Shown piece after piece: positions 1-64,000 of a stretch of 64,000 bases of DNA; positions within the stretch are counted from its first letter, which is position 1; each line of letters opens with the position of its first letter. The translations under genes were made by a program, and so were the position numbers. The DNA comes from Candidatus Omnitrophota bacterium (GTDB taxonomy: Bacteria > Omnitrophota > Gorgyraeia > Zapsychrales > Zapsychraceae). Under the pieces are notes generated by a model. The model did no database searches. It had not been told where the DNA came from and saw nothing but the letters and a program-made list of their open reading frames with translations. The stretch covers positions 27,346 to 91,345 of the forward strand of contig JBFWOS010000001.1 in the NCBI GenBank assembly GCA_050250375.1, given 5' to 3'.

Positions 1-1
1 T

Positions 2-565
2 GTTGGAGACAGCGGTCATGGTGATGTCAACCACCATGGCCTTCTTTTTCCAGAGCGGCACACTGATCTCGTGGTACGTGTACCGGTCGTACGGGAAACT
101 CAGTCCGTCGACAATATTGTTTTTGGCTTTGGCGACGTCCGACAGCAAAAGCCGGCTGTACCCCAGGTCCTGCAGGCGCTGGGCGAAATCCAGGGCCAGG
201 CTTTTGCAGAACTCGCCCAGGTTCTCCAGGACAAACTTCTGGTCGTCTTCATCGAATCCGCGCAACTGCAGGGATTTGAGCAGTTTCTCCACACTTTCCT
301 CTTCGATAAAAAAGATGATCGCGCCGGCGGCCTCGTCTTTGGCCTGGGATTCTTCCGAGGCGTAATAGTTAAGCCCGAACACGTAACAGGGGCCGTTGAA
401 TTTCTCCAGGCCCCCGACCCGCATCCGGCTGTTGTATTCGATAATCTCCCGCTCCGCCACCTGCGGCTGGCCGGATAATTCCAGATTGCATTTATTTTTA
501 AGCGTCTGCTCGATCAGTTTTTTTAGGGCATCGGCAATGGCCGTGTTTTCCGCATTGTCTGCCAT
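2..565 (-). CDS. hypothetical protein; 3' end runs past the window start
   Basis: My own translation of the reverse strand from the ATG at 565-563 gives a stop-free frame of at least 188 aa down to position 2 (MADNAENTAIADALKKLIEQ...PLWKKKAMVVDITMTAVSN). Not in the ORF track because it lacks an in-window stop. No family recognised. Confidence 0.5.
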   Translation of the reverse strand, partial: MADNAENTAIADALKKLIEQTLKNKCNLELSGQPQVAEREIIEYNSRMRVGGLEKFNGPCYVFGLNYYASEESQAKDEAAGAIIFFIEEESVEKLLKSLQLRGFDEDDQKFVLENLGEFCKSLALDFAQRLQDLGYSRLLLSDVAKAKNNIVDGLSFPYDRYTYHEISVPLWKKKAMVVDITMTAVSN

Positions 566-581
566 GAATCAAACTCCTGGG

Positions 582-989
582 TTAAACGTACCGCATCGGT
601 GACAAATTGATTTTCGCTTCCGAGATCAGCGTGATGATATCCCGCCGGCTCACCACCCCCATCAGGATACCGTCGCGCACGATCGGGACACGCCGGATAT
701 GCGTGCGCATAAAAAACTTGCAGACCTCCCGCGCGTCGTCATCCTCATGAAAACAAATGACTTCCCGAGACATATATTCTTCCACTTTGTGGTCTTCGTC
801 AACATTTTTTTCAAGTAATATACGCAATAAATCTTTTTCCGACAAGACCCCTACCACCAACCCGGATGAATTAACCACCGGCATCCCGCTGATTTTATGT
901 CTGGTCAACAAATGGAGCGCTTCAATAATCGGCATATCCGGCCTGGCTGTTACCACCTCTTTCGTCATGATTGATCCGACTGGGAACAT
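582..989 (-). CDS. CBS domain pair protein
   Basis: 135 aa. Two CBS-like repeats (IMTKEVVTARPDMPIIEALHLLTRHKISGMPVV... and ...REVICFHEDDDAREVCKFFMRTHIRRVPIV). Sits between neighbouring minus-strand genes. Confidence 0.75.
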   Translation of the reverse strand: MFPVGSIMTKEVVTARPDMPIIEALHLLTRHKISGMPVVNSSGLVVGVLSEKDLLRILLEKNVDEDHKVEEYMSREVICFHEDDDAREVCKFFMRTHIRRVPIVRDGILMGVVSRRDIITLISEAKINLSPMRYV

Positions 990-1027
990 AGTCCACCTCC
1001 GTGTTTGGCTGACAGTTTATCAAACGT

Positions 1028-1792
1028 TTACGTTTCGATTCGTATCCCGACCGGACAATGGTCCGATCCCGTCACGTCACTCAGGATAAAGGCCTCTTTC
1101 AACTGCGGCCGCAAATTTTCGGTCACGAAGAAATAGTCAATGCGCCAGCCGATGTTCCGTTCCCGGGCCCGCGTTTTGTAATCCCACCAGCTGTAATGGC
1201 CGGGGTCTTGGTTGAAATGCCGGAACGTATCGGTGTAACCGGCGTTGATAAACTTGCTCACCCAGGCCCGTTCTTCCGGAAGAAACCCGGTGGTCTTTTC
1301 GTTTTCCTTGGGGCGGGCCAGGTCGATCTCGGTGTGCGCGGTGTTGACGTCGCCGCAGACCACGACCTTGCGTCCGGCCTTGCGCTGTTTTTCGATGTGT
1401 TTAAAGAACGCGTCGTAAAATTCCATTTTAAACGGTACCCGTTTATTGCCGGACCCGCCGTTGGGATAATAAATATTATAAAGGAGAAACTCCCCGAAAT
1501 CCATGAATAGAGTACGGCCCTCGCTGTCGAACTGCGCCACCCCCAGGCCGGGTTCGTGTTTGACCGGTTTGTTTTTGGTAAAGACCGCCACCCCGCTGTA
1601 ACCTTTCTTTTCGGCCGAGGCCCAATAGGTGTGATACCCGGACGGTTCGAGGATATCTTTGGTTAACTGTCCCGGTTCCGCCTTGGTTTCCTGCAGACAC
1701 AGGATATCGGGTGATTCTTTCTGGAGCCATTCAAAAAATCCCTTTTTGGAAATGGCCCGGATGCCGTTTACGTTCCAGCTGATGATGCGCAT
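1028..1792 (-). CDS. xthA: exodeoxyribonuclease III
   Basis: 254 aa. Start MRIISWNVNGIRA, LCLQETK, and C-terminal SDHCPV are the hallmarks of the ExoIII/APE1 EEP nuclease family. Full length. Confidence 0.9.
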   Translation of the reverse strand: MRIISWNVNGIRAISKKGFFEWLQKESPDILCLQETKAEPGQLTKDILEPSGYHTYWASAEKKGYSGVAVFTKNKPVKHEPGLGVAQFDSEGRTLFMDFGEFLLYNIYYPNGGSGNKRVPFKMEFYDAFFKHIEKQRKAGRKVVVCGDVNTAHTEIDLARPKENEKTTGFLPEERAWVSKFINAGYTDTFRHFNQDPGHYSWWDYKTRARERNIGWRIDYFFVTENLRPQLKEAFILSDVTGSDHCPVGIRIET

Positions 1793-1819
1793 AACATTCC
1801 TCTCGCTAAAAATTAATAT

Positions 1820-1847
1820 TGTAAGGGCCGTTCGCGAACGGCCCCTA
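1820..1847. repeat. REP-like palindrome GTAAGGGCCGTTCGCGAACGGCCCCTAC
   Basis: Perfect 20-bp palindrome GGGCCGTTCGCGAACGGCCC between xthA and amrS. The identical 20-mer recurs at 53170-53197. Belongs to the dispersed GGAACGG/CCGTTCC family listed below. Confidence 0.6.
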
Positions 1848-1887
1848 CTTTTGATCTTTGATCCCGCTCTCCGCTAAACCTTTTGCG

Positions 1888-2967
1888 CTAAGCAAAATCC
1901 CCCAGCCTCACCGGAAGCCTGCGAGCTCCCCACTGGCCGGGTTTTTCATCGAAATGCCCGGGGATTCCCGTCCCGCATTTCGCACATTGATTTTTATTTC
2001 TTAATTGATACGTCCCCAGCACATACCAGTCGCGTTCGATCACGCGGGCCTGGCATCGGGAGCAATACGTGCTGCCCCCGTCCGGATCATGCACATTGCC
2101 GGTGTAGACATATTTTAACCCGTTGGCCAGCGCGATCTGCCGGGAACGGGTCAACGTCGCGGCCGGTGTGTTGGGTTTGTCCAGCATCTTGTAATCCGGA
2201 TGAAAGGCGCTGAAGTGCAGAGGCACATCGTCCCCGAGATTCTTGAAAATCCATTTGGTCATCGCGTCGATCTCTTCAGGGCTGTCGTTTTCATCCGGGA
2301 TTAAAAGGGTCGTGATCTCAAACCAGACCTTGGTCTCGTGTTTGAGATAGACCAGGGTGTCGAGTACCGGCTGCAATGCACTGAGCGTGATCTTTTCATA
2401 GAAACGGTCGGTAAACCCTTTGAGGTCGACATTGGCCGCGTCCATGTGGCTGTAAAATTCTTTTCTGGGTTCCGGGCAGATATACCCGGCGGTGACGGCA
2501 ACGGTTTTTATATCGAGTTTGTGACATTCCTTGGCGATGTCGATCGCGTATTCGGCGAAGATCACCGGATCGTTGTAGGTGAAGGCGACACTGCGGCACT
2601 GCAATTGTTTGGCGGCGCGGGCGATCGTTTCGGGTGAGGCCTGGTCGGTCAGGCGGTCCCATTCCCGGGATTTGCTGATGTCCCAGTTCTGGCAGAACTT
2701 GCAGCCGAGGTTGCAGCCCGCGGTGCCGAACGATAAAACACTGGTGCCGGGATAAAAATGGTTGAGCGGTTTTTTTTCGATCGGGTCCACGCAGAACCCG
2801 CTGCTGCGGCCGTAGGTGGTGAGGATCATTTCCCCGCCGATGTTCTGGCGCACAAAACAAAACCCGCGCTGGCCTTCGGCTAAACAACAATCACGCGGGC
2901 AGAGTTCACACCGGATCCGTCCGTCATCCAACTTCGACCAATACCGTCCCTTGAAATTCTGAAGCAT
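1888..2967 (-). CDS. amrS: AmmeMemoRadiSam-system radical SAM enzyme (AmrS-like)
   Basis: 359 aa. N-terminal RIRCELCPRDCCLAEGQRGFCFVRQN zinc-ribbon-like motif plus the radical SAM CNLGCKFC (CxxxCxxC). Overall similarity is to the AmrS/PflA-like family. Confidence 0.8.
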   Translation of the reverse strand: MLQNFKGRYWSKLDDGRIRCELCPRDCCLAEGQRGFCFVRQNIGGEMILTTYGRSSGFCVDPIEKKPLNHFYPGTSVLSFGTAGCNLGCKFCQNWDISKSREWDRLTDQASPETIARAAKQLQCRSVAFTYNDPVIFAEYAIDIAKECHKLDIKTVAVTAGYICPEPRKEFYSHMDAANVDLKGFTDRFYEKITLSALQPVLDTLVYLKHETKVWFEITTLLIPDENDSPEEIDAMTKWIFKNLGDDVPLHFSAFHPDYKMLDKPNTPAATLTRSRQIALANGLKYVYTGNVHDPDGGSTYCSRCQARVIERDWYVLGTYQLRNKNQCAKCGTGIPGHFDEKPGQWGARRLPVRLGDFA

Positions 2968-3054
2968 GATCCCATTTTACCACGATTCCCCCCCGATTTC
3001 GCTGGGAAATATGCTAAATTCGCAGATAAGGACATTTGCCTCGCCCACTTAAAA

Positions 3055-3169
3055 AAGTGGCCGCCCGGCCACTCTTCTGCCCATGAAATTCCGTCGTCCG
3101 GCGGAATTTGAATTGCGACCGCGCAGTCACAATTGTATCTTTGATCCCTGTCCCCTGATCCCCGATCCC
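3055..3169. repeat. 115-bp palindrome-bearing intergenic repeat, copy 1
   Basis: GTGGCCGCCCGGCCAC ... AATTCCG-tcgtccgg-CGGAATT hairpin ... GATCCCTGTCCCCTGATCCCCGATCCC. Near-identical to the copy at 4083-4197 (single indel). Related to the copy at 4598-4725. Confidence 0.85.
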
Positions 3170-3250
3170 TCTTTCCGGCGAATTAGGTACATTAGGTGTC
3201 CGTCACTTTATTTATTCCCATTTACAGGGCCCTACAATCATTAATCATCA

Positions 3251-4057
3251 TTAATCATCGTTAATCCCGAAACTAGTGCAAAATTTTTCAAGAATCTCTT
3301 CTATAGTCTTAAAATCAGTTATTATCTGCGGATGCAGAAAAACTACCCTGCTTTCTTCCACAGCATGCCGGAATGCTATACATGGCTCACCCACACAATC
3401 GATTTCTTCTTGTAGTTTTTTTACTCTCTCAAAATTCGAATCCCGACGAGACTGCTTATTAAGTTCATTTTGAAGAGATTGCAATTTCTGTTGTTGTTCT
3501 GGCGTAATAGATTCGCGAGGTAAATAAGGCGGTATTCTATGCGCTAATGTATCACGATATTCCTTTAAATAAGCATCATGCCATTCTTTGATATGCCCTA
3601 CACTTAAATAATCACGAAAATTGCTGGGCGCTAGCTCCTTAATTTCAGGATTAAAAAGATTCACATCAAATTTGTTAATCTTGACATTGCCGTTCTCATA
3701 AACTAAGACCCAAGCCAAATTATCTAGAAAACCAAATATATTGACAAAGAAAGAATGCAAATATATTGCAATGTCATGCAATTCATCCTGACTTAAAAAT
3801 GTGCCTCTGGCAAAAGGGAAAATAGAATAAATATTTTCTATACACCGTTCTATAATGGTTAATCTACGACACACTCCGTGCAACATATATTCCTTAGCTT
3901 TCACTTCTTTCAATAAATCAACAACTTGCATCGCCATTGACAACAACCGAGCATACCTCGATTTTAGATAGATCAATTCCTCTTCCATCTTTTGTACATC
4001 TTCTATTTTGAATCTTTGAGCAGGAGTTTTCATTATTTCCCTAAATTTCTTAAACAC
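3251..4057 (-). CDS. hypothetical protein (AT-rich, repeat-flanked cassette)
   Basis: 268-aa intact ORF. By eye its composition is clearly more AT-rich than its neighbours. It is bracketed by the direct repeats at 3055-3169 and 4083-4197. No recognisable domain. Confidence 0.55.
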   Translation of the reverse strand: MFKKFREIMKTPAQRFKIEDVQKMEEELIYLKSRYARLLSMAMQVVDLLKEVKAKEYMLHGVCRRLTIIERCIENIYSIFPFARGTFLSQDELHDIAIYLHSFFVNIFGFLDNLAWVLVYENGNVKINKFDVNLFNPEIKELAPSNFRDYLSVGHIKEWHDAYLKEYRDTLAHRIPPYLPRESITPEQQQKLQSLQNELNKQSRRDSNFERVKKLQEEIDCVGEPCIAFRHAVEESRVVFLHPQIITDFKTIEEILEKFCTSFGINDD

Positions 4058-4082
4058 ACACCGATTTTTCTGTCATTTTAGA

Positions 4083-4197
4083 AAAGTGCCGCCCGGCCAC
4101 TCTTCTGCCCATGAAATTCCGTCGTCCGGCGGAATTTGAATTGCGACCGCGCAGTCACAATTGTATCTTTGATCCCTGTCCCCTGATCCCCGATCCC
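4083..4197. repeat. 115-bp palindrome-bearing intergenic repeat, copy 2
   Basis: Direct repeat of 3055-3169. Confidence 0.85.
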
Positions 4198-4223
4198 TTC
4201 TGCAGGTGTGTGTCTATTTTATA

Positions 4224-4439
4224 TTAACGGGCCACCCATTCAATTTTACGGTGAGACTGGACACAATCACGCAAATAAAGGTTTATTAAATTCTGGTAGG
4301 GCACCCCCATCTCATCGGCCATGGACTTGAAATACTCAATAACATCATCCCCCAGACGGATGGTGACCGGCTTCTTGAGGCGGGCGGCATAAGGATTACG
4401 GCGCCCTTTCATCTTTGAAAAATCATATTGAGATCTCAT
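4224..4439 (-). CDS. brnA: BrnA-family antitoxin (CopG/RHH-like)
   Basis: 71 aa. DFSKMKGRRNPYAARLKKPVTIRLGDDVIEYFKSMADEMGVPYQNLINLYLRD matches the BrnA consensus (NPYA..LKK.VTIRLD.DV..YFK...YQTLIN). Confidence 0.8.
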   Translation of the reverse strand: MRSQYDFSKMKGRRNPYAARLKKPVTIRLGDDVIEYFKSMADEMGVPYQNLINLYLRDCVQSHRKIEWVAR

Positions 4440-4528
4440 ATTCTTCCCTCACTGTAATGTCGCGTTTCGTGTTTGGTGGCTTTCCTTGCCGAAATAATTC
4501 TGATTAAATTAGCCACCTCACCATTCAT
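4436..4528 (-). pseudogene. BrnT toxin remnant (C-terminal ~30 codons only)
   Basis: My own translation gives MNGEVANLIRIISARKATKHETRHYSEGRI*, which matches the BrnT C-terminal consensus (IRIISARKATKxERxxY). Its stop overlaps the brnA start as ATGA. Upstream, the frame is closed by a stop and replaced by repeat copy 3. Confidence 0.55.
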
Positions 4529-4597
4529 TATATTCAACAAATTTTAGAAAACAAGGGGTCAAGACCCTGCATAACCGCATCTCTGCTGTTTTCGGAT

Positions 4598-4725
4598 AAG
4601 TGGCCGGCCACTTTTCTGCCCAATTGGTGCCCCGGGGCACCAATTTGAATTTCGACCGGCCGGTCGAAATGTACGCAACAGATATGCTTGTTCCCTACGA
4701 TCCCTGTCCCCTGATCCCCGATCCC
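4598..4725. repeat. palindrome-bearing intergenic repeat, diverged copy 3
   Basis: Same architecture as copies 1 and 2. It has two perfect palindromes (CAATTGGTGCCCCGGGGCACCAATTG and ATTTCGACCGGCCGGTCGAAAT) and the same GATCCCTGTCCCCTGATCCCCGATCCC tail. Confidence 0.8.
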
Positions 4726-4840
4726 TACATTTACAAACGATTCTACCACGCTTAGCCCGGTTTTCCCGCAGAATTATCGTTGACTTTCCGGGTGTTTCGG
4801 TTAATATGATAATCTTACGTTAATTTCAATCATTATTTCA

Positions 4841-6667
4841 ATGCCTAAAAAACCATTTCAACCGAACCTGAACACCCCGGCTGACCTGCTTTGCAAAGAG
4901 GAACTCAACAAACTCGCGCAAAAAGGGATCTCACAAACGGGCCTGTACGATTCGTTCCGTGATACCGCCAGCGCGGATATCGCCTGGGAATCCGAACAGA
5001 TCGCCAAAAGCACCGGGATTTATCTGGAATTCGACCGCTCCTTCAAGGAGTCCGACAATCACTGGTATTACATGATCCGCATGGCGAATCCGGGCGGGGG
5101 TGTGATCTCGCGCAAACAATGGCAGGTAATCGACGGCCTGTCTGAAAAACACTGCCAGAACCCTTACGGCCTGCCGACCCTTCGTGTCACCAACCGGCAG
5201 ACCATTCAATTTCACTGGATCAAAAAAGAAGGCGTCGTTGACCTGGTCAAATCACTGGCGGAGGCCGGCTTTAACACGTTAAACGGCTGCGGGGACAACA
5301 CACGTAACGTGATGGCCTGTCCGCTCTCGCGCTTCTCGCCGGATTTTAACGCGCTGGACTGGGCGCGGCAGGCGGGATTATATTTTCAATTACCGCTGGA
5401 TCCGTTTATCAAGATCTTCGCGATTGATCCGAATCTTGTGCGCCGTCCGGAACATTCCTTTGCTTACGGGGACAATCTGTTAAACCGCAAATTCAAGATC
5501 GCCTTCACCTGCGTCCATGCCGATCCCGCGACCGGAAAACTGGCCCCGGATAATTGTGTAGAGATGCGCACACACGACATGGGTGTCGCGCCGGTCCTGG
5601 AAAATAATAAAATCGTCGCTTACCAGGTTTATGTCGGCGGCGGGCAGGGCGAACGAAACGGTAAACCGTCGATGGCGGCTTTAAGTGTTCCGCTGGCGAT
5701 CGTTTCCAAAGAACAGCTTTTACCGGTGATGGACGCGGTGGTCCACGTGCACAAACAGTGGGGCGACCGTCAAAGCCGTTTCTGGGCCCGGGTCAAATAT
5801 GTGATCAAAAAACAGGGTGTGGACTGGTACCGCGACCAGGTCTCTTCGCGTCTGGGATTTCCGCTGGAAAAACCGAATCCGGAACTGGACCACGGCGACC
5901 GCCACCTGCACCACGGTTGGCACAAACAGCCGGACACGGGACTGTACTCATTCGGCGCCTATATAGAGAACGGACGCCTGCAGGATGACAGCCAAAACGG
6001 ACGATTAAAAGCCATGGTCCGTCAAACCATGGAAAAGTTTGATGTTGAATTGTCGCTGACCCCGAATCAGGATCTGATCTTCAGCAACATCCCGGAAAAA
6101 CAAAAGTCAGAATTTGAAGATTATTTGAAAAGTTTCGGGTACGGACTACGCAATGGAAAGGCTTATTCTGCGTTACGCCTGCGTTCCGGGGCGTGTGTGG
6201 GACGCGACTCCTGCCGCCTGACGTACACCGATTCAGAAAAATTTGAACCGGAACTGATCGATGAACTGGAAAAACGCGGCTGGGGTGATATGACCGAATC
6301 CATCGGCATTACCGGCTGTGAACGGCAGTGTTTCCGTCCCGCGACCAAGACCATCGGGCTCGTCGGTTCAGGCATGGACCGTTACATGTTTAAGCTGTTC
6401 GGCAATGAAGCCGGCCGGCATCAGGGGGTTCCCCTGATCTCTTCGGATGGTCAAGAGATGCACTTGCGCTCGGTCCCCCGCGAACAGGTCGCGGTCGTGA
6501 TCGAGGCGTTGTTTCAAAATTTCAAAAAGAACGCGCAGACCGGTGAGGATCTCGGTGCGTTTCACCGCAGAATCGGCGCGGACGCCATCATCACCTATCT
6601 CAAAGAAAACCCGCCCACCGCAGAATCCATGACCAAACCGTTTAATACGGATTGTGTGATCGATTAA
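4841..6667 (+). CDS. nitrite/sulfite reductase family hemoprotein (CysI/NirA-like)
   Basis: 608 aa. Two-repeat architecture with cysteine clusters (RSGACVGRDSC and ITGCERQC) typical of the siroheme/4Fe-4S binding site. Confidence 0.7.
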   Translation: MPKKPFQPNLNTPADLLCKEELNKLAQKGISQTGLYDSFRDTASADIAWESEQIAKSTGIYLEFDRSFKESDNHWYYMIRMANPGGGVISRKQWQVIDGLSEKHCQNPYGLPTLRVTNRQTIQFHWIKKEGVVDLVKSLAEAGFNTLNGCGDNTRNVMACPLSRFSPDFNALDWARQAGLYFQLPLDPFIKIFAIDPNLVRRPEHSFAYGDNLLNRKFKIAFTCVHADPATGKLAPDNCVEMRTHDMGVAPVLENNKIVAYQVYVGGGQGERNGKPSMAALSVPLAIVSKEQLLPVMDAVVHVHKQWGDRQSRFWARVKYVIKKQGVDWYRDQVSSRLGFPLEKPNPELDHGDRHLHHGWHKQPDTGLYSFGAYIENGRLQDDSQNGRLKAMVRQTMEKFDVELSLTPNQDLIFSNIPEKQKSEFEDYLKSFGYGLRNGKAYSALRLRSGACVGRDSCRLTYTDSEKFEPELIDELEKRGWGDMTESIGITGCERQCFRPATKTIGLVGSGMDRYMFKLFGNEAGRHQGVPLISSDGQEMHLRSVPREQVAVVIEALFQNFKKNAQTGEDLGAFHRRIGADAIITYLKENPPTAESMTKPFNTDCVID

Positions 6668-6764
6668 TCGGCACAGCCGATGAACGCCTGTCCTCCCCTG
6701 ATTCCTTACTTGCGGAAATTCTGAATATATGATATCTTTTGATTATGATCAGGAGGCCTGAACT

Positions 6765-7010
6765 ATGACCATTACCATGACCAGTAAAAACCAAATCACC
6801 TTGCCCAAAAAAATCGTTGATGCCCTCCGCCTGCACAAAGGTTCGCTTTTTGATATTCATATTAAATCGAACCGTATCGAACTGATCCCCCTTGATGTTT
6901 CTCAAAGAGAATTTTCCGATGAAGAATATGAGAAACTCGAAACGATCTATCAGAAAGAAAAAGGATTGGCTAAAAAAGCCACCAAGAAAAATATCCGCAG
7001 CCTTAAATAA
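6765..7010 (+). CDS. AbrB/MazE/SpoVT-family antitoxin
   Basis: 81 aa. KNQITLPKKIVDAL looped-hinge helix motif. Sits immediately upstream of a small toxin-like ORF. Confidence 0.65.
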   Translation: MTITMTSKNQITLPKKIVDALRLHKGSLFDIHIKSNRIELIPLDVSQREFSDEEYEKLETIYQKEKGLAKKATKKNIRSLK

Positions 7011-7018
7011 AAAACGTT

Positions 7019-7321
7019 ATGCCGCTTCAACTATTCTTTCTACCTGCTTTTGAAAGAAGCTTTAAATCGCTGGATGCCGGACAAAAGAAAATCGTCCGGT
7101 TATTGTTAGAGGCGGTTGAAGCCTATTTTGCATCGGATTGTACTTTAGCGGAAGCACAAAAAATTGCCCCCCGTTTTTTCTACAAACAATTACGAAAACC
7201 GTTTTATGAAGCCGGGATTGAAGGAAAATTACGGATCATCCTCAGACGTGAACAATCACAATGTTTTGCTATTCTGGTAGGTAATCACGATCAGATCAAA
7301 CGGTTTCTGGCGGGCCAATAA
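7019..7321 (+). CDS. putative RelE/ParE-superfamily toxin
   Basis: 100 aa, 9 nt downstream of the antitoxin. N-terminal FLPAFERSFKSLDAGQKKI resembles the ParE/RelE N-terminus. The assignment rests on size and context. Confidence 0.5.
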   Translation: MPLQLFFLPAFERSFKSLDAGQKKIVRLLLEAVEAYFASDCTLAEAQKIAPRFFYKQLRKPFYEAGIEGKLRIILRREQSQCFAILVGNHDQIKRFLAGQ

Positions 7322-7333
7322 TTAACCATTATA

Positions 7334-7365
7334 CTGTAAGGAACGGCTTTAAACCATTCCCTGCC
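7334..7365. repeat. REP-like GGAACGG palindrome (imperfect); likely bidirectional terminator
   Basis: CTGTAAGGAACGGCTTTAAACCATTCCCTGCC sits between convergent gene ends. Confidence 0.45.
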
Positions 7366-7371
7366 GCCGGA

Positions 7372-7923
7372 CTATTCCTTCCACTTGTAACCTTTTTTCT
7401 CCAGCTTGGAGCGGATTTCTTTGACGTGTTTTTTGATCCACCAGTCCTCGTATTTGGAGAGGATAAAATTGATGTCGCGGTTCCATTCGGTGAGCGCGTA
7501 ATAATACAGCCTGATCCGTTCCGGGGACGTGGCCCGCGATTTCATAAACGAGGTGAGTTTGAAGATGACCGACCGTTCCCCGCGGTAGGGGATGGCGACA
7601 TTAACGAGGATATTGGTCCGTTCCTTAAAATCCATGTCCGTGATCTGGTAACCCAGCGCGTGCAGCCAGCTCTCGTTTTCGTCGTGCGTCTCGTTCTCAA
7701 AGACGAACTCGGGGAATTCTTTCACATCGGTGATCAGTTCGAGGTCTTCGCCCGGAGCGATCCGGCGTTTGTCTTCGCCGGGGATATGGACGCAGTACTG
7801 GGACTCCATCTCCCTGTTGCCGGTGAAGATCTCCTTCATCTTGGTCGTGCCGCTGATCCAGCCCTTGTATCCGTCGCGGACGTGTCTGACAGGCATTTTG
7901 TTTTCGAATTCCATTAAAAACAC
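7372..7923 (-). CDS. hypothetical protein
   Basis: 183-aa intact ORF. No recognisable domain. Confidence 0.5.
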   Translation of the reverse strand: MFLMEFENKMPVRHVRDGYKGWISGTTKMKEIFTGNREMESQYCVHIPGEDKRRIAPGEDLELITDVKEFPEFVFENETHDENESWLHALGYQITDMDFKERTNILVNVAIPYRGERSVIFKLTSFMKSRATSPERIRLYYYALTEWNRDINFILSKYEDWWIKKHVKEIRSKLEKKGYKWKE

Positions 7924-8339
7924 CTCTAAATGAAAATAAACTACAAATGATATCAGTAATTCGTAAAAACTAAGAAGTCGGAAAAATTTAGGTCCACTGG
8001 TTCAATAAAATGAACCCAGCTCCCCGCATCAAGATGCGGGGTATCTGACAACGGCTTTAGCTCGCTCGTATGAAACAATAACCTCGCCCTCGAGGACAAT
8101 CGGTTCATTCTGCGAAGCATACCCATCCTGCTACGCTCGAATGTTTTCACGTTCGAGCTTCGCAGAGATGATTCTGCCCGACGTCCAACCCCGATGCAAG
8201 CACCGGGGTATGCGAAGCAGAATCAATTGTTTACTGACCTCCATCCTCTTTCTTCTAAAATCTTTATTCTTCCCTCTTCCTTCTTATTTCTTACACTATA
8301 CAATCTTTCTAACGTTCTGACCACTCATCCCCATTCTGA

Positions 8340-9458
8340 TCACTGATCACTCTTAACAGCCCATCTCAGCCGCGCGCTTTTTGAGCGCGGATTATCATAT
8401 TGTTCCTGGAAGGACGCGCGGATAGGTTCAGGGTCAATCTCCGCATAAAGCCCGGCCTCTAAGCCTTCCTTAAAAAATGTGCTGACACGATTATCTTCCC
8501 CGGAATGAAACGTCAGGACCGCCGCGCGTCCTCCCGGTTTAAGACAATACGGCAGGTTGCGCAAAAACTGTTCCAGCACAGAAAACTCGTCGTTGACAAA
8601 AATCCGCAGGGCCTGGAACGTCCGGCGGACCGAACGGGTGACGTCATCCTCCGGCATCTCCCGGTTGGCCTTCCTCAAGGCCTTACGTACCGTAAACGCC
8701 AATTGCGCGGTGGTGAACAAATCGTCGCGGCGAAGATAAATCGCGTCGGCAATCTCCCGCGTAAACGGCTCCTCGGAATTCATCCACAGAATTTTCTCGA
8801 TTTCTTCCAGGCCTAATGTCTGAATCCGTTCGCTGGCGGGTTTGTCCAGCAGGGGATTAAACCGCAGATCAAGCGGTCCGGCCGTTTTGAACGTAAAGCC
8901 GCGCTGGGGGTTATCCAACTGCATCGAGGAAACACCCAGATCGGCCAGGACAAAATCAAATCCGCCGTCTACTTCCGTGAGCAGTTTGTGTGCCCCCGCG
9001 AAATTCATCGACCGGATGATCAGCTGTTCCCCGGAGAAACCCAGATTCCTTAGCCGGGCCTCCGTCCGCGCGATCTCAATCGAATCGATGTCGATGCCGT
9101 AAAGTTTTCCGCCCGGGGTGACCCGTTTGAGGAGTTCCTGCGCGTGCCCGCCGTAACCGAGGGTCGCGTCCAGGCCGACTTGTCCGGGCCGCGGATTAAA
9201 AAACCGCAGGATTTCCTGCACACAAATCGGACGGTGCGTTCCGGCCGGGGTCTGTCCGCTCTGAAGGACCTTCTCAACATCCTCAGCGTACTTGTCCGGA
9301 TTCAGCTCTTTGTATTTTTCCTCAAACCGCCTGGGATGGGTACCCCGGTAACGTTTGCGCCTCTGGTGCTGCGGTCCTTCCTGATTTTGATTCGGTTCGT
9401 TCATCGCGCGCTCAATTAAACTCGGTATATTTTTTGGCATTGCCTCTGGATTTTTCAA
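8340..9458 (-). CDS. rsmH: 16S rRNA (cytosine1402-N4)-methyltransferase RsmH
   Basis: GYGGHAQ, DLGVSSMQLD and FHSGEDNRV blocks align to RsmH/MraW. About 60 aa of N-terminal extension, so the true start may be internal. Confidence 0.85.
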   Translation of the reverse strand: MKNPEAMPKNIPSLIERAMNEPNQNQEGPQHQRRKRYRGTHPRRFEEKYKELNPDKYAEDVEKVLQSGQTPAGTHRPICVQEILRFFNPRPGQVGLDATLGYGGHAQELLKRVTPGGKLYGIDIDSIEIARTEARLRNLGFSGEQLIIRSMNFAGAHKLLTEVDGGFDFVLADLGVSSMQLDNPQRGFTFKTAGPLDLRFNPLLDKPASERIQTLGLEEIEKILWMNSEEPFTREIADAIYLRRDDLFTTAQLAFTVRKALRKANREMPEDDVTRSVRRTFQALRIFVNDEFSVLEQFLRNLPYCLKPGGRAAVLTFHSGEDNRVSTFFKEGLEAGLYAEIDPEPIRASFQEQYDNPRSKSARLRWAVKSDQ

Positions 9459-9795
9459 CCGGATATTTTTCGTTGTTGATTTTTATTTTCGCGTCAAACG
9501 CGCTGGGAAGGTCAATCCCGGTCTCATGGGCCAGCAGTAAAATATAGGCGTAGACATCGGCGAGTTCATGCGCCAGCTTGTCTTTTTTGTTTTCAGGCAA
9601 TTGGTTGTCATCCGTCCACTGGAATAATTCCAGGATCTCGGCGGCCTCAAGCGAAAGAGAGATCGCGAGATTCTTCGGTGTGTGATACTGTTTCCAGTCC
9701 CGTTCTTTCTGGAACAACAAGATTTTTTCCAAATGTTCTTTCACGGTAATCCTCCGTTGTTGAGTGATCGGTTCTGATCCCTGATCACCGATCAC
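9412..9795 (-). CDS. MazG-like nucleotide pyrophosphohydrolase
   Basis: 127 aa. EAAEILELFQW and ELADVYAYILLLA are the all-alpha NTP-PPase (MazG/HisE-like) motifs. Confidence 0.7.
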   Translation of the reverse strand: MIGDQGSEPITQQRRITVKEHLEKILLFQKERDWKQYHTPKNLAISLSLEAAEILELFQWTDDNQLPENKKDKLAHELADVYAYILLLAHETGIDLPSAFDAKIKINNEKYPVEKSRGNAKKYTEFN

Positions 9796-10544
9796 TGATC
9801 ACTGATAAATCTTCTCCCCCCGTACTCCCCCTTAAGCATATGCCGTTTACGGCCGAACCCGGGGGCCTTGGTCATCATAAATCCCTGTTGTCTTAATCCG
9901 CGGCGCACATCTCCGGCCGAGGTGAAGGTCGCGACCGTTGTCCCCGGACGGCTCAGGGCGCCGATCCCCACAAAGACATCGTCCGACCACATCTCTTTAT
10001 TTTTGGCCGGCGCGAATCCGTCCAGAAACCAGGCATCCATCGTGTAGTGCTCACGGCTCATGCGCTCCAGGCCTTTATTGACATGGGCAAAAATTAAATT
10101 CAGTTTCACCCGCCCGCCGGAAAACTCGACCGGCTTTCCCTCGGCGCCGATGGCCGGATACTGTTCGATCAGCGCGGCTGCGTACGTGTCCAGCTCCGGC
10201 CAGAGTTTTAACGCGCGCTCAAGGTCCGGTTTATTTAAAGGAAACTGGTCAATGGAAACGTAATGCAGACGCGCGTGGGCCGGGGCGTACTGCTCGAACA
10301 ATTGCCAGGCGCATAAAAAGTTGAGTCCGGTGCCGAACCCTGTCTCTCCGATGACAAACGGTTCGGCCGTTGATAAACAGTCAAAACGTTCCTTTAAATG
10401 ATTGCCCCCGCAGAAAACATGCAGGCCTTCATCATACCCGCTTTGCTGGCAGAAATATTTGTCATCGAACCGGACTGAATGCGGCAGGCCGTTTTCATCC
10501 CAGTGCAGGTCCGTATAAGAAACTTCGTTTTGGTCAGGGTTCAT
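9792..10544 (-). CDS. mnmC: tRNA mnm5s2U34 methyltransferase, MnmC N-terminal domain homolog (MnmD)
   Basis: ETGFGTGLNFL and DAWFLDGFAPAKNKEMWS...ATFTSAG are near-identical to the E. coli MnmC N-terminal SAM-MTase domain. Stand-alone at 250 aa. Confidence 0.85.
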   Translation of the reverse strand: MNPDQNEVSYTDLHWDENGLPHSVRFDDKYFCQQSGYDEGLHVFCGGNHLKERFDCLSTAEPFVIGETGFGTGLNFLCAWQLFEQYAPAHARLHYVSIDQFPLNKPDLERALKLWPELDTYAAALIEQYPAIGAEGKPVEFSGGRVKLNLIFAHVNKGLERMSREHYTMDAWFLDGFAPAKNKEMWSDDVFVGIGALSRPGTTVATFTSAGDVRRGLRQQGFMMTKAPGFGRKRHMLKGEYGGRRFISDQ

Positions 10545-10655
10545 AGAATTATCGTTTATTGTCTCGGAAAACTTGGAACCATAATAGCAGAAACGGACGG
10601 GGAATGGCTAGGAGAACTTTGACAGGGATCAGGGATCGGAGGGATGCTTTTATCC

Positions 10656-11042
10656 TTACAGGAATTTATCTGCGGAGGTGTTGAAAGTGACCGCCAGTTT
10701 CTTGGCCAGTTCTTTACTGATCCCGCGTCGGTCATGTTCGATATCCGAGATCTTCTGAATGGTCAATCCGCCCAAACGCTGGCCCAGCTCTTCCTGGGTC
10801 AAGTGATCACGCTCGCGGTAAACCTTAACGTTCTTTCCTAACGTCATCCGGGATTTTTGCTTTTTATACCAATCGGTCTGTGTAATATCCATCCATTCGT
10901 CCCCGTCTTCAATAATCTCGAACCGGCTCCCGAATTTCTCTTTCAAAAACCGGACAACAACCGATGGAATTGATCCTCGAATCTCAAAAATTTTTTCTTT
11001 AGTACGGGGCTTTTTCACGACTGCCAACATAATACACCTCAA
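10656..11042 (-). CDS. XRE-family HTH protein, putative HigA-like antitoxin
   Basis: C-terminal HTH_3 (LTQEELGQRLGGLTIQKISDIEHDRRGIS). Located downstream of, and overlapping, a RelE-like ORF. Confidence 0.65.
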   Translation of the reverse strand: MRCIMLAVVKKPRTKEKIFEIRGSIPSVVVRFLKEKFGSRFEIIEDGDEWMDITQTDWYKKQKSRMTLGKNVKVYRERDHLTQEELGQRLGGLTIQKISDIEHDRRGISKELAKKLAVTFNTSADKFL

Positions 11043-11295
11043 TTAAGACTGCACCCTTATCGTACCGCCAGCAAGCAACATACCGGTAGGTCAGGGGGCA
11101 ATGATATTCCCGGTCCGATAATTTACCGTAATTCGGCCAGGACGGTTGAACCGGGCCTGATTTTCTCAAGTCATCCACCAATTCAAAAAATGTGTGCTGG
11201 ATATGGCCCGGCAGATGATTTAATTGTCTCTCGAGTTTTCGTTTGATCTTAACTTCGTACATCATAAATATACCCTGTTTCGGGGTATAAGTCAA
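10999..11295 (-). CDS. RelE/ParE-family toxin (HigB-like; toxin-first order)
   Basis: 98 aa. YRYVACW...IEVYYVGSREKAPY resembles RelE/HigB. Confidence 0.6.
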   Translation of the reverse strand: MTYTPKQGIFMMYEVKIKRKLERQLNHLPGHIQHTFFELVDDLRKSGPVQPSWPNYGKLSDREYHCPLTYRYVACWRYDKGAVLIEVYYVGSREKAPY

Positions 11296-11439
11296 GGCGG
11301 GATTAAAAAAGAAACCCGCCCGATTATTCTAATCGAGCGGGTCTAAAAAGGGATACTTGTATTCTACGGAATAAGACTATTTTGTCAATCGATTCGTATG
11401 TGACACGTTAGAAACAGGCACGCCGGTTCCTACGTTCGA

Positions 11440-11994
11440 TCACTGATTACTGGGCAATATGCTTTCCAGTTTTTCTGTCACCGCCGCATCGAGCGGGTCA
11501 ACGGGTGAATCAAAACGGGCCACCACCTCACCCTCCGGACTGATGAGGAATTTGTTAAAGTTCCAGCTGATCTCCCCGGCAAACGCGGTCGATTCGGTTA
11601 AATACCGGTACAGCGGGTTAATGTCCGCGCCCTTGACGCTGGTCTTGGCAAACAGCGGAAAATCCGTCTTGTATTGGAGCAGGCAAAAATCCCTGATCTC
11701 TTCATTTGTGCCCGGTTCCTGAGCCTTAAAATTGTTCGCCGGAAACGCCAGCACCTCGAACCCGCGGTCTTTGTAGGTCTGGTAGAGCGTCTGGAGCCCC
11801 GCGTATTGTTTGGTGTACCCGCATTTCGAGGCGGTGTTGACGATCAATAACGCCTTGCCCTGGTAATCCGCCAGGTTCACCGATTCGCCGTCGATCCCGG
11901 TCATCGTGAACGAATGCACGTTGGTGTTTTGGGCTTGCACGCCCTTAGTGCTCAGGCACATCCCGAAAAATAAAAACATCATCAATAATTTCAC
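11440..11994 (-). CDS. glutathione peroxidase (signal peptide)
   Basis: NTASKCGYT and WNFNKFL are the Gpx signatures. N-terminal hydrophobic leader. Confidence 0.85.
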   Translation of the reverse strand: MKLLMMFLFFGMCLSTKGVQAQNTNVHSFTMTGIDGESVNLADYQGKALLIVNTASKCGYTKQYAGLQTLYQTYKDRGFEVLAFPANNFKAQEPGTNEEIRDFCLLQYKTDFPLFAKTSVKGADINPLYRYLTESTAFAGEISWNFNKFLISPEGEVVARFDSPVDPLDAAVTEKLESILPSNQ

Positions 11995-12019
11995 GTTGTT
12001 TTCCCTCCGTTTAAAAACC

Positions 12020-12048
12020 GTAGGGAACGGTTTTAAACCGTTCCCTAC
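12020..12048. repeat. REP-like palindrome GTAGGGAACGGTTTTAAACCGTTCCCTAC
   Basis: Perfect palindrome immediately downstream of the 12052-12744 gene. Terminator-like. Confidence 0.6.
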
Positions 12049-12051
12049 ATT

Positions 12052-12744
12052 TTATAGATGCGGCGAAAAATGGTATTGTTCGATCTTCTTGCGGTTCGCC
12101 ATCAAAAATTTCTCAAACTCCGGGGTGATCTGATAAACGCCGCGCGACGCCCGGTCAAACCAGAAATTATGATTGTTCTGCAAAATACGCGCGGCGTGTT
12201 CGATCTGGAGCTGGTCGTTCAGCTTTTTGGTGGTTGACGGGCCGTTCTCGTAAAGAAACAAGGCCAAGCGGATCGCCTTTTCTTTATACGCCGTGAACAA
12301 CGCCTCGCTGCGGCTTCCGGCCTGATTAAGATCAAGGCTGCGTCCGTCGAATTCTTTCAAGGCGCTTTTCTTTTTGGCGTAATTTTTATAACCCGCGTAC
12401 GGCCTGGGTTCAAATTCAATCTGTACGGTTTTTTTCCGGTCACGGATATCCAGCGTCATCAGTCCGCATTCCAGGCGCTTCAAAAGCCCGCACATCCTCT
12501 TGTATTCCTTCGGCCAGCGCCCGCCCTTGCCCAGCGGAATGTACGCGTAGACCTTGTCGGCGATCTTGCGGCGTTCGATCAGCTGGTAAACGAGTTTGAG
12601 GTTAAATCCGGTCTTCATCTCGACCGCGATCATCTCCCCGTCTTTTTTCGCCAGGATGTCAATGCCCTCCACTTCGGAATGGACGGTGTAACCTTCCCTT
12701 TCCAGAAACTTTTTCACCGGAGGATACATGTCGGTCTCACGCAT
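12052..12744 (-). CDS. hypothetical protein with putative PD-(D/E)xK nuclease core
   Basis: GIDILAKKDGEMIAVEMKTG gives a D..E.K motif arrangement. The rest is uncharacterised. Confidence 0.4.
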   Translation of the reverse strand: MRETDMYPPVKKFLEREGYTVHSEVEGIDILAKKDGEMIAVEMKTGFNLKLVYQLIERRKIADKVYAYIPLGKGGRWPKEYKRMCGLLKRLECGLMTLDIRDRKKTVQIEFEPRPYAGYKNYAKKKSALKEFDGRSLDLNQAGSRSEALFTAYKEKAIRLALFLYENGPSTTKKLNDQLQIEHAARILQNNHNFWFDRASRGVYQITPEFEKFLMANRKKIEQYHFSPHL

Positions 12745-13612
12745 GGCGGATAATCCTCTTTAGAACCAGATCTTTCCAGACCGGTAAACGCAGCAGCGTC
12801 TCTTCCGGCATAAACAAAATATAATAGGCCAGTAACTGCAGGCTGAAATAAATGAGCTGATGCATGGTCGCCGCGATCAACAGATGAAATCCAAGCCCCA
12901 CAGCCATCGCCCACCAGACCGTGCGTCTGTCCAGAAAGAAAAACGCGCCGAAGGTCTCAAACGCCAGCGCCAGGTACATCTGCACCGTCCAGGTCCATTT
13001 GGGCAGGACCCGCAGCATCCACGCCGCGATGTCCGTGCGGTACGTCCCCTGTACGTGCGTCCACAACACATCCCTGTAATTCAGCCAGTCCCCGTACATC
13101 ACCTTGCATGTCCCGGCCGTAAAATACTGGATGAACATCGTCAATTGTAAAGTGCGCAGCGGCCAGGCGGATTGACGCATAACGGTTTCGCCGGAATCAA
13201 GCGTGAACGGCCGCGCCGCGGGAGCCAGCGCCAGCACCGCGAATCCCGCGATATAAAGTTTGTTGATCGTAAACGCCGAGATGATATCCACCTGCTGGAC
13301 GTAAACCGCGCAAAAAAACAGGACCGCCATAAAGATGTTGCGGAATCGTCCCGTGAACACCCCCGCGATGCTGCCGAACAGCACCACCGCAAAGACCGGT
13401 ACCTGCCACGCCGATAAAAGCGGAAACGGTGTGATGTGGTACCAGTTGTTGGTGGCCTCCGTCAGATGAAACCCTTCCGCGGTCAGCCATTCCCCGGCGT
13501 AACGAAACCGTTCGAGCATATAAAGGAGAAACGTGAACACAAACGCCTTCTCGAACATCCGTAAACGGACCGGGTGCACCGGCGCAAACCAGAATCCGAG
13601 TAAAGTATCCAT
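12737..13612 (-). CDS. HTTM-domain (vitamin K-dependent gamma-carboxylase-like) membrane protein
   Basis: Polytopic, hydrophobic and aromatic-rich, with the HITPFPLL motif. Confidence 0.55.
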   Translation of the reverse strand: MDTLLGFWFAPVHPVRLRMFEKAFVFTFLLYMLERFRYAGEWLTAEGFHLTEATNNWYHITPFPLLSAWQVPVFAVVLFGSIAGVFTGRFRNIFMAVLFFCAVYVQQVDIISAFTINKLYIAGFAVLALAPAARPFTLDSGETVMRQSAWPLRTLQLTMFIQYFTAGTCKVMYGDWLNYRDVLWTHVQGTYRTDIAAWMLRVLPKWTWTVQMYLALAFETFGAFFFLDRRTVWWAMAVGLGFHLLIAATMHQLIYFSLQLLAYYILFMPEETLLRLPVWKDLVLKRIIRHA

Positions 13613-13614
13613 GA

Positions 13615-14223
13615 TTAAAGAACCTCGCGACGATGGGGTTCCTGAAAAAGGTGGGTAGAAATAATTTCCTGCTGATCCTCCGGAACGGTCTCCAGAGGCG
13701 GAACGGTCCAGTGGCCGGACGGTTTGGCCAGTTCCGGGGTTCCGACCTTATAAGTCACGCGCACAAAACGTACCTCTTCAACCGGAGATTCCAACGGGTG
13801 AAGCTGTTCATAACGTTGTTTGATAAACCCGGCCATGGCCTGGCGCAGCGGTAAGGCGTTCTCATTTTCGCGGGCGAGATCCAGCATGCGTTTCAGGCGG
13901 GTGCGGTAACCGAAGGGCTTGAGCCGTCCGTAATCCTCTTCGGGGACACTGCTCCAGCTTTCCTGGCCCTGCAAACGCACAAGGTAATAATAATTGCCCC
14001 AGGCTTTGACACGGTCGGGGAACAGACACGCGATGCGGTACATATTGTTCAGGTAGTTGGCCGCGTTTCTCGATGCGGCCTTGGAAAAACCCGCGCGGGT
14101 GAAGGCCTCCAGCGGAATCTGCCGTCCGCTCAAACCGACGTACGCGATCGGTAAAAGCCACAGACAGAAAAATGCATAGGCAAAAATATAATCCGCCGGT
14201 CCCGCGAGTTTTTGTTTATTCAT
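13615..14223 (-). CDS. hypothetical membrane-anchored protein
   Basis: I prefer the start MNKQKLAGPADY at 14223, which is 2 nt after the ppnP stop. The longer track ORF (to 14322) would overlap ppnP. Confidence 0.45.
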   Translation of the reverse strand: MNKQKLAGPADYIFAYAFFCLWLLPIAYVGLSGRQIPLEAFTRAGFSKAASRNAANYLNNMYRIACLFPDRVKAWGNYYYLVRLQGQESWSSVPEEDYGRLKPFGYRTRLKRMLDLARENENALPLRQAMAGFIKQRYEQLHPLESPVEEVRFVRVTYKVGTPELAKPSGHWTVPPLETVPEDQQEIISTHLFQEPHRREVL

Positions 14224-14497
14224 ATTCACACAAGTAAGCCGTGTCCTGGTCAACCTTGACCTTGAACTTGGACTGGGCCGGGATATCAAACGACGACCCG
14301 ATGCCGAAATCTTCCCACTCATTGTATTCCGGGAAAAATACAGACAGGGCCCCGGTCACGACCGTCATCGTCTCTTTAGTGTTGGTGTCGAACTCATATT
14401 CACCGGGTTTCATGACGCCCACGGTTTTTTTCCCCGCATCAGAATTAACGACAAATGATTTCACCTTTCCTTCAAAATACTCATTCACTTCTACCAC
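14216..14497 (-). CDS. ppnP: pyrimidine/purine nucleoside phosphorylase PpnP (DUF1255 cupin)
   Basis: VNEYFEGKVKS...GVMKPGEYEFDT...MTVVTGAL...YLCEYE aligns along its length to E. coli YaiE/PpnP. Confidence 0.85.
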   Translation of the reverse strand: MVEVNEYFEGKVKSFVVNSDAGKKTVGVMKPGEYEFDTNTKETMTVVTGALSVFFPEYNEWEDFGIGSSFDIPAQSKFKVKVDQDTAYLCEYE

Positions 14498-14713
14498 GTT
14501 ACTGCTCCTTTTTTTGTAGATCGTTCCAAATATGATGTTGGTTCACTGCGTTCGCTGGAAAACAGGACAACCTTCCGCCCGTTCCAAATGACTTATTCTA
14601 ATGCACAAGCGCCAAATTTCAAGTGACAAATGCGGGGCGCGGTTTAAACCGGATAGCGGACAAAAACCATTTTCCATAAATTAACGCCGCTGATCCACCG
14701 TCATGGTCCCCGG

Positions 14714-15556
14714 TCAGGTTTTCAACTTTCCCCCGCAGAAACGGCAGTACAGGGAATCGTCCTCATGTCCGGACAATTCGCAGCGCGGGCATTTTCTGGA
14801 CAGATTCATCGACCGCGCGGCCAGCGACAGCTCCACCGAAAAAATACCCGTGGGCACAACAATAATCGCGTAACCCATGATCATGATCAGCGAGGCCATG
14901 ACCTGCCCGAACACCGTCTGCGGCGCGATGTCCCCGTACCCGACGGTGGTGATCGTGACAATCGCCCAGTAAATGCTGCGCGGAATGCTCGTAAACCCGT
15001 TGGCCTCCCCTTCGACCAGGTACATCACCGTTCCCATAATCACGGTGATCGTCATGATCACCATCAGAAAGACCAGGATCTTGTCCTTGCTGGCCTTGCT
15101 CGCCTTGATGAGGACGTCCAGCTCCCCCAGATAGCGGCCGAGTTTTAAGACCCGAAAGACACGCAACAGCCGCAGCGCGCGGATCACCAACAGCGACTGC
15201 GCGCTGGTAAAGAATAATCCGAGATAGGTGGGGATCACCGCTAAAAAGTCAACGATGCCGAAAAAACTCAAGGCGTACCGGCGAGGTCTTTTCACACACA
15301 CCAGCCGCAGGACATACTCAACCGTAAACACAAACGTGAACGACCACTCCACGGCGTGCAGCAGCGGCCCGTGCCGCAGCCGGATCCCCTTCACCGATTC
15401 CAGGAGGACCACAAAGACACTGATAAAAATCGCCCACAACAGGGCCACGTCAAAGGCCTTGCCCGCGGGAGTCTCGGCCCCGAAAATAATCTCGAACAGT
15501 TCCGCCCGCCACGGAGCGGCATGCGGTTCAATGGGTCTGCTTTTAGTGTTTTTCAT
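14714..15556 (-). CDS. voltage-gated K+ channel family protein with C-terminal zinc ribbon
   Basis: S4-like RALRLLRVFRVLKL and the TTVGYGD selectivity filter. C-terminal CPRC...CRFCG. Start placed at MKNTKS (15556). Confidence 0.8.
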   Translation of the reverse strand: MKNTKSRPIEPHAAPWRAELFEIIFGAETPAGKAFDVALLWAIFISVFVVLLESVKGIRLRHGPLLHAVEWSFTFVFTVEYVLRLVCVKRPRRYALSFFGIVDFLAVIPTYLGLFFTSAQSLLVIRALRLLRVFRVLKLGRYLGELDVLIKASKASKDKILVFLMVIMTITVIMGTVMYLVEGEANGFTSIPRSIYWAIVTITTVGYGDIAPQTVFGQVMASLIMIMGYAIIVVPTGIFSVELSLAARSMNLSRKCPRCELSGHEDDSLYCRFCGGKLKT

Positions 15557-15612
15557 GGATTTACTTTTATACCATGACCCGGGGCAGGCGTCAATCACAC
15601 GGGGAAATAAAA

Positions 15613-15645
15613 AAGGCGCCTCGAATTTCTCGAGACGCCTTTTTA
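15613..15645 (-). terminator. rho-independent terminator
   Basis: GC hairpin (GGCGCCTCGA...TCGAGACGCC) flanked by A- and T-tracts, downstream of the first PEP-CTERM gene. Confidence 0.55.
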
Positions 15646-15662
15646 ACCAAAGACTTTAAAAA

Positions 15663-16448
15663 CTACGCTTTTCGTCTGCGTAAACAGGCCCCCATTAAAC
15701 CGCCACTTAAAAGAAACAATGACATCGGTTCAGGAACAACAGATGCGGCCGAAGATTCCACTTCAATATTCAGTGCGGGCGCTATTCGTAAAGGATCTTC
15801 TTTTGAAGTAAAATATTCAATCGAAGTATTATTCTGTACACGCGTCATAATCAGTGTTAACAGATTATCGGTATCGCTGTTAAAAAAATTCAACAAAGCA
15901 GGCGTTGATAAGGAAACTCGAAAACCATCAACCGTGGGTGGAAAATTTAGATTAAAAGATCCGATAAAAAGAACATCCGTATTCAAAACTCCTCCTGAAC
16001 TTCCGGTGTCATTCCCGGGTGCATTGTTCCATGTGAGTGTTGTTTCCCCCCAATTTTCCCCCGCATGTCCGTCATTCAGGCCATAAATATTGTACGTACT
16101 CGGATTGCTGGGAAGATTAACGGGAGGATTCTGACCGGCCCCATCCGTGCCCGCATAAGAAATCTCAAAGGCAATACTGATAATCGGATCGACAATACCG
16201 CTCGTATCAAATCGTAAATACCCTTTCCGGTTATTTCCATTCAATTGAAGATCATTCTTAATCCAGACTAACGGTTCAAGCCCATGGTTCACATCAGAGG
16301 CTCCGTTATTTTGAAAATCGGACAAAACATATGAATCCGCTCCATTTCCATAATCCGTATACAATAACATTGCGCTCGCCTGATTTGGTGTTGCTGTCAA
16401 CATTCCCATGCATAAAATGACTCCGGCGATCCAATAAGATTTTCTCAT
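15663..16448 (-). CDS. PEP-CTERM sorting-domain secreted protein
   Basis: N-terminal signal peptide. C-terminal VPEPMSLFLLSGGLMGACLRRRKA. Confidence 0.8.
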   Translation of the reverse strand: MRKSYWIAGVILCMGMLTATPNQASAMLLYTDYGNGADSYVLSDFQNNGASDVNHGLEPLVWIKNDLQLNGNNRKGYLRFDTSGIVDPIISIAFEISYAGTDGAGQNPPVNLPSNPSTYNIYGLNDGHAGENWGETTLTWNNAPGNDTGSSGGVLNTDVLFIGSFNLNFPPTVDGFRVSLSTPALLNFFNSDTDNLLTLIMTRVQNNTSIEYFTSKEDPLRIAPALNIEVESSAASVVPEPMSLFLLSGGLMGACLRRRKA

Positions 16449-16691
16449 AAAACTTTCCTTTCGAAATTATCCAGCGTTAGTTGATACTTTTGTTTTATAT
16501 AAACAGCAAGGACCTTCGTTCCGGGATAAATTGAAAATATAGATCTTGCGTGAATGAATAACTTTATCATTGATTCATTTTTTTGACAATATGACAATCT
16601 ATCCCACACTCGGACAACGAACCTAGCCTATCGTTCAATATTGATCACTGATCGCTGCGGACCGATCACTCATTCAAAATTTATTTTAAAT

Positions 16692-16724
16692 AAAAAAGGC
16701 GTCTCGATTATCGAGACGCCTTTT
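16692..16724 (-). terminator. rho-independent terminator
   Basis: GGCGTCTCGAttaTCGAGACGCC hairpin with flanking A/T tracts. Confidence 0.55.
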
Positions 16725-16744
16725 GTCAACGCGGTATGTCAGAA

Positions 16745-17458
16745 CTACGCTTTTCGTCGCCGGAAATACGCTCCCATCAGGCCGCTGCCGAATAAAAGCA
16801 TCGAGGCCGGTTCAGGTGTGACCACCGTGCGGTCAGCCGTAATATTAATATTGTCGATTTTTACGAAATCATTGTCGTCGCCGTCCAGCCAGAACGCGAT
16901 CCAGATCTTGGCCTGGTTCTCCGGCAGGGCAATGGTGGTATTCTGGACTGAGTTCGTGCTCCCAAGATCGGTCCAGAACCAGTTGCTCATTTTAGCCGCG
17001 TCAGCGGTTGAGTCCCTTAAATCTTTGGTGAGGCTGTTAAACCCGGTAATATCGCCGATAAAATAACCCGCTTTAAAACTGTCGTTGGTTTCAAGGAGAG
17101 TCGTGAACCAGTCAAACTGCAGCTGAACATTCGAATAACCGCTGGTGCTGAGGCCTATCAAAAGACCGGCGTCATCCATGGCCCAGCCGTGGGCGTTTTG
17201 GGATAAATCCAATAAAGGCCACGAAGAACGGCCGACATCCGCCGCGATTGAGGACGCGGATGAACCCGAACCGTCAAAACGCGCCGCGTACCAATTGTTG
17301 TCCGCACCGGGTGTCACCGGAACGCCCGGACCGAAAGGCGGCAATGCCGTTGAATGGGGGGCATTGTTGAAATCTTCATGAAATATGGTTACGGCCTGGG
17401 AATCGGTTGTCCCGCACAGCAAAACAACAACAACGGTTAAAAATATAAAATTCTTCAT
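16745..17458 (-). CDS. PEP-CTERM sorting-domain secreted protein
   Basis: Start at MKNFIFLTVVVVLL (signal peptide). C-terminal VVTPEPASMLLFGSGLMGAYFRRRKA. Confidence 0.8.
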   Translation of the reverse strand: MKNFIFLTVVVVLLCGTTDSQAVTIFHEDFNNAPHSTALPPFGPGVPVTPGADNNWYAARFDGSGSSASSIAADVGRSSWPLLDLSQNAHGWAMDDAGLLIGLSTSGYSNVQLQFDWFTTLLETNDSFKAGYFIGDITGFNSLTKDLRDSTADAAKMSNWFWTDLGSTNSVQNTTIALPENQAKIWIAFWLDGDDNDFVKIDNINITADRTVVTPEPASMLLFGSGLMGAYFRRRKA

Positions 17459-17484
17459 GCGGTTGCTCTCCTTATTAATGTAAT

Positions 17485-17515
17485 GTAGGGAACGGTCTCG
17501 ACCGTTCCGTACTAC
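17485..17515. repeat. REP-like palindrome GTAGGGAACGGTCTCGACCGTTCCGTACTAC
   Basis: Family member. Lies in the 5' leader of the second PEP-CTERM gene. Confidence 0.5.
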
Positions 17516-17712
17516 ATGAAAAATGGAGCAAAATCCATGCCCGAATGACAAATATTTACCAATAACAGACAAATAAACACAAAATCATCTTTCTTGTCCG
17601 GGACAAACCAGGACAAACAGGCGCAAAAACAGCCCGGCCTGCACCGTACCCTGTGGTGATTATTCAACAATGATGAAAAAATTAGGCATTGAAACAGGCG
17701 GGACCATCCGGG

Positions 17713-17735
17713 AGATAGGGCGCTGTCCCCTATCT
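17713..17735. repeat. AGATAGGG-cgctgt-CCCCTATCT hairpin repeat, copy 1 of 4
   Basis: Perfect 8-bp inverted repeat. Other copies at 26787-26809, 30431-30453 and 31923-31945. Confidence 0.6.
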
Positions 17736-17744
17736 AAACAAAAA

Positions 17745-17778
17745 AAGGCCGCCCCGAATGGAGCGGCCTTTGAATCAA
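17745..17778 (-). terminator. rho-independent terminator
   Basis: GGCCGCcccgaatggaGCGGCC hairpin followed (minus-strand sense) by a T-tract. Confidence 0.5.
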
Positions 17779-17793
17779 TCGATCAAAAAAACC

Positions 17794-27119: not shown

Positions 27120-27148
27120 GGCCAGGAGAAATCCTGGCCTTTCTTTTT
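27120..27148 (+). terminator. rho-independent terminator
   Basis: GGCCAGGAgaaaTCCTGGCC hairpin followed by TTTCTTTTT. Confidence 0.55.
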
Positions 27149-27191
27149 ATAACCATATTCCCCGCATGGAGAAAATGGTATTAATATTGAA

Positions 27192-27218
27192 ACTGTACGG
27201 AACGGTCGCGACCGTTCC
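27192..27218. repeat. REP-like palindrome CTGTACGGAACGGTCGCGACCGTTCC
   Basis: Perfect 20-bp palindrome, downstream of the 27368 gene end. Confidence 0.55.
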
Positions 27219-27367
27219 TTTTGATCCTTAATATCGCTCTACCCTATCCGCCTTACGCTCACCGCTCATCAATCCGGGTTACGGGGTGTGTCCCGGAATT
27301 CGATCCATCCCTCTTTACGCTCAACGCTGAAAAAGCCCGTCCCTCATTTATATTTCCTTCCCTTCCA

Positions 27368-29557
27368 TTACGGCCTGTCCCAATGTTCCTGGCCTTGGAC
27401 CGAGGTGTATTCTTTCTGGATTTGGGTGATGATTTTCTGAAAATCATTTTGTGACAAGTTGTTTCTGATTCCTGTGCCTGTGATGACACCTCTTCTTACC
27501 CGGTAGTCAAAGTCCTTGTATAAACTCGTGAATGCGACGTCCTTAAGCCACGCCGGCGGATAATAGGTCGTCGGTTTGATATCATTGATCTTAAGCCGCC
27601 AGGGTACGGTCGAAAAATTGCGGTGCTGAAGTTGAATAATCTCCGTCCAGGGGTTGATCTGCCATTGCCGCGTGTTGAACACATAGTCGTAAAGCCGCTC
27701 GGTGTTCGCTTGTGAGACCGGCACCAATTCCTGCAAAATACCCTGGCTGCTCGTCAGTTCACGGTCCATGGCCGCGTTAAAGACCGCCGGGGCCGTATCA
27801 TAATTGGAGGCTTTGATCGCGCGTTTGGCCGCCTCGATCCCGATGATATTCGACGGTATGTCTTCCGGTGAAAAGGACGAATTGTCCATGCCCATGCCAT
27901 CGACCCTCCAGGTCGACAACTCGTGCGCAATACCTTCGGCATATGCGATCGCGCCGGCGAGTTCCAGCATCGCTTCCTGGCCATACGGCTCGCGCGTGAC
28001 CAGGACCGAACCATCGTAAAGGTTCATACACATGTGCCCCGTGTTGAGCCCGTCAAAAATGAACTTCGTCATGTCCGCGTTGTCCCTGACATGTCCCAAA
28101 TCCACAAATCCGGCATTGAGTGTATAAAGAAATCCCGCTCTTGCCCCGCGCAAGTTCACCCCGTCGGCCGCCCATCCGGTCAAGCCCTCGCCTGTGCGAG
28201 CGTAGTAATGGCGCTCAATCTTGGCCGGATCCTGCGCGTCTGTTCCCAATATGCAGCAGCTGCGCTTATTAGGTTCAGCATCGGACGCGTTGTGCAGACC
28301 GGCGCATTGTTCCAGGCAATACAGGGCGCCGCGCCGCATGGGACCGCCGGCATGGGCCAGGCCGCACATGTCGCCGTTGGCGCGCTTGAGCATGTCGCTG
28401 GTCGGGTTTTCGCCGTCGCGTTTGCCATCGAACCAGTGAATCACTTTATAATCTTTGCCTGACTTATCGATCCGGTACAAAAGCCCGCTCTTGGGCCCTT
28501 TGGCGGAATAACTGTCAACGGCGGCCCCGTAAATATATCCGTCGGCGCCTTCCACCACCTGCGCGGACGGCAACACGCCGTTTCTCATGTCAAATTTATG
28601 CAGGACGTCCAGTTTCTTGGTGCGCGGGTCGAACTTGTATAAAACGCCGTATCCCCTGTTTCTGGAGTAACCGCCTGCCGCTGTTGTCCCATAGAGATTC
28701 CCGTCGCTGGCGCTCATGAGGCTCACCGGGCCCGAACCGTCCGCGGCATTGAACACATGGACCGTTTGAATATTCCGGGACCCCGGAGCCGTCTTATAGA
28801 TCGTCCCGTGAATGGTTTCGTCGGTATTTCCGGTGTAGGTGGTTCCGTACAACATCCCGTCCTGGCCCAGCGTCAGCGCGTTGGGATAAACACCGCCCTG
28901 CTTGTCCCCGAAATAATACAGCGCAAAGACCGGTTCTTGCCCGCCGTCCAGACGGTAGATCATGCCCCGTTTTTGATTATGCGTATAGGTGGTGACCCCG
29001 TACATCCTGCCGTCGGCCAGCACTAAACCCGTTTGCGGATACGATGGCCATGAATTCATGATCTGCTGCTTGGTATATTTCTCCGGAGGGGGCAAGGGGG
29101 GCAGTTTTCCATTTTTGAAACTGGCCTCGGTGCGGACTCCTTTATTTCCGGGGCTTACCGTGAAAATGGTGCCGGTATTAAGTTCACCGCCCCCGTAGGT
29201 CGTACCGTAAAACAACACGCCGCCCGGCCCTTTGGCCAATCCGCTCCTGGGTGAACTTCCGTCGGTGCCGTTAAAACTGTGGATGACCTGGGTCTCTCCC
29301 CGCGGGGTCACCCGGAACACCGTGCCGTGGCCGTATTCCCCGCCGCCGGGGGTGGTGGAATAAAGATTGCCTTCCCTGTCTTCGACGATGGCGTTTGGTT
29401 CTTCCGGCCAGATGGGGCCGTTCTCCCGTTCATCCTCGGCAAACCTGGCTTTCAGTTTAAAGGTCAGTTCGAGCGGCTGCGGCCCTTGTTGTTCCTGGGT
29501 AAAAGCGGGGGTGGTGAAAAGGAACGTGAACAAGAGAAAGGGAATAAGTGATTTCAT
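27368..29557 (-). CDS. secreted protein with N-terminal beta-propeller-type repeats and C-terminal uncharacterised domain
   Basis: Signal peptide MKSLIPFLLFTFLFTTPAFTQ. At least six repeats of the LYGTTxxGGxxxxGTIF type. C-terminal ~300 aa has no recognised family. Start placed at 29557. Confidence 0.6.
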   Translation of the reverse strand: MKSLIPFLLFTFLFTTPAFTQEQQGPQPLELTFKLKARFAEDERENGPIWPEEPNAIVEDREGNLYSTTPGGGEYGHGTVFRVTPRGETQVIHSFNGTDGSSPRSGLAKGPGGVLFYGTTYGGGELNTGTIFTVSPGNKGVRTEASFKNGKLPPLPPPEKYTKQQIMNSWPSYPQTGLVLADGRMYGVTTYTHNQKRGMIYRLDGGQEPVFALYYFGDKQGGVYPNALTLGQDGMLYGTTYTGNTDETIHGTIYKTAPGSRNIQTVHVFNAADGSGPVSLMSASDGNLYGTTAAGGYSRNRGYGVLYKFDPRTKKLDVLHKFDMRNGVLPSAQVVEGADGYIYGAAVDSYSAKGPKSGLLYRIDKSGKDYKVIHWFDGKRDGENPTSDMLKRANGDMCGLAHAGGPMRRGALYCLEQCAGLHNASDAEPNKRSCCILGTDAQDPAKIERHYYARTGEGLTGWAADGVNLRGARAGFLYTLNAGFVDLGHVRDNADMTKFIFDGLNTGHMCMNLYDGSVLVTREPYGQEAMLELAGAIAYAEGIAHELSTWRVDGMGMDNSSFSPEDIPSNIIGIEAAKRAIKASNYDTAPAVFNAAMDRELTSSQGILQELVPVSQANTERLYDYVFNTRQWQINPWTEIIQLQHRNFSTVPWRLKINDIKPTTYYPPAWLKDVAFTSLYKDFDYRVRRGVITGTGIRNNLSQNDFQKIITQIQKEYTSVQGQEHWDRP

Positions 29558-29761
29558 AGGCTCATCGGGGTTTCGGCGTGTTTTCCGCACAATTCTTTGA
29601 TCCTTGATCGGTTGGGGTGCAAAAAATTATTTGATCTGTCCCTTTTTGGGAACAGTCCCGTTCTCCGTTCTTTTGGGGGACCCATATAGCCGCCAAACAC
29701 TTCATACCGGAACGTTTGATTTTGACTGACCCACCAGTAAAGCGCATTGTTTTTGAGATGC

Positions 29762-30103
29762 TTAACTTTTGTTTAATTGTATCCACTTAAATTTCAGATG
29801 TTCGGAGAAACGACACCACTTTTTCCCTGTCTGTTCAATCCATTTCTGCGGGGACAAGACAAAATAATTGTTCCCCGCATAATTTCTAAACTGGTCGAAT
29901 TCGACCAGTTTAAAATCCGGGTTGTTTAACTTTTCCCACAGCCCTAAAAAGTCTATTGTACTTCTGCTGCGCATCCAGTTCTTAACGATGTCTGCCGGAG
30001 CGTCGCTATCGCGGTATTTCGCGATATCTGTTAAAGAAATGTAATCTAATTGTTTTATTAAAATTACCGATATCTCTTTACCTTGAACATCCAGCTTAAT
30101 CAT
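29762..30103 (-). CDS. KilA-N domain protein
   Basis: Starting at MIKLDVQGKEISVILIKQLDYISLTDIAKYRD...NWMRSRSTIDFLGLWEKLNNPDFK fits the KilA-N pattern. The longer track ORF extends into repeat B. Confidence 0.55.
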   Translation of the reverse strand: MIKLDVQGKEISVILIKQLDYISLTDIAKYRDSDAPADIVKNWMRSRSTIDFLGLWEKLNNPDFKLVEFDQFRNYAGNNYFVLSPQKWIEQTGKKWCRFSEHLKFKWIQLNKS

Positions 30104-30142
30104 TTTAGATCCTCTCTTTAATCGGTTAAGAGAGGAATCGAA

Positions 30143-30453
30143 GGGGATGAATATCTTTATACCATGCATGCGTGTGGGAGTCAATAAAACGTTCAATAAG
30201 GATCTTTTATAACCGGTTAAATACACTCAATTGCCTGAGTTTTTTAAAAAGGATTTTGTAGGTGGAAGGTAAGTTGGATTTTGGCATAATAAATTTTTTC
30301 TTTCACCTTAAACTTTAAACCTTAAACCCCTCGGTCCTGTTTTTTCTGGATATTTCTTCCTTCTTTCTTCTTACCTCTTACTTTCTTTCAGTTCTTTCCT
30401 TAATCCCAGATCCCTGTGCCCTGATCCCTAAGATAGGGCGCTGTCCCGTATCT
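30143..30453. repeat. leader/uORF repeat family B (contains an A-like core), copy 1
   Basis: GGGGATGAATATCTTTATACCATGCATGCGTGTGGGAGTC...GGATTTTGTAGGTGGAAGGTAAGTTGGATTTTGGCATAATAAATT... then a purine-rich tract and the AGATAGGG hairpin. About 270 bp repeated at 31665-31945 with a diverged middle. Directly upstream of the KilA-N gene. Confidence 0.8.
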
Positions 30454-30456
30454 TAC

Positions 30457-30687
30457 TTATCCCTTATCCCTTTTAAATATTTCTCCCACCCGATACCTCA
30501 CCTCCCCGCCGCAGGCGTTTAGGGCGCGCACGATCTTCTCCTGGATATTGGGAGACACCGGACGCCCCGCGCGCGCTTTACGCACCTGCTTGAACGTCAG
30601 CTGCTCGGTAGAGGCCTTGACAAGATCCTCATTCGTCAGCCCGCGCTCGGTTAAAATGATATCGATGGGTTGGGGTTCAGTTGTCAT
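30457..30687 (-). CDS. hypothetical small protein
   Basis: 76-aa ORF, 20 nt downstream of the Bro-N gene. No domain recognised. Confidence 0.4.
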   Translation of the reverse strand: MTTEPQPIDIILTERGLTNEDLVKASTEQLTFKQVRKARAGRPVSPNIQEKIVRALNACGGEVRYRVGEIFKRDKG

Positions 30688-30706
30688 GATTAATCAAAAA
30701 ACCGGG

Positions 30707-31576
30707 TTACGGTGTGTGTTCCTGGATCTGCTTCTTACCCAACTTCTTACTCTGAGAAGTTTCAAGATAGTTGTCGTTGCTCATAATCTTCTTACCCGTT
30801 TTATGCTCCAGGTCTACGCGGGCTTTACCGGCGACACTGCCGCCGTCAATAGCGGCTTCTTTATTCTGTGTAAATCCCTGAGTATCTTTGCTACGGGTGA
30901 TGGCTACCGTCGATGCCTCCCCCAGCATGGAAAAAATCAACTCAAGATCATTCATATGATCCCGTAAATTCTCGCGTTCCAGGCCTTTGAGTTTTTTATA
31001 TTCCGACGGAGTAACGCCAAAAGCGGCTTTGGAAATCTCCGCGGTTAAAATCGCGTATTCCCCCTGATTTTTGATCCCCCGATTGTTCCATTCATCGGTC
31101 AGCTCTTCCCGAACAGCTATCCCGCGCACCCGCTTTTCGATCCAGGCATCCGAATACCCCTTGGCCTTATAGATGGCCCGCATTCTCTTCATCGCCAATT
31201 CCGGATCCTCAATCTCCTGAATCCGTTCATACCCGACCCTGGCCAGCCAGCGTTTGAAGGGTTCGGCCTTATGAGACGGGATGGATTGAATAATACGAAA
31301 AATGCCTTCCGTATTAGCGCAGTCCGTTGGGTATGATTTACCGTCAGAGGCAGGCAACTTCAGTTGGTGACAAATTGTCACCAACTCACTACCTTCTTCT
31401 CTTAACCTCTGGGCCAATTTGTTCCAATATTTCCTTGCCTTCTTGATATCTGATTGATCCGTTAAGACTTGCACTACATCAACCACCGAAAACCACCACT
31501 CATTGTTGTGAATGACTTTCCGGATCTTTGTTCCTTTAAAAACAGCGATTTTTGTTAAAGACATTTCGTTGGACAT
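30707..31576 (-). CDS. Bro-N domain antirepressor-like protein
   Basis: KIAVFKGTKIRKVIHNNEWWFSVVDVVQVLTD is Bro-N. C-terminal region resembles the phage antirepressor KilAC type. Confidence 0.75.
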   Translation of the reverse strand: MSNEMSLTKIAVFKGTKIRKVIHNNEWWFSVVDVVQVLTDQSDIKKARKYWNKLAQRLREEGSELVTICHQLKLPASDGKSYPTDCANTEGIFRIIQSIPSHKAEPFKRWLARVGYERIQEIEDPELAMKRMRAIYKAKGYSDAWIEKRVRGIAVREELTDEWNNRGIKNQGEYAILTAEISKAAFGVTPSEYKKLKGLERENLRDHMNDLELIFSMLGEASTVAITRSKDTQGFTQNKEAAIDGGSVAGKARVDLEHKTGKKIMSNDNYLETSQSKKLGKKQIQEHTP

Positions 31577-31621
31577 AAAAATTTCCCCTTTCTTTTTTTG
31601 GCGTTGTATGGGGAAGAGCGA

Positions 31622-31650
31622 GTAGGGAACGGTTCAAAACCGTTCCTTAC
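31622..31650. repeat. REP-like palindrome GTAGGGAACGGTTCAAAACCGTTCCTTAC
   Basis: In the 5' leader of the Bro-N gene. Confidence 0.55.
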
Positions 31651-31664
31651 TATAGGGGATGAAT

Positions 31665-31945
31665 ATCTTTATACCATGCATGCGTGTGGGAGTCAATAAA
31701 ACGTTCAATAAGGATCTTTTATAACCGGTTAAATACACTCAATTGCCTGAGTTTTTTAAAAAGGATTTTGTAGGTGGAAGGTAAGTTGGATTTTGGCATA
31801 ATAAATTGTTTATTTTACGTTAAACGTTTAACCTTAAACCCCTCGGTCCTGTTTTTTCTGGATATTTCTTCCTTCTTTCTTCTTACTTCCTATTCTTTTT
31901 TTTCACAGATCCCTGATCCCTAAGATAGGGCGCTGTCCCGTATCT
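31665..31945. repeat. leader/uORF repeat family B, copy 2
   Basis: See 30143-30453. Directly upstream of the Bro-N gene. Confidence 0.8.
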
Positions 31946-32028
31946 TGTCGAAAAGGGGGGCAAAGGTGTACGTCCCTTTTTTATAAGCATAACGGTCATT
32001 CCTATCCCTTATCACTTATCCCTTTTCA

Positions 32029-33054
32029 CTACACCCGCCAGGCATATTTCCCTTCCAACAATAAATTATTCAAATACACATCCGTCGCCGGATCAGGTTC
32101 GTCCCCTTGCGGGATAAAGACATCCGCGAGGTACCGGGCATATTTATCGGGGCGGCTGGAGCGCATCACGATCAGCGCTGACTCCTTTAACAGCGACTGC
32201 ACAAACACCTTGGCCGCGTCCCCCTCTTTCGTGCCGAGTTCCGGCGCGTCGATATCCCGCAGGCGCAGGGTTTCGGTGTGCTCAAGGCGGAACCCCAGAT
32301 CAATGCGGACCTTGAGTGTGTCAGCGTCCACCACCCGTTCAATCACCGCCGCGTACGTGAACAGGTCTTTGGTCCCGCGCTCACTGCGTTTGAGCGAATA
32401 GCGGTCGGCCGCAGGATCAAAAACACTTTCAACAATCTCATCCGCCTCGAATTTCGATACGGCGCGCGCCGAAAGACGCTTGTAGATGTTGAAACCCAGA
32501 TCCAGCAGCCACTCGCGTTCATCTTTGCCCGCGCCCAGCTGCGGCCGCTGCACCAGCCGGTACGTGTACAATTGCCCGCGGGCAGGCGTCAATAATTTTT
32601 GCGGGGGAGCCGATTCATTTTTAATCGCGGCCGGTGTTCCTCTTGTGGACTTGATCCTCGCGGCCAGTTCATCCGCGGACCAGGCATGCTCAATGACCTT
32701 CTGTTCAAACAGATCCCGCTCATCCTCGTCGGAAATAGCGATCAGTTTGCGGTAATGGGTCCAGCTGAATTGTGGGCGGCCGCCCACAATCTTCAGGCGG
32801 GGGTACGTCTGCACAAACCGCACACAGCGGTGCAGCGTTGATATTTCGATCCCAAGATCCTTGGATAATCGTTGGACAACCTCCGTCCCATACTCCGCGC
32901 GATCCTTATTTTGTTTAATGTGCGTCTGGATCAGGTTCCCCGTCTCCCAGTAAATCTTCACCTTCTCGGCTTCAATCTTCTGCTGGCCAAGGATCAGCGT
33001 CTGTTTGACTTTTTGAAAGAGGGATTTGTAGGTGGAGGGGAGTTTGGTGGTCAT
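32029..33054 (-). CDS. DUF1016 (YhcG N-terminal) domain fused to a thermonuclease (SNase-like) domain
   Basis: N-terminus (STYKSLFQKVKQTLILGQQKIEAEKVKIYWETGNLI...) matches the YhcG/DUF1016 N-domain. C-terminus (VVDADTLKVRIDLGF...LRLRDIDAPE...KYARYLADV) matches staphylococcal-nuclease-like thermonucleases. Confidence 0.65.
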   Translation of the reverse strand: MTTKLPSTYKSLFQKVKQTLILGQQKIEAEKVKIYWETGNLIQTHIKQNKDRAEYGTEVVQRLSKDLGIEISTLHRCVRFVQTYPRLKIVGGRPQFSWTHYRKLIAISDEDERDLFEQKVIEHAWSADELAARIKSTRGTPAAIKNESAPPQKLLTPARGQLYTYRLVQRPQLGAGKDEREWLLDLGFNIYKRLSARAVSKFEADEIVESVFDPAADRYSLKRSERGTKDLFTYAAVIERVVDADTLKVRIDLGFRLEHTETLRLRDIDAPELGTKEGDAAKVFVQSLLKESALIVMRSSRPDKYARYLADVFIPQGDEPDPATDVYLNNLLLEGKYAWRV

Positions 33055-33133
33055 TAAAAAACTTTCGTAATTTTTATTGAGGATTAGGCATTTAAAAGCG
33101 TTCTCAATCTATTATCGGAATAAATACATTCTA

Positions 33134-34198
33134 TCACTTATTAATATTTTTGATTCTTTCTTTACCAGAAGTGAGGTTATTTAACACTTCAAAAAAATAA
33201 GTCTTACCGACTCCTTTCGAATAGGAGGAAGAGTGAAATCTTACTGGAGTTGTAAAGATAAGCTGCGTTTCTGGGTGACTTCTCCAAAAAAGATAGGATG
33301 CAAAAGCTTGCATTTTACTGCATTGTGGAGCTATCGCAACGTCATATTGGTACTTTATAACATTAAACTCTTCCTCAAGTTTCGAGAGAATTTCCTCAAA
33401 AAACAGTGTCGAAACTTCAACTTCACGGATATGCCATCGAGAAAGTAACTCAGCATGAATCGATTTTGAGAACTCTGTTCTCCATTGTAAGTTTTTGTGA
33501 GGAGATCTTCCCCAAATGGCAATTAATGTACTTGGAGCATACTGATTTATGAGTCCTTCTATTCTATGGGGCTCATAGCCAACAAAAATAACCAAACAGG
33601 TCTGAGATCCAGGCCTAAAATTCCCACCGAACTCGGGCAATATTTGGACTTCCTTTAGGCCTGCACTTTGAAGATAATCAGTCGCCAAATCAAATCTTTT
33701 TTTAACCAATTCCTTTTCTATTTTCTCAATATCCACTTTCTTAGGAAAATAATCTTTTGCCTCTGTGCAAACGATTGATACTTTCATCCCAATGGATAAG
33801 CATGAGTGAATGGAATATATAGCCCACAAATGGGTCATGCCAGATATGTCTATTAAGACAGATTCGTACGCAAATTCTGTTCGAATTCGCTCGATTTCTG
33901 ATTTTATTTTGAAGCATGTTTGGATTGGGCTATTTGAATTTACTACTAACTCTTTAGGATCTTCTCCCTGGATAGATTTAATCAAGTGTTTAAGTTTCTT
34001 ATAGTTGGGTTCATTATCTTGTTTCTGGCTCTCGTAACGAAATAACAACCATCGACCGATCTTACATTTTGCCTTCTTTAGACTTGCCGTAAATTTTAAC
34101 GCACGCTCTTCAAAACCTGCAGCACAGATGACTAGGTCTTCTGTTAGAGGCTTTTTATAATTAAATTGTAATGCCGTTATTTTGATGTCGTTCATCAT
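33134..34198 (-). CDS. hypothetical protein (last gene of RM-associated module)
   Basis: 354 aa, AT-rich. Start overlaps the stop of the upstream 951-aa gene by 4 nt. No domain recognised. Confidence 0.5.
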   Translation of the reverse strand: MMNDIKITALQFNYKKPLTEDLVICAAGFEERALKFTASLKKAKCKIGRWLLFRYESQKQDNEPNYKKLKHLIKSIQGEDPKELVVNSNSPIQTCFKIKSEIERIRTEFAYESVLIDISGMTHLWAIYSIHSCLSIGMKVSIVCTEAKDYFPKKVDIEKIEKELVKKRFDLATDYLQSAGLKEVQILPEFGGNFRPGSQTCLVIFVGYEPHRIEGLINQYAPSTLIAIWGRSPHKNLQWRTEFSKSIHAELLSRWHIREVEVSTLFFEEILSKLEEEFNVIKYQYDVAIAPQCSKMQAFASYLFWRSHPETQLIFTTPVRFHSSSYSKGVGKTYFFEVLNNLTSGKERIKNINK

Positions 34199-37050
34199 TT
34201 TTCCGGAAATAATGTGCCTTGCTGTGAGGCTACCTTCCCCTCAGCTAAATCTCGCAATTTTCTTCGATGTCGTTCAATAAACTTGGTAGGCTTTAGCAAA
34301 AGCTCTTCCAATCGATCCGTGCTTAGATATATATGATTTCTTACTCTATAAGTAATACCAAATGCAGGCGCGAATATCTTATTTAGGTCATATCGTCTTG
34401 ATAAGCCTATCTGAGCACGTGAAAATGTTACTCCCTCGTCTAACACTAATCCCCACTGAATTAACCCATCTAGAATTAATTTGGCTTCAGCGCTCAATGA
34501 ATCACCATCTAATCTTTCAAATGAAATGGTTTCATACCACCTATTTTCTTCCTCTGTCTTATATTCCACAAGATATCGTCTTGATAACTCACCTATCGAA
34601 CTTATAACTGAGAATAATGCATTACCCAAAGACGTATTGTCAACCTCACCCGGAATATTGGATAAAGCTTTGAATAGTGTCTTGGCATGAGTTCTCACGA
34701 CTACATCTTGATCTCTTAAAGAAACTTTTCCAGAACCGGGTTGTACGCTATTATGACTGAAAATTTGTTCGACCAACTCTAATAAAGTTCTTATGCTCCC
34801 ATGGGATATGCTTGAAATTATATTCCATCCGGCATAATAGGCTTTTCCCCGTGGAGGGCGTTTCTTTGTGGACTCTCCTTTTTTAGGTCTCCTAGCTCCT
34901 GGCTGACTTAACCCTCTCAGGAATTCTTCTGAGGATTGAGATTCCCCCAATATATTCACTATGCTTTCGTTAAAACCTGCCGACTTAAGCCTTGTATCAA
35001 TAACTCTGGCCATATACTTCGATAAATTCTTTGAAGTGTCTCGTTGAGTTTTTGTGGAGACTTCACCCAAATCAACATATGTTGCCTCATGCCTTGGATC
35101 AATGGCACGACCATCTGATGAATCTATCGTATACATGTATTTATCATATGTGATTTTAAAGCAGTGATTTTCTTGAACTGATCGTACTAATGAGTTTAGG
35201 ATTTTCTGCATTTCAAAATGCATATTACCTTGACTTGCATCATCAACCAAAATGAAAAACCTAGTACTTCGCAACTCGCCAAACAGCTGTTTTATTACAA
35301 AGAAAAAGGAATCCAAGTCTCTTTCATCAAAAAAATGACTAATTTTCCTTTCTCCAATCCTATACCAGTTAGCTATTATTGAACTCTCTTGCGCCACACA
35401 AACTGCAAGGATCTGATGAAATATGTTAATGGGATTTTCTGGGTCGACTAAAATTAATTTACCCAATCTTTCCTCAAGAAACTTAATTAAGAGTTGATAA
35501 TCATTAGGAATTTGAATTATGGGCCGCTTACTTACCGGATCGACACATTCTAAACCTTTCTTAATTTCCTCAAATGTTTTATTCCAAATCTTTAAAACTA
35601 AAATATGTTTCAATATTCTTTGAGTCTCTGGATCAAATATATCTTGACCAATGGCCTGTGGCGTAAACACCTTAAATTCTCCAAGTCTGCAAGTGAATAG
35701 AACACCAAATGAGTTCTGAAAATTATATCGAATTTGTTCAAGTCGTTCTCTAAGTTCTAGATCATCTTGGGATTGAATTATAACCTGTGGATTAAAAGCT
35801 AGTACTCTCAAATAATGAGATTTACCACAACCCCTAGGTCCGGAAATCAATGTATTTCCGAAGCGGGAAATGACATCAAACCTGGCTGCATCAGGCTCAA
35901 AAAGCTTATATAACTTACCTGCTGTAGGTATCCATTCTACACGTAACCATTCAAACGGCTTTTCAACTGGAACTTTAAAAAAATTTTCAGGCACTGAAGC
36001 TTCGGGCTGATTAAAAACACGCATTATTTCCTGGAATGAACTAAATTTATTCTCCATTAAATTCTGAAGGATGGAATACACCTTCTCACCCAATATATAT
36101 CTTGCGGGGTTTCCAGGACACTTCTCACATGCCAACAAGGCTACTTTTAGTAAATGATTTCTAAAATTCTCTAAGTCAGACTTGACTTCAAGTTGTGGCG
36201 ATGAAGAAGAAGGAATTCCAATAAAATCAATCAGCCAAAATTCTATATTTGACATCTCTACAGTTGAAACGCTTGTGAAATCAACCAAAATATTACGTTC
36301 GTGCAAATCTCCGTGTATTAATCCAGCTTTTTCAATCTCAGCCATAGCTCCACCGATTCTTTGTATAAATCGATCAAAAAATTTACTTGTTATATTCTCT
36401 TGAGATTTTAAAAATTCCAGAAATGTTTTTGCTGATACGGGAATATTTTCAAAAACCACACAATTCAGAACCACTTCTTTTCCCTCGGGCAACTCAATAT
36501 TCAATTCTCCCATTTCTATTACTTCGGGCAATGCTGGATGCTTTAATTTTGAGCGCATTACTAGAGCTCTTCTTAATTTCTCCCAAGAAACAGTTCCCGG
36601 CAAAAAAATCTTGAGAGTTCGGTCTCTGTCTAGCATTGTTTCTTTTGCTAGAAATGTATATGATGAGTTGCCTTTCCCAAGAAGGCTTTTAACCTCATAA
36701 CTATGTTTAAGTGGTTCACTAACTTTTTTGTCATCTGTTTTTACTGTTTTGCCAATAAGGAAATCTAAGGAAAATAGTTCAATAGTAAAATATTTATCGA
36801 TCCAATCGGCCAACTTAAACCCTTTATCTGTTCTAGTGATAATTCTATGCTTATCTAATAAATCTAACTCTGAGTCCAGTTGATCCCTACTTATTTCCAA
36901 ATTCTGCGCAATCTTACTTTCATTTTCATTCGGGAATTGATGCAAGTACAATAAAATTAAACGCTTAAAAGGATCACTCATCAAGGTAATTATATTCCCT
37001 TGACGCTCAGTACGTTTATTTGGTTCTTTCAAAATAATCCCAGAACTCAT
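34195..37050 (-). CDS. wHTH - protein-kinase-like - P-loop NTPase fusion protein (951 aa)
   Basis: N-terminal winged HTH. Glycine loop LLGKGNSSYTFLA, lysine in TLKIF, catalytic loop LIHGDLHERNILVD and WLIDF (Kdo/RIO/APH-like kinase fold). Then Walker A ISGPRGCGKSHYLRV and Walker B FILVDDASQ. Confidence 0.65.
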   Translation of the reverse strand: MSSGIILKEPNKRTERQGNIITLMSDPFKRLILLYLHQFPNENESKIAQNLEISRDQLDSELDLLDKHRIITRTDKGFKLADWIDKYFTIELFSLDFLIGKTVKTDDKKVSEPLKHSYEVKSLLGKGNSSYTFLAKETMLDRDRTLKIFLPGTVSWEKLRRALVMRSKLKHPALPEVIEMGELNIELPEGKEVVLNCVVFENIPVSAKTFLEFLKSQENITSKFFDRFIQRIGGAMAEIEKAGLIHGDLHERNILVDFTSVSTVEMSNIEFWLIDFIGIPSSSSPQLEVKSDLENFRNHLLKVALLACEKCPGNPARYILGEKVYSILQNLMENKFSSFQEIMRVFNQPEASVPENFFKVPVEKPFEWLRVEWIPTAGKLYKLFEPDAARFDVISRFGNTLISGPRGCGKSHYLRVLAFNPQVIIQSQDDLELRERLEQIRYNFQNSFGVLFTCRLGEFKVFTPQAIGQDIFDPETQRILKHILVLKIWNKTFEEIKKGLECVDPVSKRPIIQIPNDYQLLIKFLEERLGKLILVDPENPINIFHQILAVCVAQESSIIANWYRIGERKISHFFDERDLDSFFFVIKQLFGELRSTRFFILVDDASQGNMHFEMQKILNSLVRSVQENHCFKITYDKYMYTIDSSDGRAIDPRHEATYVDLGEVSTKTQRDTSKNLSKYMARVIDTRLKSAGFNESIVNILGESQSSEEFLRGLSQPGARRPKKGESTKKRPPRGKAYYAGWNIISSISHGSIRTLLELVEQIFSHNSVQPGSGKVSLRDQDVVVRTHAKTLFKALSNIPGEVDNTSLGNALFSVISSIGELSRRYLVEYKTEEENRWYETISFERLDGDSLSAEAKLILDGLIQWGLVLDEGVTFSRAQIGLSRRYDLNKIFAPAFGITYRVRNHIYLSTDRLEELLLKPTKFIERHRRKLRDLAEGKVASQQGTLFPEK

Positions 37051-37589
37051 TTTCCTCCTAATAATTCCATCTGTTTACAAGCAGCGACTCGTTTAACCTG
37101 ATCAATAATTCGAGTTGACAAATGACATTCAATAATATCTCGCTCTCCATCAAACCAATCTAATTTACCATTTAGCCCTTCGAAAATTTGTAGAATACCT
37201 TGCGCGCTATAACCATTTCTATGATTCTGATCAACACAAATCATCATCTTCACTGCAAATTTTCTATTTCCCGCAAAATCATGAGCCTCTCCAATAGCAC
37301 CAGGACTTACCATTAAATTTATGATATAATCATACTCCTCTATCAAAATTTCTTCGGCCACTTTTACATTCAACCCTCTTAAATTCATATCCTCTTTATT
37401 GATTATTTCTTCTGGAAAATCTGCATCATGATTTAACTCTTTAAGCTTCATCCTTATTTCACAACGCTTCGCATATAAGTCCCCTCCACTGATACCTGGA
37501 CCAAAAATTAATATTTTTAGCTTACAGCCATCATGAATTCTACTGGCTGCCGCACGCAATCTTTTTAGATGTTTGTTAGTCATAACCAA
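37047..37589 (-). CDS. hypothetical protein, possible flavodoxin-like NDT/SLOG-fold enzyme
   Basis: KILIFGP...DYIINLMVSPGAIGEAHDFAG loosely resembles the NDT-superfamily xGTxxExG nucleophile motif. Weak assignment. Confidence 0.35.
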   Translation of the reverse strand: MVMTNKHLKRLRAAASRIHDGCKLKILIFGPGISGGDLYAKRCEIRMKLKELNHDADFPEEIINKEDMNLRGLNVKVAEEILIEEYDYIINLMVSPGAIGEAHDFAGNRKFAVKMMICVDQNHRNGYSAQGILQIFEGLNGKLDWFDGERDIIECHLSTRIIDQVKRVAACKQMELLGGK

Positions 37590-37605
37590 AATATCACCAA
37601 GCTTT

Positions 37606-38754
37606 TCACTTAGGCCTCATTAATAAAATAAGTTCGCAGGATTCCTTTCTGGAATCTCTTTTGGTGTTATTTCCACCCAGCGTGCTAAACCTCATCTTTA
37701 CTTTTTCCTTCTCTTGAATATCAAAAAATTGCATTGCTGTGTTTTTAACTTCTTCTCCTGATAAACCGTTGCTGCATTCCTCATTAGGAAAAGTAAATAT
37801 AACTGTAGCCCCGGACTCAGCAAGGTTACTTAAGAGATCAATTAACGCCTGTTTTGATTGTCCTTTATTGCTAAAGCTTGATTGAGGTCTTTTGGATATA
37901 TCAGGGTAGCGCCCCACACCGGAAACCTTTCCACACTCTTTATTGGCAATGGTTTCCAGGACATGATAAAAGCGGCTGTATTGAACTCCGGAATAAGGCG
38001 GGTCCACAAAGACAAGATCGGTGGGTCTCAATTTCTTGGCCTCGTCAATAGCATTTGCCACGCGAGCCTCGCCAATAGTCCTTGCATGCAACTTTGATAC
38101 TTCCGACAATGTTCTTTTGCACACATCAACCGGGTCTTTTTGCCAGGATTCCAACAAAAATTTCTTGGCCGTTCTGGTGGGTTGGAACGGCTGTGCCGTG
38201 TGTCCGGGAGAAGCCGCGCACCGACTAGCAGCCATGATGACGGCAGCTAAGCTCACCTTTTGATGAGTCAATTCTTGCGGAACATATTTTAATAAATAGT
38301 CAAAGGTCAGCGCTTGCTGCGGGCTGTAATAATGCCCTCCATAGGCATTCCAGATGGGGCCAATTGTTGACCGCTCTTCACAGAGTTCACGACAATCTTT
38401 AACATATTGACCCATCCTGCGCTTATCAAGCTTTGCGCTAAGCTTTTCAGCGGATATCCATAACTTCGATTCCCGCCTTAAATCGTCCACCCGATTAAGC
38501 CAATTTTCAGTAAGCTCCGATTCTTCAATAACCCTATTTCTTCCAATAATTGATTCCGTCAGGATAACGGAGTATTTCTGCAAATCTATTGCAAGCACCG
38601 GTAAGTCGGTGTGTCGAGCCACATGACACGCAACAGCCCCTGCCCCGCAAAAAAGATCCACAATCCGTTTAGCGGATTTGGCTTCTTCATCAAGCAACTT
38701 TCCCAAACCATTGGTGAGCATATACCGTTTTGAGCCCATGTATTTCATATACAA
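37606..38754 (-). CDS. Dam-family DNA N6-adenine methyltransferase with C-terminal extension
   Basis: YMGSKR at the N-terminus, DLFCGAGAV SAM motif, and DPPY catalytic motif. 382 aa versus about 280 for canonical Dam. Confidence 0.8.
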   Translation of the reverse strand: MYMKYMGSKRYMLTNGLGKLLDEEAKSAKRIVDLFCGAGAVACHVARHTDLPVLAIDLQKYSVILTESIIGRNRVIEESELTENWLNRVDDLRRESKLWISAEKLSAKLDKRRMGQYVKDCRELCEERSTIGPIWNAYGGHYYSPQQALTFDYLLKYVPQELTHQKVSLAAVIMAASRCAASPGHTAQPFQPTRTAKKFLLESWQKDPVDVCKRTLSEVSKLHARTIGEARVANAIDEAKKLRPTDLVFVDPPYSGVQYSRFYHVLETIANKECGKVSGVGRYPDISKRPQSSFSNKGQSKQALIDLLSNLAESGATVIFTFPNEECSNGLSGEEVKNTAMQFFDIQEKEKVKMRFSTLGGNNTKRDSRKESCELILLMRPK

Positions 38755-40031
38755 ATTCCTGTTAAGCCAATACGTTCACAACCGGAAAGTATCAAGAGTT
38801 CCTTTGATAATTTGGTACGCAACTCAAATACATTGTTAATCAAAGATGCATCTTGGTTAACATTATTTATAGTATCGTTAACTTCACTCCACATATCTAA
38901 CAAAGGATCGGTACTTGTATTTTCCCAAAGACCTCGATCTATACCCAATGGTTCCCACCAAAATTCTAAATCTTTTTTAGTTGTAGCTGTACATTCCATC
39001 AAGCGAGAGACTGACCCCGTAGATAACCTTAAGAGCAACATCGCTCGACATAACATTTGTATATGATATTTTTCGTCAGTGTAAGTTCCATTTTTTCTTG
39101 CTTCTATTAAAAGACGCGATCCAGGCAGTTTATTAGTTGGCCCCGATAATAAAGTACTTAACCTCTGTGATTCATTCTTAGAAATCCCCAAATTCTGCAT
39201 GACTTTAATTAATTGCTTTTTTGGAATACTGCTTTTTGAGCCATGTAGAGATCTAAAATATTTTTGCAGGGCTCCCCTAAACAACAAAAAATCTATAACA
39301 AAACTATTATTTTTTGAAGGGGTAAATGAATTCCACATTTCTGTAATTAAATTAAGCACTTCCTTAATATTTAAAGAGTTATATGGGGTTAAGTCAGAAG
39401 GTCTATAGCTAGCCTCATTTCTTACAGTTCTATCTTTTTCTAATATTTTCAAATCATGAATCCAATTTTTCAGCCAATCTTCAGCAAGCCATCCAATTGG
39501 AGAGCTATACCCTCCCGTTAATTCAGTAAACCAATCTTTAAGACAAATTCCTTCAGGTCTAATTATTTCCTCAATTAAATGGATAGCATTTGGTGATTTG
39601 GCCCAAACTTCAAATGCTTCTACTACTGCGACATGTGTTCCCTTTCCCGAAATTTTATGAATTCTTGAACTATCGATAGTAAAATGAATTTTATCAAATA
39701 TTCCAATTCCCTCTGCTGCCAAGAGCGACATAACCGCCCTTAACTCTGCATAATAGGCAAAATGTTTAGTCCGACTCCTGTCGCCCAATGAATAAGATAT
39801 TAGTGCTTTCCCCAGAAAATCCCACCCATCTAAACAATGCAAAGGTGTGGAGGCAGCTATATATTTTTTTATATCCCGCCTAATGTTTCCGGCCTTACAG
39901 TCTATTGAAATTTTTTTTATACAATTCTTTCTGTATCGATTATTAAAAATCCATCTATTAAGCTTGAAATCCTTTTTTAGAAGTTCAAAATTTTTCTCAG
40001 ATTCTATTCTTGAAAATGCAGAATATGGCAT
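38745..40031 (-). CDS. hypothetical protein
   Basis: 428 aa, AT-rich, translationally coupled to its neighbours. No domain recognised. Confidence 0.5.
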   Translation of the reverse strand: MPYSAFSRIESEKNFELLKKDFKLNRWIFNNRYRKNCIKKISIDCKAGNIRRDIKKYIAASTPLHCLDGWDFLGKALISYSLGDRSRTKHFAYYAELRAVMSLLAAEGIGIFDKIHFTIDSSRIHKISGKGTHVAVVEAFEVWAKSPNAIHLIEEIIRPEGICLKDWFTELTGGYSSPIGWLAEDWLKNWIHDLKILEKDRTVRNEASYRPSDLTPYNSLNIKEVLNLITEMWNSFTPSKNNSFVIDFLLFRGALQKYFRSLHGSKSSIPKKQLIKVMQNLGISKNESQRLSTLLSGPTNKLPGSRLLIEARKNGTYTDEKYHIQMLCRAMLLLRLSTGSVSRLMECTATTKKDLEFWWEPLGIDRGLWENTSTDPLLDMWSEVNDTINNVNQDASLINNVFELRTKLSKELLILSGCERIGLTGICI

Positions 40032-40039
40032 AGTATTTT

Positions 40040-41545
40040 TTACCTATTAAAACCTAAATGTTCAAAAACATTTTTGGCAACCGTTCCCAATTCTGTTTTT
40101 TCAACCATCAAATGTCTCAAAAGTTGACGACGAAACTCTCTATAACCACTTCCTCCTCGAAAAGCTAATTTTCGCAATCTTTCATTTTCCTCTAAATTAG
40201 GAGCACCTGATGATCTCCAATCAAACTTTGAGAGGGACTGAGTTAAATTATCAATAAAATCTATAATTTTCTTTTTACGTTTTAGATCTTTAATGGCTTC
40301 GTTTACTGAAATTTCGGCATCTGGGACATCTGATAATTTCCATGATTTAAGGTTGAGACTTACTGCTTTTTCGAAGAAAATGTCGTTGGTCACATTCAAC
40401 ACAACTGAAACACCTTGATCATTATTGAGCAATGAATGTGGCCCATCAAATGCTGGGTCATTATTCTTTTGCTTTTTATATTTAATACCCCTTAAATCTT
40501 TTGCCCATCCCGAGTTATTGTCTTCAACAAAATATTTTATTCTGTTCCAAAGATATATCAGGAAGGCCGCTTGTTGTGTCCTTGTCCAGGGGATAATGAT
40601 CTTGTGTTCCCCGACTCTTGCGCCATAAAGACCCCCTATTGAAACACCTTTACCTTCGTATGACTTTATATAACTTTTGAGCAAAGCTCTAATCCAAGCA
40701 GCTTGGGTAACAGCCCCAGCGCCACCCTCCCCTAACATATTTATTCGATGATACCAAACACTTTCCTGTTCGTACCATAATGACTCAGTAATTTCCTGCG
40801 CTCTTGCCTCTCTATATACTTTGTGCCCCTCAAATCTATCAAGCCAATCTTCCGTTCGCAACAATGGATAAAGGTCATAGGCTAAACTTGGATTAATCCT
40901 CTTTGGTTTTATATTAATCGTCCAAAATAAATATGCCTGCCAACTAATATCTAACTCATGAAAAGCCACAACAGGAAGCTGATAGTTTTCATCATCCAAC
41001 TTGTCATCAAAGGCCAATAACCGATGTTGTCCATCTATTATTTCTATTGGATGTTTCTTCTTTGGCTTCCAGTTTTTCCCTTTAAAACTTCTAGGCAATA
41101 TAACTTCAATGTCTGTTGAATTCTCTTCAATTTCAATTAAATCATTCTTGTCAACAGCCATATCGTTTCTTTCATCAGCCTTCCCTAAAATATTTACAAC
41201 TATCGCTGTAGGAAGCCACCCTGGTTTTCTCAAATTATTAAAAACTTCTTCTTTCCTTTTCGAACCTGATAATTCTGACCATGGATATCCATATTTAATG
41301 TACTCACGTATATTTGCTGAACGAGATGGCTCATGTTGTCTTTGTATATGTTTATCACTGGTTCTTGAAATTCCAGATTTAATTCCGCGTCTATATACAC
41401 CTGATAATAGTTTTAACTTCTTAGCGGAAAGAGAAAAAACATAAAAGAACTCTTTTGGCTTCTTTCTTAAGTTTTCTTTCTTAAATTCGATACCTTTCCA
41501 TTCATTCAACCACTGATGGATTTTCAATGCCTTTATTTTTTCCAT
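40040..41545 (-). CDS. DGQHR-domain protein (DndB/DpdB-like, ParB/Srx superfamily)
   Basis: IIDGQHRLLAF motif. 501 aa. Confidence 0.75.
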   Translation of the reverse strand: MEKIKALKIHQWLNEWKGIEFKKENLRKKPKEFFYVFSLSAKKLKLLSGVYRRGIKSGISRTSDKHIQRQHEPSRSANIREYIKYGYPWSELSGSKRKEEVFNNLRKPGWLPTAIVVNILGKADERNDMAVDKNDLIEIEENSTDIEVILPRSFKGKNWKPKKKHPIEIIDGQHRLLAFDDKLDDENYQLPVVAFHELDISWQAYLFWTINIKPKRINPSLAYDLYPLLRTEDWLDRFEGHKVYREARAQEITESLWYEQESVWYHRINMLGEGGAGAVTQAAWIRALLKSYIKSYEGKGVSIGGLYGARVGEHKIIIPWTRTQQAAFLIYLWNRIKYFVEDNNSGWAKDLRGIKYKKQKNNDPAFDGPHSLLNNDQGVSVVLNVTNDIFFEKAVSLNLKSWKLSDVPDAEISVNEAIKDLKRKKKIIDFIDNLTQSLSKFDWRSSGAPNLEENERLRKLAFRGGSGYREFRRQLLRHLMVEKTELGTVAKNVFEHLGFNR

Positions 41546-41579
41546 AGTTTTCCCCTATATTTGTTATTCTACGGATTAT

Positions 41580-43103
41580 TTATGTTCTCTCAAACGCCTC
41601 CCGCAACACCGCTCGCATCAGCATTTCGGAGTGGTCTTTGCGTTCGGCGACTTGTTTATCAAGCTCACCGACCATGATCGTAAACTTATCCACCAGGTTG
41701 ACGATAACTTGTTGTTCAATCACAGAAGGGACAGGAACTACAAACTGTTCAAGATTGTATTTAGGAAGACCTTCCCGTCCAGCACCTGTAGTAGATTCGA
41801 ACATCACCTTTTGGAATTGCGGTGATAAAACTATTTTGTGCATAAATCCTTTAGACATTAAAATACTTCGAATAATACAAACGTGTTGACTTACATTTCC
41901 TTCTCTGAAATCTACTGGAATTAATGCACACCGCCCAAGAGATCCGCCAGTAATATTTAACAGTAAATCGCCAGCAATGACAGCTGTTCCTTTCATCTGT
42001 TTATGTACTTCGGAGGATATAAATTTTATATCGTCACAATCTAAGCCATCGTCATGAATATTCTGAGACCTAAAAAATAAAATTCCTTTTGTTGAGTAAT
42101 TACTCCCTTTCGGAGTACTTCCTGAACCAATCTTCGAACAAAGATCACCCAACCGACACCATTCCCACCCCTCCGGCAACTCAAAGGGTTTTTCTTCATT
42201 GGTTATTGGTGATAATGGTTTTTCTTTTTTAATTTTCCCTTCCTTAATCAGTCGTTCTTTCTCTGCCTTAATTCTCTCAAGCAACTTTGAGGCATGGTTT
42301 TCGCCGCTGATGAGTTTAGGATTTTCTTTGCGCCATTGGGCTGTCAATTTACCTTCAATGGCTTCCTGCAAAACAGATTGACGAAGATTGTAAAGCAAAG
42401 CTTCTTGAGTCTCGACTTCATCTTTAAATAACTGTCGTAAACAATTTATATTCTTAACTCTATTGAATTTCAATTTCGCTGTATGAAGGATTTCACTCCT
42501 TGAAAGCTCTCCTGTATTCTTATAATGTACAATCTTATTTTGCACGTCCACAGAACAGGCAGGAAACATTAGCTGTTTCATTTTCTCCGCATTTACATTT
42601 GGTTGCGCTGTCCCATTTTTCATTTCAAGAATTTGATTCCAAAAAAGATACGAATTCAAAAAAAGATAAATATATTCGGGATTAAAGCTGGCATTAACTG
42701 TCAACCGAATCAAGTAACTTGCGAACACGCAATTTGTTGGAATATTTTTGATAAATACTGTTTTACCAGTTGTACCACCTGTTCGCGTTATTAAAATATC
42801 CTCTTCATTTAATGAATACTTTTTTAGCTCTTTACAGTCACAAAAAGGTACAGACGGCCAATCTATTACGCCCTCAGTAATGTCGGTAATACGGAGCAAC
42901 TTGCTATTCCCATCAAGCTTTGCAGATGTAGTATAACCATACTGGGTCTTAGTTAGAGCATCCCCCAAAGGAATAAAATTCTTGTAAGTATCAGCAATGA
43001 TTTTCATTAATACCGTGTTATGTAGCTGCCTTAACTCTTCTTCGTTAGATTTAATAAATGTAAGTTTGCGATAGCCATACTCAGGAACAAAAGAATTAAC
43101 CAT
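41580..43103 (-). CDS. hsdS: Type I restriction-modification specificity subunit
   Basis: Two target-recognition domains separated by a conserved central coiled-coil (ELPEGWEW...). Conserved C-terminal region. Confidence 0.85.
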   Translation of the reverse strand: MVNSFVPEYGYRKLTFIKSNEEELRQLHNTVLMKIIADTYKNFIPLGDALTKTQYGYTTSAKLDGNSKLLRITDITEGVIDWPSVPFCDCKELKKYSLNEEDILITRTGGTTGKTVFIKNIPTNCVFASYLIRLTVNASFNPEYIYLFLNSYLFWNQILEMKNGTAQPNVNAEKMKQLMFPACSVDVQNKIVHYKNTGELSRSEILHTAKLKFNRVKNINCLRQLFKDEVETQEALLYNLRQSVLQEAIEGKLTAQWRKENPKLISGENHASKLLERIKAEKERLIKEGKIKKEKPLSPITNEEKPFELPEGWEWCRLGDLCSKIGSGSTPKGSNYSTKGILFFRSQNIHDDGLDCDDIKFISSEVHKQMKGTAVIAGDLLLNITGGSLGRCALIPVDFREGNVSQHVCIIRSILMSKGFMHKIVLSPQFQKVMFESTTGAGREGLPKYNLEQFVVPVPSVIEQQVIVNLVDKFTIMVGELDKQVAERKDHSEMLMRAVLREAFERT

Positions 43104-44529
43104 TCTGAACTGCTTCCTTAAGTTTCTTTAAAAGTTCTTCACTCTTGCAAAACGAATCATGAAGCGTGGCGACCAGCTCTGCGCTTGAATAGACGTGTTC
43201 CGCTTCAGGCATGTGTGGATTTTTAATGTCGAGGTTATACCCATTAGTTGCTATCGTTTCGATCGAAACTTTCCAGACCTGTTCGCTTTTTTTACGTTTC
43301 TTCCACCATTTCTTTAGACCATCGAATTCACTTTTCTGTATCGGTTTAGTCTTATTATAAGCCTTTACCCCTTCCGGCAATTTGTGTTCCCAATACCAAA
43401 CCTCTTTTGTAGGCTTGCCTTTGTCGAAGAATAGAAGATTTGTCGCAACGCTCGCATAAGGTTGAAAAACCGAATTAGGCAGACGCACTATCGTATGTAA
43501 ATTGCAATTCTCCAATAGATGTTGACGTATCCGTTGCTTAACTCCGTCTCCCGTCAGCGATCCGTCCGGTAGTACAATACCTGCGCGCCCCCCGTCTTTG
43601 AGATAACGGATCATCAACATTAAGAAAAGATCGGCACTTTCTGCGGTGCGGAAATTCTGCGGAAAATTGGTTTCGACTCCATCCGTAACCGAAGCACCAA
43701 AAGGAGGATTGGCAAGGATGACATCAACCCGGTCTTTTTGTCCGATGGATGTATATTCGCGATTAAGGCTATCAGTATAATCAATATTGGGGACTTCAAT
43801 GTCATGGAGGATAAGATTAGTGACGGCCAACATAAAAGGAAGCGGCTTAAATTCCATTCCGTGAATCGTTTTTTCAAGTTCCTTCAGGTCATCAACGCCC
43901 TTAACATCCTGCGTGCGAATATTCTCGATTGCACTCGTTAAGAAACCGCCGGTGCCGCAGGCGGGATCCAAAACTTTCTCACCTAACCTTGGATTTACCA
44001 TTTCCGTAATAAATTCGGTCAGAGCGCGCGGGGTGTAGAATTCCCCGTAATTGCCGGCGTTTTGAAGATCGCGCAGGATGGTCTCATAAATATCGCCAAA
44101 AACGTGACGGTCCTCGGCTTTGTTAAAGTCAATCTGGTTTAACGCGTTAATCACCTGGCGGAGGATGGTGCCGTTTTTCATATAGTTGTTTGTGCCGTCA
44201 AATATTTCACGGACAATAAGCGCGCGTTTATTGCCGGTGCTCACGTCTAAATTCTTTAGTTGAGGAATTAGTTTGCCATCAATAAAACTTTTCAGCTCAT
44301 CCCCCGTCATCCCCTCATCATCAGCGGCCCAATTACGCCATTGTAATTCCTTGGGGATCACCGAAACATATTTATTATTGATTAACTCCATTTCCTGATC
44401 TTTATCATCCAAAACCTTGAGGCTGATCATCCAGCCCAATTGTTCGATGCGCTGGGCGTCTCCAGACACGCCGGGGTCTCTGCGCATAATGTTTTGTAAA
44501 CTTTTAATGATACCGCCAAGATTCTTCAT
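43096..44529 (-). CDS. hsdM: Type I restriction-modification DNA methyltransferase subunit
   Basis: HsdM N-domain, DPACGTGGFL SAM motif and NPPFG catalytic motif. Confidence 0.9.
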   Translation of the reverse strand: MKNLGGIIKSLQNIMRRDPGVSGDAQRIEQLGWMISLKVLDDKDQEMELINNKYVSVIPKELQWRNWAADDEGMTGDELKSFIDGKLIPQLKNLDVSTGNKRALIVREIFDGTNNYMKNGTILRQVINALNQIDFNKAEDRHVFGDIYETILRDLQNAGNYGEFYTPRALTEFITEMVNPRLGEKVLDPACGTGGFLTSAIENIRTQDVKGVDDLKELEKTIHGMEFKPLPFMLAVTNLILHDIEVPNIDYTDSLNREYTSIGQKDRVDVILANPPFGASVTDGVETNFPQNFRTAESADLFLMLMIRYLKDGGRAGIVLPDGSLTGDGVKQRIRQHLLENCNLHTIVRLPNSVFQPYASVATNLLFFDKGKPTKEVWYWEHKLPEGVKAYNKTKPIQKSEFDGLKKWWKKRKKSEQVWKVSIETIATNGYNLDIKNPHMPEAEHVYSSAELVATLHDSFCKSEELLKKLKEAVQNG

Positions 44530-44538
44530 TAACTCTCC

Positions 44539-46944
44539 TTACGCAACGGCATAAAGCTCATGCTCCAACTCTTTGATGGCCAGGATGTATTGATCACGGC
44601 CGCCAAAGGATTGAATAATTTCCGTTGGTGTTCCCATTTGATTAAACGGCTCGATTTTTAAGACTGAAAGGTCTTCAATATTCTCAATGCCTTCATCCGC
44701 ATATTTATCCAACAGGGCGTTGAGAACGGCACGCGCTTTGTTGCCGTATTTGGTGAAATAATTGCGTTTTTTAACTCCTTCGGCTCTTTCTTTGCGTGTG
44801 AGAGCCGGCATATCCCAGGCGATATGACAAATCAGATCAAAAATATCTAAATCTTTCTTTGTTTCCTCCAACAAATTCTCCAGAATAATGCCTTTCGATT
44901 CTAGTTCTTCGACAATCGCTTGTTTTTTATGAGTGCTATTCCACCTGGCGAGAAATTCGTTCAAGGTGTGAAACTCTTTTATAATACTTCTTTTCGTATA
45001 GTCAATTAAGGTCTCGGTCATCAGTTTGCCGTTGGCATCCAAATGCTGGACACGTTCATTCAAAATGGACACATCCACGCCAGCGACAAAGATTTTTGGA
45101 CTCGGATCAGATGTTATTGGTCCCCCCCCCACAATTTCAGGCGGAGGATCATAGATGGTAGTTCCATCTCCTTCAAAATCAACAGGCTCATCGGTTTCAG
45201 GATCGATGACTTCCTGATCATCTAAAGGATCAATAACTACATCTGTTATCTCCTCATCTCCATTAATTTCTTTGATCATGACCGGATCTCCGTCAAACTT
45301 AGAGTCGGCAAAAAGATTGGTGACACTGCGAAAATCCATAATCGTAAAATATGTTTTATCGTATACTTCGTTAATACGCGTTCCGCGGCCGATAATCTGT
45401 TTGAACTCGGTCATGGATTGAATATTTGACTCAAGAACAATCAATTTGCAGGTTTGCGCGTCAACACCGGTGGTCATCAATTTTGAAGTGGTGGCAATGA
45501 CAGGATAAGTTTCTTCGGGATTAATAAAATTATCCACTTCGCGCTTACCTTCGTCATTATCGCCGGTTATACGCATGACATATTTATAGTTCTCCAAAAC
45601 CAAATCTGAATTTTCAATGGCCAGGGCTTGTCGCATCCGTTCGGCATGTTCGATATCTACACAAAAAACAATGGTTTTGTCAAAACGATTTGTCTTTCTT
45701 AAAAACTCAGTTATCTTCTTGGCCACTATTTTTGTCCGATCATCAATAACCAAATTTTTGTCAAAATCTTTAGTGTTATAGACCCGGTCTTCGACCTCGT
45801 TACCGTCTTTGTCTTTCTTGCCTAATTCCGGGCGCCAGCCTTCCAGATCGGTATTGATTCCGACTCGGATAACCTTGTAAGGCGCCAGAAACCCGTCCGC
45901 GATACCCTGCTTGAGCGTGTAGGTGTAAACAGGTTCACCAAAATAATCAATATTAGAAATTGTCTTTGTTTCCCGCGGGGTTGCAGTAAGTCCGATATGT
46001 GTAGCGGATTTAAAATAATTAAGAATCGCTTTCCACGCGTTGTCAGACGCCGCGCTTCCGCGATGGCACTCATCAACAACCACTAAATCAAAAAAATCAG
46101 GACGGAATTGTCTATACGCGTCCTTATCCTCATTATCATTTGTCAGTCCTTGATAAAGGGCTAAATAAATTTCGTAGGCTTTGTCAATCTGGTGTTTTTT
46201 GATAACAGTCATTTTTTCTTTAAAATGCTTAAAATCATTGCGCTTGGTTTGATCAATCAGAATGTTACGATCCGCCAGAAAAAGTATTCGCTTTTTCCTG
46301 CCGTTTTTCCAAAGCCGGTAGATGATTTGAAACGCCGTGTAGGTTTTTCCTGTGCCGGTGGCCATGACAAGGAGCACTCTATTCTGCCCGCGGGCGATGG
46401 CTTCAACAGTTCGATTAATCGCGATTTGCTGATAGTAGCGCGGGGAACGTCCTGAACCATCGTAAAAATAGTCGAATGAAGCGGCTTGTTCCTCCTCGGG
46501 AGTTTCAATATTTTTAAACTTTTTGTATATTTGCCATAATTCAGCGGGGGAAGGAAAATTGTCCAGGGAGTATTCTTTTTCGATCGGCATCGTGAGTCCG
46601 GAAAAATCATGCTGGATAAAGCCGTCGCCGTTAGAACTAAAGGCGAGCGGAACATCCAATATCTTTGCGTATCTTAAGGCTTGTTGTAACCCGGAACCTA
46701 CTGAATGGTTGTTATCTTTTGCTTCAATGACAGCGATGGGAATATTGGGTTTAAGATAGAGAATAATGTCGGCACGTTTTCGTTCGCCACGGACCGATTT
46801 TTTACCCTTAACAAAGATACGGCCGTCAGTAAAATACACTTCCTCACGAATCTGTTTTGATAAGTCCCAACCCGCTTTAAGTATGGCCGGCAAAATGAAT
46901 TGGGTGCAGATATCGCGTTCCGAGAGTTCTTTTTTGTTGGTCAT
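44539..46944 (-). CDS. hsdR: Type I restriction enzyme R subunit (EcoEI-like C-terminus)
   Basis: MTNKKELSERDICTQFILPAI N-terminal nuclease domain, TGTGKT and DECHR helicase motifs, and an EcoEI_R_C-like C-terminal domain. Confidence 0.9.
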   Translation of the reverse strand: MTNKKELSERDICTQFILPAILKAGWDLSKQIREEVYFTDGRIFVKGKKSVRGERKRADIILYLKPNIPIAVIEAKDNNHSVGSGLQQALRYAKILDVPLAFSSNGDGFIQHDFSGLTMPIEKEYSLDNFPSPAELWQIYKKFKNIETPEEEQAASFDYFYDGSGRSPRYYQQIAINRTVEAIARGQNRVLLVMATGTGKTYTAFQIIYRLWKNGRKKRILFLADRNILIDQTKRNDFKHFKEKMTVIKKHQIDKAYEIYLALYQGLTNDNEDKDAYRQFRPDFFDLVVVDECHRGSAASDNAWKAILNYFKSATHIGLTATPRETKTISNIDYFGEPVYTYTLKQGIADGFLAPYKVIRVGINTDLEGWRPELGKKDKDGNEVEDRVYNTKDFDKNLVIDDRTKIVAKKITEFLRKTNRFDKTIVFCVDIEHAERMRQALAIENSDLVLENYKYVMRITGDNDEGKREVDNFINPEETYPVIATTSKLMTTGVDAQTCKLIVLESNIQSMTEFKQIIGRGTRINEVYDKTYFTIMDFRSVTNLFADSKFDGDPVMIKEINGDEEITDVVIDPLDDQEVIDPETDEPVDFEGDGTTIYDPPPEIVGGGPITSDPSPKIFVAGVDVSILNERVQHLDANGKLMTETLIDYTKRSIIKEFHTLNEFLARWNSTHKKQAIVEELESKGIILENLLEETKKDLDIFDLICHIAWDMPALTRKERAEGVKKRNYFTKYGNKARAVLNALLDKYADEGIENIEDLSVLKIEPFNQMGTPTEIIQSFGGRDQYILAIKELEHELYAVA

Positions 46945-47175
46945 TTGCTTTTAAACTATGGATTGAGAAAATTGATTCATTTCTTTATATCATTATTTAA
47001 GCTTTGATTTTCTAATTTTTCCAAGTATTTTTTAAATTCAAAATGTATCTATATTACAATTTACCTCTCACCGCTCCACCTTCCCCTCTCCCCCCTTACA
47101 GGGATCGGGGATCAGTGATCATTGGTTGGCCCGTTATGCTCTTGAAGAGAATCATACTAAATTTTCTGTTTGTCG

Positions 47176-47616
47176 TCATCGGTCAACCTTTTCTTCGTCT
47201 CCAGGACACGCCGCAAACTCGCAATCCGGCGGGATTCTTCCTACGTAACTGCCGTCGGCGCATTGTTTGGCGTCCATTGTGCACGCATGCGTGCTCTTGG
47301 TGTTATGAGCAGGAGTGCAGCTGGATATAAATAAAGAAAGAAGAAGGAAGAAGAAAGAGGGGAGAAATTTATTGACCGTTGGGCTATTGGGTATATGGGT
47401 AAATGGGTATATGTGTTTATGCGGGGTTATGACTGTTGGGCGGATAAAGTCACACGTCACAAAGTCACATGTCACATGTGACTTGTGTCCTGTGACGTGT
47501 GACATTGCTTGACCACCGGTCACTGGTCCCTGATCCCTATTTTTTCCGCAAATTTTCATACAGAACCTTTCCTTCACGGTCAAAGATCGTGTCGCTGAGG
47601 ATCGCATTGTTTTCAT
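47176..47616 (-). CDS. hypothetical; Cys-rich C-terminal peptide preceded by repeat-C-encoded lipoprotein-signal-like segment
   Basis: The ORF spans repeat C. The repeat encodes ...NKFLPSFFFLLLSLFISSC (lipobox-like), followed by TPAHNTKSTHACTMDAKQCADGSYVGRIPPDCEFAACPGDEEKVDR. The true start is unclear. Confidence 0.3.
   Translation of the reverse strand: MKTMRSSATRSLTVKERFCMKICGKNRDQGPVTGGQAMSHVTGHKSHVTCDFVTCDFIRPTVITPHKHIYPFTHIPNSPTVNKFLPSFFFLLLSLFISSCTPAHNTKSTHACTMDAKQCADGSYVGRIPPDCEFAACPGDEEKVDR
47331..47506. repeat. repeat family C, copy 1 (open in one frame)
   Basis: Purine-rich tract, TTGACCGTTGGGCTATTGGGT..., then the perfect palindromes GTCACATGTGAC and GTGACGTGTGAC. The second copy is at 48160-48316. 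Confidence 0.8.
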
Positions 47617-49111
47617 AGACCACTTCGGCCATGAGATACCCGTCAGGATGGTAGATCCTGTTCGGTCCGTCCGGGAGGCCTTCCCGGGATGATATCGTCT
47701 CCATGAGCCGGCCGTCTTTATAATAATATGTGAGGGTCCCGGTCACGGGCTGGCCGGATTCATCAACCAGCCGGTTGTTTTTATAATGCATGACATGCGA
47801 CAGTTCCCCATCCGGGAAATACTCTTTGTAATCACCATCAAGCTGATAATTACGCGACGATCCGGAGGTCTTGATCACCCCGTTGGGATAATAAAGCGTA
47901 AACACGGACTCATTGCCGCCGATCGCCTGCGACAGGAAGGCGACTTTCCCGTCAGGATAATAACGGATGTGCCTGATTTGCTGGCGCTGGTTATATTTGA
48001 TTTCCTGCATCACTTCCCCGTTTTTGAAGTAATTACGCGCCACTGCTGTGCCGTCGTTTTCCTGGGTCATATCTGAAAGAAGATTACCGGAGTCGTCATT
48101 CACCCGGGAGTATGAAGCGGGGACGGCGGCATAGAGCAAAGGAGAAAAACTGGTTATCAATAAAGAAAGAAGGAAGATAAAAGAAGGAAGAAATTTATTG
48201 CCCGTTGGGCTATTGGGTTTATGGGTAGATGGGTATATGTGTTTATGGGGGGTTATGACTGTTGGGCGGATAAAGTCACATGTCACATGTGACTTGTGTC
48301 CTGTGACGTGTGACATTATCCATTCCTTCATCTTCATGAGCCTGCCGTTGGTGGCCTGCAGTTCGGCAAAATCCAGATACAGTGAAACGATAAGATTGAG
48401 CTGTTTTAATTCCGGTTCGGACAAATAGTTCTTGGCGATGACGGCATCCTGCGCGGTAACATAATTATTTTTTAAGCTGGTCAGCCCCATTAGAGGCTTA
48501 CGGCTGTCCGCGCGTTTCTCGATGATCTCGGCCGCGGTGTGGCCGTGAACGGCATAATGCATCTTATTTTGCACAGTGGCGAAGAATTCCTGGGTCAGTT
48601 TGTCGTTAACCTTGTAATCAATGCTGGTGGCGTAAATATCGGTCACTTTCTGGTAAAAATTGCGCTCACTGCTGCGGATGTCACGGATACGTTGTAGAAG
48701 TTCTTCAAAATAACGCGCCCGGCCTCCGCCTGCCTTAAGCCGTTCATCATCCAGCGTAAAGCCTTTAACGATATATTCCCTGAGCCGTTGGGTGGCCCAA
48801 ATGCGAAATTGCGTGCCCTGCAATGATTTCACACGGTACCCGACAGAGATAATGACATCCAGATTGTAATAATTGGTCGGTTTGGTAGAAAATTCGGAAT
48901 TTCCGAATTTTCTCATCGTTAGTTCCTCAGATAATTCTTTCTCTTGGTAGATATTCTGAATATGTTCATTAATCGTAGATTTTGATTTATCAAAGAGTTC
49001 CGCCATCTGGTCTTGAGACAACCAGACTGTTTCATCTTCAATCTTAACCCGTAGTTTTGTCTGCCCATCGTCAGTTTTGTAAATAATAATCTGCGGTTCC
49101 GGTTTTTTCAT
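47537..49111 (-). CDS. composite ORF: RhuM-family N-terminal region joined in-frame through repeat C to a MORN-repeat (YwqK-like) lipoprotein region
   Basis: Residues 1 to about 257 match RhuM/DinD-family proteins (IIIYKTDDGQTKLRVKIEDETVWLSQDQMAELF...). The repeat-C-encoded segment follows (HVTGHKSHVTCDF...NKFLPSFIFLLSLLITSF). Then MORN-like repeats (YYPDG..., YYKDGRL...). Likely a fusion created by the repeat insertion, or two genes. Confidence 0.5.
   Translation of the reverse strand: MKKPEPQIIIYKTDDGQTKLRVKIEDETVWLSQDQMAELFDKSKSTINEHIQNIYQEKELSEELTMRKFGNSEFSTKPTNYYNLDVIISVGYRVKSLQGTQFRIWATQRLREYIVKGFTLDDERLKAGGGRARYFEELLQRIRDIRSSERNFYQKVTDIYATSIDYKVNDKLTQEFFATVQNKMHYAVHGHTAAEIIEKRADSRKPLMGLTSLKNNYVTAQDAVIAKNYLSEPELKQLNLIVSLYLDFAELQATNGRLMKMKEWIMSHVTGHKSHVTCDFIRPTVITPHKHIYPSTHKPNSPTGNKFLPSFIFLLSLLITSFSPLLYAAVPASYSRVNDDSGNLLSDMTQENDGTAVARNYFKNGEVMQEIKYNQRQQIRHIRYYPDGKVAFLSQAIGGNESVFTLYYPNGVIKTSGSSRNYQLDGDYKEYFPDGELSHVMHYKNNRLVDESGQPVTGTLTYYYKDGRLMETISSREGLPDGPNRIYHPDGYLMAEVVYENNAILSDTIFDREGKVLYENLRKK
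48160..48316. repeat. repeat family C, copy 2
   Basis: See 47331-47506. Confidence 0.8.
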
Positions 49112-49398
49112 TTATCTTCCTCCAATTTTCCTAAATTTTCTTTTCCTGCGTTTATGTTTGCATTGATTGAATGCTTCTACCCGGCGCATGGATTGTTTAG
49201 GTTAATTGGGTATACCGTTTAAGGTTTAAGGCGTAACGTTTAAGGTTAAAAAGGTTATTATATCAATTCTTGAAAGATTTGGTCCTTGATTTCTTTCGTA
49301 TATCCTATCCGTTTACTTAGGCGTTGACAACATATGTATGTATATACTTTAATTAAACATTTAAGGATCGGGGCATCCCGGTCGGATGTTAAAGGCGG

Positions 49399-49548
49399 TC
49401 ACTGCCAGTGCGGGGGCCGCCTACTTTTTTGGTAAAATAACCAGGCCGCTTCCTTGGTATTTCCCCCTCCCAAAACAAAAATCGGGTAATCCTTGTCCAC
49501 AATCAGCAAATTGTGATCCCCGGATTCATCTAAGAACATAATTTTCAT
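49399..49548 (-). pseudogene. short ORF fragment (DUF3800-like N-terminus?)
   Basis: MKIMFLDESGDHNLLIVDKDYPIFVLGGG... runs 49 codons and ends. Below the ORF-track size cutoff. Weak. Confidence 0.25.
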
Positions 49549-49559
49549 ACCGTAAATCC

Positions 49560-49736
49560 TTAATTAACTTCGTATCCAATGCATAAAGCAACCGGTTCTT
49601 TTTTGGGATCGCCGTTTTGGGCGATCAGGTAACAGGCGTACCGGGTTAACATAATATCATCGACTTGCCTTTGCCCCCCCTTACCTAGGACGATCATTTT
49701 GTTGACGTCAACAAAATGATCGGAGATGTTCTGCAT
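49560..49736 (-). pseudogene. short ORF fragment with Bro-N/RhuM-like motif
   Basis: 58 codons: ...[24 protein letters not shown]. Preceded by the same GGCGCATGGATTGTTTAGGT repeat that precedes the RhuM gene. Confidence 0.3.
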
Positions 49737-50236
49737 GTCCGTCTCTTCCTTAATACAATGTTGTTTTTAATGCATTTTGGTCAGGGGGATTTTCTTCATT
49801 GATTTTACCCGGCGCATGGATTGTTTAGGTCAATAGGATATAGGGAACAGGCATCTCGGCCCGCAGCATTCGCTGCGAAGCGGCGAGACGGGCGCCTGTT
49901 CCGTACGAAATTGATATTGATATTAATTTTGTATTGTTTTTTGTTCGTTTTGATAAATTATTATACACAAAATTTTTCGCATTTCATCAGCAAAATGAGG
50001 GTTGGCACTATCCTTTCCGGGCTTTGTGCTATCTTTTTTCTACCTTTTGGGCGGATTGGGAGGATTTTAAGGGATCAGGGGTCAGGGATTAGGGATAATC
50101 TTGACCGTTGGGCTTATGCTGTTATTAGTTATTAGTGGTGAGTGATCTGTGATCAGTCGTTTGACCGTTGGGTTAATGCTGTTATCCAATCCAGGGATCT
50201 GATCACCCGTTTGCTGACCATCAATTACCCGAGTTG

Positions 50237-50632
50237 TTAGTCTGACTTATTTATCAATGACTTTAGGATTTGCGCAAACCCCTCTTTATCAAGATTTCCT
50301 GTAGCCAGTTTCATCATTCCATCGTACAATTTCTGATCCTGGTCAAGAATTTCAATGCCGTTTAATTCAAGAAATACCAGAGCAGCTGCCAGCCCTGTTC
50401 TTTTATTCCCATCGATAAAAGGCTGATTCTGGGAAATATGAAACGCATAGGCGGCAGCCTTCATGCTTAGATCGCCATGGAGGTAATCCCCCTGAAATGT
50501 TGCCTGCGGTTGTGACAACGCCGATTGAAGCATTTCCATATCTCTGAGTCCGGGTTTGCCGCCATATAAATCGAGTTGGTTTTGATGGATTTCAATGATT
50601 TCGGCGAGGGTCAGAAAAATAAATTCATTCAT
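50237..50632 (-). CDS. doc: Doc (death-on-curing) family toxin, Fic fold
   Basis: FIDGNKRTG matches the Doc variant of the Fic motif. Confidence 0.85.
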   Translation of the reverse strand: MNEFIFLTLAEIIEIHQNQLDLYGGKPGLRDMEMLQSALSQPQATFQGDYLHGDLSMKAAAYAFHISQNQPFIDGNKRTGLAAALVFLELNGIEILDQDQKLYDGMMKLATGNLDKEGFAQILKSLINKSD

Positions 50633-50639
50633 CGTTTGA

Positions 50640-50867
50640 TTATTTGGCCAATTTCTTTAATGTACCGGCATGGTTCTTATTGACTTTTGTCAGAGCAGTA
50701 CGAAAGGCCTTTTCTCTGGCCTTGTCCCGGACCGGAGAGATTATAATATTCGTCCCATCGGTTGACACTTCCAGCGGAGTATCTTTGTCAATCTTCAGGA
50801 TCTGTAAAATTGCCTTTTCAATGACTAGGGCCTGGCTGTTTCCGTGTTGGGTTAAAGTTTTGATCAT
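50640..50867 (-). CDS. AbrB/MazE-type antitoxin (Phd-like partner of Doc)
   Basis: 75 aa, directly upstream of doc with an 8-nt gap. Contains LTQHGNSQALVIEKAIL. Confidence 0.65.
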   Translation of the reverse strand: MIKTLTQHGNSQALVIEKAILQILKIDKDTPLEVSTDGTNIIISPVRDKAREKAFRTALTKVNKNHAGTLKKLAK

Positions 50868-50902
50868 TGGCCACCTCCAGAGTGTTAATACAACGTACTA
50901 AC

Positions 50903-50930
50903 AGTATATCACCAAAATATATGTTGTCAA
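50903..50930 (-). promoter_or_regulatory. sigma70-like promoter (TTGACA-16-TATACT) for the phd-doc operon
   Basis: On the minus strand: TTGACAacatatattttggtgaTATACT, about 35 nt upstream of a GGAGGTGG RBS and the ATG at 50867. Confidence 0.5.
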
Positions 50931-50950
50931 TGTACGGTGAGTTGTAAAAT

Positions 50951-51134
50951 AGAAGAAAGATGAAAGATGAAAGAAAAGTTATAAAAGTTTAAGGTTTGAC
51001 GTTTAAGGTTAAGGAACTAACAAGACACAAGTGACAAACAAATTCCATTGTTCAACATTCAATAACCAAACAGGATTATTTTTTGTTTGGATTTTGTTGT
51101 TTGTGATTTTTTTGTACCTTGTCTCTTGTTTCTT
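50951..51134. repeat. repeat family D, copy 1
   Basis: Purine-rich tract, AAAGTTTAAGGTT(TGACGTTTAAGGTT), then CAAATTCCATTGTTCAACATTCAATAACCAAACAGGATTATTTTTTGTTTGGATTTTGTTGTTTGTGATTTTTTTGTACCTTGTCTCTTGTTTCTT. Second copy at 52290-52460. Both lie upstream of TA-like operons. Confidence 0.8.
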
Positions 51135-51159
51135 TTAATTCTTCGAATGCAGGCATTTA

Positions 51160-51852
51160 TTAAGTCTTTTCTAATTCGTTTAATAGGCCGATATCTTCTG
51201 TTTGTCGCAAGGCATCAATTATCTTTTTCTGCCAATTAAAGGGTATCGTTTTATATGCTTTTTTAATACTGGATATCTGTTGATGGTTGATTAACGCCTT
51301 TAAAACAATCATCGCGGTCTCTTGATCTTTAATCGTTTTTTCTTTCTTAAGGCGTCTGGGAGCAATGATCAATTTATGCAATGCAAAATTAGCCGGATGC
51401 GGTAGTTTTATCGTCATCTGATCAATCTTCACTTGTATTATATTTTGCGTAAGCATCTCCAGAAATCGTAAGGCAGTCGCGTTGACTCCTAACGATGGTA
51501 ACGGGTACGGCTTTTCGCGGCCCCTTCCCCGTTCAGGAGTTAAGAATTCAAGAATCAATTCCGGATGGTCCAGTTTAATATATCCCTGAGCGCCTTTAAA
51601 CGTTGTAATAAACCCCAAATCTTTGAGTAATTCCGGAATATCCACCTTTACTTTTATGGATGCGGGATGATCAATCAAAAAATCGATATCCCGCGTAATC
51701 AACGTTATCTTTCTTAAATCATCCTGACCGGAAAAGTATTTTTCATAAAATACAACACACCAACTTCCGATCAGAATAAGTTCAGAAAGTATTTTCTGTT
51801 TATGAAAACGCTGCAATACATCAAGACACAGATCATATTGCTTCTTTTCCAC
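51160..51852 (-). CDS. nucleotidyltransferase-fold protein (possible AbiEii/MNT-like toxin)
   Basis: LIGSWCVV...ITRDIDFLI follows the GS-x(n)-DxD polymerase-beta NTase pattern. Confidence 0.6.
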   Translation of the reverse strand: MEKKQYDLCLDVLQRFHKQKILSELILIGSWCVVFYEKYFSGQDDLRKITLITRDIDFLIDHPASIKVKVDIPELLKDLGFITTFKGAQGYIKLDHPELILEFLTPERGRGREKPYPLPSLGVNATALRFLEMLTQNIIQVKIDQMTIKLPHPANFALHKLIIAPRRLKKEKTIKDQETAMIVLKALINHQQISSIKKAYKTIPFNWQKKIIDALRQTEDIGLLNELEKT

Positions 51853-52225
51853 GCAATGCTCCCTGAAGATATTTAATCTGTTTTTTCACTTGTGATAAAT
51901 GACTTCGGTATTTTGCCCGCAATTTCTTAGCATCGTCATACCTTTTGATTTCATCTTTTGGCAGTTTACCTTGATAGATGTGTTTTACTTTCTGACCGAT
52001 CCTTTTGACCAGATAATAATATTCGTTATTTTTGATGATCTTTTTGGATAAGCACCCTTCAGGCAGTTTCTTAAGGGCAGACTCATACTCTTTTTTCATA
52101 CGCAAAGAATTTTTCAACTCTTCCTTTAAAACCCCTTTTATAACACCTCTCATAACAGCCTCCTGGTTACCTAACAAACTATACTTAAATATAACTTGTT
52201 TGGTAACCCCTGTCAACTTTTTCAT
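51833..52225 (-). CDS. hypothetical Lys-rich small protein, putative cognate partner of the NTase
   Basis: 130 aa, overlaps the NTase start by 20 nt. No domain recognised. Confidence 0.35.
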   Translation of the reverse strand: MKKLTGVTKQVIFKYSLLGNQEAVMRGVIKGVLKEELKNSLRMKKEYESALKKLPEGCLSKKIIKNNEYYYLVKRIGQKVKHIYQGKLPKDEIKRYDDAKKLRAKYRSHLSQVKKQIKYLQGALRGKEAI

Positions 52226-52289
52226 GGCAGTTACCTAACAATAATATGAGATCAAATTGTTGTTGGGTATGTGTTTGGCATGGAGAAGA

Positions 52290-52460
52290 TAGCTGGGAGA
52301 AGAAAGAAAAAAGAAGAAACATTAAAGAAGAAATAATAAAAGTTTAAGGTTATGGATTCTAAACAAATTCCATTCTTCAACATTCAAAAACCAAACAGGA
52401 TTATTTTTTGTTTGGATTTTGTTGTTTGTGATTTTTTTGTACCTTGTCTCTTGTTTCTTG
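52290..52460. repeat. repeat family D, copy 2
   Basis: See 50951-51134. Confidence 0.8.
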
Positions 52461-52519
52461 TTACTTCTTAGATTTTCTTTCCTCTTTCTTCTTCCATCTT
52501 CCTTCTCATTAAGTTCTCA

Positions 52520-53080
52520 CTACTCCGTGTGGAATCCAATTTTCTTTTTTGGGTTTTCATCTTCTTTCATCAAACGACGGATAACTTCAAAAACCGCATG
52601 TATATCCTGATCGTGACCTTCTACCTTACTTTCCAGTTCTTTTAACTTTACTGCTAATTCTTTATGCAATGACAGCGTCTCGCGCAATTTAACGAATGTT
52701 CTCATTATTGCGACATTAACCGTTATTGCCCTGTCACTATTTAAAACTCCCGAAAGCATGGCAACCCCTTGTTCAGTAAAAGCATACGTCCGATATTTAA
52801 TATTCTTCCCTCTTTTCAAGATCGCAGATTGCGATCTTGGTTGATTTCTGTCTAATTCAGATGAGATTTCTTGTAATTTCAAAGATTCAGACTCATTCCA
52901 AGTCAATTGGAACATGAAATCATCAGGAAATCTTTTCTTATTGCGCTTAACCTGTTCATTCAATCGAAAGGTTGGAACGCCGTAAAGCGCTGCCAAATCA
53001 CGATCAAGCATGACTTTCTGACCTCGAATAAAAAATATTTTATTAGTAACAATTTCGGTGGAAATAATTTTTGAAGGCAT
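52520..53080 (-). CDS. ORF6N-domain protein, paralog 3
   Basis: MPSKIISTEIVTNKIFFIRGQKVMLDRDLAALYGV...FTEQGVAMLSGVLNS...KIGFHTE. Confidence 0.7.
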   Translation of the reverse strand: MPSKIISTEIVTNKIFFIRGQKVMLDRDLAALYGVPTFRLNEQVKRNKKRFPDDFMFQLTWNESESLKLQEISSELDRNQPRSQSAILKRGKNIKYRTYAFTEQGVAMLSGVLNSDRAITVNVAIMRTFVKLRETLSLHKELAVKLKELESKVEGHDQDIHAVFEVIRRLMKEDENPKKKIGFHTE

Positions 53081-53169
53081 TTATTCTCCCTTTTTTATAC
53101 GGGGAGATCAAGCGGGGGATATTTTTGAATTATACTCCGCGGTTCGGGAAATGGCAAATGTGTCGCGAT

Positions 53170-53197
53170 GTACGGGCCGTTCGCGAACGGCCCCTAC
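53170..53197. repeat. REP-like palindrome GTACGGGCCGTTCGCGAACGGCCCCTAC
   Basis: Same 20-mer as at 1824-1843. Sits between ORF6N #3 and the downstream MTase gene end. Confidence 0.6.
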
Positions 53198-53898
53198 GCA
53201 TTTTTCCTGAGGAAAAACGCCCCCAGGAAATTCTGCTCCGGGAAGGCGTCGATGAGGCGCTGGTTGCCGCAGAGATCCATGCCGGAGGGTTTGATCACGT
53301 CTTCTTCCAGTTTTTCCCGGTAGGCAAAGCGCAGGCCCTTGTCGAAGATGAGGACCTCACGGCCGTGGTCGTAATCGGTGGAGAACGCGGCGATGCCGCC
53401 GGGTTTGATCACCCGGCCGATCTCTTTCATCAGGGCGCGCCGGGCCGCGGAGGTGAGGTGTTCGATCACACATATAGAAAAGACCCGGTCGAAATGGTTG
53501 TCGGGAAACGGCAGGGGTTTTCCGCCTTCGAGGTCGTAGGCCTTGATGTCCCAGCCCATTTTTTCGCCGACGTAATTTGTATTAAAATTGATCCCGCAGT
53601 TGTTCCAGTCATTGTCGATGATGGACACTTTACAGCCCAGGCCGGCCAGGTAAAAATTAAACGCGGTTGAGGCCCCGCCGATATCAAGGACCGTCTCCCC
53701 CGGTTTCACCCCGGAATGACAGAAACACCACGCGTTTTCCCAGGCGTTTTTCTTTTCGGAATAGTCGGTGTACATGCGCGGGACAAACGAGGCGGCGGTG
53801 GCGGTGTATTTTAATCCTTTGGCGGTGAGCGTTTTCTTGACCGCCTCGATACCTTCGGTGATGTGTTTGATCCCGGGGAGATCAAGATCTTCATCCAT
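53194..53898 (-). CDS. class I SAM-dependent methyltransferase
   Basis: VLDIGGASTAFNFYLAGLGCKVSIIDND is motif I. I prefer the start MDEDLDL at 53898. The longer track ORF adds an Arg-rich, improbable N-terminus. Confidence 0.6.
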   Translation of the reverse strand: MDEDLDLPGIKHITEGIEAVKKTLTAKGLKYTATAASFVPRMYTDYSEKKNAWENAWCFCHSGVKPGETVLDIGGASTAFNFYLAGLGCKVSIIDNDWNNCGINFNTNYVGEKMGWDIKAYDLEGGKPLPFPDNHFDRVFSICVIEHLTSAARRALMKEIGRVIKPGGIAAFSTDYDHGREVLIFDKGLRFAYREKLEEDVIKPSGMDLCGNQRLIDAFPEQNFLGAFFLRKNA

Positions 53899-54141
53899 CC
53901 ACAGCGCGCTGCGGTTGATGTGGTCTTTCGGATTGGGGACATTCCCTCCGACGGGTACGGTCCATTCCCCGGGTTGATCCGGAACAATCCCGGACGGGCC
54001 CAGGCGCCTGGCGCGGCGTTCGCACGCGCGCGTCTGATGCTGACGGCAGGCCTTGCGGAACCTTAAAAAACAATAATAAGTAAACGGAAGATACGGCGGG
54101 TATACATCCTTGCGGTCGTTTTTCATGGGCGCGTTTTTGTT

Positions 54142-55518
54142 TTATTTAAGGACCGCAAGCATGTCTTCGACCTTGACGAATTTTTCCCTCGGCTTGCCCG
54201 TCTTCTGGCCGTTGGCGATCTCGGCGGCGTCGATCTTTTTCCAGTCGGCGAAGCGCACGACCTTCACCCCTTTATTCTTGAGAAAGTTCAGCAGTTCCGA
54301 AGAGTTGGGGTTGACACACGGCGTGAGGCTGCCCGTGTCTTCCAGGATCTTCTGCACGGTCTCTTCGGAATCGGGTTTGTTGGTCCCGATGACTCCCGAA
54401 GGCCCGCGTTTGATCCAGCCCGCGCAGTACAATCCCTGAACGACCGCGCCTTTATCCGTGATGCGCCCGGCCGCGTTTTCAAACACGCCGTTTTTCTCAT
54501 CAAACGGTACCCCTTCAAGCGGGATGCCGCGGTAACCGACACTGCGAAAAAAGATGTCGCAGGGCTGTTCGATCTTTTTGCCTGTCCCACGGGCCTTTTG
54601 ATTACCGGCCTCGCCCGACAGGCTGTTTTTTTCCAGGATGACTTTTTCGATCCGGCCCGCGCCTTTTAATTCCACCGGGCTTTTCTGGAAGTGGCAGTAA
54701 AATTTTTTGGGTTTGTCACCCTGGCCGCGTTCGGAGAATCCTTTAAGGATCTCGAAATTCTTTTTCTTGGGCGCGTTGCCGGGATCGGCCAATTCCTGCT
54801 GGCTGATTTCACTGATATTCATGTCGGCCGGTTCCACCACCGGGTCACAATGCGTGAGTTCCCCGAACTCGCGGATTTCCACCGGCGTAAACGCCGACTG
54901 CGCCGGACCACGCCGTCCGATCATATGGATCTCTTCGATCTTACTTTTTTTGAGAGCCTCAAGCGCGTGCTCGGCGATGTCCGTGGTTTGTAATTCCTCA
55001 ACGGATTTGGCTAATATACGGCAGACGTCCATGGCCACGTTCCCCTGGCCGATGATGACGGCCCTTTTTCCGGAGAGGTCAAACACGCGGTCGCGGTATT
55101 CGGGGCGTCCGTTGTACCAGGCCACAAATTCAGTGGCGGTGTGGCTGCCTTCCAGGTCTTCCCCGGGAATGCCGAGCTTGCGGTCGGTCTCGGCCCCGCA
55201 GGTAAAGAGGATCGCGTCATAAAATTTTTTAAGGTCGGTGACGGAGATATCACGGCCCACCGTCACATTCAAAAAGAATTCCACATTCTCGCGTTCCGCG
55301 GTCTTCTCATACACCTTGATGACATTTTTGATCTTGGCATGATCGGGAGCAACCCCGTAACGGACCAGGCCGAAAGGCGCGGGCAGACGGTCAAAGAAAT
55401 CTATTTTTATTTTTTTATCGGATTTGGCGAGGGCTTCGGCCGCGTAAAACCCGCTGGGGCCGCTGCCGACGATGGCGACACGTAAAGGACGAGCTTCTGT
55501 ACCGAGATTAGAGGACAT
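54142..55518 (-). CDS. FAD-dependent NADPH:ferredoxin/adrenodoxin-type reductase (FprA-like)
   Basis: [14 protein letters not shown] is the FAD GxGxxG motif, with a second NAD(P)-binding GQGNVAMDV. Start at MSSNLG (55518). Confidence 0.7.
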
Positions 55519-55679
55519 GCCTGCTCCTTTGATCAGATATGTTGGCCGGATTTTTATTACCGCTACTATATAATGGTACAAAATTCTTGTCAACATCCAT
55601 ATTTGGTAAAATCCTGCTTGACTTATACTAACGTTTTGATATTCTTATTCAAACAATAAAAATTTCTTGGAGCCCCTAA

Positions 55680-56816
55680 ATGCTGATTGGTGTACCAAAA
55701 GAAATCCATCCCGGTGAACACAGAACTCCCCTCATCCCTGCTTCCGTTGATCGTCTCGTTAAAAAAGGAATAGAAATCCAGGTCGAATCCGGCCTCGGTC
55801 TGTCGATCGGCCTGAAGGATGACGAATATACCAAGGCCGGCGCGAAGATCGCCGACCGCGAAACCGTTTTGACCACGTCTGATATGATCCTGCGTTTGCG
55901 TATCCCTCCCAAGGAAGAAATCGCGAGGCTTAAAAAGGGAAGTATCCATGTGAGTTTTCTGGATCCGTTTAATGAAGGTGTGCTGATTGACGAGTTTATC
56001 AAAAACAAGATCAGCGCGGTCAGTATGGAGATGATCCCGCGCACGACCTTCGCGCAGAAAATGGACGCGCTCAGTTCGCAGGCGAACCTGGCCGGTTACG
56101 TGACGGTCATCCTCGCGGCGGAACGTTCCAAAAAAATATTTCCGATGATGAACACCCCGGCCGGGACGATTGCCCCTACCCGTGTCTTTGTCATCGGCGC
56201 CGGTGTGGCCGGACTGCAGGCGATCGCGACCGCCAAACGGTTGGGCGCGCGCGTGGAGGCCTTTGACACCCGCCCGGTCGTTGAAGAACAGGTGCAGTCT
56301 TTGGGCGCGAAATTTATCAAGATCGATTTGGGCGAGACCGGACAGACCAAGGACGGTTACGCCAAGGCTTTAACCGAAGAACAACTCAAGATCCAGCGCG
56401 ACGGCATGGCCAAGGTCTGCGCTTCTTCTGATATTGTGATTACAACGGCCCAGCTGTTCGGACGCAAGGCGCCGGTCATCCTCACCAAAGAGATGGTCGC
56501 GCAGATGAAACCGGGCAGTATCATTGTGGACATGGCGGTTGAGTCCGGCGGCAACGTGGAAGGTTCAAAACTTAATGAGGAAGTGGACGTCAACGGGGTC
56601 ACGATCATCGGCCTGGGGAATCTGCCGGCCAAGGTCGCGGTGCACGCGAGCCAGATGTATTCCTCCAACCTCTTTAACCTGGTGGACACGTTCTGGGACA
56701 AAGACGCCAAGACATTTAATCTTGATACGGCGCACGAGATCTTTAAGGGCTGCCTCATCACCCACAACGGTGAACTGGTCAGCGAGATGATTAAAAATTT
56801 CAGGAACAAAGGTTAA
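55680..56816 (+). CDS. pntAA: NAD(P) transhydrogenase subunit alpha part 1
   Basis: Alanine-dehydrogenase/PNT N-terminal domain followed by the NAD-binding domain (VFVIGAGVAGLQA). Confidence 0.85.
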   Translation: MLIGVPKEIHPGEHRTPLIPASVDRLVKKGIEIQVESGLGLSIGLKDDEYTKAGAKIADRETVLTTSDMILRLRIPPKEEIARLKKGSIHVSFLDPFNEGVLIDEFIKNKISAVSMEMIPRTTFAQKMDALSSQANLAGYVTVILAAERSKKIFPMMNTPAGTIAPTRVFVIGAGVAGLQAIATAKRLGARVEAFDTRPVVEEQVQSLGAKFIKIDLGETGQTKDGYAKALTEEQLKIQRDGMAKVCASSDIVITTAQLFGRKAPVILTKEMVAQMKPGSIIVDMAVESGGNVEGSKLNEEVDVNGVTIIGLGNLPAKVAVHASQMYSSNLFNLVDTFWDKDAKTFNLDTAHEIFKGCLITHNGELVSEMIKNFRNKG

Positions 56817-56819
56817 CCT

Positions 56820-57134
56820 ATGGACCCGCAAACACTCGTCTTCTTATTTTTCGTTTTTATGCTCTCGGTCTTTCTCGGCTTTGAACTGATCGCCAAGGTT
56901 CCGGCCACCCTGCACACGCCGTTGATGTCCGGGGCCAACGCCATTTCCGGGATCACGATTGTCGGTTCGATTATCGCGGCCGGCGGCGAAGGGAATAATA
57001 TCAGCTTAATCCTGGGCGCGATCTCGGTCTGCCTGGCCACCATCAACGTGGTCGGCGGGTACATTGTCACCGACCGGATGCTGGCGATGTTCAAGAAAAA
57101 AGAAACACCCAAACCGGGAGCCGCCAAATCATGA
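56820..57134 (+). CDS. pntAB: NAD(P) transhydrogenase subunit alpha part 2 (membrane)
   Basis: 104-aa hydrophobic protein lying between pntAA and pntB. Confidence 0.8.
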   Translation: MDPQTLVFLFFVFMLSVFLGFELIAKVPATLHTPLMSGANAISGITIVGSIIAAGGEGNNISLILGAISVCLATINVVGGYIVTDRMLAMFKKKETPKPGAAKS

Positions 57135-58501
57135 GTAATTTCGCCATCAATTTAGCGTACATTGTCTCCGCGGTCCTTTTTATTTTCGGTTTAAAGATGT
57201 TGGGTTCTCCAGCCACTGCCCGTAAAGGGAACATGGTATCGGGAGTCGGTATGCTGCTTGCGGTGATTGCTGTCATGCTCACCAACGGTTTGTCATTCAC
57301 CAGCATCATCATCGCGATGCTGATCGGTACGGCCATCGGCGCGGTTGCGGCGAAAGTCGTGGCGATGACGGCGATGCCGGAAATGGTCGCCCTTTTTAAC
57401 GGCTCAGGCGGCGCGGCCAGTCTCCTCTTGGGATGGGCGGCGTATCATTACAACGGGCACATGGATATGTTTACAACCGTGACGACGATCCTTTCCGTTC
57501 TGATCGGCGGTATCACGTTAACCGGAAGTGTGGTGGCCTGGGGCAAGCTCAGCGAAAAGATCACCAGCAAACCGGTCCTTTATAAAGGCCAGCAGGTGGT
57601 CAATTCCCTAATCCTGGTGGGTGTCATCATCGGTTCAATCGTTTTCTGCCTGAACCCGTCTGAAAATTACCCGATCTTCCTTTTAATCGTCCTGGTTTCT
57701 TTTGTGCTGGGTGTGCTGGTTGTCATCCCCATCGGCGGGGCGGATATGCCGGTGGTCATTTCCCTCTTAAACAGTTATTCCGGTCTCGCGGCCTGCGCGG
57801 CCGGGTTTGTCATTCAAAATACAATCCTGATTGTGGCCGGGGCCTTGGTCGGCGCGAGCGGGATTATCCTGACGAATATTATGTGCAAGGCCATGAACCG
57901 TCCGTTGTCGAATGTGCTGTTCAGCGGGTTCGGGGCGGTGACCGAATCAGGCGCGGGCGCGGGTGTTAAAGGCGAGGCCAAACCGATTTCCGCCAAAGAC
58001 GCTTATTATGTGTTGGAAGCGGCCGGTTCCGTCGTGTTTGTCCCGGGTTACGGGATGGCGGTGGCGCAGGCCCAGCACGTGGTGCGCGAACTCGGGCAGC
58101 TGCTTGAGGCCAACGGTTCGGAAGTCAGTTACGCGATCCATCCGGTGGCGGGACGTATGCCCGGCCACATGAATGTCCTTCTGGCCGAGGCGAACGTGCC
58201 TTACGACCAGCTGGTGGAAATGGACGCGATCAATCCCACCATTGAAAATATCGACGTCGCCATTGTCATCGGCGCCAACGACGTGGTCAACCCCGCGGCG
58301 CGCCACGACAAGACCTCCCCCATTTACGGCATGCCGATCATCAACGTGGACAAGGCCAAGACGGTGTTTGTCCTGAAACGTTCGATGAACACCGGTTTCG
58401 CCGGCGTACAAAACGAACTCTTCTTTTACGACAACACCCGCATGCTCTTCGGTGACGCCAAAGAATCCATCGCGACCCTGGTTGCGGAATTCAAAAAATA
58501 A
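57131..58501 (+). CDS. pntB: NAD(P) transhydrogenase subunit beta
   Basis: Polytopic N-terminus plus a C-terminal NADP(H)-binding domain (GYGMAVAQAQ...). Overlaps the pntAB stop. Confidence 0.9.
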   Translation: MSNFAINLAYIVSAVLFIFGLKMLGSPATARKGNMVSGVGMLLAVIAVMLTNGLSFTSIIIAMLIGTAIGAVAAKVVAMTAMPEMVALFNGSGGAASLLLGWAAYHYNGHMDMFTTVTTILSVLIGGITLTGSVVAWGKLSEKITSKPVLYKGQQVVNSLILVGVIIGSIVFCLNPSENYPIFLLIVLVSFVLGVLVVIPIGGADMPVVISLLNSYSGLAACAAGFVIQNTILIVAGALVGASGIILTNIMCKAMNRPLSNVLFSGFGAVTESGAGAGVKGEAKPISAKDAYYVLEAAGSVVFVPGYGMAVAQAQHVVRELGQLLEANGSEVSYAIHPVAGRMPGHMNVLLAEANVPYDQLVEMDAINPTIENIDVAIVIGANDVVNPAARHDKTSPIYGMPIINVDKAKTVFVLKRSMNTGFAGVQNELFFYDNTRMLFGDAKESIATLVAEFKK

Positions 58502-58551
58502 CCGGATCCCCTTCTCTTATAATTAATAACGACAGGCTGGTTAAAACTGTT

Positions 58552-58959
58552 TTAGATGATCCGCTTGGCGGATTTTCGTTTGGTCGTGGTTTTGACAGCG
58601 GCCGCGCCGGAGGAAAAAGTCTTGGCGCTGCGCTTTTTGGTGGCGGTCTTGAGGAATTTGACGGCGATCAGGAACAATGTCCCTGATTTTTTTTCGGTTG
58701 AACGGATCACCTTGGCCGGACCCTGAAAAATATCCAGGACCCCGGACATGACCACCCGGATATCCAGGATATCGCCCTGGTCGTATTTGACCTCGCTGTA
58801 AAACGAAATCCCGCCCAGGCTCATGTCTTCGGTGGTGGAAAGATGTATGGATGTGTCGGTATTCTTGCGTGACGATTTGGCCAGTTTGAATTCAACACTC
58901 AGGACCCGTTTGGCGCGGATGTATTGCCTGCGTTCAATGCCTGTTTTCTGTTTGACCAT
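58552..58959 (-). CDS. PilZ domain protein
   Basis: RRQYIRAKR and DMSLGGISF are the PilZ c-di-GMP-binding motifs. Confidence 0.65.
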   Translation of the reverse strand: MVKQKTGIERRQYIRAKRVLSVEFKLAKSSRKNTDTSIHLSTTEDMSLGGISFYSEVKYDQGDILDIRVVMSGVLDIFQGPAKVIRSTEKKSGTLFLIAVKFLKTATKKRSAKTFSSGAAAVKTTTKRKSAKRII

Positions 58960-59036
58960 GACCTGCTTCCTTTTTCCCGATTTGGTTTTTCTTAGAATAA
59001 ATCCAACTCAATGCTTCGTCAAGCGATAACTTCCAT

Positions 59037-59522
59037 TTAATCTTTTGTCCCCGGGACATTGTATTCGAGTTTTAACGGGCCGGCCGGAAGATCAACGGAG
59101 GTTTGAACCTCGTACAGGACGTTCTGCATCAGGCACAGCCCCTGGTCGCCGGTCTTGCAATAATAAATCCCCAGCTTGATGTAATAGACCGGATCATCAA
59201 TCCGGCGGCCGATCACGTAATGGCGCGTGTCGACGAAGATCTCCCGTTTCAGGATCAATTCGCCTTCGCCGGAAAAAAATTCTATCTTTGGATTCGCCTC
59301 CACCAGCAATTCATGCCCCTGCGGAAATTTCAGATCCAGGCTCAAAAGGGTGATCTGGGCCGGATAGGTTCCGGGCAGCGTGATCCGTTCGCCTAAAAAA
59401 TTTTTCATGTCCAGCCGATCAATCTGCTGACCGGGAACCTCCAGGACTTCGGTCACGGTGTGACTGCAGGCCGTGTTAAAAACTAAAACCCCGAGCCATA
59501 AAATAAGTGTTGTCTTTTTCAT
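59037..59522 (-). CDS. hypothetical lipoprotein
   Basis: Start at MKKTTLILWLGVLVFNTACS (lipobox). The longer track ORF would overlap fumC. Confidence 0.5.
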   Translation of the reverse strand: MKKTTLILWLGVLVFNTACSHTVTEVLEVPGQQIDRLDMKNFLGERITLPGTYPAQITLLSLDLKFPQGHELLVEANPKIEFFSGEGELILKREIFVDTRHYVIGRRIDDPVYYIKLGIYYCKTGDQGLCLMQNVLYEVQTSVDLPAGPLKLEYNVPGTKD

Positions 59523-59532
59523 CACCCGTCTC

Positions 59533-60924
59533 CTATTCCTTCGGCCCCAGCATCTTTTCGGGGCGGACAATTTCGTCAAATTTTTCCGGTGTAAGCAGGT
59601 CGAGCGCGACCGCGGCCTCTTTAAGGGTGGTGTTTTCCTGATGGGCCTTTTTGGCGACCTTGGCCGCGTTATCGTAACCGATGTGGGGGTTCAAGGCCGT
59701 CACCAACATCAGGGAATGCTCGAGATGTTTTTTCACGTTTTCTTTATTCGGGACAATCCCGACGGCGCAATGGTCTTTAAACGCGGCGCAGGCGTCCCCT
59801 AACAACCGGATCGACTGCAGGAGATTAAAGATCATCACCGGTTTGTAGACATTCAGTTCAAAATTTCCGCTCGCGCCGGCCATATTGATCGCGACGTCAT
59901 TGCCCATTACCTGCACGCAGACCATGGTCATGGCCTCGCACTGGGTGGGGTTGACTTTTCCCGGCATGATGGAACTGCCCGGTTCATTTTCCGGCAGGCT
60001 GATCTCACCAATACCGCAACGCGGGCCGGACCCGAGCCAACGGATGTCATTGGCGATCTTATTTAGAGAAGCCGCCAGGGTTTTCAGGACTCCGCTGAAT
60101 TCAACCACCGCGTCATGCGCGGCCAGGGCCTCGAATTTATTTTCAGCCGTGATAAACGGCAGGCCGGACAGTTCAGCAATTTTCTTGGCCGCGGCAACGG
60201 CAAATTTAGGATGGGTGTTTAATCCCGTGCCGACCGCGGTCCCGCCCAGGGCGAGTTCGTACAAACGCGGCAGGGCGTTTTCGATCCTGATGAGTCCGTT
60301 CGTTAGTTGTTTGGCATACGCGGAAAATTCATTACCGAGGGTGACAGGCGTCGCGTCCATCAGATGAGTACGGCCGATCTTGATGATGTCTTTAAATTCT
60401 TTGGCCTTTTTATCGAGCGCGTCGCGAAGCCCAATGACCGCCGGAATAAGACACGCGTGGATCTGTTTGACCGCGGCCACGTGCATCGCCGCCGGGAATA
60501 CGTCATTCGAAGACTGCGCCTTGTTGCAGTCGTCGTTGGGGTGAATGGGTTTCTTGCTGCCCATGGTCCCGCCCGCGAGTTCAATCGCGCGGTTGGAGAT
60601 GACTTCGTTGGCGTTCATGTTGGTCTGCGTGCCGCTTCCGGTCTGCCAGACCGACAACGGAAAATGCGCGTTGAGTTTTCCTTCAATCACTTCATCGGCC
60701 GCCTGCACGATCAATTTCACTTTGCCTTGTTCGAGCAAACCCAGCTCCCCGTTGACCAGGGCCGCGGACTTTTTGATGATCCCCAGCGCCCAGATGATCT
60801 CTTCGGGAAAGGTCTCCACCCCGATCGGGAAATGGATCAGGGAACGCGCGGTCTGCGCCCCGTAATATTTATCAGCCGGGACCTTGATCTCGCCCATGCT
60901 GTCGGATTCGGTTCGGTAATTCAT
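59533..60924 (-). CDS. fumC: fumarate hydratase class II
   Basis: Collinear with E. coli FumC along its length, including [20 protein letters not shown]. Confidence 0.9.
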
Positions 60925-60944
60925 GGTTGTCTGGCTCCTTACGC

Positions 60945-61694
60945 CTATTTAGAAGTTGCTTTGTCGGTGAATACTTTCATCAAATCGATCGGGATCGGGA
61001 ACAGGGTGGTCGTGTTGTTTTCCCCGCCGATCTCAACCAGGGTCTGCAGATAACGCAATTGAAGCGCCATCGGATATTCCTGCATCAGTTTCGCGGCCTC
61101 ACACACCTTGGCGGCGGCTTCGAATTCCCCTTCCGCGGCAATGACCTTGGCCCGGCGTTCGCGTTCGGCCTCGGCCTGACGCGCCATGGCCTTCCTTAAA
61201 TCTTCCGAGATGTCCACGTGTTTGACTTCCACGTCGGTGACCTTGATGCCCCACGGGTCCGTGCTTTTATCGAGGATGGTCTGCAGTTTTTCATTGATCT
61301 TTTCACGGTTGGCCAAAAGGTCGTCAAAATCCATTTCCCCCAGGACACTTCTTAATGTGGTCTGCGCTTTTTGAGATGTGGCATACTGGTAATTCTGGAT
61401 CTCAACGTCCGCCTTGATCGGGTCAATCACCCGGAAATAACACACGGCGTTGACCTTGGCCGAGACGTTGTCTTTGGTGATAATATCCTGCGGAGGAACA
61501 TCAAGGGTGATAATTCTTGAGCTGATAATAACAGCGCGTTCAAACGGCCACATCACAAAAACAACTCCCGGACCGCGCGGCTTTTCAACAACCCGGCCGA
61601 GCTGGTAAATGACGGCCCGTTCATATTCATTGAGGATCTTGACCCAGTTCCACAATAAAAATAAAATGACTCCGATAAAGACGATAAATCCCAT
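60945..61694 (-). CDS. SPFH/band 7 (stomatin-like) protein
   Basis: N-terminal TM segment followed by an SPFH domain. Paired with the downstream NfeD gene. Confidence 0.85.
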
Positions 61695-61755
61695 AATGTA
61701 CTCCCGTTTATTTTTTTCTCAATCCCGTTCAGGACAGGATTGACGCGGTCTTCGT

Positions 61756-63333
61756 TTAAGAGGACCGTTCTGTTGATTTTTTCCGTACGGTCAAAAGCAT
61801 TCCCTTGGACGATTCAACGATCACTTTTTCACCCGTCTCAATGTCCTGCGCGGCGGTCGCGTTCCATAATTCGCCGGACACAAAAATCTTTCCCTCCGCT
61901 CCCTTTAAAATCGCGCGTTTGACCTCGCCCTCTTCCCCGATCAGCCGGTCAAAACCGACTTTGGATTTTTTGTGCTGGTTCTTGAGGAGATACGTGATGA
62001 CAAATAACGAGATCACGGTGGTCGACAGCGCGAAGCCGCCGATGATCACCTTGGAAACACGCATGACCGGGTCGGCCGAATCAAACAGCAGCATTGAACC
62101 CAGCACCATACAAATTATCCCGCCCAAGGTCAGCATCCCGAAAGCCGGCGTGTACGCCTCGGCAATCAAAAGGACCAGCCCCAGGATGGTCAGCGCCAGG
62201 CCCGCGTAATTCGTCGGTAAAGTCTGCATACTGTAAAACGCGAGGATCAGAAAAATAGCTCCGATGATCCCGGGCGCGCCGAATCCCGGATGGGTGACTT
62301 CAAATAATAAACCGTAAAACCCGAGGATCATCAGAAGATACGCGATGTTCGGGTTGGCCAGGATGTTAAAAAATTTCTGGCGGAAATCCATCGGGATGGT
62401 TTCGATGTGCGCGTGTCTGGTGTCCAGGACAACCTCATGCCCGTTGACATTCACCTTGTATCCGTCGAGTTTCACCATCAGTTCGCTTAGGTCGGTTGCG
62501 ACAAATTCAACCACTTTCTTTTCCAGGGCCTCGTCACTGGTGATCGAGTCGCTGTGCGCGACACTCTGCACCGCCCATTCCACGTTGCGGTTGCGTTCGA
62601 TCGCGATCGATTTGATAAACGCGACCGTATCGTTTAAAATCTTGCTGCTCATCGGGTCGTCATCCGGCTCAATCGGTTTTTCTTTTTTGGCTTCAACCGG
62701 CTGTTCTTTGGTCTCTTCGGCCGGGACAGACTGTTCCCCGGACGCGGTTTCGCCGGCCTTATCTGAATCCGATTTCTCCTGGGTCTCTGCCGGTTCTTCG
62801 CTTGAGTCCTGCGATTTCTTCTGTTCGATTTGTTTGGCCCGGATCTCTTCGAGCAAATCTTTCAATTCCCGCCAGTCGGATTTTTCTTTGGGGGCGGAAC
62901 CGCCGCCGAAATCCACCGGATGGGCCGCGCCGATATTGGTCGAAGGCGCCATCGCCGCGACGTGACTGGCGTAGGTGATAAAGACACCGGCTGATCCGGC
63001 GCGTGAACCGCTCGGTGACACGTAAACCACGATCGGCACCGGAGAGGTCAGCATCTTTTTGACAATGGTCCGGGTGGATGATAATAAACCGCCGGGGGTA
63101 TCCAGCTCAATGACCAGCATGCGCGCCCGGTCCCGTTCGGCGCGGTCAATGGCCTTGGAGATGTATTCGGCCGTGACCGGATTGACGGTGTCATCCTCGA
63201 GGCTGATCACATACACTTTATTGGACGGGTTCGAGCCGGCCGTTGAAAAATTCAGCAGGCCGAACGACACGGTGCATATTAAGGTATACAGAAATATTCG
63301 CCACTTTTTCTTAAACGGCATCTTTGCCCCCAT
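61756..63333 (-). CDS. NfeD-family membrane-bound ClpP-class protease
   Basis: N-terminal ClpP-like domain (VIELDTPGG), an acidic/lysine-rich low-complexity insert, and a C-terminal TM + OB region. Confidence 0.8.
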   Translation of the reverse strand: MGAKMPFKKKWRIFLYTLICTVSFGLLNFSTAGSNPSNKVYVISLEDDTVNPVTAEYISKAIDRAERDRARMLVIELDTPGGLLSSTRTIVKKMLTSPVPIVVYVSPSGSRAGSAGVFITYASHVAAMAPSTNIGAAHPVDFGGGSAPKEKSDWRELKDLLEEIRAKQIEQKKSQDSSEEPAETQEKSDSDKAGETASGEQSVPAEETKEQPVEAKKEKPIEPDDDPMSSKILNDTVAFIKSIAIERNRNVEWAVQSVAHSDSITSDEALEKKVVEFVATDLSELMVKLDGYKVNVNGHEVVLDTRHAHIETIPMDFRQKFFNILANPNIAYLLMILGFYGLLFEVTHPGFGAPGIIGAIFLILAFYSMQTLPTNYAGLALTILGLVLLIAEAYTPAFGMLTLGGIICMVLGSMLLFDSADPVMRVSKVIIGGFALSTTVISLFVITYLLKNQHKKSKVGFDRLIGEEGEVKRAILKGAEGKIFVSGELWNATAAQDIETGEKVIVESSKGMLLTVRKKSTERSS

Positions 63334-63335
63334 GA

Positions 63336-64000
63336 TTAATTATTCTGAAGATAATGCGTCAATAACCTCACCCCGGCGCCGGTTGCCCCGTGGCCGAAAT
63401 AAAGCCGTTTGGCATTTTCCACAAACGCGGTCCCGGCGATATCCAGATGGGCCCATTTGGTTTCTTCGGTAAACTGGCGTAAAAATTCGGCGGCGGTAAT
63501 GGTGCCTCCCGCTCCTTTGGGATACCCGAGGTTGCGGATATCGGCGATCTGCGATTTGACGGATTCCGCCAATTCCGGATAAATCGGCAGCCGCCAGAGT
63601 CGGTCGTCGGTTTCTTTGGCGGACCGGGTCAGGTGCTGGGCGAAGGACTCATCGGTCGTCACCAGCGCGGTATGGTTGTGCCCCAGCGCGACAATACAGG
63701 CGCCGGTCAGGGTGGCAATGTCAATCAGCCGTTCCGGTTTATAATTGCGGATGACGTAAGAAATCGCGTCAGCCAGAACCAGCCGTCCTTCCGCGTCGGT
63801 ATTGGCGACCTCCACGGTCTTCCCTGAATAACTGGTCAGGACCTCGCCGGGTTTGTACGCTGTTGAACCGGTAACGTTCTCGGCAATGCCGCAGACAAAC
63901 AGGATATTTTTTTTCAGGTTCAGCGCGATGGCGTTTTTCAGCGTTCCGATCACCGCCGCGGCCCCGCTCATGTCGAGCCGCATCGCCTCGATGTTTCCGG
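63336..64000 (-). CDS. pepA: leucyl aminopeptidase (M17), C-terminal part; gene continues beyond the window end
   Basis: NTDAEGRLVLADA is the M17 signature. The frame stays open to the right edge. Confidence 0.85.
   Translation of the reverse strand, partial: GNIEAMRLDMSGAAAVIGTLKNAIALNLKKNILFVCGIAENVTGSTAYKPGEVLTSYSGKTVEVANTDAEGRLVLADAISYVIRNYKPERLIDIATLTGACIVALGHNHTALVTTDESFAQHLTRSAKETDDRLWRLPIYPELAESVKSQIADIRNLGYPKGAGGTITAAEFLRQFTEETKWAHLDIAGTAFVENAKRLYFGHGATGAGVRLLTHYLQNN

Follow-up and report, generated by a model that had tools for sequence, protein, structure and literature searches.

Modular palindromic elements follow accessory genes of an insertion hotspot in Omnitrophota

An accessory island between two conserved divergent genes

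The stretch of DNA analysed here (64 kb in total, referred to as the window) is part of a Candidatus Omnitrophota MAG. Two conserved and divergently oriented genes anchor the locus: an AmmeMemoRadiSam radical-SAM gene on the left (1888-2967, minus strand) and a nitrite/sulfite reductase gene on the right (4841-6667, plus strand), the latter preceded by a promoter-like TTGACT-16-TAATAT (4780-4807) that is kept in all relatives. Between them lies a small accessory island of 1.75 kb (2985-4739), all genes of which are on the minus strand. A direct repeat borders the island, as ATTTTACCACG on the radical-SAM side (2974-2984) and as ATTCTACCACG on the sulfite reductase side (4740-4750). On the radical-SAM side, it overlaps an extended -10-like motif (TGGTAAAAT, minus strand) that shortly precedes the start of the radical-SAM gene (2967).

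Homology to the related genome L008 stops at 2985 and restarts at 4736. In the outgroups L026 and L027 the slot is empty, with the anchors adjacent and divergent, 112 and 124 bp apart, and no element between them; ATTTTAGCATG, which is related to the direct repeat ATTTTACCACG, has one occurrence at the empty L026 site. The cargo consists of a brnT stub, brnA and ORF268 in the window genome, of an intact brnTA pair and three ORFs in L008, and of ORF271 and a DUF2971 gene in L025. The preliminary description of this locus had proposed a small inserted cassette or recombination between repeats, a reading that is borne out by the empty slot in two outgroups, the differing genes in three close relatives and the presence of ORF268 in the window genome only.

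ORF268 (3251-4057, minus strand; the annotated product of 260 aa begins with the ATG at 4033) is the cargo between c1 and c2, the first two copies of the element described below. As first noted, these copies bracket an AT-rich reading frame (GC 33-38% versus ~52% in the flanks). ORF268 has an invariant R-x4-H-R motif and a patchy distribution across phyla, and its homologues are found in defence-like neighbourhoods from which the repeat is absent. The low GC, the patchy distribution and the repeat-free homologues elsewhere indicate that ORF268 is of foreign origin. No significant match was obtained for the protein in Pfam, NCBIfam, PADLOC, PHROGs or a PDB profile search. Its AlphaFold model is all-helical and confident (pLDDT 93.7), and Foldseek found nothing at E <=0.001 when the model was compared with the PDB and with viral libraries. 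Assignment to the HEPN proteins was not adopted, the only argument for it being the R-x4-H motif; HEPN toxin chains had E ~1.2.

The antitoxin gene brnA (71 aa, 4224-4439, minus strand; Pfam BrnA_antitoxin and CopG_antitoxin) is 84% identical at the DNA level to the brnA of L008. The 30-codon BrnT stub reported beside it is real (4436-4528, minus strand), and its last 28 codons are homologous to the C-terminus of an intact 97-aa BrnT. The third copy of the element, c3, had been thought to end exactly where brnT is cut off. It does adjoin the truncation, but "exactly" was too strong: homology to intact brnT stops at 4519, which places the junction 79 nt from 4598 and ~30 nt from the true end of the element. 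Given this distance of ~30 nt, we do not retain c3 as the truncator of brnT.

Three copies share one scaffold in two subtypes

The three repeat copies are real and have a 28-nt tail, GATCCCTGTCCCCTGATCCCCGATCCCT, in common, with the same letters in each (3143-3170, 4171-4198 and 4699-4726). A search for the tail pattern gave three matches in the window and none in 100 shuffles. Read on the minus strand, the element begins with a short pre-module and a G-rich array made up of four 7-nt units; palindromic units follow, four at most, and conserved linkers are also present (AATTCAAATT and GGGCAGAARA). It ends in a T-run in the short subtype (c1 and c2) versus a conserved 34-45-nt module in the long subtype (c3).

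Copy c1 (3046-3183, minus strand) reads from the pre-module ATTCGCCGGAAAG (3183-3171) into the 28-nt heptad array (3170-3143), hairpin 3 (3134-3111), hairpin 2 (3109-3086), the linker GGGCAGAAGA, hairpin 1 (3072-3057) and, finally, TTTTTT (3056-3051). Copy c2 (4074-4198, minus strand) matches c1 between array and hairpin 1, ends with TTTTCT and is without the conserved 13-nt pre-module that c1 has in addition (3171-3183). The repeat search aligned 3046-3170 with 4074-4198 at 95% identity without gaps. Consistent with the earlier observation that the two differ by a single indel, pairwise alignment shows 112 identical nt from the tail through hairpin 1, then one 1-nt indel, and the similarity fades within the T-run beyond it. 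Hairpin 1 of c2 (4086-4100) is one base short, and its stem is thus weakened.

Copy c3 (4550-4726, minus strand) was defined by its palindromes and by homology to elements of two related species. It comprises the heptad array (4726-4699), a decayed GTAG palindrome as fourth palindromic unit (4698-4671), hairpin 3 (4670-4649), hairpin 2 (4645-4622) followed by the linker GGGCAGAAAA, hairpin 1 (4613-4598) and a conserved module, M0 (4599-4555; 34-45 nt). The same scaffold carries different perfect palindromes at 4598-4613, 4622-4645 and 4649-4670. The span given for this real copy in the preliminary description, 4598-4725, was too short, as homology with the two related species reaches ~4550.

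Palindromes change on both sides and stay paired

Different palindromes occupy equal scaffold positions across copies. Covariation analysis found changes on both sides of the stems, as expected from the proposal that compensatory changes keep the hairpins. For hairpin 2, 95% of cells are paired and both sides have changed in 6 of 12 pairs, a result reached by 0 of 500 shuffles; both sides have also changed in 4 of 12 pairs of hairpin 3 and in 6 of 14 pairs of the GTAG unit. The predicted fold of the minus strand has three independent hairpins and an unpaired array (z ~-2). The fold of the plus strand is about as good, and G-U wobbles favour the minus strand for hairpin 3 and the plus strand for hairpin 2. 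Many of the palindromes have perfect symmetry that includes the centre (CCGG, GCGC, CACGTG), which is needless for an RNA hairpin and indicates a DNA-level constraint or a palindrome-making process.

The end of the short subtype resembles a Rho-independent terminator. Hairpin 1 has a GC-rich stem preceded by an A-rich stretch, and is followed by TTTTTT in c1 (GTGGCCGGGCGGCCAC) and by TTTTCT in c2. Unlike such a terminator, the element has extra hairpins and a conserved array and linkers, and the long subtype is without the T-run: no U-run follows hairpin 1 in c3 (which has UUAUCC) or in two related elements, e2 of L008 and E1 of L025. A consensus terminator scan called hairpin 1 of c1 and c2 on neither strand.

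Related elements occur in sister species

In L008, the element e1 is 85% identical to c1 and c2, with an identical tail and without hairpin 1. The elements e2 of L008 and E1 of L025 match c3, M0 included, and the array is absent from e2. A different gene follows M0 in each species. Two species share the 28-nt array without a change, against 13 differences over 64 positions in the remaining element (P ~0.006); this invariance beyond the rest of the element is unexplained by a plain terminator role. The junction between pre-module and array in c1 (CGGAAAG followed directly by AGGGATC) is native, being found twice in L025, and the outer flank of c2 resembles the flank of L008 e1. These two observations fit the arrival of a gene with its own element and do not fit a target-site duplication.

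The array and one palindrome belong to wider sequence classes

The tail is no signature of the element; it is a member of a wider class of 7-nt arrays that occupies many other intergenic sites. There are 33 period-7 arrays in the window, all within non-syntenic DNA, and they often abut or overlap the stop codons of accessory genes. GTAG-headed palindromes are found downstream of genes at at least seven sites in the 64-kb window. One of them, a perfect palindrome downstream of the radical-SAM gene (1821-1848, minus strand), belongs to a dispersed REP-like family that is the source of the fourth palindrome of c3, and one dispersed GTAG-headed palindrome is kept at 28 of 28 positions in L008.

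The full element is more restricted. A search with nhmmer of the window and 8 kb of flank (~72 kb) recovered only the three copies, and no full copy was recovered from 185,579 species genomes, a metagenome collection or viral contigs. In the species genomes, the tail has only two matches, both in Acidobacteriota and both simple GATCCC-type arrays, one of them within a kinase gene. In JGI metagenome contigs, it was detected on nine contigs (GC 37-64%) as the array alone, with the hairpins absent. Neither the tail nor M0 matched viral contigs, and no relevant literature was found for the array sequences.

Ribbon-helix-helix repressors with 7-nt iterons are known, and the tail was considered as an operator for BrnA. 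This candidate was rejected: the array lies ~160-190 nt upstream of the brnT start in L008, past the gene-proximal promoter-like region, and the same type of array also adjoins many unrelated genes. A CsrA site and a Rho-loading site are further candidate readings of the array.

A BIME-like module for local recombination and termination as the proposed reading

The elements sit after accessory genes of a hotspot that arose between the two divergent anchor genes. They are best read as a module for local recombination and termination, as opposed to an element that jumps genome-wide. More specifically, we see about an even chance that the copies represent a lineage-specific, modular, BIME-like intergenic element of a small Omnitrophota clade, which would act as a terminator or stabiliser and whose homology would have served the gain of cassettes. 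Copies c1 and c2 would then be a recent duplicate pair, formed when the AT-rich ORF268 was gained. Judged on five or six elements drawn from three genomes, an element already downstream of brnA may have recombined with a copy arriving with ORF268, through either a Campbell-type event or a double crossover. At the RNA level, the elements may terminate transcription between cistrons or stabilise 3' ends, and in this way insulate genes that were acquired independently. At the DNA level, their shared sequence could provide the homology for cassette gain, cassette loss and local deletions such as the truncation of brnT.

Published REPs are GTAG-tagged sequences of 20-40 bp, mostly downstream of ORFs, that cluster with linkers into BIMEs (PMC3733652, PMC3333891). 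The Omnitrophota element resembles these REP/BIME sequences of Proteobacteria in being intergenic, mostly downstream of ORFs and a mosaic of palindromic units and conserved linkers. One of its units is GTAG-headed, with units of the same family dispersed at the seven or more sites in 64 kb, and the roles proposed for REPs and BIMEs (termination, mRNA stabilisation and recombination) are those proposed here. The four units of the element measure 16-28 bp, in line with the REP size of 20-40 bp (PMC3733652), or 12-28 bp if hairpin 1 is taken as the minimal GTGGCC...GGCCAC core, and all lie outside ORFs. The GTAG tag is present in the fourth palindrome of c3 and of L025 E1 and in the dispersed GTAGGGAACGG... 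family, and in some copies it is paired with CTAC, not unpaired.

The element also departs from the REP/BIME pattern. The composite occurs at one hotspot only, the GTAG tag is missing from three of the four palindromes, and no arrangement as REP/iREP pairs is apparent in the symmetric palindromes, which carry no assignable orientation. Many palindromes are perfect including the centre, the 7-nt tandem array is an integral and the most conserved part, the host phylum is Omnitrophota, and no RAYT gene lies within the window. The lack of a call by the terminator scan, the composite that is not dispersed, hairpins 1-3 without the REP tag and the window without a RAYT gene all count against the reading as a BIME-like terminator and homology module. 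Pneumococcal BOX, enterobacterial ERIC and Neisseria Correia elements are similar in their modular (A-B-C-like) build, variable modules, strong structure and location in transcribed intergenic regions. They differ in having tens to hundreds of dispersed copies and, for Correia, terminal inverted repeats and target duplications.

Other explanations of the repeats

The element could instead be the recombination site of an undescribed integron-like cassette system with one ORF and one structured site per cassette, in which a recombinase encoded elsewhere inserts and excises 1-kb circles such as ORF268 with its repeat. We consider this possible and rather unlikely. The locus does read site-ORF-site-ORF-site, with co-oriented ORFs, short spacers and a toxin-antitoxin cassette, and, as in integron attC cassettes, each single ORF is followed by a structured repeat of ~60-140 bp. 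The sites are conserved and resemble each other more than the cargo does, which varies between related genomes. The palindromes keep their dyad symmetry, with arms of 9-11 bp and a centre of 4-6 bp, and the invariant 28-nt array and the frequent position of 7-nt arrays at accessory-gene stop codons would also suit such a system. Other insertions in the slot are flanked by direct repeats too (11, 20 and >70 bp); however, the direct repeats around different insertions are unrelated, which suggests local homology and not one dedicated site.

Perfectly symmetric palindrome centres would, moreover, give a site without polarity, and the attC core motifs are absent. The inverse core RYYYAAC and the core GTTRRRY are missing, with no GTT or AAC in c1 or c2 on the plus strand, and GTTGCGT and GTTATGC in c3 and M0 misfit GTTRRRY. 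The element also forms three or four separate hairpins, versus the one long, imperfect and bulged hairpin of an attC site, in which R''-L'' pairs with L'-R' and some bases are extrahelical, and attC was rejected on these grounds. No IntI or Phage_integrase was detected among the called genes of the contig at 19-44 kb or 38 further ORFs, and integrase, transposase and Y1 transposase domains are absent from the called genes and the 38 further window ORFs; in attC clusters without an integrase, IntI is absent by definition. The XerC/D-dependent pdif modules of Acinetobacter plasmids are small, include brnTA pairs, are bounded by short dyad-symmetric sites and are shuffled between replicons. Their sites are 28 bp (11-6-11) in alternating orientation, unlike the direct repeats of ~120-190 bp found here, and no pdif site was identified.

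A broader version, which strikes us as distinctly unlikely, holds that the element and the 7-nt arrays and palindromes limited to non-syntenic DNA of this genome are the junction marks of a non-integron cassette-capture system in Omnitrophota. A putative recombinase, or an HUH enzyme that acts on single strands, would have the invariant G-rich array and the dyad-symmetric units as recognition sequences, and insert single-gene circles at hotspots, the promoter region between the radical-SAM and sulfite reductase genes being one.

It is improbable, in our view, that the minus strand encodes a cis-acting or small regulatory RNA with a G-rich leader (possibly a G-quadruplex), two stem-loops and a terminator hairpin. 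The three-hairpin fold and the covariation speak for it, as do the array, which fits the quadruplex pattern G3+N1-7, and the promoter-like sites that shortly precede the c2 array (TTGAAT-16-TAAAAT, 4243-4216) and the c3 array (TGGTAGAAT, 4749-4741). Against it, the plus strand folds about as well, the symmetry of the hairpin centres is not required by an RNA, e1 of L008 is without hairpin 1 and e2 without the array, and the copies lie upstream of genes with no relation to each other (radical-SAM, ORF268, brnTA, ORF157 and ORF271). Rfam 15 gave only two chance-level matches at 2900-4900 (E >=0.3), with no family even at E up to 10, and a tRNA as the sole match in the whole window at gathering thresholds.

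A MITE or other non-autonomous transposon inserted three times is very improbable. The copies are intergenic, structured, ~120-190 bp long and repeated within 1.7 kb, and two short-read contigs (L005 and L025) break at element copies. However, only internal palindromes were found, with no terminal inverted repeats between the element ends, the flanks of c1, c2 and c3 have no common short target-site duplication, and the window with its adjoining 8 kb contains no copy besides these three, the collections adding only unrelated 7-nt arrays; genome-wide mobility of the MITE-like element suggested earlier is thus not supported. That c1, ORF268 and c2 were joined via the repeat as a metagenome assembly chimera is hardly credible, despite the foreign composition of ORF268 and a short-read contig of another run that ends within c2, because the same protein and neighbours are found on two long contigs (359,812 and 1,225,656 bp) and short-read contigs are expected to break at repeats anyway.

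Implications for gene acquisition in Omnitrophota

There is almost no knowledge of how the uncultured Omnitrophota take up and insulate foreign genes. The locus provides a natural series of two species with an empty site and three with differing defence-like or toxin-antitoxin cargo, with variants of the element between the cargo genes. Should the element be no more than a terminator and homology module, REP/BIME-type biology would reach a new phylum, and its palindromes would be seen to turn over and yet stay perfect. As a true recombination site, it would represent a cassette system not described before. Either way, the 7-nt arrays, limited to non-syntenic DNA, are a cheap marker of accessory regions in such genomes.

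Repeat copies and their layout

A repeat search of the window recovered a 125-nt direct pair (3046-3170 and 4074-4198) and, for each of the head, middle and 28-nt tail, a family of three copies. The tail (GATCCCTGTCCCCTGATCCCCGATCCCT) has three perfect occurrences in the window by pattern search, compared with none in 100 shuffles. With pairwise alignment, these results confirm the three structured repeat copies of the preliminary description, with corrected boundaries: c1 (3046-3183), c2 (4074-4198) and c3 (~4550-4726). Copies c1 and c2 are the same across 112 nt, from the tail to most of hairpin 1, where c2 lacks one base found in c1; beyond it, the similarity fades within a T-run.

In minus-strand orientation, a copy comprises an array, G-rich and built of four 7-nt units (AGGGATC GGGGATC AGGGGAC AGGGATC), followed 3' by hairpin 3, a linker (AATTCAAATT) that runs into hairpin 2, a second linker (GGGCAGAARA) and finally hairpin 1, with TTTTTT directly after it in c1. 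Copy c3 keeps this order of parts and the linkers, whereas the hairpin sequences are replaced; its palindromes (4598-4613, 4622-4645 and 4649-4670) are all perfect.

By exact look-up the window maps to contig JBFXCX010000004.1 of GCA_050181705.1, a MAG annotated as Candidatus Omnitrophota. The genes adjoining the repeats all lie on the minus strand, along which c3 is followed by a brnT stub of 30 codons (4528-4436), which overlaps brnA (4439-4224), and then by c2, ORF268 (4057-3251), c1 and an AmmeMemoRadiSam radical-SAM gene (2967-1888). A sulfite reductase gene (4841-6667) is divergent from c3. The GC content of the ORF bracketed by c1 and c2 falls to 33-38%, compared with ~52% in the region.

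Palindrome turnover

The same positions of the scaffold are occupied by different palindromes in different copies. Changes on both sides of a pair affect 6 of 12 pairs in hairpin 2 (five variants), 4 of 12 in hairpin 3 (three variants) and 6 of 14 in the GTAG unit (five variants), and the covariation score is reached by 0, 4 and 0 of 500 shuffles, respectively. These two-sided changes support the compensatory changes proposed earlier for the hairpins. The paired cells (95%, 92% and 89%, in the same order) are partly so by construction because the segments were picked for being palindromes; the informative result is the presence of distinct self-complementary sequences at orthologous positions. 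The innermost pairs also change jointly (CCGG to GCGC, and CCGGCCGG to CCACGTGG), which is not needed for an RNA hairpin. For hairpin 3 the G-U intermediates point to the minus strand, for hairpin 2 to the plus strand.

Turnover of this kind is also seen at the 3' end of the radical-SAM gene, where the outer GTAG...TTAC arms are kept across species while the inner palindrome differs: GTAG-GGGCCGTTCGCGAACGGCCC-TTAC in the window and GTAG-GGAACAGGCATGCCTGTTCC-TTAC at the orthologous position in L025, a close relative, and L009, a further locus with this gene. The 20-bp core of the window's palindrome is found again at 53174-53193 and in L008, the other close relative. We infer that palindromes are swapped as whole units from a dispersed pool, seemingly not evolving pair by pair.

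A family of GTAG-headed palindromes, often perfect (GTAGGGAACGGT...ACCGTTCCCTAC and GTAGGGGCCGTTCGCGAACGGCCC[T/G]TAC), is dispersed downstream of genes, both in the window (1821-1848, 12020-12048, 17489-17508, 26740-26760, 27199-27218, 31626-31646 and 53170-53197) and at other loci (L008 5120-5147, L025 3041-3068 and L009 ~2809-2836).

An insertion hotspot in related genomes

Syntenic loci were located via proteins homologous to the radical-SAM enzyme and the sulfite reductase. In two outgroup species the two genes are immediate divergent neighbours and the element is absent; the spacer is 112 bp in L026 (sulfite reductase identity 77%; the protein is present in 24 contigs, represented here by one place, the 23 others being similar) and 124 bp in L027 (74%). 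The slot is occupied in the window, L008 and L025, and the cargo differs in each. The window carries the brnT stub, brnA and ORF268. In L008 (radical-SAM identity 89%) the cargo is an intact 97-aa brnT, brnA, membrane ORF246, ORF157 and ORF170, and in L025 (88%) it is ORF271 and a DUF2971 gene, located after the element.

Element copy e1 of L008, upstream of brnT, has hairpins 2 and 3, is 85% identical to c1/c2 and has a tail identical to that of the window (28/28). Copy e2 follows ORF246 and corresponds to the left portion of c3; the match takes in 48 nt past the end first assigned to c3. The L025 contig starts within a full long-type element, comprising the array (one substitution), the GTAG palindrome, two new perfect palindromes, hairpin 1 and the conserved module. 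This module, M0 (TTATCGAAAACAAGAGAGATGCGGTTATGCAGGG), is almost invariant across three species, and the next gene differs in each.

Homology between the window and L008 ends at 2985 and picks up again at 4736, with ATTTTACCACG (2974-2984) and ATTCTACCACG (4740-4750) marking the two breaks. The pair is also present in L008, and L026 has a single related copy. The break points and the repeat pair found there thus indicate that the 1.75-kb island (2985-4739) is an insertion between 11-bp direct repeats. The 11-bp repeat overlaps an extended -10-like motif (TGGTAAAAT), a putative promoter located upstream of the radical-SAM gene. Other insertions upstream of this gene, in L008 and L009, likewise lie between direct repeats of local sequence. 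In L008 an exact 20-mer stands on both sides of ORF170 (9340-9359 and 9943-9962), and in L009 the radical-SAM promoter and first ~18 codons have a diverged second copy (1-110 versus 1690-1800) upstream of an inserted 523-aa ORF.

DNA homology to the intact L008 operon covers 4220-4519 of the window, that is brnA and the last 28 codons of brnT, and the long element c3 ends at ~4550-4555. The truncation of brnT is therefore adjacent to the element, ~30 nt off its edge. The stub is real, but c3 does not end exactly where brnT is cut, as had been proposed; the truncation point lies 79 nt from the end assigned at that time.

ORF268 has ~190 homologues scattered over several phyla, with an invariant R-x4-H-R motif and no family assignment. 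Its predicted model is confident and all-helical, and neither the PDB nor libraries of viral structures gave a significant match to it. Neighbours of the homologues include UvrD, DUF4268, AAA_13 and DUF2130, and ORF268 is probably a defence-island gene.

Heptanucleotide arrays and the 46.5-kb block

Sequence of the tail type also occurs outside the element. Arrays of GATC[C/A]C[T/C] occur at 11 further sites in the window (0.3 expected overall), and at several of them the array overlaps the stop codon of the preceding gene (RsmH, a methyltransferase, a zinc-finger gene and RhuM). Exact 21-24-nt matches to the tail core are present in unrelated contigs (L012-L020, L001 and L002; GC 37-64%, Acidobacteriota included), mostly in non-coding sequence, always as an array without the hairpins and with the same unit order across phyla. 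No other part of the element is as constrained as the array: all 13 differences between c2 and L008 e1 fall outside it (P about 0.006).

Most tandem repeats in the window are arrays of period 7 or 14, built from many different units (41 of 64 Tandem Repeats Finder rows, 33 distinct arrays) and spread over 3142-52506, for example at 8336-8351, 9774-9806, 18742-18768, 20831-21017, 26023-26099, 30305-30472, 47334-47503 and 52298-52506. Intergenic in 31 cases, all 33 lie in two regions non-syntenic with relatives, three in the small island and 30 in a 46.5-kb block; the 15.8-kb syntenic backbone and L026 contain none.

In L008 and L026 the sulfite reductase gene abuts a methyltransferase gene convergent with it; in the window this block (6701-53169) has been inserted between the two. 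The block encodes a MazE-like pair (6765-7321), tRNA-Val (26920-26994), type I restriction-modification hsdS/M/R (41580-46944), a D12 methyltransferase, DndB-like, ORC/kinase, RhuM, Fic, three ORF6N, KilA-N and Bro-N genes; no integrase or transposase domains were found in it. Another family of intergenic repeats consists of ~50 nt (GTCTGACTTTTTGGAAGAGGGATTTGTAGGTGGAAGCTAAATTGGATTTTAGC) with ACCTTAA and TTCTTYY arrays after it; copies adjoin a 1271-aa gene and ORF6N and KilA-N genes (20852-20951, 25951-26046 and also 30305-30383). GTCACAT/TGTGACC arrays together with TGGGTATA arrays form two near-duplicate blocks ~820 bp apart (47446-47503 and 48275-48314; 47388-47421 and 48214-48249). One block lies within the RhuM-matching ORF, so the 524 aa of this ORF may represent two genes or include an inserted repeat block.

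Nature and origin of the element

The description that fits the element best is that of a BIME-like mosaic in which palindromic units and linkers are combined with a 7-nt array. Published REPs measure 20-40 bp, often carry a GTAG tag and are located mostly downstream of ORFs; they assemble into mosaics, and their transposase recombines them in vitro (PMC3733652, PMC3333891). The element is best grouped with such REP/BIME-type structured intergenic repeats, and its invariant G-rich array and perfect, fast-changing palindromes stay outside that account.

The earlier proposal of an inserted cassette or recombination between repeats is supported by the empty outgroup slots, the differing cargo and the flanks of c1 and c2. 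Copy c1 retains the native pre-module/array junction and the outer flank of c2 resembles that of L008 e1, so recombination between two elements would account better for the gain of ORF268 than target duplication. A dedicated site-specific cassette system fits the site-ORF architecture and is a less likely reading; no recombinase was found in the window, and attC motif tests failed. A chimeric assembly of c1, ORF268 and c2 is unlikely because the same arrangement is present on two long contigs. A regulatory RNA gains no support from Rfam or from a downstream gene shared by the copies. A MITE is contradicted by the lack of terminal inverted repeats, of target duplications and of dispersed copies in the DNA covered. 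Genome-wide mobility was not borne out either, as an nhmmer profile built on the three copies detected no fourth copy in the window and 8 kb beyond.

The GC-rich hairpin 1 and the T-run in c1 and c2 suggest that the element may act as a terminator or insulator, although a consensus terminator scan did not call hairpin 1. The 1-nt deletion in c2 weakens this hairpin and, speculatively, could let transcription read through from brnA into ORF268. Within Omnitrophota the element is native to one small clade, where it is placed after the accessory genes of a hotspot.

Follow-up and report, generated by a model that had tools for sequence, protein, structure and literature searches.

A nine-gene array in a low-GC island of an Omnitrophota genome, probably composed of three stacked and separable immune modules

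Introduction

The Dnd and Dpd systems encode a DGQHR/ParB-fold protein, DndB and DpdB respectively, beside a DNA-modification enzyme. The dnd operon is reported to be under negative regulation by DndB, modulated by ATP (PMC4507180; summarised in PMC10853773). Comparative genomics has placed a HEPN-type protein, a ParB-superfamily protein, and a DNA methylase together in the HEPN family MAE_28990 (2013, PMC3710099, Table 1). In ParB-like (DUF262) sensors of the SspE/GmrSD/BrxU type, an NTP-binding domain is linked both with an effector and with the modification state of the DNA (PMC3632139). One BREX type 2/Pgl locus unites the PglX methylase, the PglW Ser/Thr kinase, PglZ, and the PglY/BrxC ATPase, BrxC being assigned to the ORC/Cdc6 clade (PMC12839542). 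DNA methylation triggers the effector of retron-Eco1, which then hydrolyses NAD(P)+ (PMC12673091). MADS is composed of a Type I-like methylase, a specificity subunit, and a protein kinase. The PADLOC models PDLC01917 and PDLC01925 presumably have the 2020 CARF classification as their source; that classification left aside, no functional description of the CARF6 STK-AAA architecture was found. Here, a gene array of an Omnitrophota metagenome-assembled genome was compared with these systems. The window is the whole stretch of DNA analysed (64,000 nt).

Results and discussion

Organization of the nine-gene array

Nine co-directional ORFs occupied positions 33134–46944 of the minus strand, exactly the nine head-to-tail genes listed in an earlier note on this DNA. 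In gene order, they were as follows.

44539..46944, minus strand: hsdR, Type IB (EcoAI/EcoEI family) restriction subunit, 801 aa (NF046051, Pfam, PADLOC)
43096..44529, minus strand: hsdM, Type I N6-adenine methyltransferase, 477 aa (Pfam, PADLOC)
41580..43103, minus strand: hsdS, Type I specificity subunit with two target-recognition domains, 507 aa (Pfam, PADLOC)
40040..41545, minus strand: module A gene 1, DndB-like DGQHR protein (ParB/Srx fold, predicted NTP-binding switch), 501 aa (TIGR03187)
38745..40031, minus strand: module A gene 2, "U428", all-helical with a putative HEPN-like domain, 428 aa (no Pfam, NCBIfam, or PADLOC family)
37606..38754, minus strand: junction methylase, D12-class (Dam-like) N6-adenine DNA methyltransferase, 382 aa (Pfam, PADLOC, motifs)
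37047..37589, minus strand: module B gene 1, NDT-like (nucleoside deoxyribosyltransferase/N-glycosidase fold), 180 aa (PADLOC, family profile)
34195..37050, minus strand: module B gene 2, (wHTH)-Ser/Thr-kinase-like and ORC/Cdc6-like AAA+ ATPase, 951 aa (Pfam, structures, motifs)
33134..34198, minus strand: module B gene 3, CARF6-type (CARF-like Rossmann) protein, 354 aa (PADLOC)

The junctions measured +9, −8, +34, +8, −10, +16, −4, and −4 nt in gene order. Therefore, the earlier description of gaps or overlaps of 0–10 nt held for six of the eight junctions, but not for those between hsdS and the DGQHR gene (34 nt) and between the methylase and the 180-aa gene (16 nt). Stop and start codons overlapped as ATGA at the NDT/kinase and kinase/CARF junctions, and also at the U428/Dam junction if the methylase started at the ATG at 38748, giving a protein of 380 aa.

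Each of the nine genes had a GC content of 0.34–0.45, compared with 0.50 at positions 1–29000 and 0.54 at positions 53100–64000, as expected from the AT-richness noted before. The methylase gene (0.445) and hsdM/hsdR (0.42–0.44) were GC-richer than their neighbours (0.34–0.38). The low-GC block extended past the array, from ~29.7 to 53.1 kb, with a GC content of 0.40. The DUF1016-nuclease gene predicted on one side contained DUF1016_N and an SNase-like C-terminus in Pfam and had a host-like GC content of 0.556. The repeat-rich boundary was also found, as a direct repeat of ~180–200 nt (47311–47506 and 48140–48317) accompanied by shorter repeats. The proposed horizontally acquired, low-GC island of the defence type was upheld.

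The six genes behind hsdRMS gave no system-level match in PADLOC and NCBIfam, in agreement with the earlier statement that they fit no described system. PADLOC returned single-gene matches only, and the NCBIfam cut-offs for Dnd, Dpd, BREX/Pgl, and MADS were widely missed. The 13.8-kb array is probably best explained as three separable immune modules stacked in a low-GC island of ~23 kb.

Type IB restriction-modification operon

The first three genes had been named hsdR, hsdM, and hsdS, and Pfam, PADLOC, and NCBIfam upheld all three identities. The hsdR product matched the equivalog model NF046051 (restrict_EcoAI) with 1164 bits against a cut-off of 550, contained the Pfam domains ResIII, EcoEI_R_C, and HSDR_N, and matched PADLOC REase_I with 1164 bits. 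The hsdM product matched N6_Mtase (9e-73) and HsdM_N in Pfam and MTase_I in PADLOC (1e-189). The hsdS gene, overlapping hsdM by 8 nt, encoded Methylase_S in two stretches and matched Specificity_I (2e-81). These family matches identify hsdRMS as a canonical Type IB system of the EcoAI family; all three genes were present in operon order, and nothing was unusual beyond the modules behind them. No recognisable terminator was located between hsdRMS and the next modules. A promoter-like match (10/12) lay at 41593–41566 across the hsdS stop codon, in a region where promoter counts were no higher than in shuffled sequences.

MADS models were matched weakly and below their cut-offs, with 117 against 720 bits for MAD2, 107 against 400 for MAD5, and 37.5 against 460 for MAD6; the MAD2 and MAD5 matches arose from the ordinary hsdM and hsdS.

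The six genes had been described as riding on a Type I system. The association was recurrent, being seen for module B in locus L118 and for module A in L040, L041, and L113, but it was a minority association. The L118 kinase-ATPase was the closest relative found (53% identity) and was encoded behind a homologous Type IB hsdR/hsdM (43% identity) without module A.

Modules A and B apart and joined

The earlier note had taken the six genes as one module. Instead, the first three genes were present without the last three in 80 genomes and six viral contigs, and the last three without the first three at 28 metagenomic loci as well as at five others (L114, L115/L116, L117, L118, and L119). In 80/80 GTDB loci, spread over many phyla and also archaea, U428 directly followed the DGQHR gene, and the NDT, kinase-ATPase, and CARF genes were found in 0/80. 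Six of six viral loci kept the DGQHR-U428-methylase triad and none contained module B genes.

Over 30 loci contained module B, as a rule accompanied by a canonical Dam of its own but not by module A. In the 28 metagenome loci, the NDT gene was upstream in 26 and the CARF gene downstream in 21, all misses being contig ends; the CARF gene followed the kinase-ATPase wherever the contig reached far enough. A canonical Dam was upstream in 18/28 and U428 in 0/28. Module B stood alone in L114, in L115, in L117, a locus with no Dam, and in L119, located on a Tn7-like element. An adjoining methylase was absent in about 36% of module B loci (for example, L117), so that module B in general cannot depend on methylation.

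The search for co-occurrence in other genomes also returned the six genes together and in the same order in two other metagenomes, L109 and L120, the former with an inserted DUF4357 gene. Their proteins were about 34–62% identical to those of the window. Each joined locus had exactly one methylase, located between U428 and the NDT gene. It was of the window's type in the window and L109, and a canonical Dam in L120. In the window, module B lacked a canonical Dam of its own and abutted the methylase of module A. Judged from gene neighbourhoods, modules A and B stand independently in most genomes, and on at least three occasions one has been placed head to tail with the other.

The six genes may instead form one integrated, methylation-dependent defence system in which the methylase serves both halves, a reading that is possible if doubtful. 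The recurrent order, the single methylase at each joint (albeit of differing family), and the ATGA overlaps are consistent with it. In L091 and L088, a different DGQHR-HEPN fusion protein was encoded between a Dam and an NDT-kinase-CARF trio. Both modules are rare, with U428 relatives in 192 of 185,579 species genomes, so that the repeated adjacency of A and B is far from chance. However, none of the 80 genome loci and six viral loci of DGQHR-U428 contained the other three genes, and DGQHR-U428 was missing from 14 or more distinct kinase-ATPase loci whose upstream sequence was visible. In addition, the joined loci were not monophyletic in a neighbour-joining tree of the kinase-ATPase, a quick distance tree without support values. 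Since A and B were mostly apart and the composites formed no clade, each half functions, or at least persists, alone, as in the reading of stacked, separable modules.

DGQHR protein, U428, and the junction methylase

The 501-aa protein, called a DGQHR protein from the start, matched TIGR03187 with 70.7 bits against a cut-off of 58.85, and its DGQHR motif and ParB-like fold placed it in the ParB/Srx superfamily. Its scores for Dnd membership were 28.2 bits for Pfam DndB (gathering threshold 29.1) and 55 bits for TIGR04172, the Dnd-associated DGQHR model (450). For Dpd, the DpdB model NF041060 gave 26.5 bits against 300, and PADLOC DpdB matched only partially (8.8e-6). None of dndC, dndD, and dndE was found among the nine genes or the scanned flanking ORFs, and no TGT-like (DpdA) gene among the scanned ORFs. 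In contrast to Dnd and Dpd, the modification enzyme here was a Dam-type methylase, and the DGQHR protein had an obligate 428-aa partner that is absent from both systems.

At E≤1, U428 and 31 of its relatives (32 members in all) were matched by no Pfam model of any kind, which includes the HEPN models; a sequence-profile link to HEPN proteins was likewise not found. The family contained 18 invariant residues, mostly polar or aromatic. In place of the HEPN Rx4-6H motif, it had an invariant R204-N-E-A-S208-Y209, with Tyr at the position of the expected His. Module A shares its three-part logic with the MAE_28990 family, with DGQHR in 80/80 loci and an adjacent adenine methylase in 66/77, whereas MAE_28990 keeps the Rx4-6H motif that is R-N-E-A-S-Y in U428. 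The absence of Pfam matches in the 32 members gave no support for placing U428 in that family, in a comparison made through Pfam models rather than the MAE_28990 sequence. The SspE, GmrSD, and BrxU proteins each consist of one polypeptide that includes an HNH/DUF1524 nuclease, and modified DNA is the target of most of them. In module A, by comparison, the candidate effector is a helical protein in its own right, encoded in a cassette that has its own methylase.

The Dam-like call for the junction methylase was confirmed by Pfam MethyltransfD12 (PF02086; 58.6 bits, cut-off 22), motif I (VDLFCGAG), and motif IV (DPPY). The TIGR00571 "dam" score was just 25 bits against 114.85, so the enzyme is a divergent member of the D12 class. 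The C-terminal extension attributed to it was not borne out, as the PADLOC MTase_II model (343 positions; 2e-23) spanned residues 3–365. Among 77 loci, a DNA-modification gene adjoined DGQHR-U428 in 70. The downstream partner was a methylase of the window's type in 46, a canonical Dam in 14, and an HsdM-like protein in one; a canonical Dam was upstream in five, and four had dndCDE.

These four loci (L004, L015, L029, and L055) were the only ones with dndCDE, and in the first three the DGQHR gene stood upstream of dndC-dndD-dndE, the usual place of dndB. Together with the negative regulation of the dnd operon by DndB (PMC4507180; PMC10853773) and the far stronger conservation of DGQHR (50–64% identity) than of U428 (30–48%), this placement would suit a module A that acts not as an immune effector but as a DndB-style pair regulating how much or when DNA is modified, whether by methylation or, with dndCDE, by phosphorothioation. 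This is unlikely: an obligate 428-aa partner with 18 largely polar or aromatic invariants would be superfluous for a regulator, and DndB itself has been argued to be a possible co-effector (PMC10853773). Moreover, module A was distributed patchily across phyla, into archaea and prophage-like contigs, and its surroundings were of the defence type (Type I restriction-modification, integrases, and PADLOC candidate genes).

NDT-like, kinase-ATPase, and CARF6-type proteins

The suggestion of an NDT-like fold for the 180-aa protein was supported by PADLOC NDT_II-A (9.5e-7) and by a match of its family profile to the retron Ec86/Eco1 effector (7v9x_C, E 9.5e-6), in which SPGSIGE was aligned with ESPGSFTE. 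Residues G30, P31, S95, P96, G97, and E101 were invariant. Homologues in L117 and L118 contained an LmuA/Avs2-type nuclease N-domain (4e-15), which several homologues have and the 180-aa protein lacks. Although the NDT domain and its SPGS..E motif are homologous to those of the retron effector, the C-terminal DNA-binding part of that effector was missing. No RT or msDNA gene was present among the nine genes, and Pfam detected no RT domain in the ten proteins scanned.

The 951-aa protein had been read as a fusion of a wHTH, a kinase, and a P-loop NTPase. The latter two parts were supported. Residues 365–718 matched Pfam ORC-CDC6-like (8e-44), with an invariant Walker A (G404PRGCGKS411) and Walker B (D603D604). 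Residues 114–276 matched Pkinase, Kdo, and RIO1, all below the gathering cut-offs, residues 114–263 were matched by PknB structures (E 1e-3), and the invariant residues of the kinase part were G125xG127, K147, H246-x-D248-x4-N253, and D275-F. The wHTH was indicated by faint HTH_45 matches and the source names only. The analogy drawn to Pgl/BREX-2 was a fair functional resemblance for module B alone, and it did not extend to membership: BREX_PglW scored 18.6 bits against 990, and the PglX model was matched by hsdM alone (25.8 against 500). Pfam, PADLOC, and flanking-ORF scans found no PglZ, and PglX was also absent. Furthermore, the kinase and ATPase are fused here in 951 aa, and the methylase is a small D12 enzyme that is missing from about a third of the loci.

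The 354-aa protein, formerly an unknown, matched PADLOC CARF6--CARF_CARF_CARF (PDLC01917; 2e-25) over residues 3–338. It also matched positions 876–1184 of the fused 1187-position model CARF6--CARF_STK_AAA (PDLC01925; 5e-11), of which the kinase-ATPase matched a different part. Here the two parts are separate genes with a 4-nt overlap, joined by a conserved NDT-like gene and mostly by a Dam. A weak Pfam match to Csa3_N (0.0066) was also obtained, and neither the sequence nor a 19-sequence family profile found a PDB relative. By the PADLOC models and the one weak Pfam match, the protein is of the CARF6 type. In a further reading, the CARF protein would sense cOA produced at another locus of the genome, and module B would be an accessory to cyclic-oligonucleotide signalling as in CRISPR type III or CBASS. 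This is very improbable, since, despite the weak Csa3_N match and CARF6 models held among the CRISPR/CARF-associated models of PADLOC, no cyclase, Cas10, or cas gene was present in the window ORFs examined and the module B loci with called genes, the conserved partners were a Dam methylase and the kinase-ATPase, and the family profile matched no CARF protein in the PDB.

Proposed mechanism

The array would then probably consist of a Type IB restriction-modification system, a restriction-modification-like cassette A, and a sensor-switch-effector cassette B. In module A, the methylase would mark the host's own DNA, and the DGQHR protein would load on or read DNA according to the methyl mark, on the model of ParB-fold NTP switches. 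U428, as the obligate partner, may supply the effector activity, as an RNase or another nuclease-like protein, directed at unmarked invaders or at the infected cell. In module B, the wHTH/ORC-Cdc6 AAA+ part could act as a DNA- or nucleotide-dependent switch, the fused kinase would pass the activation on, and the CARF6-type protein would give a small-ligand input. The NDT-like protein, with relatives fused to an LmuA/Avs2-type nuclease and a domain homologous to the retron-Eco1 NAD(P)+ N-glycosidase, would be the output, and abortive infection would be the expected outcome.

The ATGA overlaps and the three independent composites suggest that cooperation between the two modules could be tighter than the term separable implies. 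Modules A and B may each represent a separately mobile candidate anti-phage cassette.

Organization of the gene array

The array in the window was composed of a Type IB restriction-modification (RM) operon and two autonomous candidate defence cassettes, modules A and B, which were recurrently fused around one methylase. The ORF list reproduced the nine head-to-tail minus-strand genes of the earlier note with the same gene sizes.

Genes of the array
44539-46944, minus strand, hsdR, 801 aa
43096-44529, minus strand, hsdM, 477 aa
41580-43103, minus strand, hsdS, 507 aa
40040-41545, minus strand, DGQHR gene (module A), 501 aa
38745-40031, minus strand, U428 gene, encoding a helical HEPN-like protein (module A), 428 aa
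37606-38754, minus strand, methylase gene (junction), 382 aa
37047-37589, minus strand, NDT-like gene (module B), 180 aa
34195-37050, minus strand, kinase-ATPase gene (module B), 951 aa
33134-34198, minus strand, CARF6-type gene (module B), 354 aa

From hsdR to the CARF gene, the junction distances were +9, -8, +34, +8, -10, +16, -4, and -4 nt. Inspection of the junction sequences revealed ATGA stop/start overlaps at the NDT/kinase and kinase/CARF junctions, and a methylase start at the ATG at 38748 would make the U428/methylase junction a third such overlap. Promoter and terminator scans of the region gave counts not above the shuffled expectation. The minus-strand sequence with the best sigma-70-like score (10/12; 41566-41593) spanned the hsdS stop codon, 21 nt before DGQHR begins, and may serve module A as an internal promoter.

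The AT-rich character of the block was borne out by per-gene GC values of 0.34-0.45, the outer flanks having values of 0.50 and 0.54, and the low-GC block extended over approximately 29.7-53.1 kb of the window. It also contained KilA-N, Bro-N, RhuM, Fic/DOC, NTP_transf_8, and ORF6N genes, which are typical of an accessory or defence island.

Further genes of the low-GC block
50237-50632, Fic/DOC
51160-52225, NTP_transf_8 nucleotidyltransferase and small upstream partner ORF
52520-53080, ORF6N

The NTP_transf_8 gene and its partner are possibly a toxin-antitoxin pair. Searches of E. coli genomes with both the module and the flank as queries found nothing similar.

A plus-strand tRNA-Val(GAC) gene (26920-26994), separated by about 2.7 kb from the beginning of the low-GC block, is a possible integration site of the island. 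A direct repeat of about 180-200 nt (47311-47506 and 48140-48317), with 74-100% identity over three segments, contained a 46-nt stretch of 100% identity with a palindromic GTCACATGTCACATGTGAC core. A 524-aa minus-strand ORF (47537-49111) enclosed the second copy, immediately behind its RhuM domain and ahead of its MORN repeats; two genes may have been joined in this ORF by read-through across the repeat element. The short motif TTGACCGTTGGGCT occurred four times in the window, at 47372, 48198, 50101, and 50161. The DUF1016 gene (32029-33054), with a host-like GC of 0.556, encoded a DUF1016_N domain with a staphylococcal-nuclease-like C-terminus and matched the PADLOC candidate PDC-S02; the usual C-terminal partner of DUF1016_N is the YhcG PD-(D/E)xK domain. 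A DUF1016/YhcG gene was also found within the homologous Type IB operon of L118 (L-numbers denote homologous loci from other genomes or metagenomes), between hsdM and hsdS.

Identities of the encoded proteins

HsdR scored as an equivalog of the EcoAI family (1164 bits; cut-off, 550), and HsdM and HsdS were ordinary Type I subunits. The 382-aa protein, previously called Dam-like, was a divergent D12 adenine methylase with motif I and DPPY intact. Its gene had a GC of 0.445 and a GC3 of 0.44, compared with 0.34-0.37 and 0.26-0.34, respectively, in both neighbours on each side; these values would fit a gene that was swapped in or acquired separately, or else composition constraints.

The NDT-like and kinase-NTPase calls of the earlier note were borne out. 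The profile of the NDT-like family matched the retron Ec86/Eco1 effector (E 9.5e-6), with SPGSIGE paired with ESPGSFTE of the effector. This effector is a DNA methylation-triggered N-glycosidase with NAD(P)+ as its substrate (PMC12673091). The 951-aa protein matched the ORC-CDC6-like AAA+ family (8e-44) and its kinase region was sub-threshold; the G-loop, Lys, HxD...N, DF(x)G, Walker A, and Walker B were invariant in 26 homologues. The 354-aa protein, by contrast, could no longer be listed as an unknown: it matched PADLOC CARF6 models (2e-25) and the C-terminal third of the fused PADLOC model CARF_STK_AAA, the Walker-A region of which was matched by the 951-aa protein.

Against the PDB, a CARF-like family profile built from 19 sequences gave no meaningful match. 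Pfam at E<=10 added nothing new for the 428-, 180-, 354-, and 501-aa proteins, and no HEPN family or other consistent family emerged from a Pfam scan of 32 U428 relatives. The matches of U428 to the PDB by Foldseek were helical membrane proteins only and were regarded as spurious.

Distribution of module A

An alignment of U428 relatives was used to scan one genome per species (185,579 species genomes), among which 192 stretches encoded a U428 relative. In the 80 loci examined, a DGQHR homologue was always located directly upstream of U428 on the same strand (80/80), and NDT, kinase-ATPase, or CARF proteins were matched in none (0/80). The gene after U428 belonged to the family of the window's methylase in 46 loci, was a canonical Dam of ~285 aa in 14, and was HsdM-like in 1, and five more loci had a canonical Dam just upstream. 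In three cyanobacterial or uncultured loci (L004, L015, and L029) and one Methanoregula locus (L055), dndC-dndD-dndE adjoined the pair (the DGQHR-U428 pair) in place of the methylase, and DGQHR occupied the usual dndB position in the former three. A DNA-modification partner was thus found beside DGQHR-U428 in 70 of 77 loci; 7 were without a recognisable partner and 2 were contig ends.

The DGQHR-U428-methylase triad was also kept in six IMG/VR contigs. An exhaustive profile search gave 1226 representatives of 50%-identity clusters for the U428 family (E<=1e-3), and the best 150 of these 1226 matches were of near-uniform length, ~450 aa.

Two additional protein families were observed at these loci. 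A DUF4357 protein (~285 aa), which matched the PADLOC candidate PDC-S14 (1e-80), followed the module-A methylase in L109 (5667-6518), L110 (12422-13282), L065, L066, and L079, and stood between modules A and B in L109. A second, longer DGQHR family of ~614-773 aa was encoded in L008 (5958-7799; 614 aa, up to the contig end), L052 (4888-7209), L062 (6950-9247), and L091 (6497-8788). It was composed of an N-terminal Hjc/REase-like region, a DndB/DpdB-like core, and a C-terminal RNxxxH HEPN motif, and was found beside a canonical Dam, three times next to module A and once between Dam and module B. When the families were compared by hhalign, U428 showed no similarity to this HEPN domain.

Distribution of module B

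With an alignment of kinase-ATPase relatives, 28 metagenome loci were retrieved. The NDT gene was upstream in 26 and the CARF gene downstream in 21, all misses being contig ends, and U428 was present in none of the 28. A canonical Dam directly preceded the NDT gene in 18 of the 28 loci, and these Dams were 30-59% identical (mostly 35-45%) to the Dam accompanying DGQHR-U428 elsewhere. Further loci with called genes showed module B standing alone: L114 had it with Dam beside integrases, L115/L116 had it among genes of housekeeping type, L117 lacked Dam, and L119 carried it on a Tn7-like element. The kinase-ATPase family was absent from the IMG/VR viral contigs.

The NDT protein was of double length (358-397 aa) in L084, L091, L092, L106, L117 (6811-8004), and L118 (8801-9877). 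Its N-terminal half in L117 and L118 matched the nuclease effector domains of LmuA (Lamassu) and Avs2 (4e-15), a domain that the 180-aa protein of the window lacked. Because of this domain in relatives, which is the best single indication, module B is predicted to be an abortive-infection-type defence.

Joining of the two modules and the Type I context

The earlier note had regarded the six genes after hsdRMS as one candidate novel system of DNA-modification-dependent defence. Modules A and B each occurred apart, so this unity did not stand as such, whereas the six-gene order recurred outside this genome in two loci. L109 (a Logan assembly) contained DGQHR, U428, a methylase of the window's family, DUF4357, NDT, kinase-ATPase, and CARF genes; L120 (a 135-kb JGI contig with integrases nearby) contained DGQHR, U428, a canonical Dam, NDT, kinase-ATPase, and CARF genes. 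Their proteins were 34-62% identical to those of the window, and the three composites did not group in a quick neighbour-joining tree of the kinase-ATPase. Each had exactly one methylase, always at the joint. Since both cassettes are rare, three same-strand, abutting joints are not chance. The composites were a minority, making up 3 of the ~19 kinase-ATPase loci in which upstream sequence was visible and 3 of the ~90 DGQHR-U428 loci. In L091, and in part in L088, a 763-aa REase-DGQHR-HEPN (RNIVAH) protein was located between Dam and the NDT-kinase-CARF trio.

The proposal that the set rides on a Type I RM system was likewise upheld in part. Type I genes preceded module A in L040, L041, and L113, and module B in L118, but L118 was without module A. 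It contained the closest kinase-ATPase relative found (53% identity), after a homologous Type IB hsdR/hsdM (43% identity). The picture is one of combinatorial shuffling of three kinds of modules, with some pairings preferred.

Comparison with known systems

As previously stated, the six genes matched no canonical set: membership failed for Dnd, Dpd, BREX-2/Pgl, and MADS, and also for retrons. The nearest prior notices of either cassette were two, both comparative-genomic. One was the HEPN family MAE_28990, in an operon with a ParB-superfamily protein and a methylase (PMC3710099), which U428 matched through no Pfam model. The other was the CARF6 STK_AAA group, known by PADLOC model labels alone. 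These labels presumably derive from the 2020 CARF classification (Makarova et al. 2020). No experimental work on either cassette was found in the literature, and neither was described in the BREX-diversity, Dnd-reappraisal, Tn7-cargo, or ParB-CTPase literature examined.

Proposed mechanism and implications

The near-obligate modification partner, which swaps between Dam-type methylation and phosphorothioation, speaks for a DGQHR-U428 pair that recognises a DNA mark or relies on one. Proteins of the ParB fold work as NTP-dependent switches on DNA, and a DndB-like protein binds both ATP and GTP. In SspE, GmrSD, and BrxU, nucleases are gated by related DUF262 domains (PMC3632139). Together, these points favour an RM-like cassette for module A, in which unmarked DNA would license an effector activity supplied by U428. 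In module B, the wHTH/ORC-Cdc6 AAA+ would act as the switch, the kinase as the transmitter, the CARF6 protein as the ligand input, and the NDT-like N-glycosidase, with or without the nuclease domain, as the output. Dam, where present with module B, would serve for self-marking or as a methylation-linked trigger as in retron-Eco1. Module B of the window lacked a canonical Dam and may rely on the methylase of module A, an attractive but unproven arrangement.

It is conceivable, though rather unlikely, that the six genes are a recurrent and hitherto undescribed composite immune system in which one Dam-type methylase writes a self mark that two different arms read. One arm would combine the DndB-like ParB-fold switch and the HEPN-like partner protein, and the other the kinase-ORC/Cdc6 ATPase with the CARF and NDT-like proteins; the repeated assembly would arise because the arms back each other up. 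If so, DndB-like proteins in general would sense the modification state and could be re-paired with either methylation or phosphorothioation. The gene run of the earlier note was confirmed, and its interpretation only partly.

The general understanding of defence islands is unchanged, and candidate systems of this sort are numerous. If the above assignments hold, module A would be a clean RM-like cassette of three genes, based on a DndB-like protein together with the U428 family, which is absent from Pfam, NCBIfam, and PADLOC and has >1,200 50%-identity-cluster representatives in bacteria and archaea. Its partner swap between Dam methylases and dndCDE would bear directly on the role of DndB-type proteins. 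Module B would provide a defined gene set (NDT-like, kinase-AAA+, and CARF6, with or without Dam and the nuclease domain) for a CARF family so far found in catalogues only, with an output domain homologous to a methylation-triggered NAD(P)+ glycosidase. The composites would then be a natural case in which two immune modules have fused around one methylase that both share.

Follow-up and report, generated by a model that had tools for sequence, protein, structure and literature searches.

A kinase-ATPase protein of Candidatus Omnitrophota as a possible sensor or switch in a candidate methylation-linked defence cassette

Described systems closest to the locus

BREX type 2 (Pgl) is made up of the PglX methylase, the PglW kinase, the PglY/BrxC ORC/Cdc6 ATPase and PglZ. 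MADS (mad1-8) is a methylase-linked multi-gene defence that needs the kinase MAD6 and ATPases, and its detection model makes MAD7 and MAD8 mandatory (preprint 10.1101/2023.03.30.534895). The type II-A effector of retron-Eco1 (Ec86) hydrolyses NAD(P)+, and its control runs through DNA methylation of the msDNA partner (PMC12673091). A further point of comparison is the PADLOC-DB model CARF6--CARF_STK_AAA (PDLC01925), which joins a Ser/Thr-kinase core, an AAA+ ATPase and a CARF domain; the names of the CARF6 models probably point to the 2020 CARF/SAVED census as their origin.

The same three modules are encoded in the 64,000-nucleotide stretch of DNA analysed here (the window), in which a 951-aa protein, referred to below as the hub, is the middle gene of a cassette with the order DNA methyltransferase, NDT-like N-glycosidase, hub and tandem CARF. 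The hub is identical (100%) to the Candidatus Omnitrophota MAG protein AB7S78_12600 at NCBI (P0001). Our literature and database searches turned up no experiments on any member or experimental account of its family, no NCBIfam entry and no solved structure for it, and no paper describing the cassette. The initial annotation had called the union of a kinase and an NTPase in one chain unusual; it is not a solitary oddity, since the cassette is conserved and the architecture is already a PADLOC-DB candidate.

Relatives in which the hub is fused to the CARF module (1209 to 1211 aa) connect the window to PDLC01925, and two of them (P0106 and P0107) match this model over its whole length (E=1e-32 to 1e-35). 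The window locus instead distributes the modules over two genes, with an additional winged helix-turn-helix (wHTH) at the N-terminus of the hub and the NDT-like gene inserted upstream. The window CARF gene matches CARF6 models, including the CARF6--CARF_CARF_CARF series, at E=2e-25 and the C-terminal part of PDLC01925 (positions 876-1184) at E=5e-11; the hub matches PDLC01925 only at positions 321-376, around Walker A (E=1.5e-5). Because the hub and the CARF protein match separate parts of the profile, we regard the window locus as a split, divergent relative of PDLC01925.

Membership of BREX type 2 was rejected, the NCBIfam PglW score being 18.6 against a cut-off of 990. PglZ, PglX and BrxA-C were not found among the Pfam, PADLOC and NCBIfam matches of the cassette and neighbouring genes. 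Unlike BREX type 2, the cassette has no PglZ, BrxA/B, BrxL or PglX-type methylase; it has small type II-like methylases from three families instead, and the hub carries a kinase and a predicted active ATPase in one 951-aa chain. We know of no CARF or NDT partners in BREX. The best NCBIfam match of the hub kinase N-lobe is MAD6 (E=1e-9), at 37.5 bits against a cut-off of 460 and covering just 75 residues, and the hub was not assigned to that family. MADS differs from the cassette in its eight genes, its type I-like methylase and specificity pair, and the absence of CARF or NDT, and neither MAD7 nor MAD8 was found among the PADLOC matches of the cassette genes. Membership of the PD-T4-6 kinases was likewise rejected, as the matches are confined to the N-lobe of the hub.

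The 180-aa neighbour of the hub has the NDT-like domain and the position of the SPGSxxE glutamate in common with the retron-Eco1 effector. In contrast to the retron, the cassette contains no reverse transcriptase or msDNA and its NDT-like protein is without the C-terminal DNA-binding half of the effector; the retron St85 family effector model of NCBIfam scored 16.2 on this protein against a cut-off of 100. Compared with Can1 and the type III CRISPR CARF effectors, the cassette CARF protein has no effector domain, and sequence identity is 8-14%.

Domain architecture of the 951-aa protein

The open reading frame is uninterrupted, as had been reported, but its strand had gone unstated: it lies on the minus strand, and the plus strand across the same interval is full of stops. 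An AlphaFold model of high confidence (pLDDT 88.9, pTM 0.85) and profile searches give the layout wHTH, kinase core, ORC/Cdc6-like AAA+ ATPase and second wHTH (Table 1). The earlier reading of the protein as wHTH, kinase-like domain and P-loop NTPase was therefore correct, and the model adds the C-terminal wHTH, which it had missed. The two winged helices differ in constancy. The C-terminal one is highly conserved, whereas the N-terminal one is the fastest-evolving part of the hub (mean pairwise identity of 27%, against 47-59% in the other domains) and is missing from a distant clade of 815- to 826-aa hubs.

Table 1. Positions of the cassette genes and of the hub domains in the window
Feature	Position	Strand	Details
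Tandem-CARF protein, 353/354 aa	33134..34198	minus	ATG overlaps hub stop codon (ATGA)
Hub protein ORF, 951 aa	34195..37050	minus	uninterrupted, ATG start
C-terminal winged helix domain, aa 838-940	34231..34539	minus	highly conserved
ORC/Cdc6-like AAA+ ATPase, aa 377-830	34561..35922	minus	Walker A 404-411, Walker B D603/D604
Protein-kinase-like domain, aa 113-350	36001..36714	minus	G125/G127, K147, HGDLHxxN 246-253, D275 (IDF), D292
N-terminal winged helix-turn-helix, aa 1-95	36766..37050	minus	helices H-H-H-H plus beta-hairpin in the AlphaFold model
NDT-like N-glycosidase (retron type II-A effector-like), 180 aa	37047..37589	minus	profile against PDB, PADLOC
D12-class N6-adenine DNA methyltransferase, 382 aa	37606..38754	minus	MethyltransfD12 E=1e-15; PADLOC MTase_II 2e-23

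All of the motifs picked out by the initial annotation were recovered: the Gly-rich loop GKGNSS at aa 125, TLKIF at aa 145 (which includes K147), HGDLHERNILVD at aa 246, IDF at aa 274, GPRGCGKS at aa 404 and ILVDDA at aa 600. Chance does not explain these matches: 104 homologues share the invariant residues G127, K147, H246, D248, L249, H250, N253, D275 and D292 in the kinase core and G404, G407, G409, K410, D603 and D604 in the ATPase.

With the domain boundaries set, the HGDLH region falls within a bilobal kinase fold, in agreement with the proposal that it is a kinase. The Kdo/RIO/APH-type label does not apply specifically; the nearest relatives by both sequence and structure are active Hanks-type Ser/Thr kinases (ULK1, PknB, PknA and StkP), and the kinase profile matches ULK1 at 1.5e-17 and also PknB. 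The Gly loop (G125 in 99/104 sequences), the beta-3 lysine, the HxD...N motif and the DFG-type aspartate are all present, and the core is atypical only in its shortened C-lobe, which is without an activation loop or APE. In the AlphaFold model about 11 residues separate D275, the DFG equivalent, from the alpha-F helix (292-310), the C-lobe is short, and there is no activation loop, APE or helix G to I. No conserved alpha-C glutamate was found across the 104 sequences, in which the acidic residues of helix 156-166 vary. The window hub does not reach the gathering score of Pfam Pkinase (24.2 bits against 31.7) and barely passes that of Pfam Kdo (21.9 against 21.3); many of its homologues have precomputed PF00069 matches.

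These properties bear on whether the domain phosphorylates proteins at all. With no conserved alpha-C glutamate and no substrate-binding C-lobe it might be an ATP-binding switch: an ATP-binding or ATPase regulator in the manner of RIO and Bud32, or else a small-molecule or nucleic-acid kinase, the hub being a nucleotide-driven DNA-binding switch. We consider this improbable. Although the truncated C-lobe, the variable alpha-C position, the marginal matches to Kdo, RIO1 and Bud32 and the Bud32-like annotation of homologues at JGI agree with such a role, the phosphotransfer residues K147, D248, N253 and D275, along with the Gly loop, do not vary across the 104 sequences, and it is active Hanks-type protein kinases that the domain matches best in sequence and in structure.

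The NTPase is an AAA+ domain of the ORC/Cdc6-STAND type, followed by the second wHTH. Pfam PF24389 (ORC-CDC6-like), for which the cut-off is 27 bits, scores 150.7 bits over aa 365-718 (E=8.4e-44). Besides Walker A (G404-P-R-G-C-G-K410-S) and the invariant Walker B aspartates, the domain has the sensor-1 polar position 634 (T or S in 104/104), a lid with the sensor-2 arginine R754 in the motif HGSxR (93/104), a helical insert (471-592) after strand 2 and the C-terminal winged helix. Relative to the archaeal Orc1/Cdc6 initiators and the archaeal Walker-type ATPases PABY2304 and SSO1545, identity is only 9-14%, and the hub differs in its fused kinase, its extra wHTH and its genomic setting, which is one of defence and not of replication.

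Conserved gene linkage and genomic setting

Linkage was counted over 91 distinct bacterial and archaeal hub loci, across which the distribution of the hub is patchy. The NDT-like gene lies directly upstream of the hub in 75/75 loci and the tandem-CARF gene downstream in 76/77. Methylases were counted in the 43 hub loci with full context, where a DNA methylase is found within 2.5 kb of the hub in 39 and within 5 kb in 42; it is absent from one (L004). They belong to three unrelated families, verified by Pfam (PF00145, PF02086 and PF01555), with 24 C5, 11 D12 and 7 N4/N6 enzymes, and in most related loci the gene occupies the same position, upstream of the NDT-like gene. At three loci an Eco29kI nuclease accompanies the neighbouring C5 methylase, which may there be part of an ordinary type II restriction-modification (R-M) system. 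The methylase is consistently linked to non-methylase genes, as in R-M-like systems. The distant clade of 815- to 826-aa hubs retains the order methylase, hub and tandem CARF without the NDT gene.

In the window the D12 methyltransferase is a divergent lineage, matched weakly by the D12 profile of sister loci, and sits 16 nt upstream of the NDT-like gene. The stop codon of the latter overlaps the hub ATG (ATGA), with AGGAGG just upstream. The profile of the NDT-like protein matches the retron Ec86/Eco1 effector in the PDB (7v9x_C, E=7e-10), PADLOC NDT_II-A is matched by 26/29 members, and E60, E101 (SPGSxxE) and C155 are invariant. In three NDT-like proteins there is an additional domain at the N-terminus that matches LmuA/Avs2 effector-nuclease models, which fits an effector role. 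The tandem-CARF protein has the CARF fold, with Can1 as the best fold match and the motifs GFEER/DISGM in domain 1 and GYEPxR/QCSKMQ in domain 2.

The cassette region is a low-GC island adjoining tRNA-Val, with a complete type I R-M operon directly upstream and PDC-S02, S05 and S13 genes near the cassette, so the restriction island described previously is indeed there. Integrases and other R-M systems lie close by in related loci. No cyclase (Cas10, CD-NTase or similar) was found among the scanned window genes or the called genes of 8 related loci, and no CRISPR array was detected near the cassette genes or in the related loci inspected.

The setting also bears on whether the cassette serves immunity. 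It could instead serve a mobile island in its maintenance or in replication/epigenetic control, or be an addiction module alone: archaeal replication initiators likewise combine an ORC/Cdc6-type AAA+ domain with a winged helix, regulatory roles are common among orphan methylases, and the low-GC island adjoins a tRNA gene. We judge this very unlikely, however. Genes for replication, partition or conjugation do not accompany the cassette in the loci inspected, which argues against an origin-binding role for the ATPase, and no hub copies were found on plasmids or phages, viral contigs giving just weak, partial matches. Moreover, the hub is partnered by a CARF sensor and a toxic effector of retron type, R-M genes and PADLOC defence candidates lie next to the cassette, and the exchange of one methylase family for another with the rest kept is a hallmark of R-M-like systems.

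A candidate methylation-linked defence system

The rare four-gene cassette looks like a new restriction-modification-style antiviral system. The reading that we favour, and hold to be somewhat probable, is that the hub is a subunit of a methylation-linked defence cassette and a split, wHTH-bearing relative of CARF6 CARF_STK_AAA. The role of sensor or switch, one of those offered in the initial annotation, is supported by the conserved gene context and is our best reading of the hub. In this scheme the methylase would mark host DNA as self. The winged helices and the ORC/Cdc6-like ATPase would bind DNA and form an ATP-dependent switch responding to unmodified, foreign DNA, and the tandem-CARF partner would bind a nucleotide-type ligand and gate the hub, whose kinase may relay the signal through phosphorylation of itself, of its partners or of further targets. 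In this clade the NDT-like enzyme would be the output; it may hydrolyse NAD(P)+ or nucleotides like the retron-Eco1 effector and would thereby stop phage growth. The NDT-like gene is not a universal output, because it is absent from the distant clade. We counted against the cassette model that it offers no clear module to read three chemically different methyl marks, and that no cyclase that could supply the CARF ligand was detected near the window cassette or in the related loci inspected.

We think doubtful a Thoeris-like alternative in which the NDT-like enzyme makes a NAD- or nucleotide-derived signal on infection, the tandem CARF senses it, and the hub kinase with its ATPase is the effector, its phosphorylation shutting the cell down as Stk2- and PD-T4-6-type kinases do. 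In its favour, a CARF sensor is present without a cyclase being detected in those same places, NDT-like enzymes act on NAD(P)+ (PMC12673091), the kinase core matches PD-T4-6 and MAD6 models, and relatives fuse CARF directly to the hub; at one locus (L118) only methylase, hub and CARF are seen, so the hub itself may be the output. However, the distant clade has CARF and no NDT, so NDT is not a general source of the ligand, nuclease domains of the LmuA/Avs2 type, which are characteristic of effectors rather than of signal producers, are fused to some NDT proteins, and the sole characterised relative of the NDT domain is a retron effector.

The preferred methylation-linked reading can be taken further, and here we are tentative. 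The cassette may be a self-contained immunity that joins R-M logic to CARF signalling without Cas10 or CD-NTase, a swappable methylase defining self, the ORC/Cdc6-like ATPase-kinase reading how incoming DNA is modified and the tandem CARF sensing a non-canonical ligand. Candidates for this ligand are a NAD-derived NDT product, or SAM/SAH levels, in which a phage attack on methylation would register. If true, both the class of defence system and the class of CARF ligand would be new.

The question of what the cassette does is directly testable, because there are cultured carriers (Novosphingobium kunmingense, Bosea vestrisii, Caulobacter segnis CC215 and Nioella sediminis). To our knowledge, it is still unclear how the kinase and ORC/Cdc6-type ATPase of BREX type 2 and MADS contribute to methylation reading. 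If the cassette works in defence, it would be a compact four-gene counterpart to both, and a 951-aa single-chain kinase-ATPase with small partners would be far more tractable for biochemistry and cryo-EM. The exchange of C5, D12 and N4/N6 enzymes on one conserved sensor core would offer a natural experiment on how modification is read in non-nuclease systems. A defence function would also mean that CARF sensors operate outside CRISPR and CBASS, and would raise the question of what they sense without a cyclase.

Gene order and conservation of the cassette

The key fact about the 951-aa hub protein is that it belongs to a conserved four-gene cassette. We gathered 116 related loci out of genomic and metagenomic data (91 distinct at 95% identity), scoring linkage only at those loci whose contig permitted the test. 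The gene for the N-glycosidase-like (NDT-like) protein was directly upstream of the hub gene at 75 of 75 loci, and a gene for a tandem-CARF protein was directly downstream at 76 of 77. A DNA methyltransferase gene was found no more than 2.5 kb from the hub gene at 39 of 43 loci and no more than 5 kb away at 42 of 43, with L004 being the sole full-context locus lacking one. These methylases are mutually unrelated, Pfam-verified C5 (PF00145; 24 loci), D12 (PF02086; 11 loci), and N4/N6 (PF01555; 7 loci) enzymes, each of which follows one hub clade. The initial annotation had guessed at a role in defense, which was largely right but incomplete in that it missed this cassette.

At three alphaproteobacterial loci (L005, L028, and L020), the C5 methylase has an Eco29kI-type restriction endonuclease as its partner and may be part of a conventional type II restriction-modification (R-M) system beside the triad. 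A Vsr mismatch endonuclease was present in several C5-methylase loci.

In the window, the hub ATG overlaps the stop codon of the upstream 180-aa gene (ATGA), the hub stop codon overlaps the ATG of the downstream 354-aa gene (ATGA), and AGGAGG stands directly ahead of the hub start. A D12-class adenine methyltransferase gene lies 16 nt upstream of the 180-aa gene; its product represents a further divergent D12-class lineage, apart from those of the related loci. Scanning for promoters and terminators gave counts not above those of shuffled sequence.

The family profile of the 180-aa protein matched the retron Ec86/Eco1 effector (7v9x_C; E=7e-10) in its NDT-like N-glycosidase domain, and 26 of the 29 family members matched PADLOC NDT_II-A. 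The identification was made by PADLOC and PDB profile searches; Pfam returned no matches for these proteins or their N-terminal extensions. Residues E60, E101 (SPGSxxE), and C155 are invariant. No cyclase for the CARF ligand was found among the scanned neighboring genes or the inspected related loci, and in one alternative reading the NDT-like protein would be the signal maker and the kinase the effector. Three NDT-like proteins, however, are extended at the N terminus by an additional domain (about 200 aa, GGDxGxD...QHK motif), which matches LmuA and Avs2 effector-nuclease models and so fits the NDT-like protein as the effector, the role we propose for it below.

Hubs of a distant clade (L117 and L118) are 815 to 826 aa long and lack the N-terminal winged helix-turn-helix (wHTH). 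In these loci, a methylase gene precedes the hub and a tandem CARF (hhalign probability, 99.8%) follows it, with no NDT gene. In fused relatives of 1,209 to 1,211 aa (L119 and L120), hub and CARF form a single chain (hhalign, 99.6% to the CARF profile) that matches PADLOC PDLC01925 (CARF6--CARF_STK_AAA) over its full length (E=1e-32 to 1e-35). From these two clades, therefore, the deep core consists of the methylase, the kinase-ATPase, and the tandem CARF, and the NDT-like gene is an accessory confined to the window's clade. Small genes adjoining the hub genes of L117 (208 aa) and L119 (207 aa) were considered as NDT-like genes and rejected.

Domain architecture of the hub protein

As the initial annotation had proposed, positions 34195-37050 hold a 951-codon ORF. 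It is uninterrupted, begins with ATG, and lies on the minus strand, which the initial annotation had left unstated; a plus-strand reading was discarded, since stops occur throughout. A Candidatus Omnitrophota metagenome-assembled genome encodes the identical protein (hypothetical protein AB7S78_12600). No NCBIfam family (June 2026) covers it, and there is no solved structure for the hub family. Every motif quoted earlier was present in the hub at its position. Domain boundaries were examined, as had been suggested, with an AlphaFold2 model computed from 104 homologues (pLDDT, 88.9; pTM, 0.85; confident), which resolved four modules. The earlier reading of a wHTH, a kinase, and an NTPase thus stood but had missed a second, C-terminal winged helix. 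In the AAA+ module, strand 2 and the Walker B strand are separated by a large helical insert (aa 471-592), and a helical lid follows. This ATPase is of the ORC/Cdc6-STAND type (ORC subunits and STAND/NLR proteins). The N-terminal wHTH evolves faster than any other domain of the hub (27% identity versus 47 to 59%).

An HMM search with the single hub sequence gave only marginal matches to Pkinase, Kdo, and RIO1. The hub family profile matched Ser/Thr kinases strongly, with ULK1 at E=1.5e-17 and PknB at about 1e-14, and also matched PknA and StkP. Fold searches likewise led to Hanks-type kinases. The Kdo/RIO/APH-type fold favored initially was accordingly discarded; the nearest families are canonical Ser/Thr kinases, and the domain has no specific kinship with Kdo, RIO, or APH. 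Across 104 hub sequences, the kinase residues G127, K147, H246-G-D248-L-H250, N253, D275, and D292 are invariant, as are G404, G407, G409, and K410 of Walker A, D603 and D604 of Walker B, and Q615 and K632. Position 634 is T or S in all of them, and the lid arginine R754 is kept in 93. The kinase is nevertheless atypical: its C-lobe is cut down, it has neither an activation loop nor an APE motif, and the alpha-C glutamate is not conserved. With such traits, the kinase-like domain might alternatively be a nucleotide switch only; the invariant core is what we would expect of the signaling kinase that we favor.

Features of the window, the hub protein, and related loci
Feature	Position	Strand	Remark
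GKGNSS	hub aa 125		quoted motif
TLKIF	hub aa 145		quoted motif
HGDLHERNILVD	hub aa 246		quoted motif
IDF	hub aa 274		quoted motif
GPRGCGKS	hub aa 404		quoted motif
ILVDDA	hub aa 600		quoted motif
Winged helix-turn-helix	hub aa 1-95		AlphaFold2 model
Bilobal kinase core	hub aa 113-350		AlphaFold2 model
AAA+ ATPase	hub aa 377-830		AlphaFold2 model
Second winged helix	hub aa 838-940		AlphaFold2 model
1271-aa ORF	21082-24897	-	just outside island; no Pfam or PADLOC match
Endonuclease/exonuclease/phosphatase-family gene	24902-25888	-	precedes 1271-aa ORF; 4-nt gap
tRNA-Val	26920-26994	+	near island
KilA-N gene	29762-30226	-	island neighbor
PDC-S13 (Bro-N)	30707-31576	-	PADLOC candidate
PDC-S02 (DUF1016_N + SNase-like)	32029-33054	-	PADLOC candidate
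428-aa ORF	38745-40031	-	no family match; overlaps cassette methylase start by 10 nt
DGQHR/DndB-like gene	40040-41545	-	abuts type I R-M operon without real gap
hsdS	41580-43103	-	type I R-M operon
hsdM	43096-44529	-	type I R-M operon
hsdR	44539-46944	-	type I R-M operon
RhuM/PDC-S05 with MORN repeats	47537-49111	-	PADLOC candidate
PDC-S23	50237-50632	-	PADLOC candidate
310-aa methyltransferase-like gene	53194-54126	-	far island edge; partial MADS mad2 match (E=4e-12)
C5 methylase, Eco29kI-type endonuclease	L005/L028 5563-7667; L020 5181-6991
NDT-like with extra domain	L003 8994-10001; L004 8811-10001; L008 6910-7983
Distant clade	L117 4859-12084; L118 4898-9547		N6_N4 methylase, hub, tandem CARF; in L117, extra 851-aa ResIII helicase downstream
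Fused clade	L119 898-7020; L120		methylase, kinase-ATPase-CARF fusion, 207-aa unknown protein, NodS-like SAM methyltransferase

Island setting and distribution

The cassette lies in a low-GC island (approximately 30000-54000; 36 to 45% GC versus 50 to 55% in the flanks), which, together with the nearby tRNA-Val gene, suggests a horizontally acquired defense island. It directly follows a complete type I R-M operon, amid PADLOC candidates PDC-S02, S05, S13, and S23. Positions 38745 to 46944 may be transcribed as a single long unit that links two or three systems. Related loci have integrases, IS elements, and other R-M systems close by. Less probably, the cassette could be a nondefense maintenance module of the island; given the company it keeps, we read it as a putative defense system.

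Carriers are scattered over bacteria (Acidobacteria, Armatimonadota, Alphaproteobacteria, Bacteroidota, and Verrucomicrobia) and archaea (Halobacteriales and ANME archaea). Family members are rare, with 417 clusters (50% identity) at E<=1e-3 and 49 at 1e-30 among 1.84 billion representatives. No copy was found in plasmid and phage collections, and viral contigs gave only four matches, all weak and partial.

Relation to known systems and proposed mechanism

BREX type 2/Pgl (PMC12839542) and MADS (MADS preprint, 10.1101/2023.03.30.534895) are methylase linked, and both depend on a kinase together with ATPases of the ORC/Cdc6 or another type. As a methylase-linked kinase/ATPase, the window cassette would resemble both in its working. 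Membership was rejected for PglW of BREX type 2 (18.6 bits versus a cutoff of 990), MAD6 of MADS (37.5 bits versus 460), and PD-T4-6, as all scores were far under the cutoffs and the partner genes were absent; PglZ, PglX, and MAD7/8 were absent among the family matches of the cassette genes. Among catalogued entities, the PADLOC candidate CARF6 CARF_STK_AAA comes nearest; its relative in the window is split, wHTH bearing, and NDT associated. In the literature covered, no system combining kinase-ATPase, CARF, NDT, and methylase is described; the 2020 CARF census lay outside this coverage, and an earlier notice of the methylase/NDT linkage is possible.

Taken together, the parts suggest an immune switch gated by methylation. 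The swappable methylase would mark self DNA, and the hub, binding DNA through its two winged helices and cycling ATP, would detect unmodified DNA. The tandem-CARF subunit would gate the hub via a small ligand, and the kinase, whose core is intact by its motifs and whose C-lobe is truncated, would relay activation by putative phosphotransfer. In the window's clade, the output would be hydrolysis of NAD(P)+ or nucleotides by the NDT-like enzyme, an activity shown for the retron-Eco1 effector (PMC12673091). We rate the window cassette as a candidate methylation-linked kinase/ATPase defense with an unusual, cyclase-less CARF arm.

Follow-up and report, generated by a model that had tools for sequence, protein, structure and literature searches.

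A mobile three-gene cassette joining a DGQHR-domain protein to an adenine DNA methyltransferase: a candidate methylation-based defence system

In the characterised DGQHR systems, Dnd (PMC10853773) and Dpd (PMC12839542), the DGQHR protein is part of the modification machinery rather than of restriction, and a DndB-like protein binds both ATP and GTP (bioRxiv 10.1101/2025.10.10.680097). ParB/DUF262-type domains, as in SspE and GmrSD, are NTP-dependent sensors of DNA modification (PMC12065111). In the literature that we searched on DGQHR, DndB-like or ParB proteins with adenine methyltransferases, the cassette considered here is not described; the sole trace is an incidental mention of a Mycobacterium abscessus DGQHR gene that adjoins a DpnIIA-type methyltransferase (PMC9248903).

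In this paper we analyse a stretch of 64,000 nucleotides from a Candidatus Omnitrophota bacterium (GCA_050250375.1 JBFWOS010000001.1:27346-91345), referred to below as the window. ORF analysis places three minus-strand genes in 37606-41545, encoding a DGQHR protein, a partner that we call X, and a D12-class N6-adenine methyltransferase (Table 1). These make up one self-contained, horizontally mobile three-gene cassette that is conserved across many phyla. By their coordinates the genes are overlapping or almost contiguous, and X and the methyltransferase share an ATGA, in which the start of the latter overlaps the stop codon of the former.

Table 1. The cassette and its neighbours in the window, from high to low coordinates; positions are counted from the first letter of the window
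Feature	Position	Strand	Basis or remark
hsdR	44539-46944	-	PADLOC REase_I, 1163.9 bits
hsdM	43096-44529	-	PADLOC MTase_I, 629.5 bits
hsdS	41580-43103	-	PADLOC Specificity_I, 272.5 bits
Best sigma-70-like promoter match, TTGAGA-16-TAGAAT	41566-41593	-	Within the last hsdS codons
DGQHR-domain protein, 501 aa	40040-41545	-	TIGR03187 match, family alignment, AlphaFold2 model
Partner X, 428 aa, mainly alpha-helical	38745-40031	-	Gene position; without family or fold match
D12-class N6-adenine DNA methyltransferase, long subtype, 382 aa	37606-38754	-	PF02086, alignment, ATGA overlap
Small protein Y, 180 aa, weakly NDT/STM3845 retron effector-like	37047-37589	-	PADLOC NDT_II-A, E 9.5e-07
Ser/Thr-kinase-like and ORC/Cdc6-like ATPase protein, 951 aa	34195-37050	-	PF24389, E 8.4e-44
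CARF-like protein, 354 aa; ends the second module	33134-34198	-	PADLOC CARF6 models, E 2.2e-25

The DGQHR protein has the sequence IEIIDGQHRL at residues 167-176 and scores 70.7 bits against the DGQHR domain model TIGR03187 (cut-off 58.85), which places it within the superfamily. An N-terminal region is followed by a ParB/Srx-like core, and about 8 helices make up the C-terminal domain (322-496); the AlphaFold2 model of the protein has a pLDDT of 80. The core motifs are a QR pair (Q68-R69), DGQHR (171-175) and FxxxN (207-211), and in an alignment of 24 homologues Q68-R69, D171-R175 and F207-N211 are invariant or almost so. It does not reach the thresholds for DndB, with 28.2 bits against Pfam PF14072 (gathering score 29.1) and 55.2 bits against TIGR04172 (450), nor that of the DpdB equivalog NF041060 (26.5 bits, cut-off 300), and the PADLOC DpdB model matches it at E 8.8e-06 only. 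No other ORF of the window matched Dnd, Dpd or Ssp models by PADLOC and profile search among the best 25 of 27 matching families, and so a reading made earlier from the sequence alone (the sequence-only reading) was right, among the matches listed, that the DGQHR gene is present without dnd or dpd genes.

Partner X matched nothing in Pfam, NCBIfam or PADLOC, and its AlphaFold2 model (pLDDT 93) retrieved no match from the PDB or BFVD with Foldseek. This confident predicted structure with no PDB match makes X a candidate for a new effector or sensor fold. The family comprises 1231 clusters at 50% identity, and H65, W70, H90, Y93, Y94, R98, T132, H133, D193, D200, R204, S208, Y209 and R329 are invariant in it. 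Profile and fold searches recognised no nuclease domain in either the DGQHR protein or X.

The methyltransferase probably starts at the ATG at 38748, which would give a protein of 380 aa. It carries the motifs YMGSKR, DLFCGAG and DPPY (residues 251-254) and belongs to the D12 class, with 58.6 bits against Pfam PF02086 (gathering score 22); the SAM-binding FCGAG and the DPPY are kept in an alignment of 22 homologues and both are intact in the window enzyme. The DPPY adenine methyltransferase noticed earlier is thus confirmed. Its assignment to the Dam family is not, since TIGR00571 gives only 25 bits against a cut-off of 114.85, whereas the canonical enzymes of other cassettes pass this model at 215-255 bits. 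The region before DPPY is unrelated to Dam, and a motif specific to the long subtype, ASPGHTAQPFQP, stands in place of the NGLxRxN...FNVPxG DNA-recognition loop. Nor is there the C-terminal extension of roughly 100 aa that had been proposed: residues 203-379 align end to end with 143-270 of canonical 270-aa Dam-type enzymes, and profile comparison places the approximately 110 extra residues internally, before DPPY and in an insert after DPPY that contains SRFYHVLE.

Conservation of the locus was examined in 82 loci spanning Patescibacteria, Chloroflexota, Acidobacteriota, Planctomycetota, Pseudomonadota, Actinomycetota and others. In 79 of these DGQHR and X are adjacent and co-oriented, with X directly downstream, and the other 3 are cut off by the contig edge. 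This obligatory middle gene was absent from the sequence-only reading, which put the methyltransferase two genes from DGQHR; it is one gene away, with X between them. An adenine methyltransferase adjoins the DGQHR-X pair in 71 of 76 evaluable loci, most often the long type downstream (57), otherwise a canonical Dam-type enzyme downstream (10) or immediately upstream (3), or an MT-A70 enzyme (1). No methyltransferase was found nearby in the other 5 loci, which suggests that DGQHR-X may not be lethal alone.

The reverse test used long-methyltransferase relatives from metagenomes, and here 72 of 73 evaluable relatives adjoin a partner gene of the DGQHR cassette. An X homologue precedes the methyltransferase in 42 of the 73, 29 follow a second variant, in which a 285-aa partner accompanies another DGQHR protein (the latter detected at about 20 of these 29 loci), and one follows a 1227-aa DGQHR-containing protein. 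In both directions, therefore, the methyltransferase is linked as tightly as membership among restriction-modification systems calls for, and the suspected link between DGQHR and an adenine methyltransferase is strongly backed by synteny over more than 150 loci. The objection which the sequence-only reading had raised against itself, that the enzyme might be an orphan housekeeping Dam occurring without DGQHR, falls, because its relatives nearly always adjoin a DGQHR-cassette gene. Homology between X and the 285-aa partner was rejected, hhalign giving a non-significant result (probability 0.3%). By eye, the two proteins have in common Dxx[AH]RxxA[SN]Y with identical spacing, which we treat as a lead and not as a result.

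Loci with a canonical Dam-type enzyme are dispersed over the DGQHR tree between those with the long type, which indicates that the methyltransferase was swapped several times while the DGQHR-X pair was retained. Repeated exchange around a constant pair is expected if methylation is needed for the pair to be tolerated. The cassette occurs in at least 361 of 185,579 species genomes and is almost absent from phages: a search of 50,697 phage records in GenBank gave no match, and one of 2.9 million viral contigs gave 9. Its flanks vary, with type I and other restriction, integrase, conjugation, DarT/DarG-like and Tn7-like genes among them; 152 different families were counted among 123 flanking ORFs. 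The window copy lies in an island of 35-44% GC inside DNA of 50-56% GC, together with RhuM, Fic, MNT, Bro-N and KilA-N genes, and this defence-island context is suggestive, but only suggestive, of a role in defence.

We lean, without great confidence, towards the view that the cassette is an undescribed, methylation-based and restriction-like defence system, and we propose how it would work. The methyltransferase would mark the host's own DNA with N6-methyladenine. The DGQHR protein, as a ParB/Srx-fold NTPase, would be the type of sensor by which SspE, GmrSD and DndB register whether DNA is modified; jointly with X, which is helical and evolves fast, it would recognise unmarked DNA and block or damage it. 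We infer the defence role, the split of labour among the proteins and which of them would cut DNA. Against this view count the failure to recognise a nuclease domain in DGQHR or X, the place of the DGQHR protein on the modification side in Dnd and Dpd, and the 5 loci where no methyltransferase was found nearby.

In the window the methyltransferase also stands at the head of a second module, conserved and unrelated to the cassette; its NDT-like, kinase/ORC-like ATPase and CARF-like genes follow downstream, and the sequence-only reading had left it out. In loci L174-L181 the gene immediately before the kinase-ATPase gene encodes a homologue of Y (45-53% identity), and at all loci examined the kinase-ATPase gene is followed by the CARF-like one. 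The kinase-ATPase gene overlaps each of its neighbours by 4 nt, and the Pkinase match of its 951-aa product is below threshold. Elsewhere the module usually has its own Dam-type methyltransferase (4 of 7 unbiased loci); in the window and in L174 and L175, cassette and module are fused around a single one. The shared enzyme here and the module's own Dam-type enzyme elsewhere suggest that one methyl mark may serve two readers at this locus. We advance tentatively, as a possibility, the larger reading in which DGQHR-X is a new methylation-reading restriction machinery, made of a ParB/Srx NTPase and a new-fold effector, and in which Dam-type methylation is the 'self' mark for at least two unrelated reader/effector modules, which can share it through one methyltransferase gene: DGQHR-X and the trio of NDT-like, kinase-ORC-like ATPase and CARF-like proteins.

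The same arrangement bears on an account in which DGQHR and X would act on the methyltransferase by loading, regulating or assisting it, the mark would serve gene control or mobile-element protection, and any restriction partner would have its gene elsewhere, for instance in the kinase/ORC module. Such a modification-only role has analogies, in that DpdB powers DpdA, DndB controls Dnd modification and known DGQHR proteins sit in modification modules; the failure to detect a nuclease fold in DGQHR or X, and the candidate effector module directly following the methyltransferase in the window, L174 and L175, would also suit it. Dam-type enzymes, however, act alone and are not known to require helpers. 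The methyltransferase is moreover the exchangeable part of the cassette and DGQHR-X the constant part, few cassettes have a further conserved gene nearby, as the many families among the flanking ORFs indicate, and phages, in which self-protective methylation modules are common (bioRxiv 10.1101/2025.10.10.680097), hardly ever carry the cassette. We consider a role confined to modification unlikely.

It is less probable still that all six genes of 33134-41545 form one system, in which the NDT-like protein would be the toxic effector and the methyltransferase the self mark. Their order recurs in the window, in L174, in L175/L176 and probably in L151, and they are tightly packed with ATGA overlaps, but the kinase gene was found in 0 of the 82 DGQHR-cassette genome loci and DGQHR in 0 of the 7 unbiased kinase loci. 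A DUF4357 gene parts the two halves in L174, and each half is evidently viable alone.

On its other side the cassette has as neighbour a complete type I system (41580-46944), which lies outside it. The sequence-only reading had DGQHR and the methyltransferase embedded after hsdS; the position stands, on the same strand after hsdR, hsdM and hsdS, but the meaning given to it does not, since only 5 of the 82 cassette loci have detectable type I hsd genes nearby, and the position therefore reflects the defence island. For this reason it would be surprising if the cassette were a dependent accessory of the type I system, even with a gap of only 34 nt to hsdS on the same strand and with hsd genes adjoining the cassette also in L004, L012, L048, L094 and L117. 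Plasmid copies in Zymomonas and Rhizobium are without hsd genes, and the window copy has a promoter-like site 21 nt upstream of the DGQHR ATG, which AGGGGA precedes; as evidence the site is weak, such sites in the region being no more numerous than in shuffles. That DGQHR is a stray dnd/dpd regulator or nickase beside an unrelated orphan or housekeeping Dam, as the lack of dnd or dpd genes in the window (among the matches listed) might suggest, has next to no probability given the three-gene synteny kept across phyla, the DndB (TIGR04172) and DpdB thresholds that are far from reached, the DGQHR-cassette genes that adjoin this methyltransferase subtype at every evaluable locus except one, and the location inside a low-GC island.

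The window contains 426 GATC sites against 293 ± 16 in shuffles, and GATC heptamer repeats are present, for example CTGATCA and GATCCCC. The GATC-rich repeats reported earlier are therefore real, but their tie to the methyltransferase did not hold up, the richness being a host-wide trait with no visible link to the enzyme: host-type coding DNA is also enriched, at 6.4-9.3 sites per kb, and the low-GC island has close to the expected number of sites (66 against 56). Cyanobacterial HIP1 was rejected as the source, as GCGATCGC occurs twice against 1.33 expected and the repeats are heptamers. The published methylome of Zymomonas ZM4 has three m6A motifs only (PMC8432527), in a strain that was probably without the 30,952-bp cassette plasmid.

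If the cassette restricts unmethylated DNA, it would be one more widespread methylation-based defence system, with parts other than the methyltransferase that match no known restriction enzyme. It would also mean that DGQHR/ParB-fold proteins pair with ordinary adenine methylation, besides the exotic phosphorothioate and 7-deazaguanine marks. Where two modules have one methyltransferase in common, the idea of one mark for several readers can be put to a direct test. In cultured Bradyrhizobium, Rhizobium, Sinorhizobium and Zymomonas, cassettes of this kind may be an unseen obstacle to DNA transfer; cultured carriers include Bradyrhizobium manausense BR 3351, Rhizobium tumorigenes (on pRt932) and Zymomonas mobilis CP4 (on its 30,952-bp plasmid).

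Among known systems, the cassette resembles those of DpdB and DndB in its DGQHR-type ParB/Srx domain with QR, DGQHR and FxxxN, in the C-terminal helical domain and in the DNA-modifying enzyme encoded adjacent to it. It differs from them in having, among the matches listed, no dndCDE or dpdA, the modifier being a plain SAM-dependent adenine methyltransferase, and in its obligatory partner X, which has no counterpart in Dnd or Dpd. Type II systems such as DpnII/MboI share with it a compact operon, a D12 adenine methyltransferase, a modification gene that is almost always present and a mobile, patchy distribution, and the enzyme of some cassettes is closely related to DpnM and EcoDam. Unlike these, the cassette shows no recognised restriction-endonuclease fold and has, in place of one small endonuclease, two genes for proteins of about 500 and 430 aa, one of them an NTPase-type ParB/Srx protein.

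The downstream module, and only this module, recalls MADS and BREX type 2/Pgl in combining a methyltransferase with a kinase-containing protein and in its weak matches to MAD6 and PglW. Membership in MADS was rejected at 37.5 bits for MAD6 against a cut-off of 460, and the PglW match is 18.6 bits against 990. The mad2 and mad5 matches in the window are ordinary HsdM and HsdS, which score far higher on type I models, and no other MADS or BREX genes were matched in the window save for marginal cross-matches of HsdR to BrxHI/BrxHII.

In SspE, GmrSD/BrxU and Menshen NsnA a ParB/Srx NTPase domain is likewise followed by a helical domain and reads DNA modification in defence (PMC12065111). Those proteins, however, carry DGQQR or DGxQR and have an HNH (DUF1524) or other nuclease, either fused or linked. 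PADLOC models of their systems gave no match to the cassette proteins, and the presumed trigger of the cassette would be a missing methyl mark. In phage ParB-methyltransferase fusions, too, there is a functional link between a ParB-fold domain and a DNA methyltransferase (bioRxiv 10.1101/2025.10.10.680097). The fusions are single proteins, enriched in prophages and with N6_N4-type domains, whereas the cassette hardly occurs in phages and consists of separate genes, with a D12 enzyme and a third protein.

The cassette lies in an island of low GC content (33.1-53 kb of the window, 35-44% GC against 50-56% in the flanks) whose genes are nearly all on the minus strand. The DGQHR and DPPY motifs and the location after hsdS, as described in the sequence-only reading, are all present, and Dnd, Dpd and Ssp models, among the families listed, have no match in the rest of the window, in agreement with its statement on dnd and dpd. 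The methyltransferase had been placed two genes away from the DGQHR gene; a single gene, that of partner X, which went unmentioned, separates them. KilA-N, Bro-N, DUF1016-SNase, Fic, MNT-type nucleotidyltransferase and ORF6N genes are also found in the island. Entries of a Candidatus Omnitrophota MAG match the proteins with 100% identity. The RhuM-family protein (524 aa) has C-terminal MORN-repeat matches and fits PADLOC candidate family PDC-S05, whose models match three further window ORFs among the matches listed; the PDC-S05-matching ORFs and the Bro-N, KilA-N and ORF6N genes form a bracket around the island. The Fic/DOC and NTP_transf_8 genes at the island end are probably toxin-antitoxin pairs.

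Coordinates of features in the window and in homologous loci of other genomes and metagenomes (L numbers)
Feature	Position	Strand	Remark
RhuM	47537-49111		first in transcription order of the listed island genes
hsdR	44539-46944	minus	complete type I system
hsdM	43096-44529	minus	complete type I system
hsdS	41580-43103	minus	complete type I system, just before DGQHR gene
DGQHR protein, 501 aa	40040-41545	minus	
Partner X, 428 aa	38745-40031	minus	without family
D12-class adenine methyltransferase, 382 aa	37606-38754	minus	
NDT/STM3845-like protein, 180 aa	37047-37589	minus	
Kinase-like and ORC/Cdc6-like ATPase, 951 aa	34195-37050	minus	
CARF-like protein, 354 aa	33134-34198	minus	
Fic/DOC-family protein; NTP_transf_8 (MNT-type) nucleotidyltransferase and overlapping 130-aa partner	50237-50632, 51160-52225		far island end
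Heptamer-repeat examples	3143-3169, 4171-4197, 9774-9806, 18742-18768, 50070-50096		
Duplicated intergenic blocks	47334-47503 and 48163-48314; 51079-51115 and 52404-52440		resemble each other within each pair
DUF4357 fourth gene	L003:14082-14960, L005:13992-14867, L006:14064-14942, L174:5667-6518		
L025 fourth gene	9183-10046		resembles 285-aa partner of second variant (E 1.8e-14)
Second variant	L093-L163, e.g. L109:2953-6352		same long methyltransferase subtype
783-aa DGQHR-domain protein	L160:4775-7126		adjoins long methyltransferase
1227-aa protein	L149:2321-6004		adjoins long methyltransferase; DGQHR segment: residues 813-968
Acinetobacter sp. TR3 plasmid pTR3_1	L083:1084-5051		BglII/BstYI-family restriction endonuclease, HTH controller, 392-aa adenine methylase, 207-aa hypothetical, 383-aa DGQHR

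DGQHR relatives were sought in one genome per species, of which 361 were positive, and 82 loci (the best 80 of the genome scan and two plasmid loci) were inspected. An X homologue is directly downstream of DGQHR in 79 of these, and the other three reach a contig edge. Among the 76 loci evaluable for a third gene, the long methyltransferase, the subtype of the window copy, is downstream in 57, a canonical Dam-subfamily enzyme is downstream in 10 and immediately upstream in 3, an MT-A70 enzyme occurs in one, and a methyltransferase was not seen in 5. Loci with a canonical Dam are dispersed through those of the long type in a neighbour-joining tree of DGQHR proteins, so the methyltransferase must have been swapped more than once. 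The flanks are otherwise variable (152 families among 123 ORFs, including restriction, integrase, conjugation and housekeeping genes). No match was found in 50,697 phage records and nine in 2.9 million viral contigs. In the Patescibacteria-type relatives nearest the window copy a fourth gene, encoding a DUF4357-containing protein of approximately 290 aa, follows the methyltransferase; that of L025 differs (see table).

A reverse scan of metagenomes with the long-methyltransferase profile gave 80 loci, 73 of them with enough upstream sequence. The enzyme is preceded by an X homologue in 42, by a second variant of the cassette in 29 and by the 1227-aa DGQHR-containing protein in one, 72 of the 73 in all; it is thus not an orphan, the opposite of the orphan housekeeping Dam that the sequence-only reading had named as its refutation. 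The second variant combines a 285-aa protein without family with a DGQHR-domain protein other than that of the first (450-500 aa), detected in approximately 20 of the 29 loci; the two scanned score 75-78 bits with TIGR03187. By eye, X and the 285-aa protein have in common an identically spaced Dxx[AH]RxxA[SN]Y motif; hhalign gave no significant match between them. The 783-aa protein of L160 scores 140 bits against TIGR03187 and has a weak N-terminal Hjc-like (PD-(D/E)xK) match, and it and the larger protein of L149 may be fusions that reveal a nuclease partner. Another arrangement of DGQHR with adenine methylation is carried by plasmid pTR3_1.

The DGQHR family is highly conserved (45-64% identity across phyla), with QR, DGQHR and FxxxN motifs, and the window protein falls below the thresholds for DndB, dnd-associated DGQHR protein 1 and DpdB. 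X evolves faster (21-49% identity) and has no match in Pfam, NCBIfam or PADLOC; its model is confident and mostly helical (pLDDT 93), and a Foldseek search of PDB and BFVD gave no structural neighbour. X proteins form a discrete family of 1231 clusters at 50% identity, and among the members listed nearly all lengths are 420-475 aa and fusions are not evident. The assignment of the methyltransferase to the Dam family holds for the D12 class but not for the Dam subfamily model (25 bits versus 114.85), and there is no C-terminal extension: when profiles are aligned, the enzyme and the canonical Dam-type enzymes of 270 aa match as far as both C-termini, and the additional residues are internal. 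The long type retains the SAM-binding and DPPY motifs and has a conserved subtype-specific segment, ASPGHTAQPFQP; its profile matches T4 Dam in the N-terminal motifs and nowhere else. The canonical cassette enzymes (215-255 bits with TIGR00571 in the nine tested) are near DpnM, EcoDam and T4 Dam, all of them GATC enzymes, and keep the NGLxRxN...FNVPxG loop.

Because the DGQHR-X pair is constant while the methyltransferase is near-universal yet exchangeable, and because the operon is tight, the context is of the mobile island type and phages nearly lack these genes, we consider with modest confidence, from sequence comparison, that the cassette is a candidate methylation-based, restriction-like defence or addiction system. 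The methyltransferase would mark self DNA, and DGQHR-X would read or attack DNA that is unmarked. In SspE and GmrSD, ParB/Srx NTPases serve as sensors of DNA modification (PMC12065111), binding of both ATP and GTP is described for a DndB-like protein (bioRxiv 10.1101/2025.10.10.680097), and some ParB/Srx proteins nick DNA, according to work cited in PMC12839542. The restriction-like reading is weakened, however, by the five loci without a visible methyltransferase, by the lack of a recognised nuclease fold in DGQHR or X, and by Dnd and Dpd, in which DGQHR proteins are on the modification side (PMC10853773; PMC12839542). DGQHR-X could instead be a modification helper, which we regard as unlikely given its constancy beside an exchangeable enzyme.

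That all six genes from DGQHR to the CARF-like gene are a single system is more doubtful still. Their order recurs in L174, with the long methyltransferase and the extra DUF4357 gene, in L175/L176, with a canonical Dam-type enzyme, and probably in L151, where the 180-aa homologue comes after a second-variant cassette, at the contig end; but the trio downstream of the window methyltransferase was found in none of the 82 cassette loci, and DGQHR in none of seven trio loci picked regardless of it. Of these seven, four carry a canonical Dam-type methyltransferase of their own immediately upstream (237-249 bits with the canonical profile in the three scanned), two have none and one has an unassigned 274-aa gene. 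Within the trio (41-53% identity across eight other contigs, L174-L181) the CARF-like gene is downstream of the kinase/ORC-like homologue in every locus examined and the 180-aa homologue is upstream in all but the most distant, L182. The recurrence of the six-gene order thus indicates that two unrelated modules, each normally with a Dam-type enzyme, have repeatedly been joined around one methyltransferase. As PADLOC covers only a fused CARF_STK_AAA architecture, the second module seems to be a further candidate system, uncharacterised and associated with methylation. Dependence of the cassette on the adjacent type I system is very improbable, as no more than 5 of the 82 loci have detectable hsd genes nearby.

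The sequence-only reading also described intergenic regions rich in GATC-containing repeats. GATC is indeed over-represented approximately 1.5-fold in the window (426 sites versus 293 ± 16 in shuffles); the source is host-type DNA, coding regions included, whereas the island that holds the methyltransferase is not enriched (66 versus 56 expected). Short tandem repeats of heptamers (CTGATCA, GATCCCC, AGGGATC, ACCTTAA, TTCTTAC) fill the host-type intergenic regions, with no involvement of HIP1, and some intergenic blocks are duplicated in their entirety.

Neither the DGQHR protein nor X has a model in PADLOC 2.0, and the cassette is not described in any paper found by full-text literature searches; the only published trace found concerns Mycobacterium abscessus, in which a DGQHR gene next to a DpnIIA-type methyltransferase is noted in passing (PMC9248903). 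If restriction-like, the candidate cassette is a form of methylation-based self/non-self discrimination whose non-methyltransferase components are unprecedented. The modelled DGQHR protein ends in approximately eight helices, and this arrangement is the one described for DndB, SspE, GmrSD and NsnA (PMC12065111).
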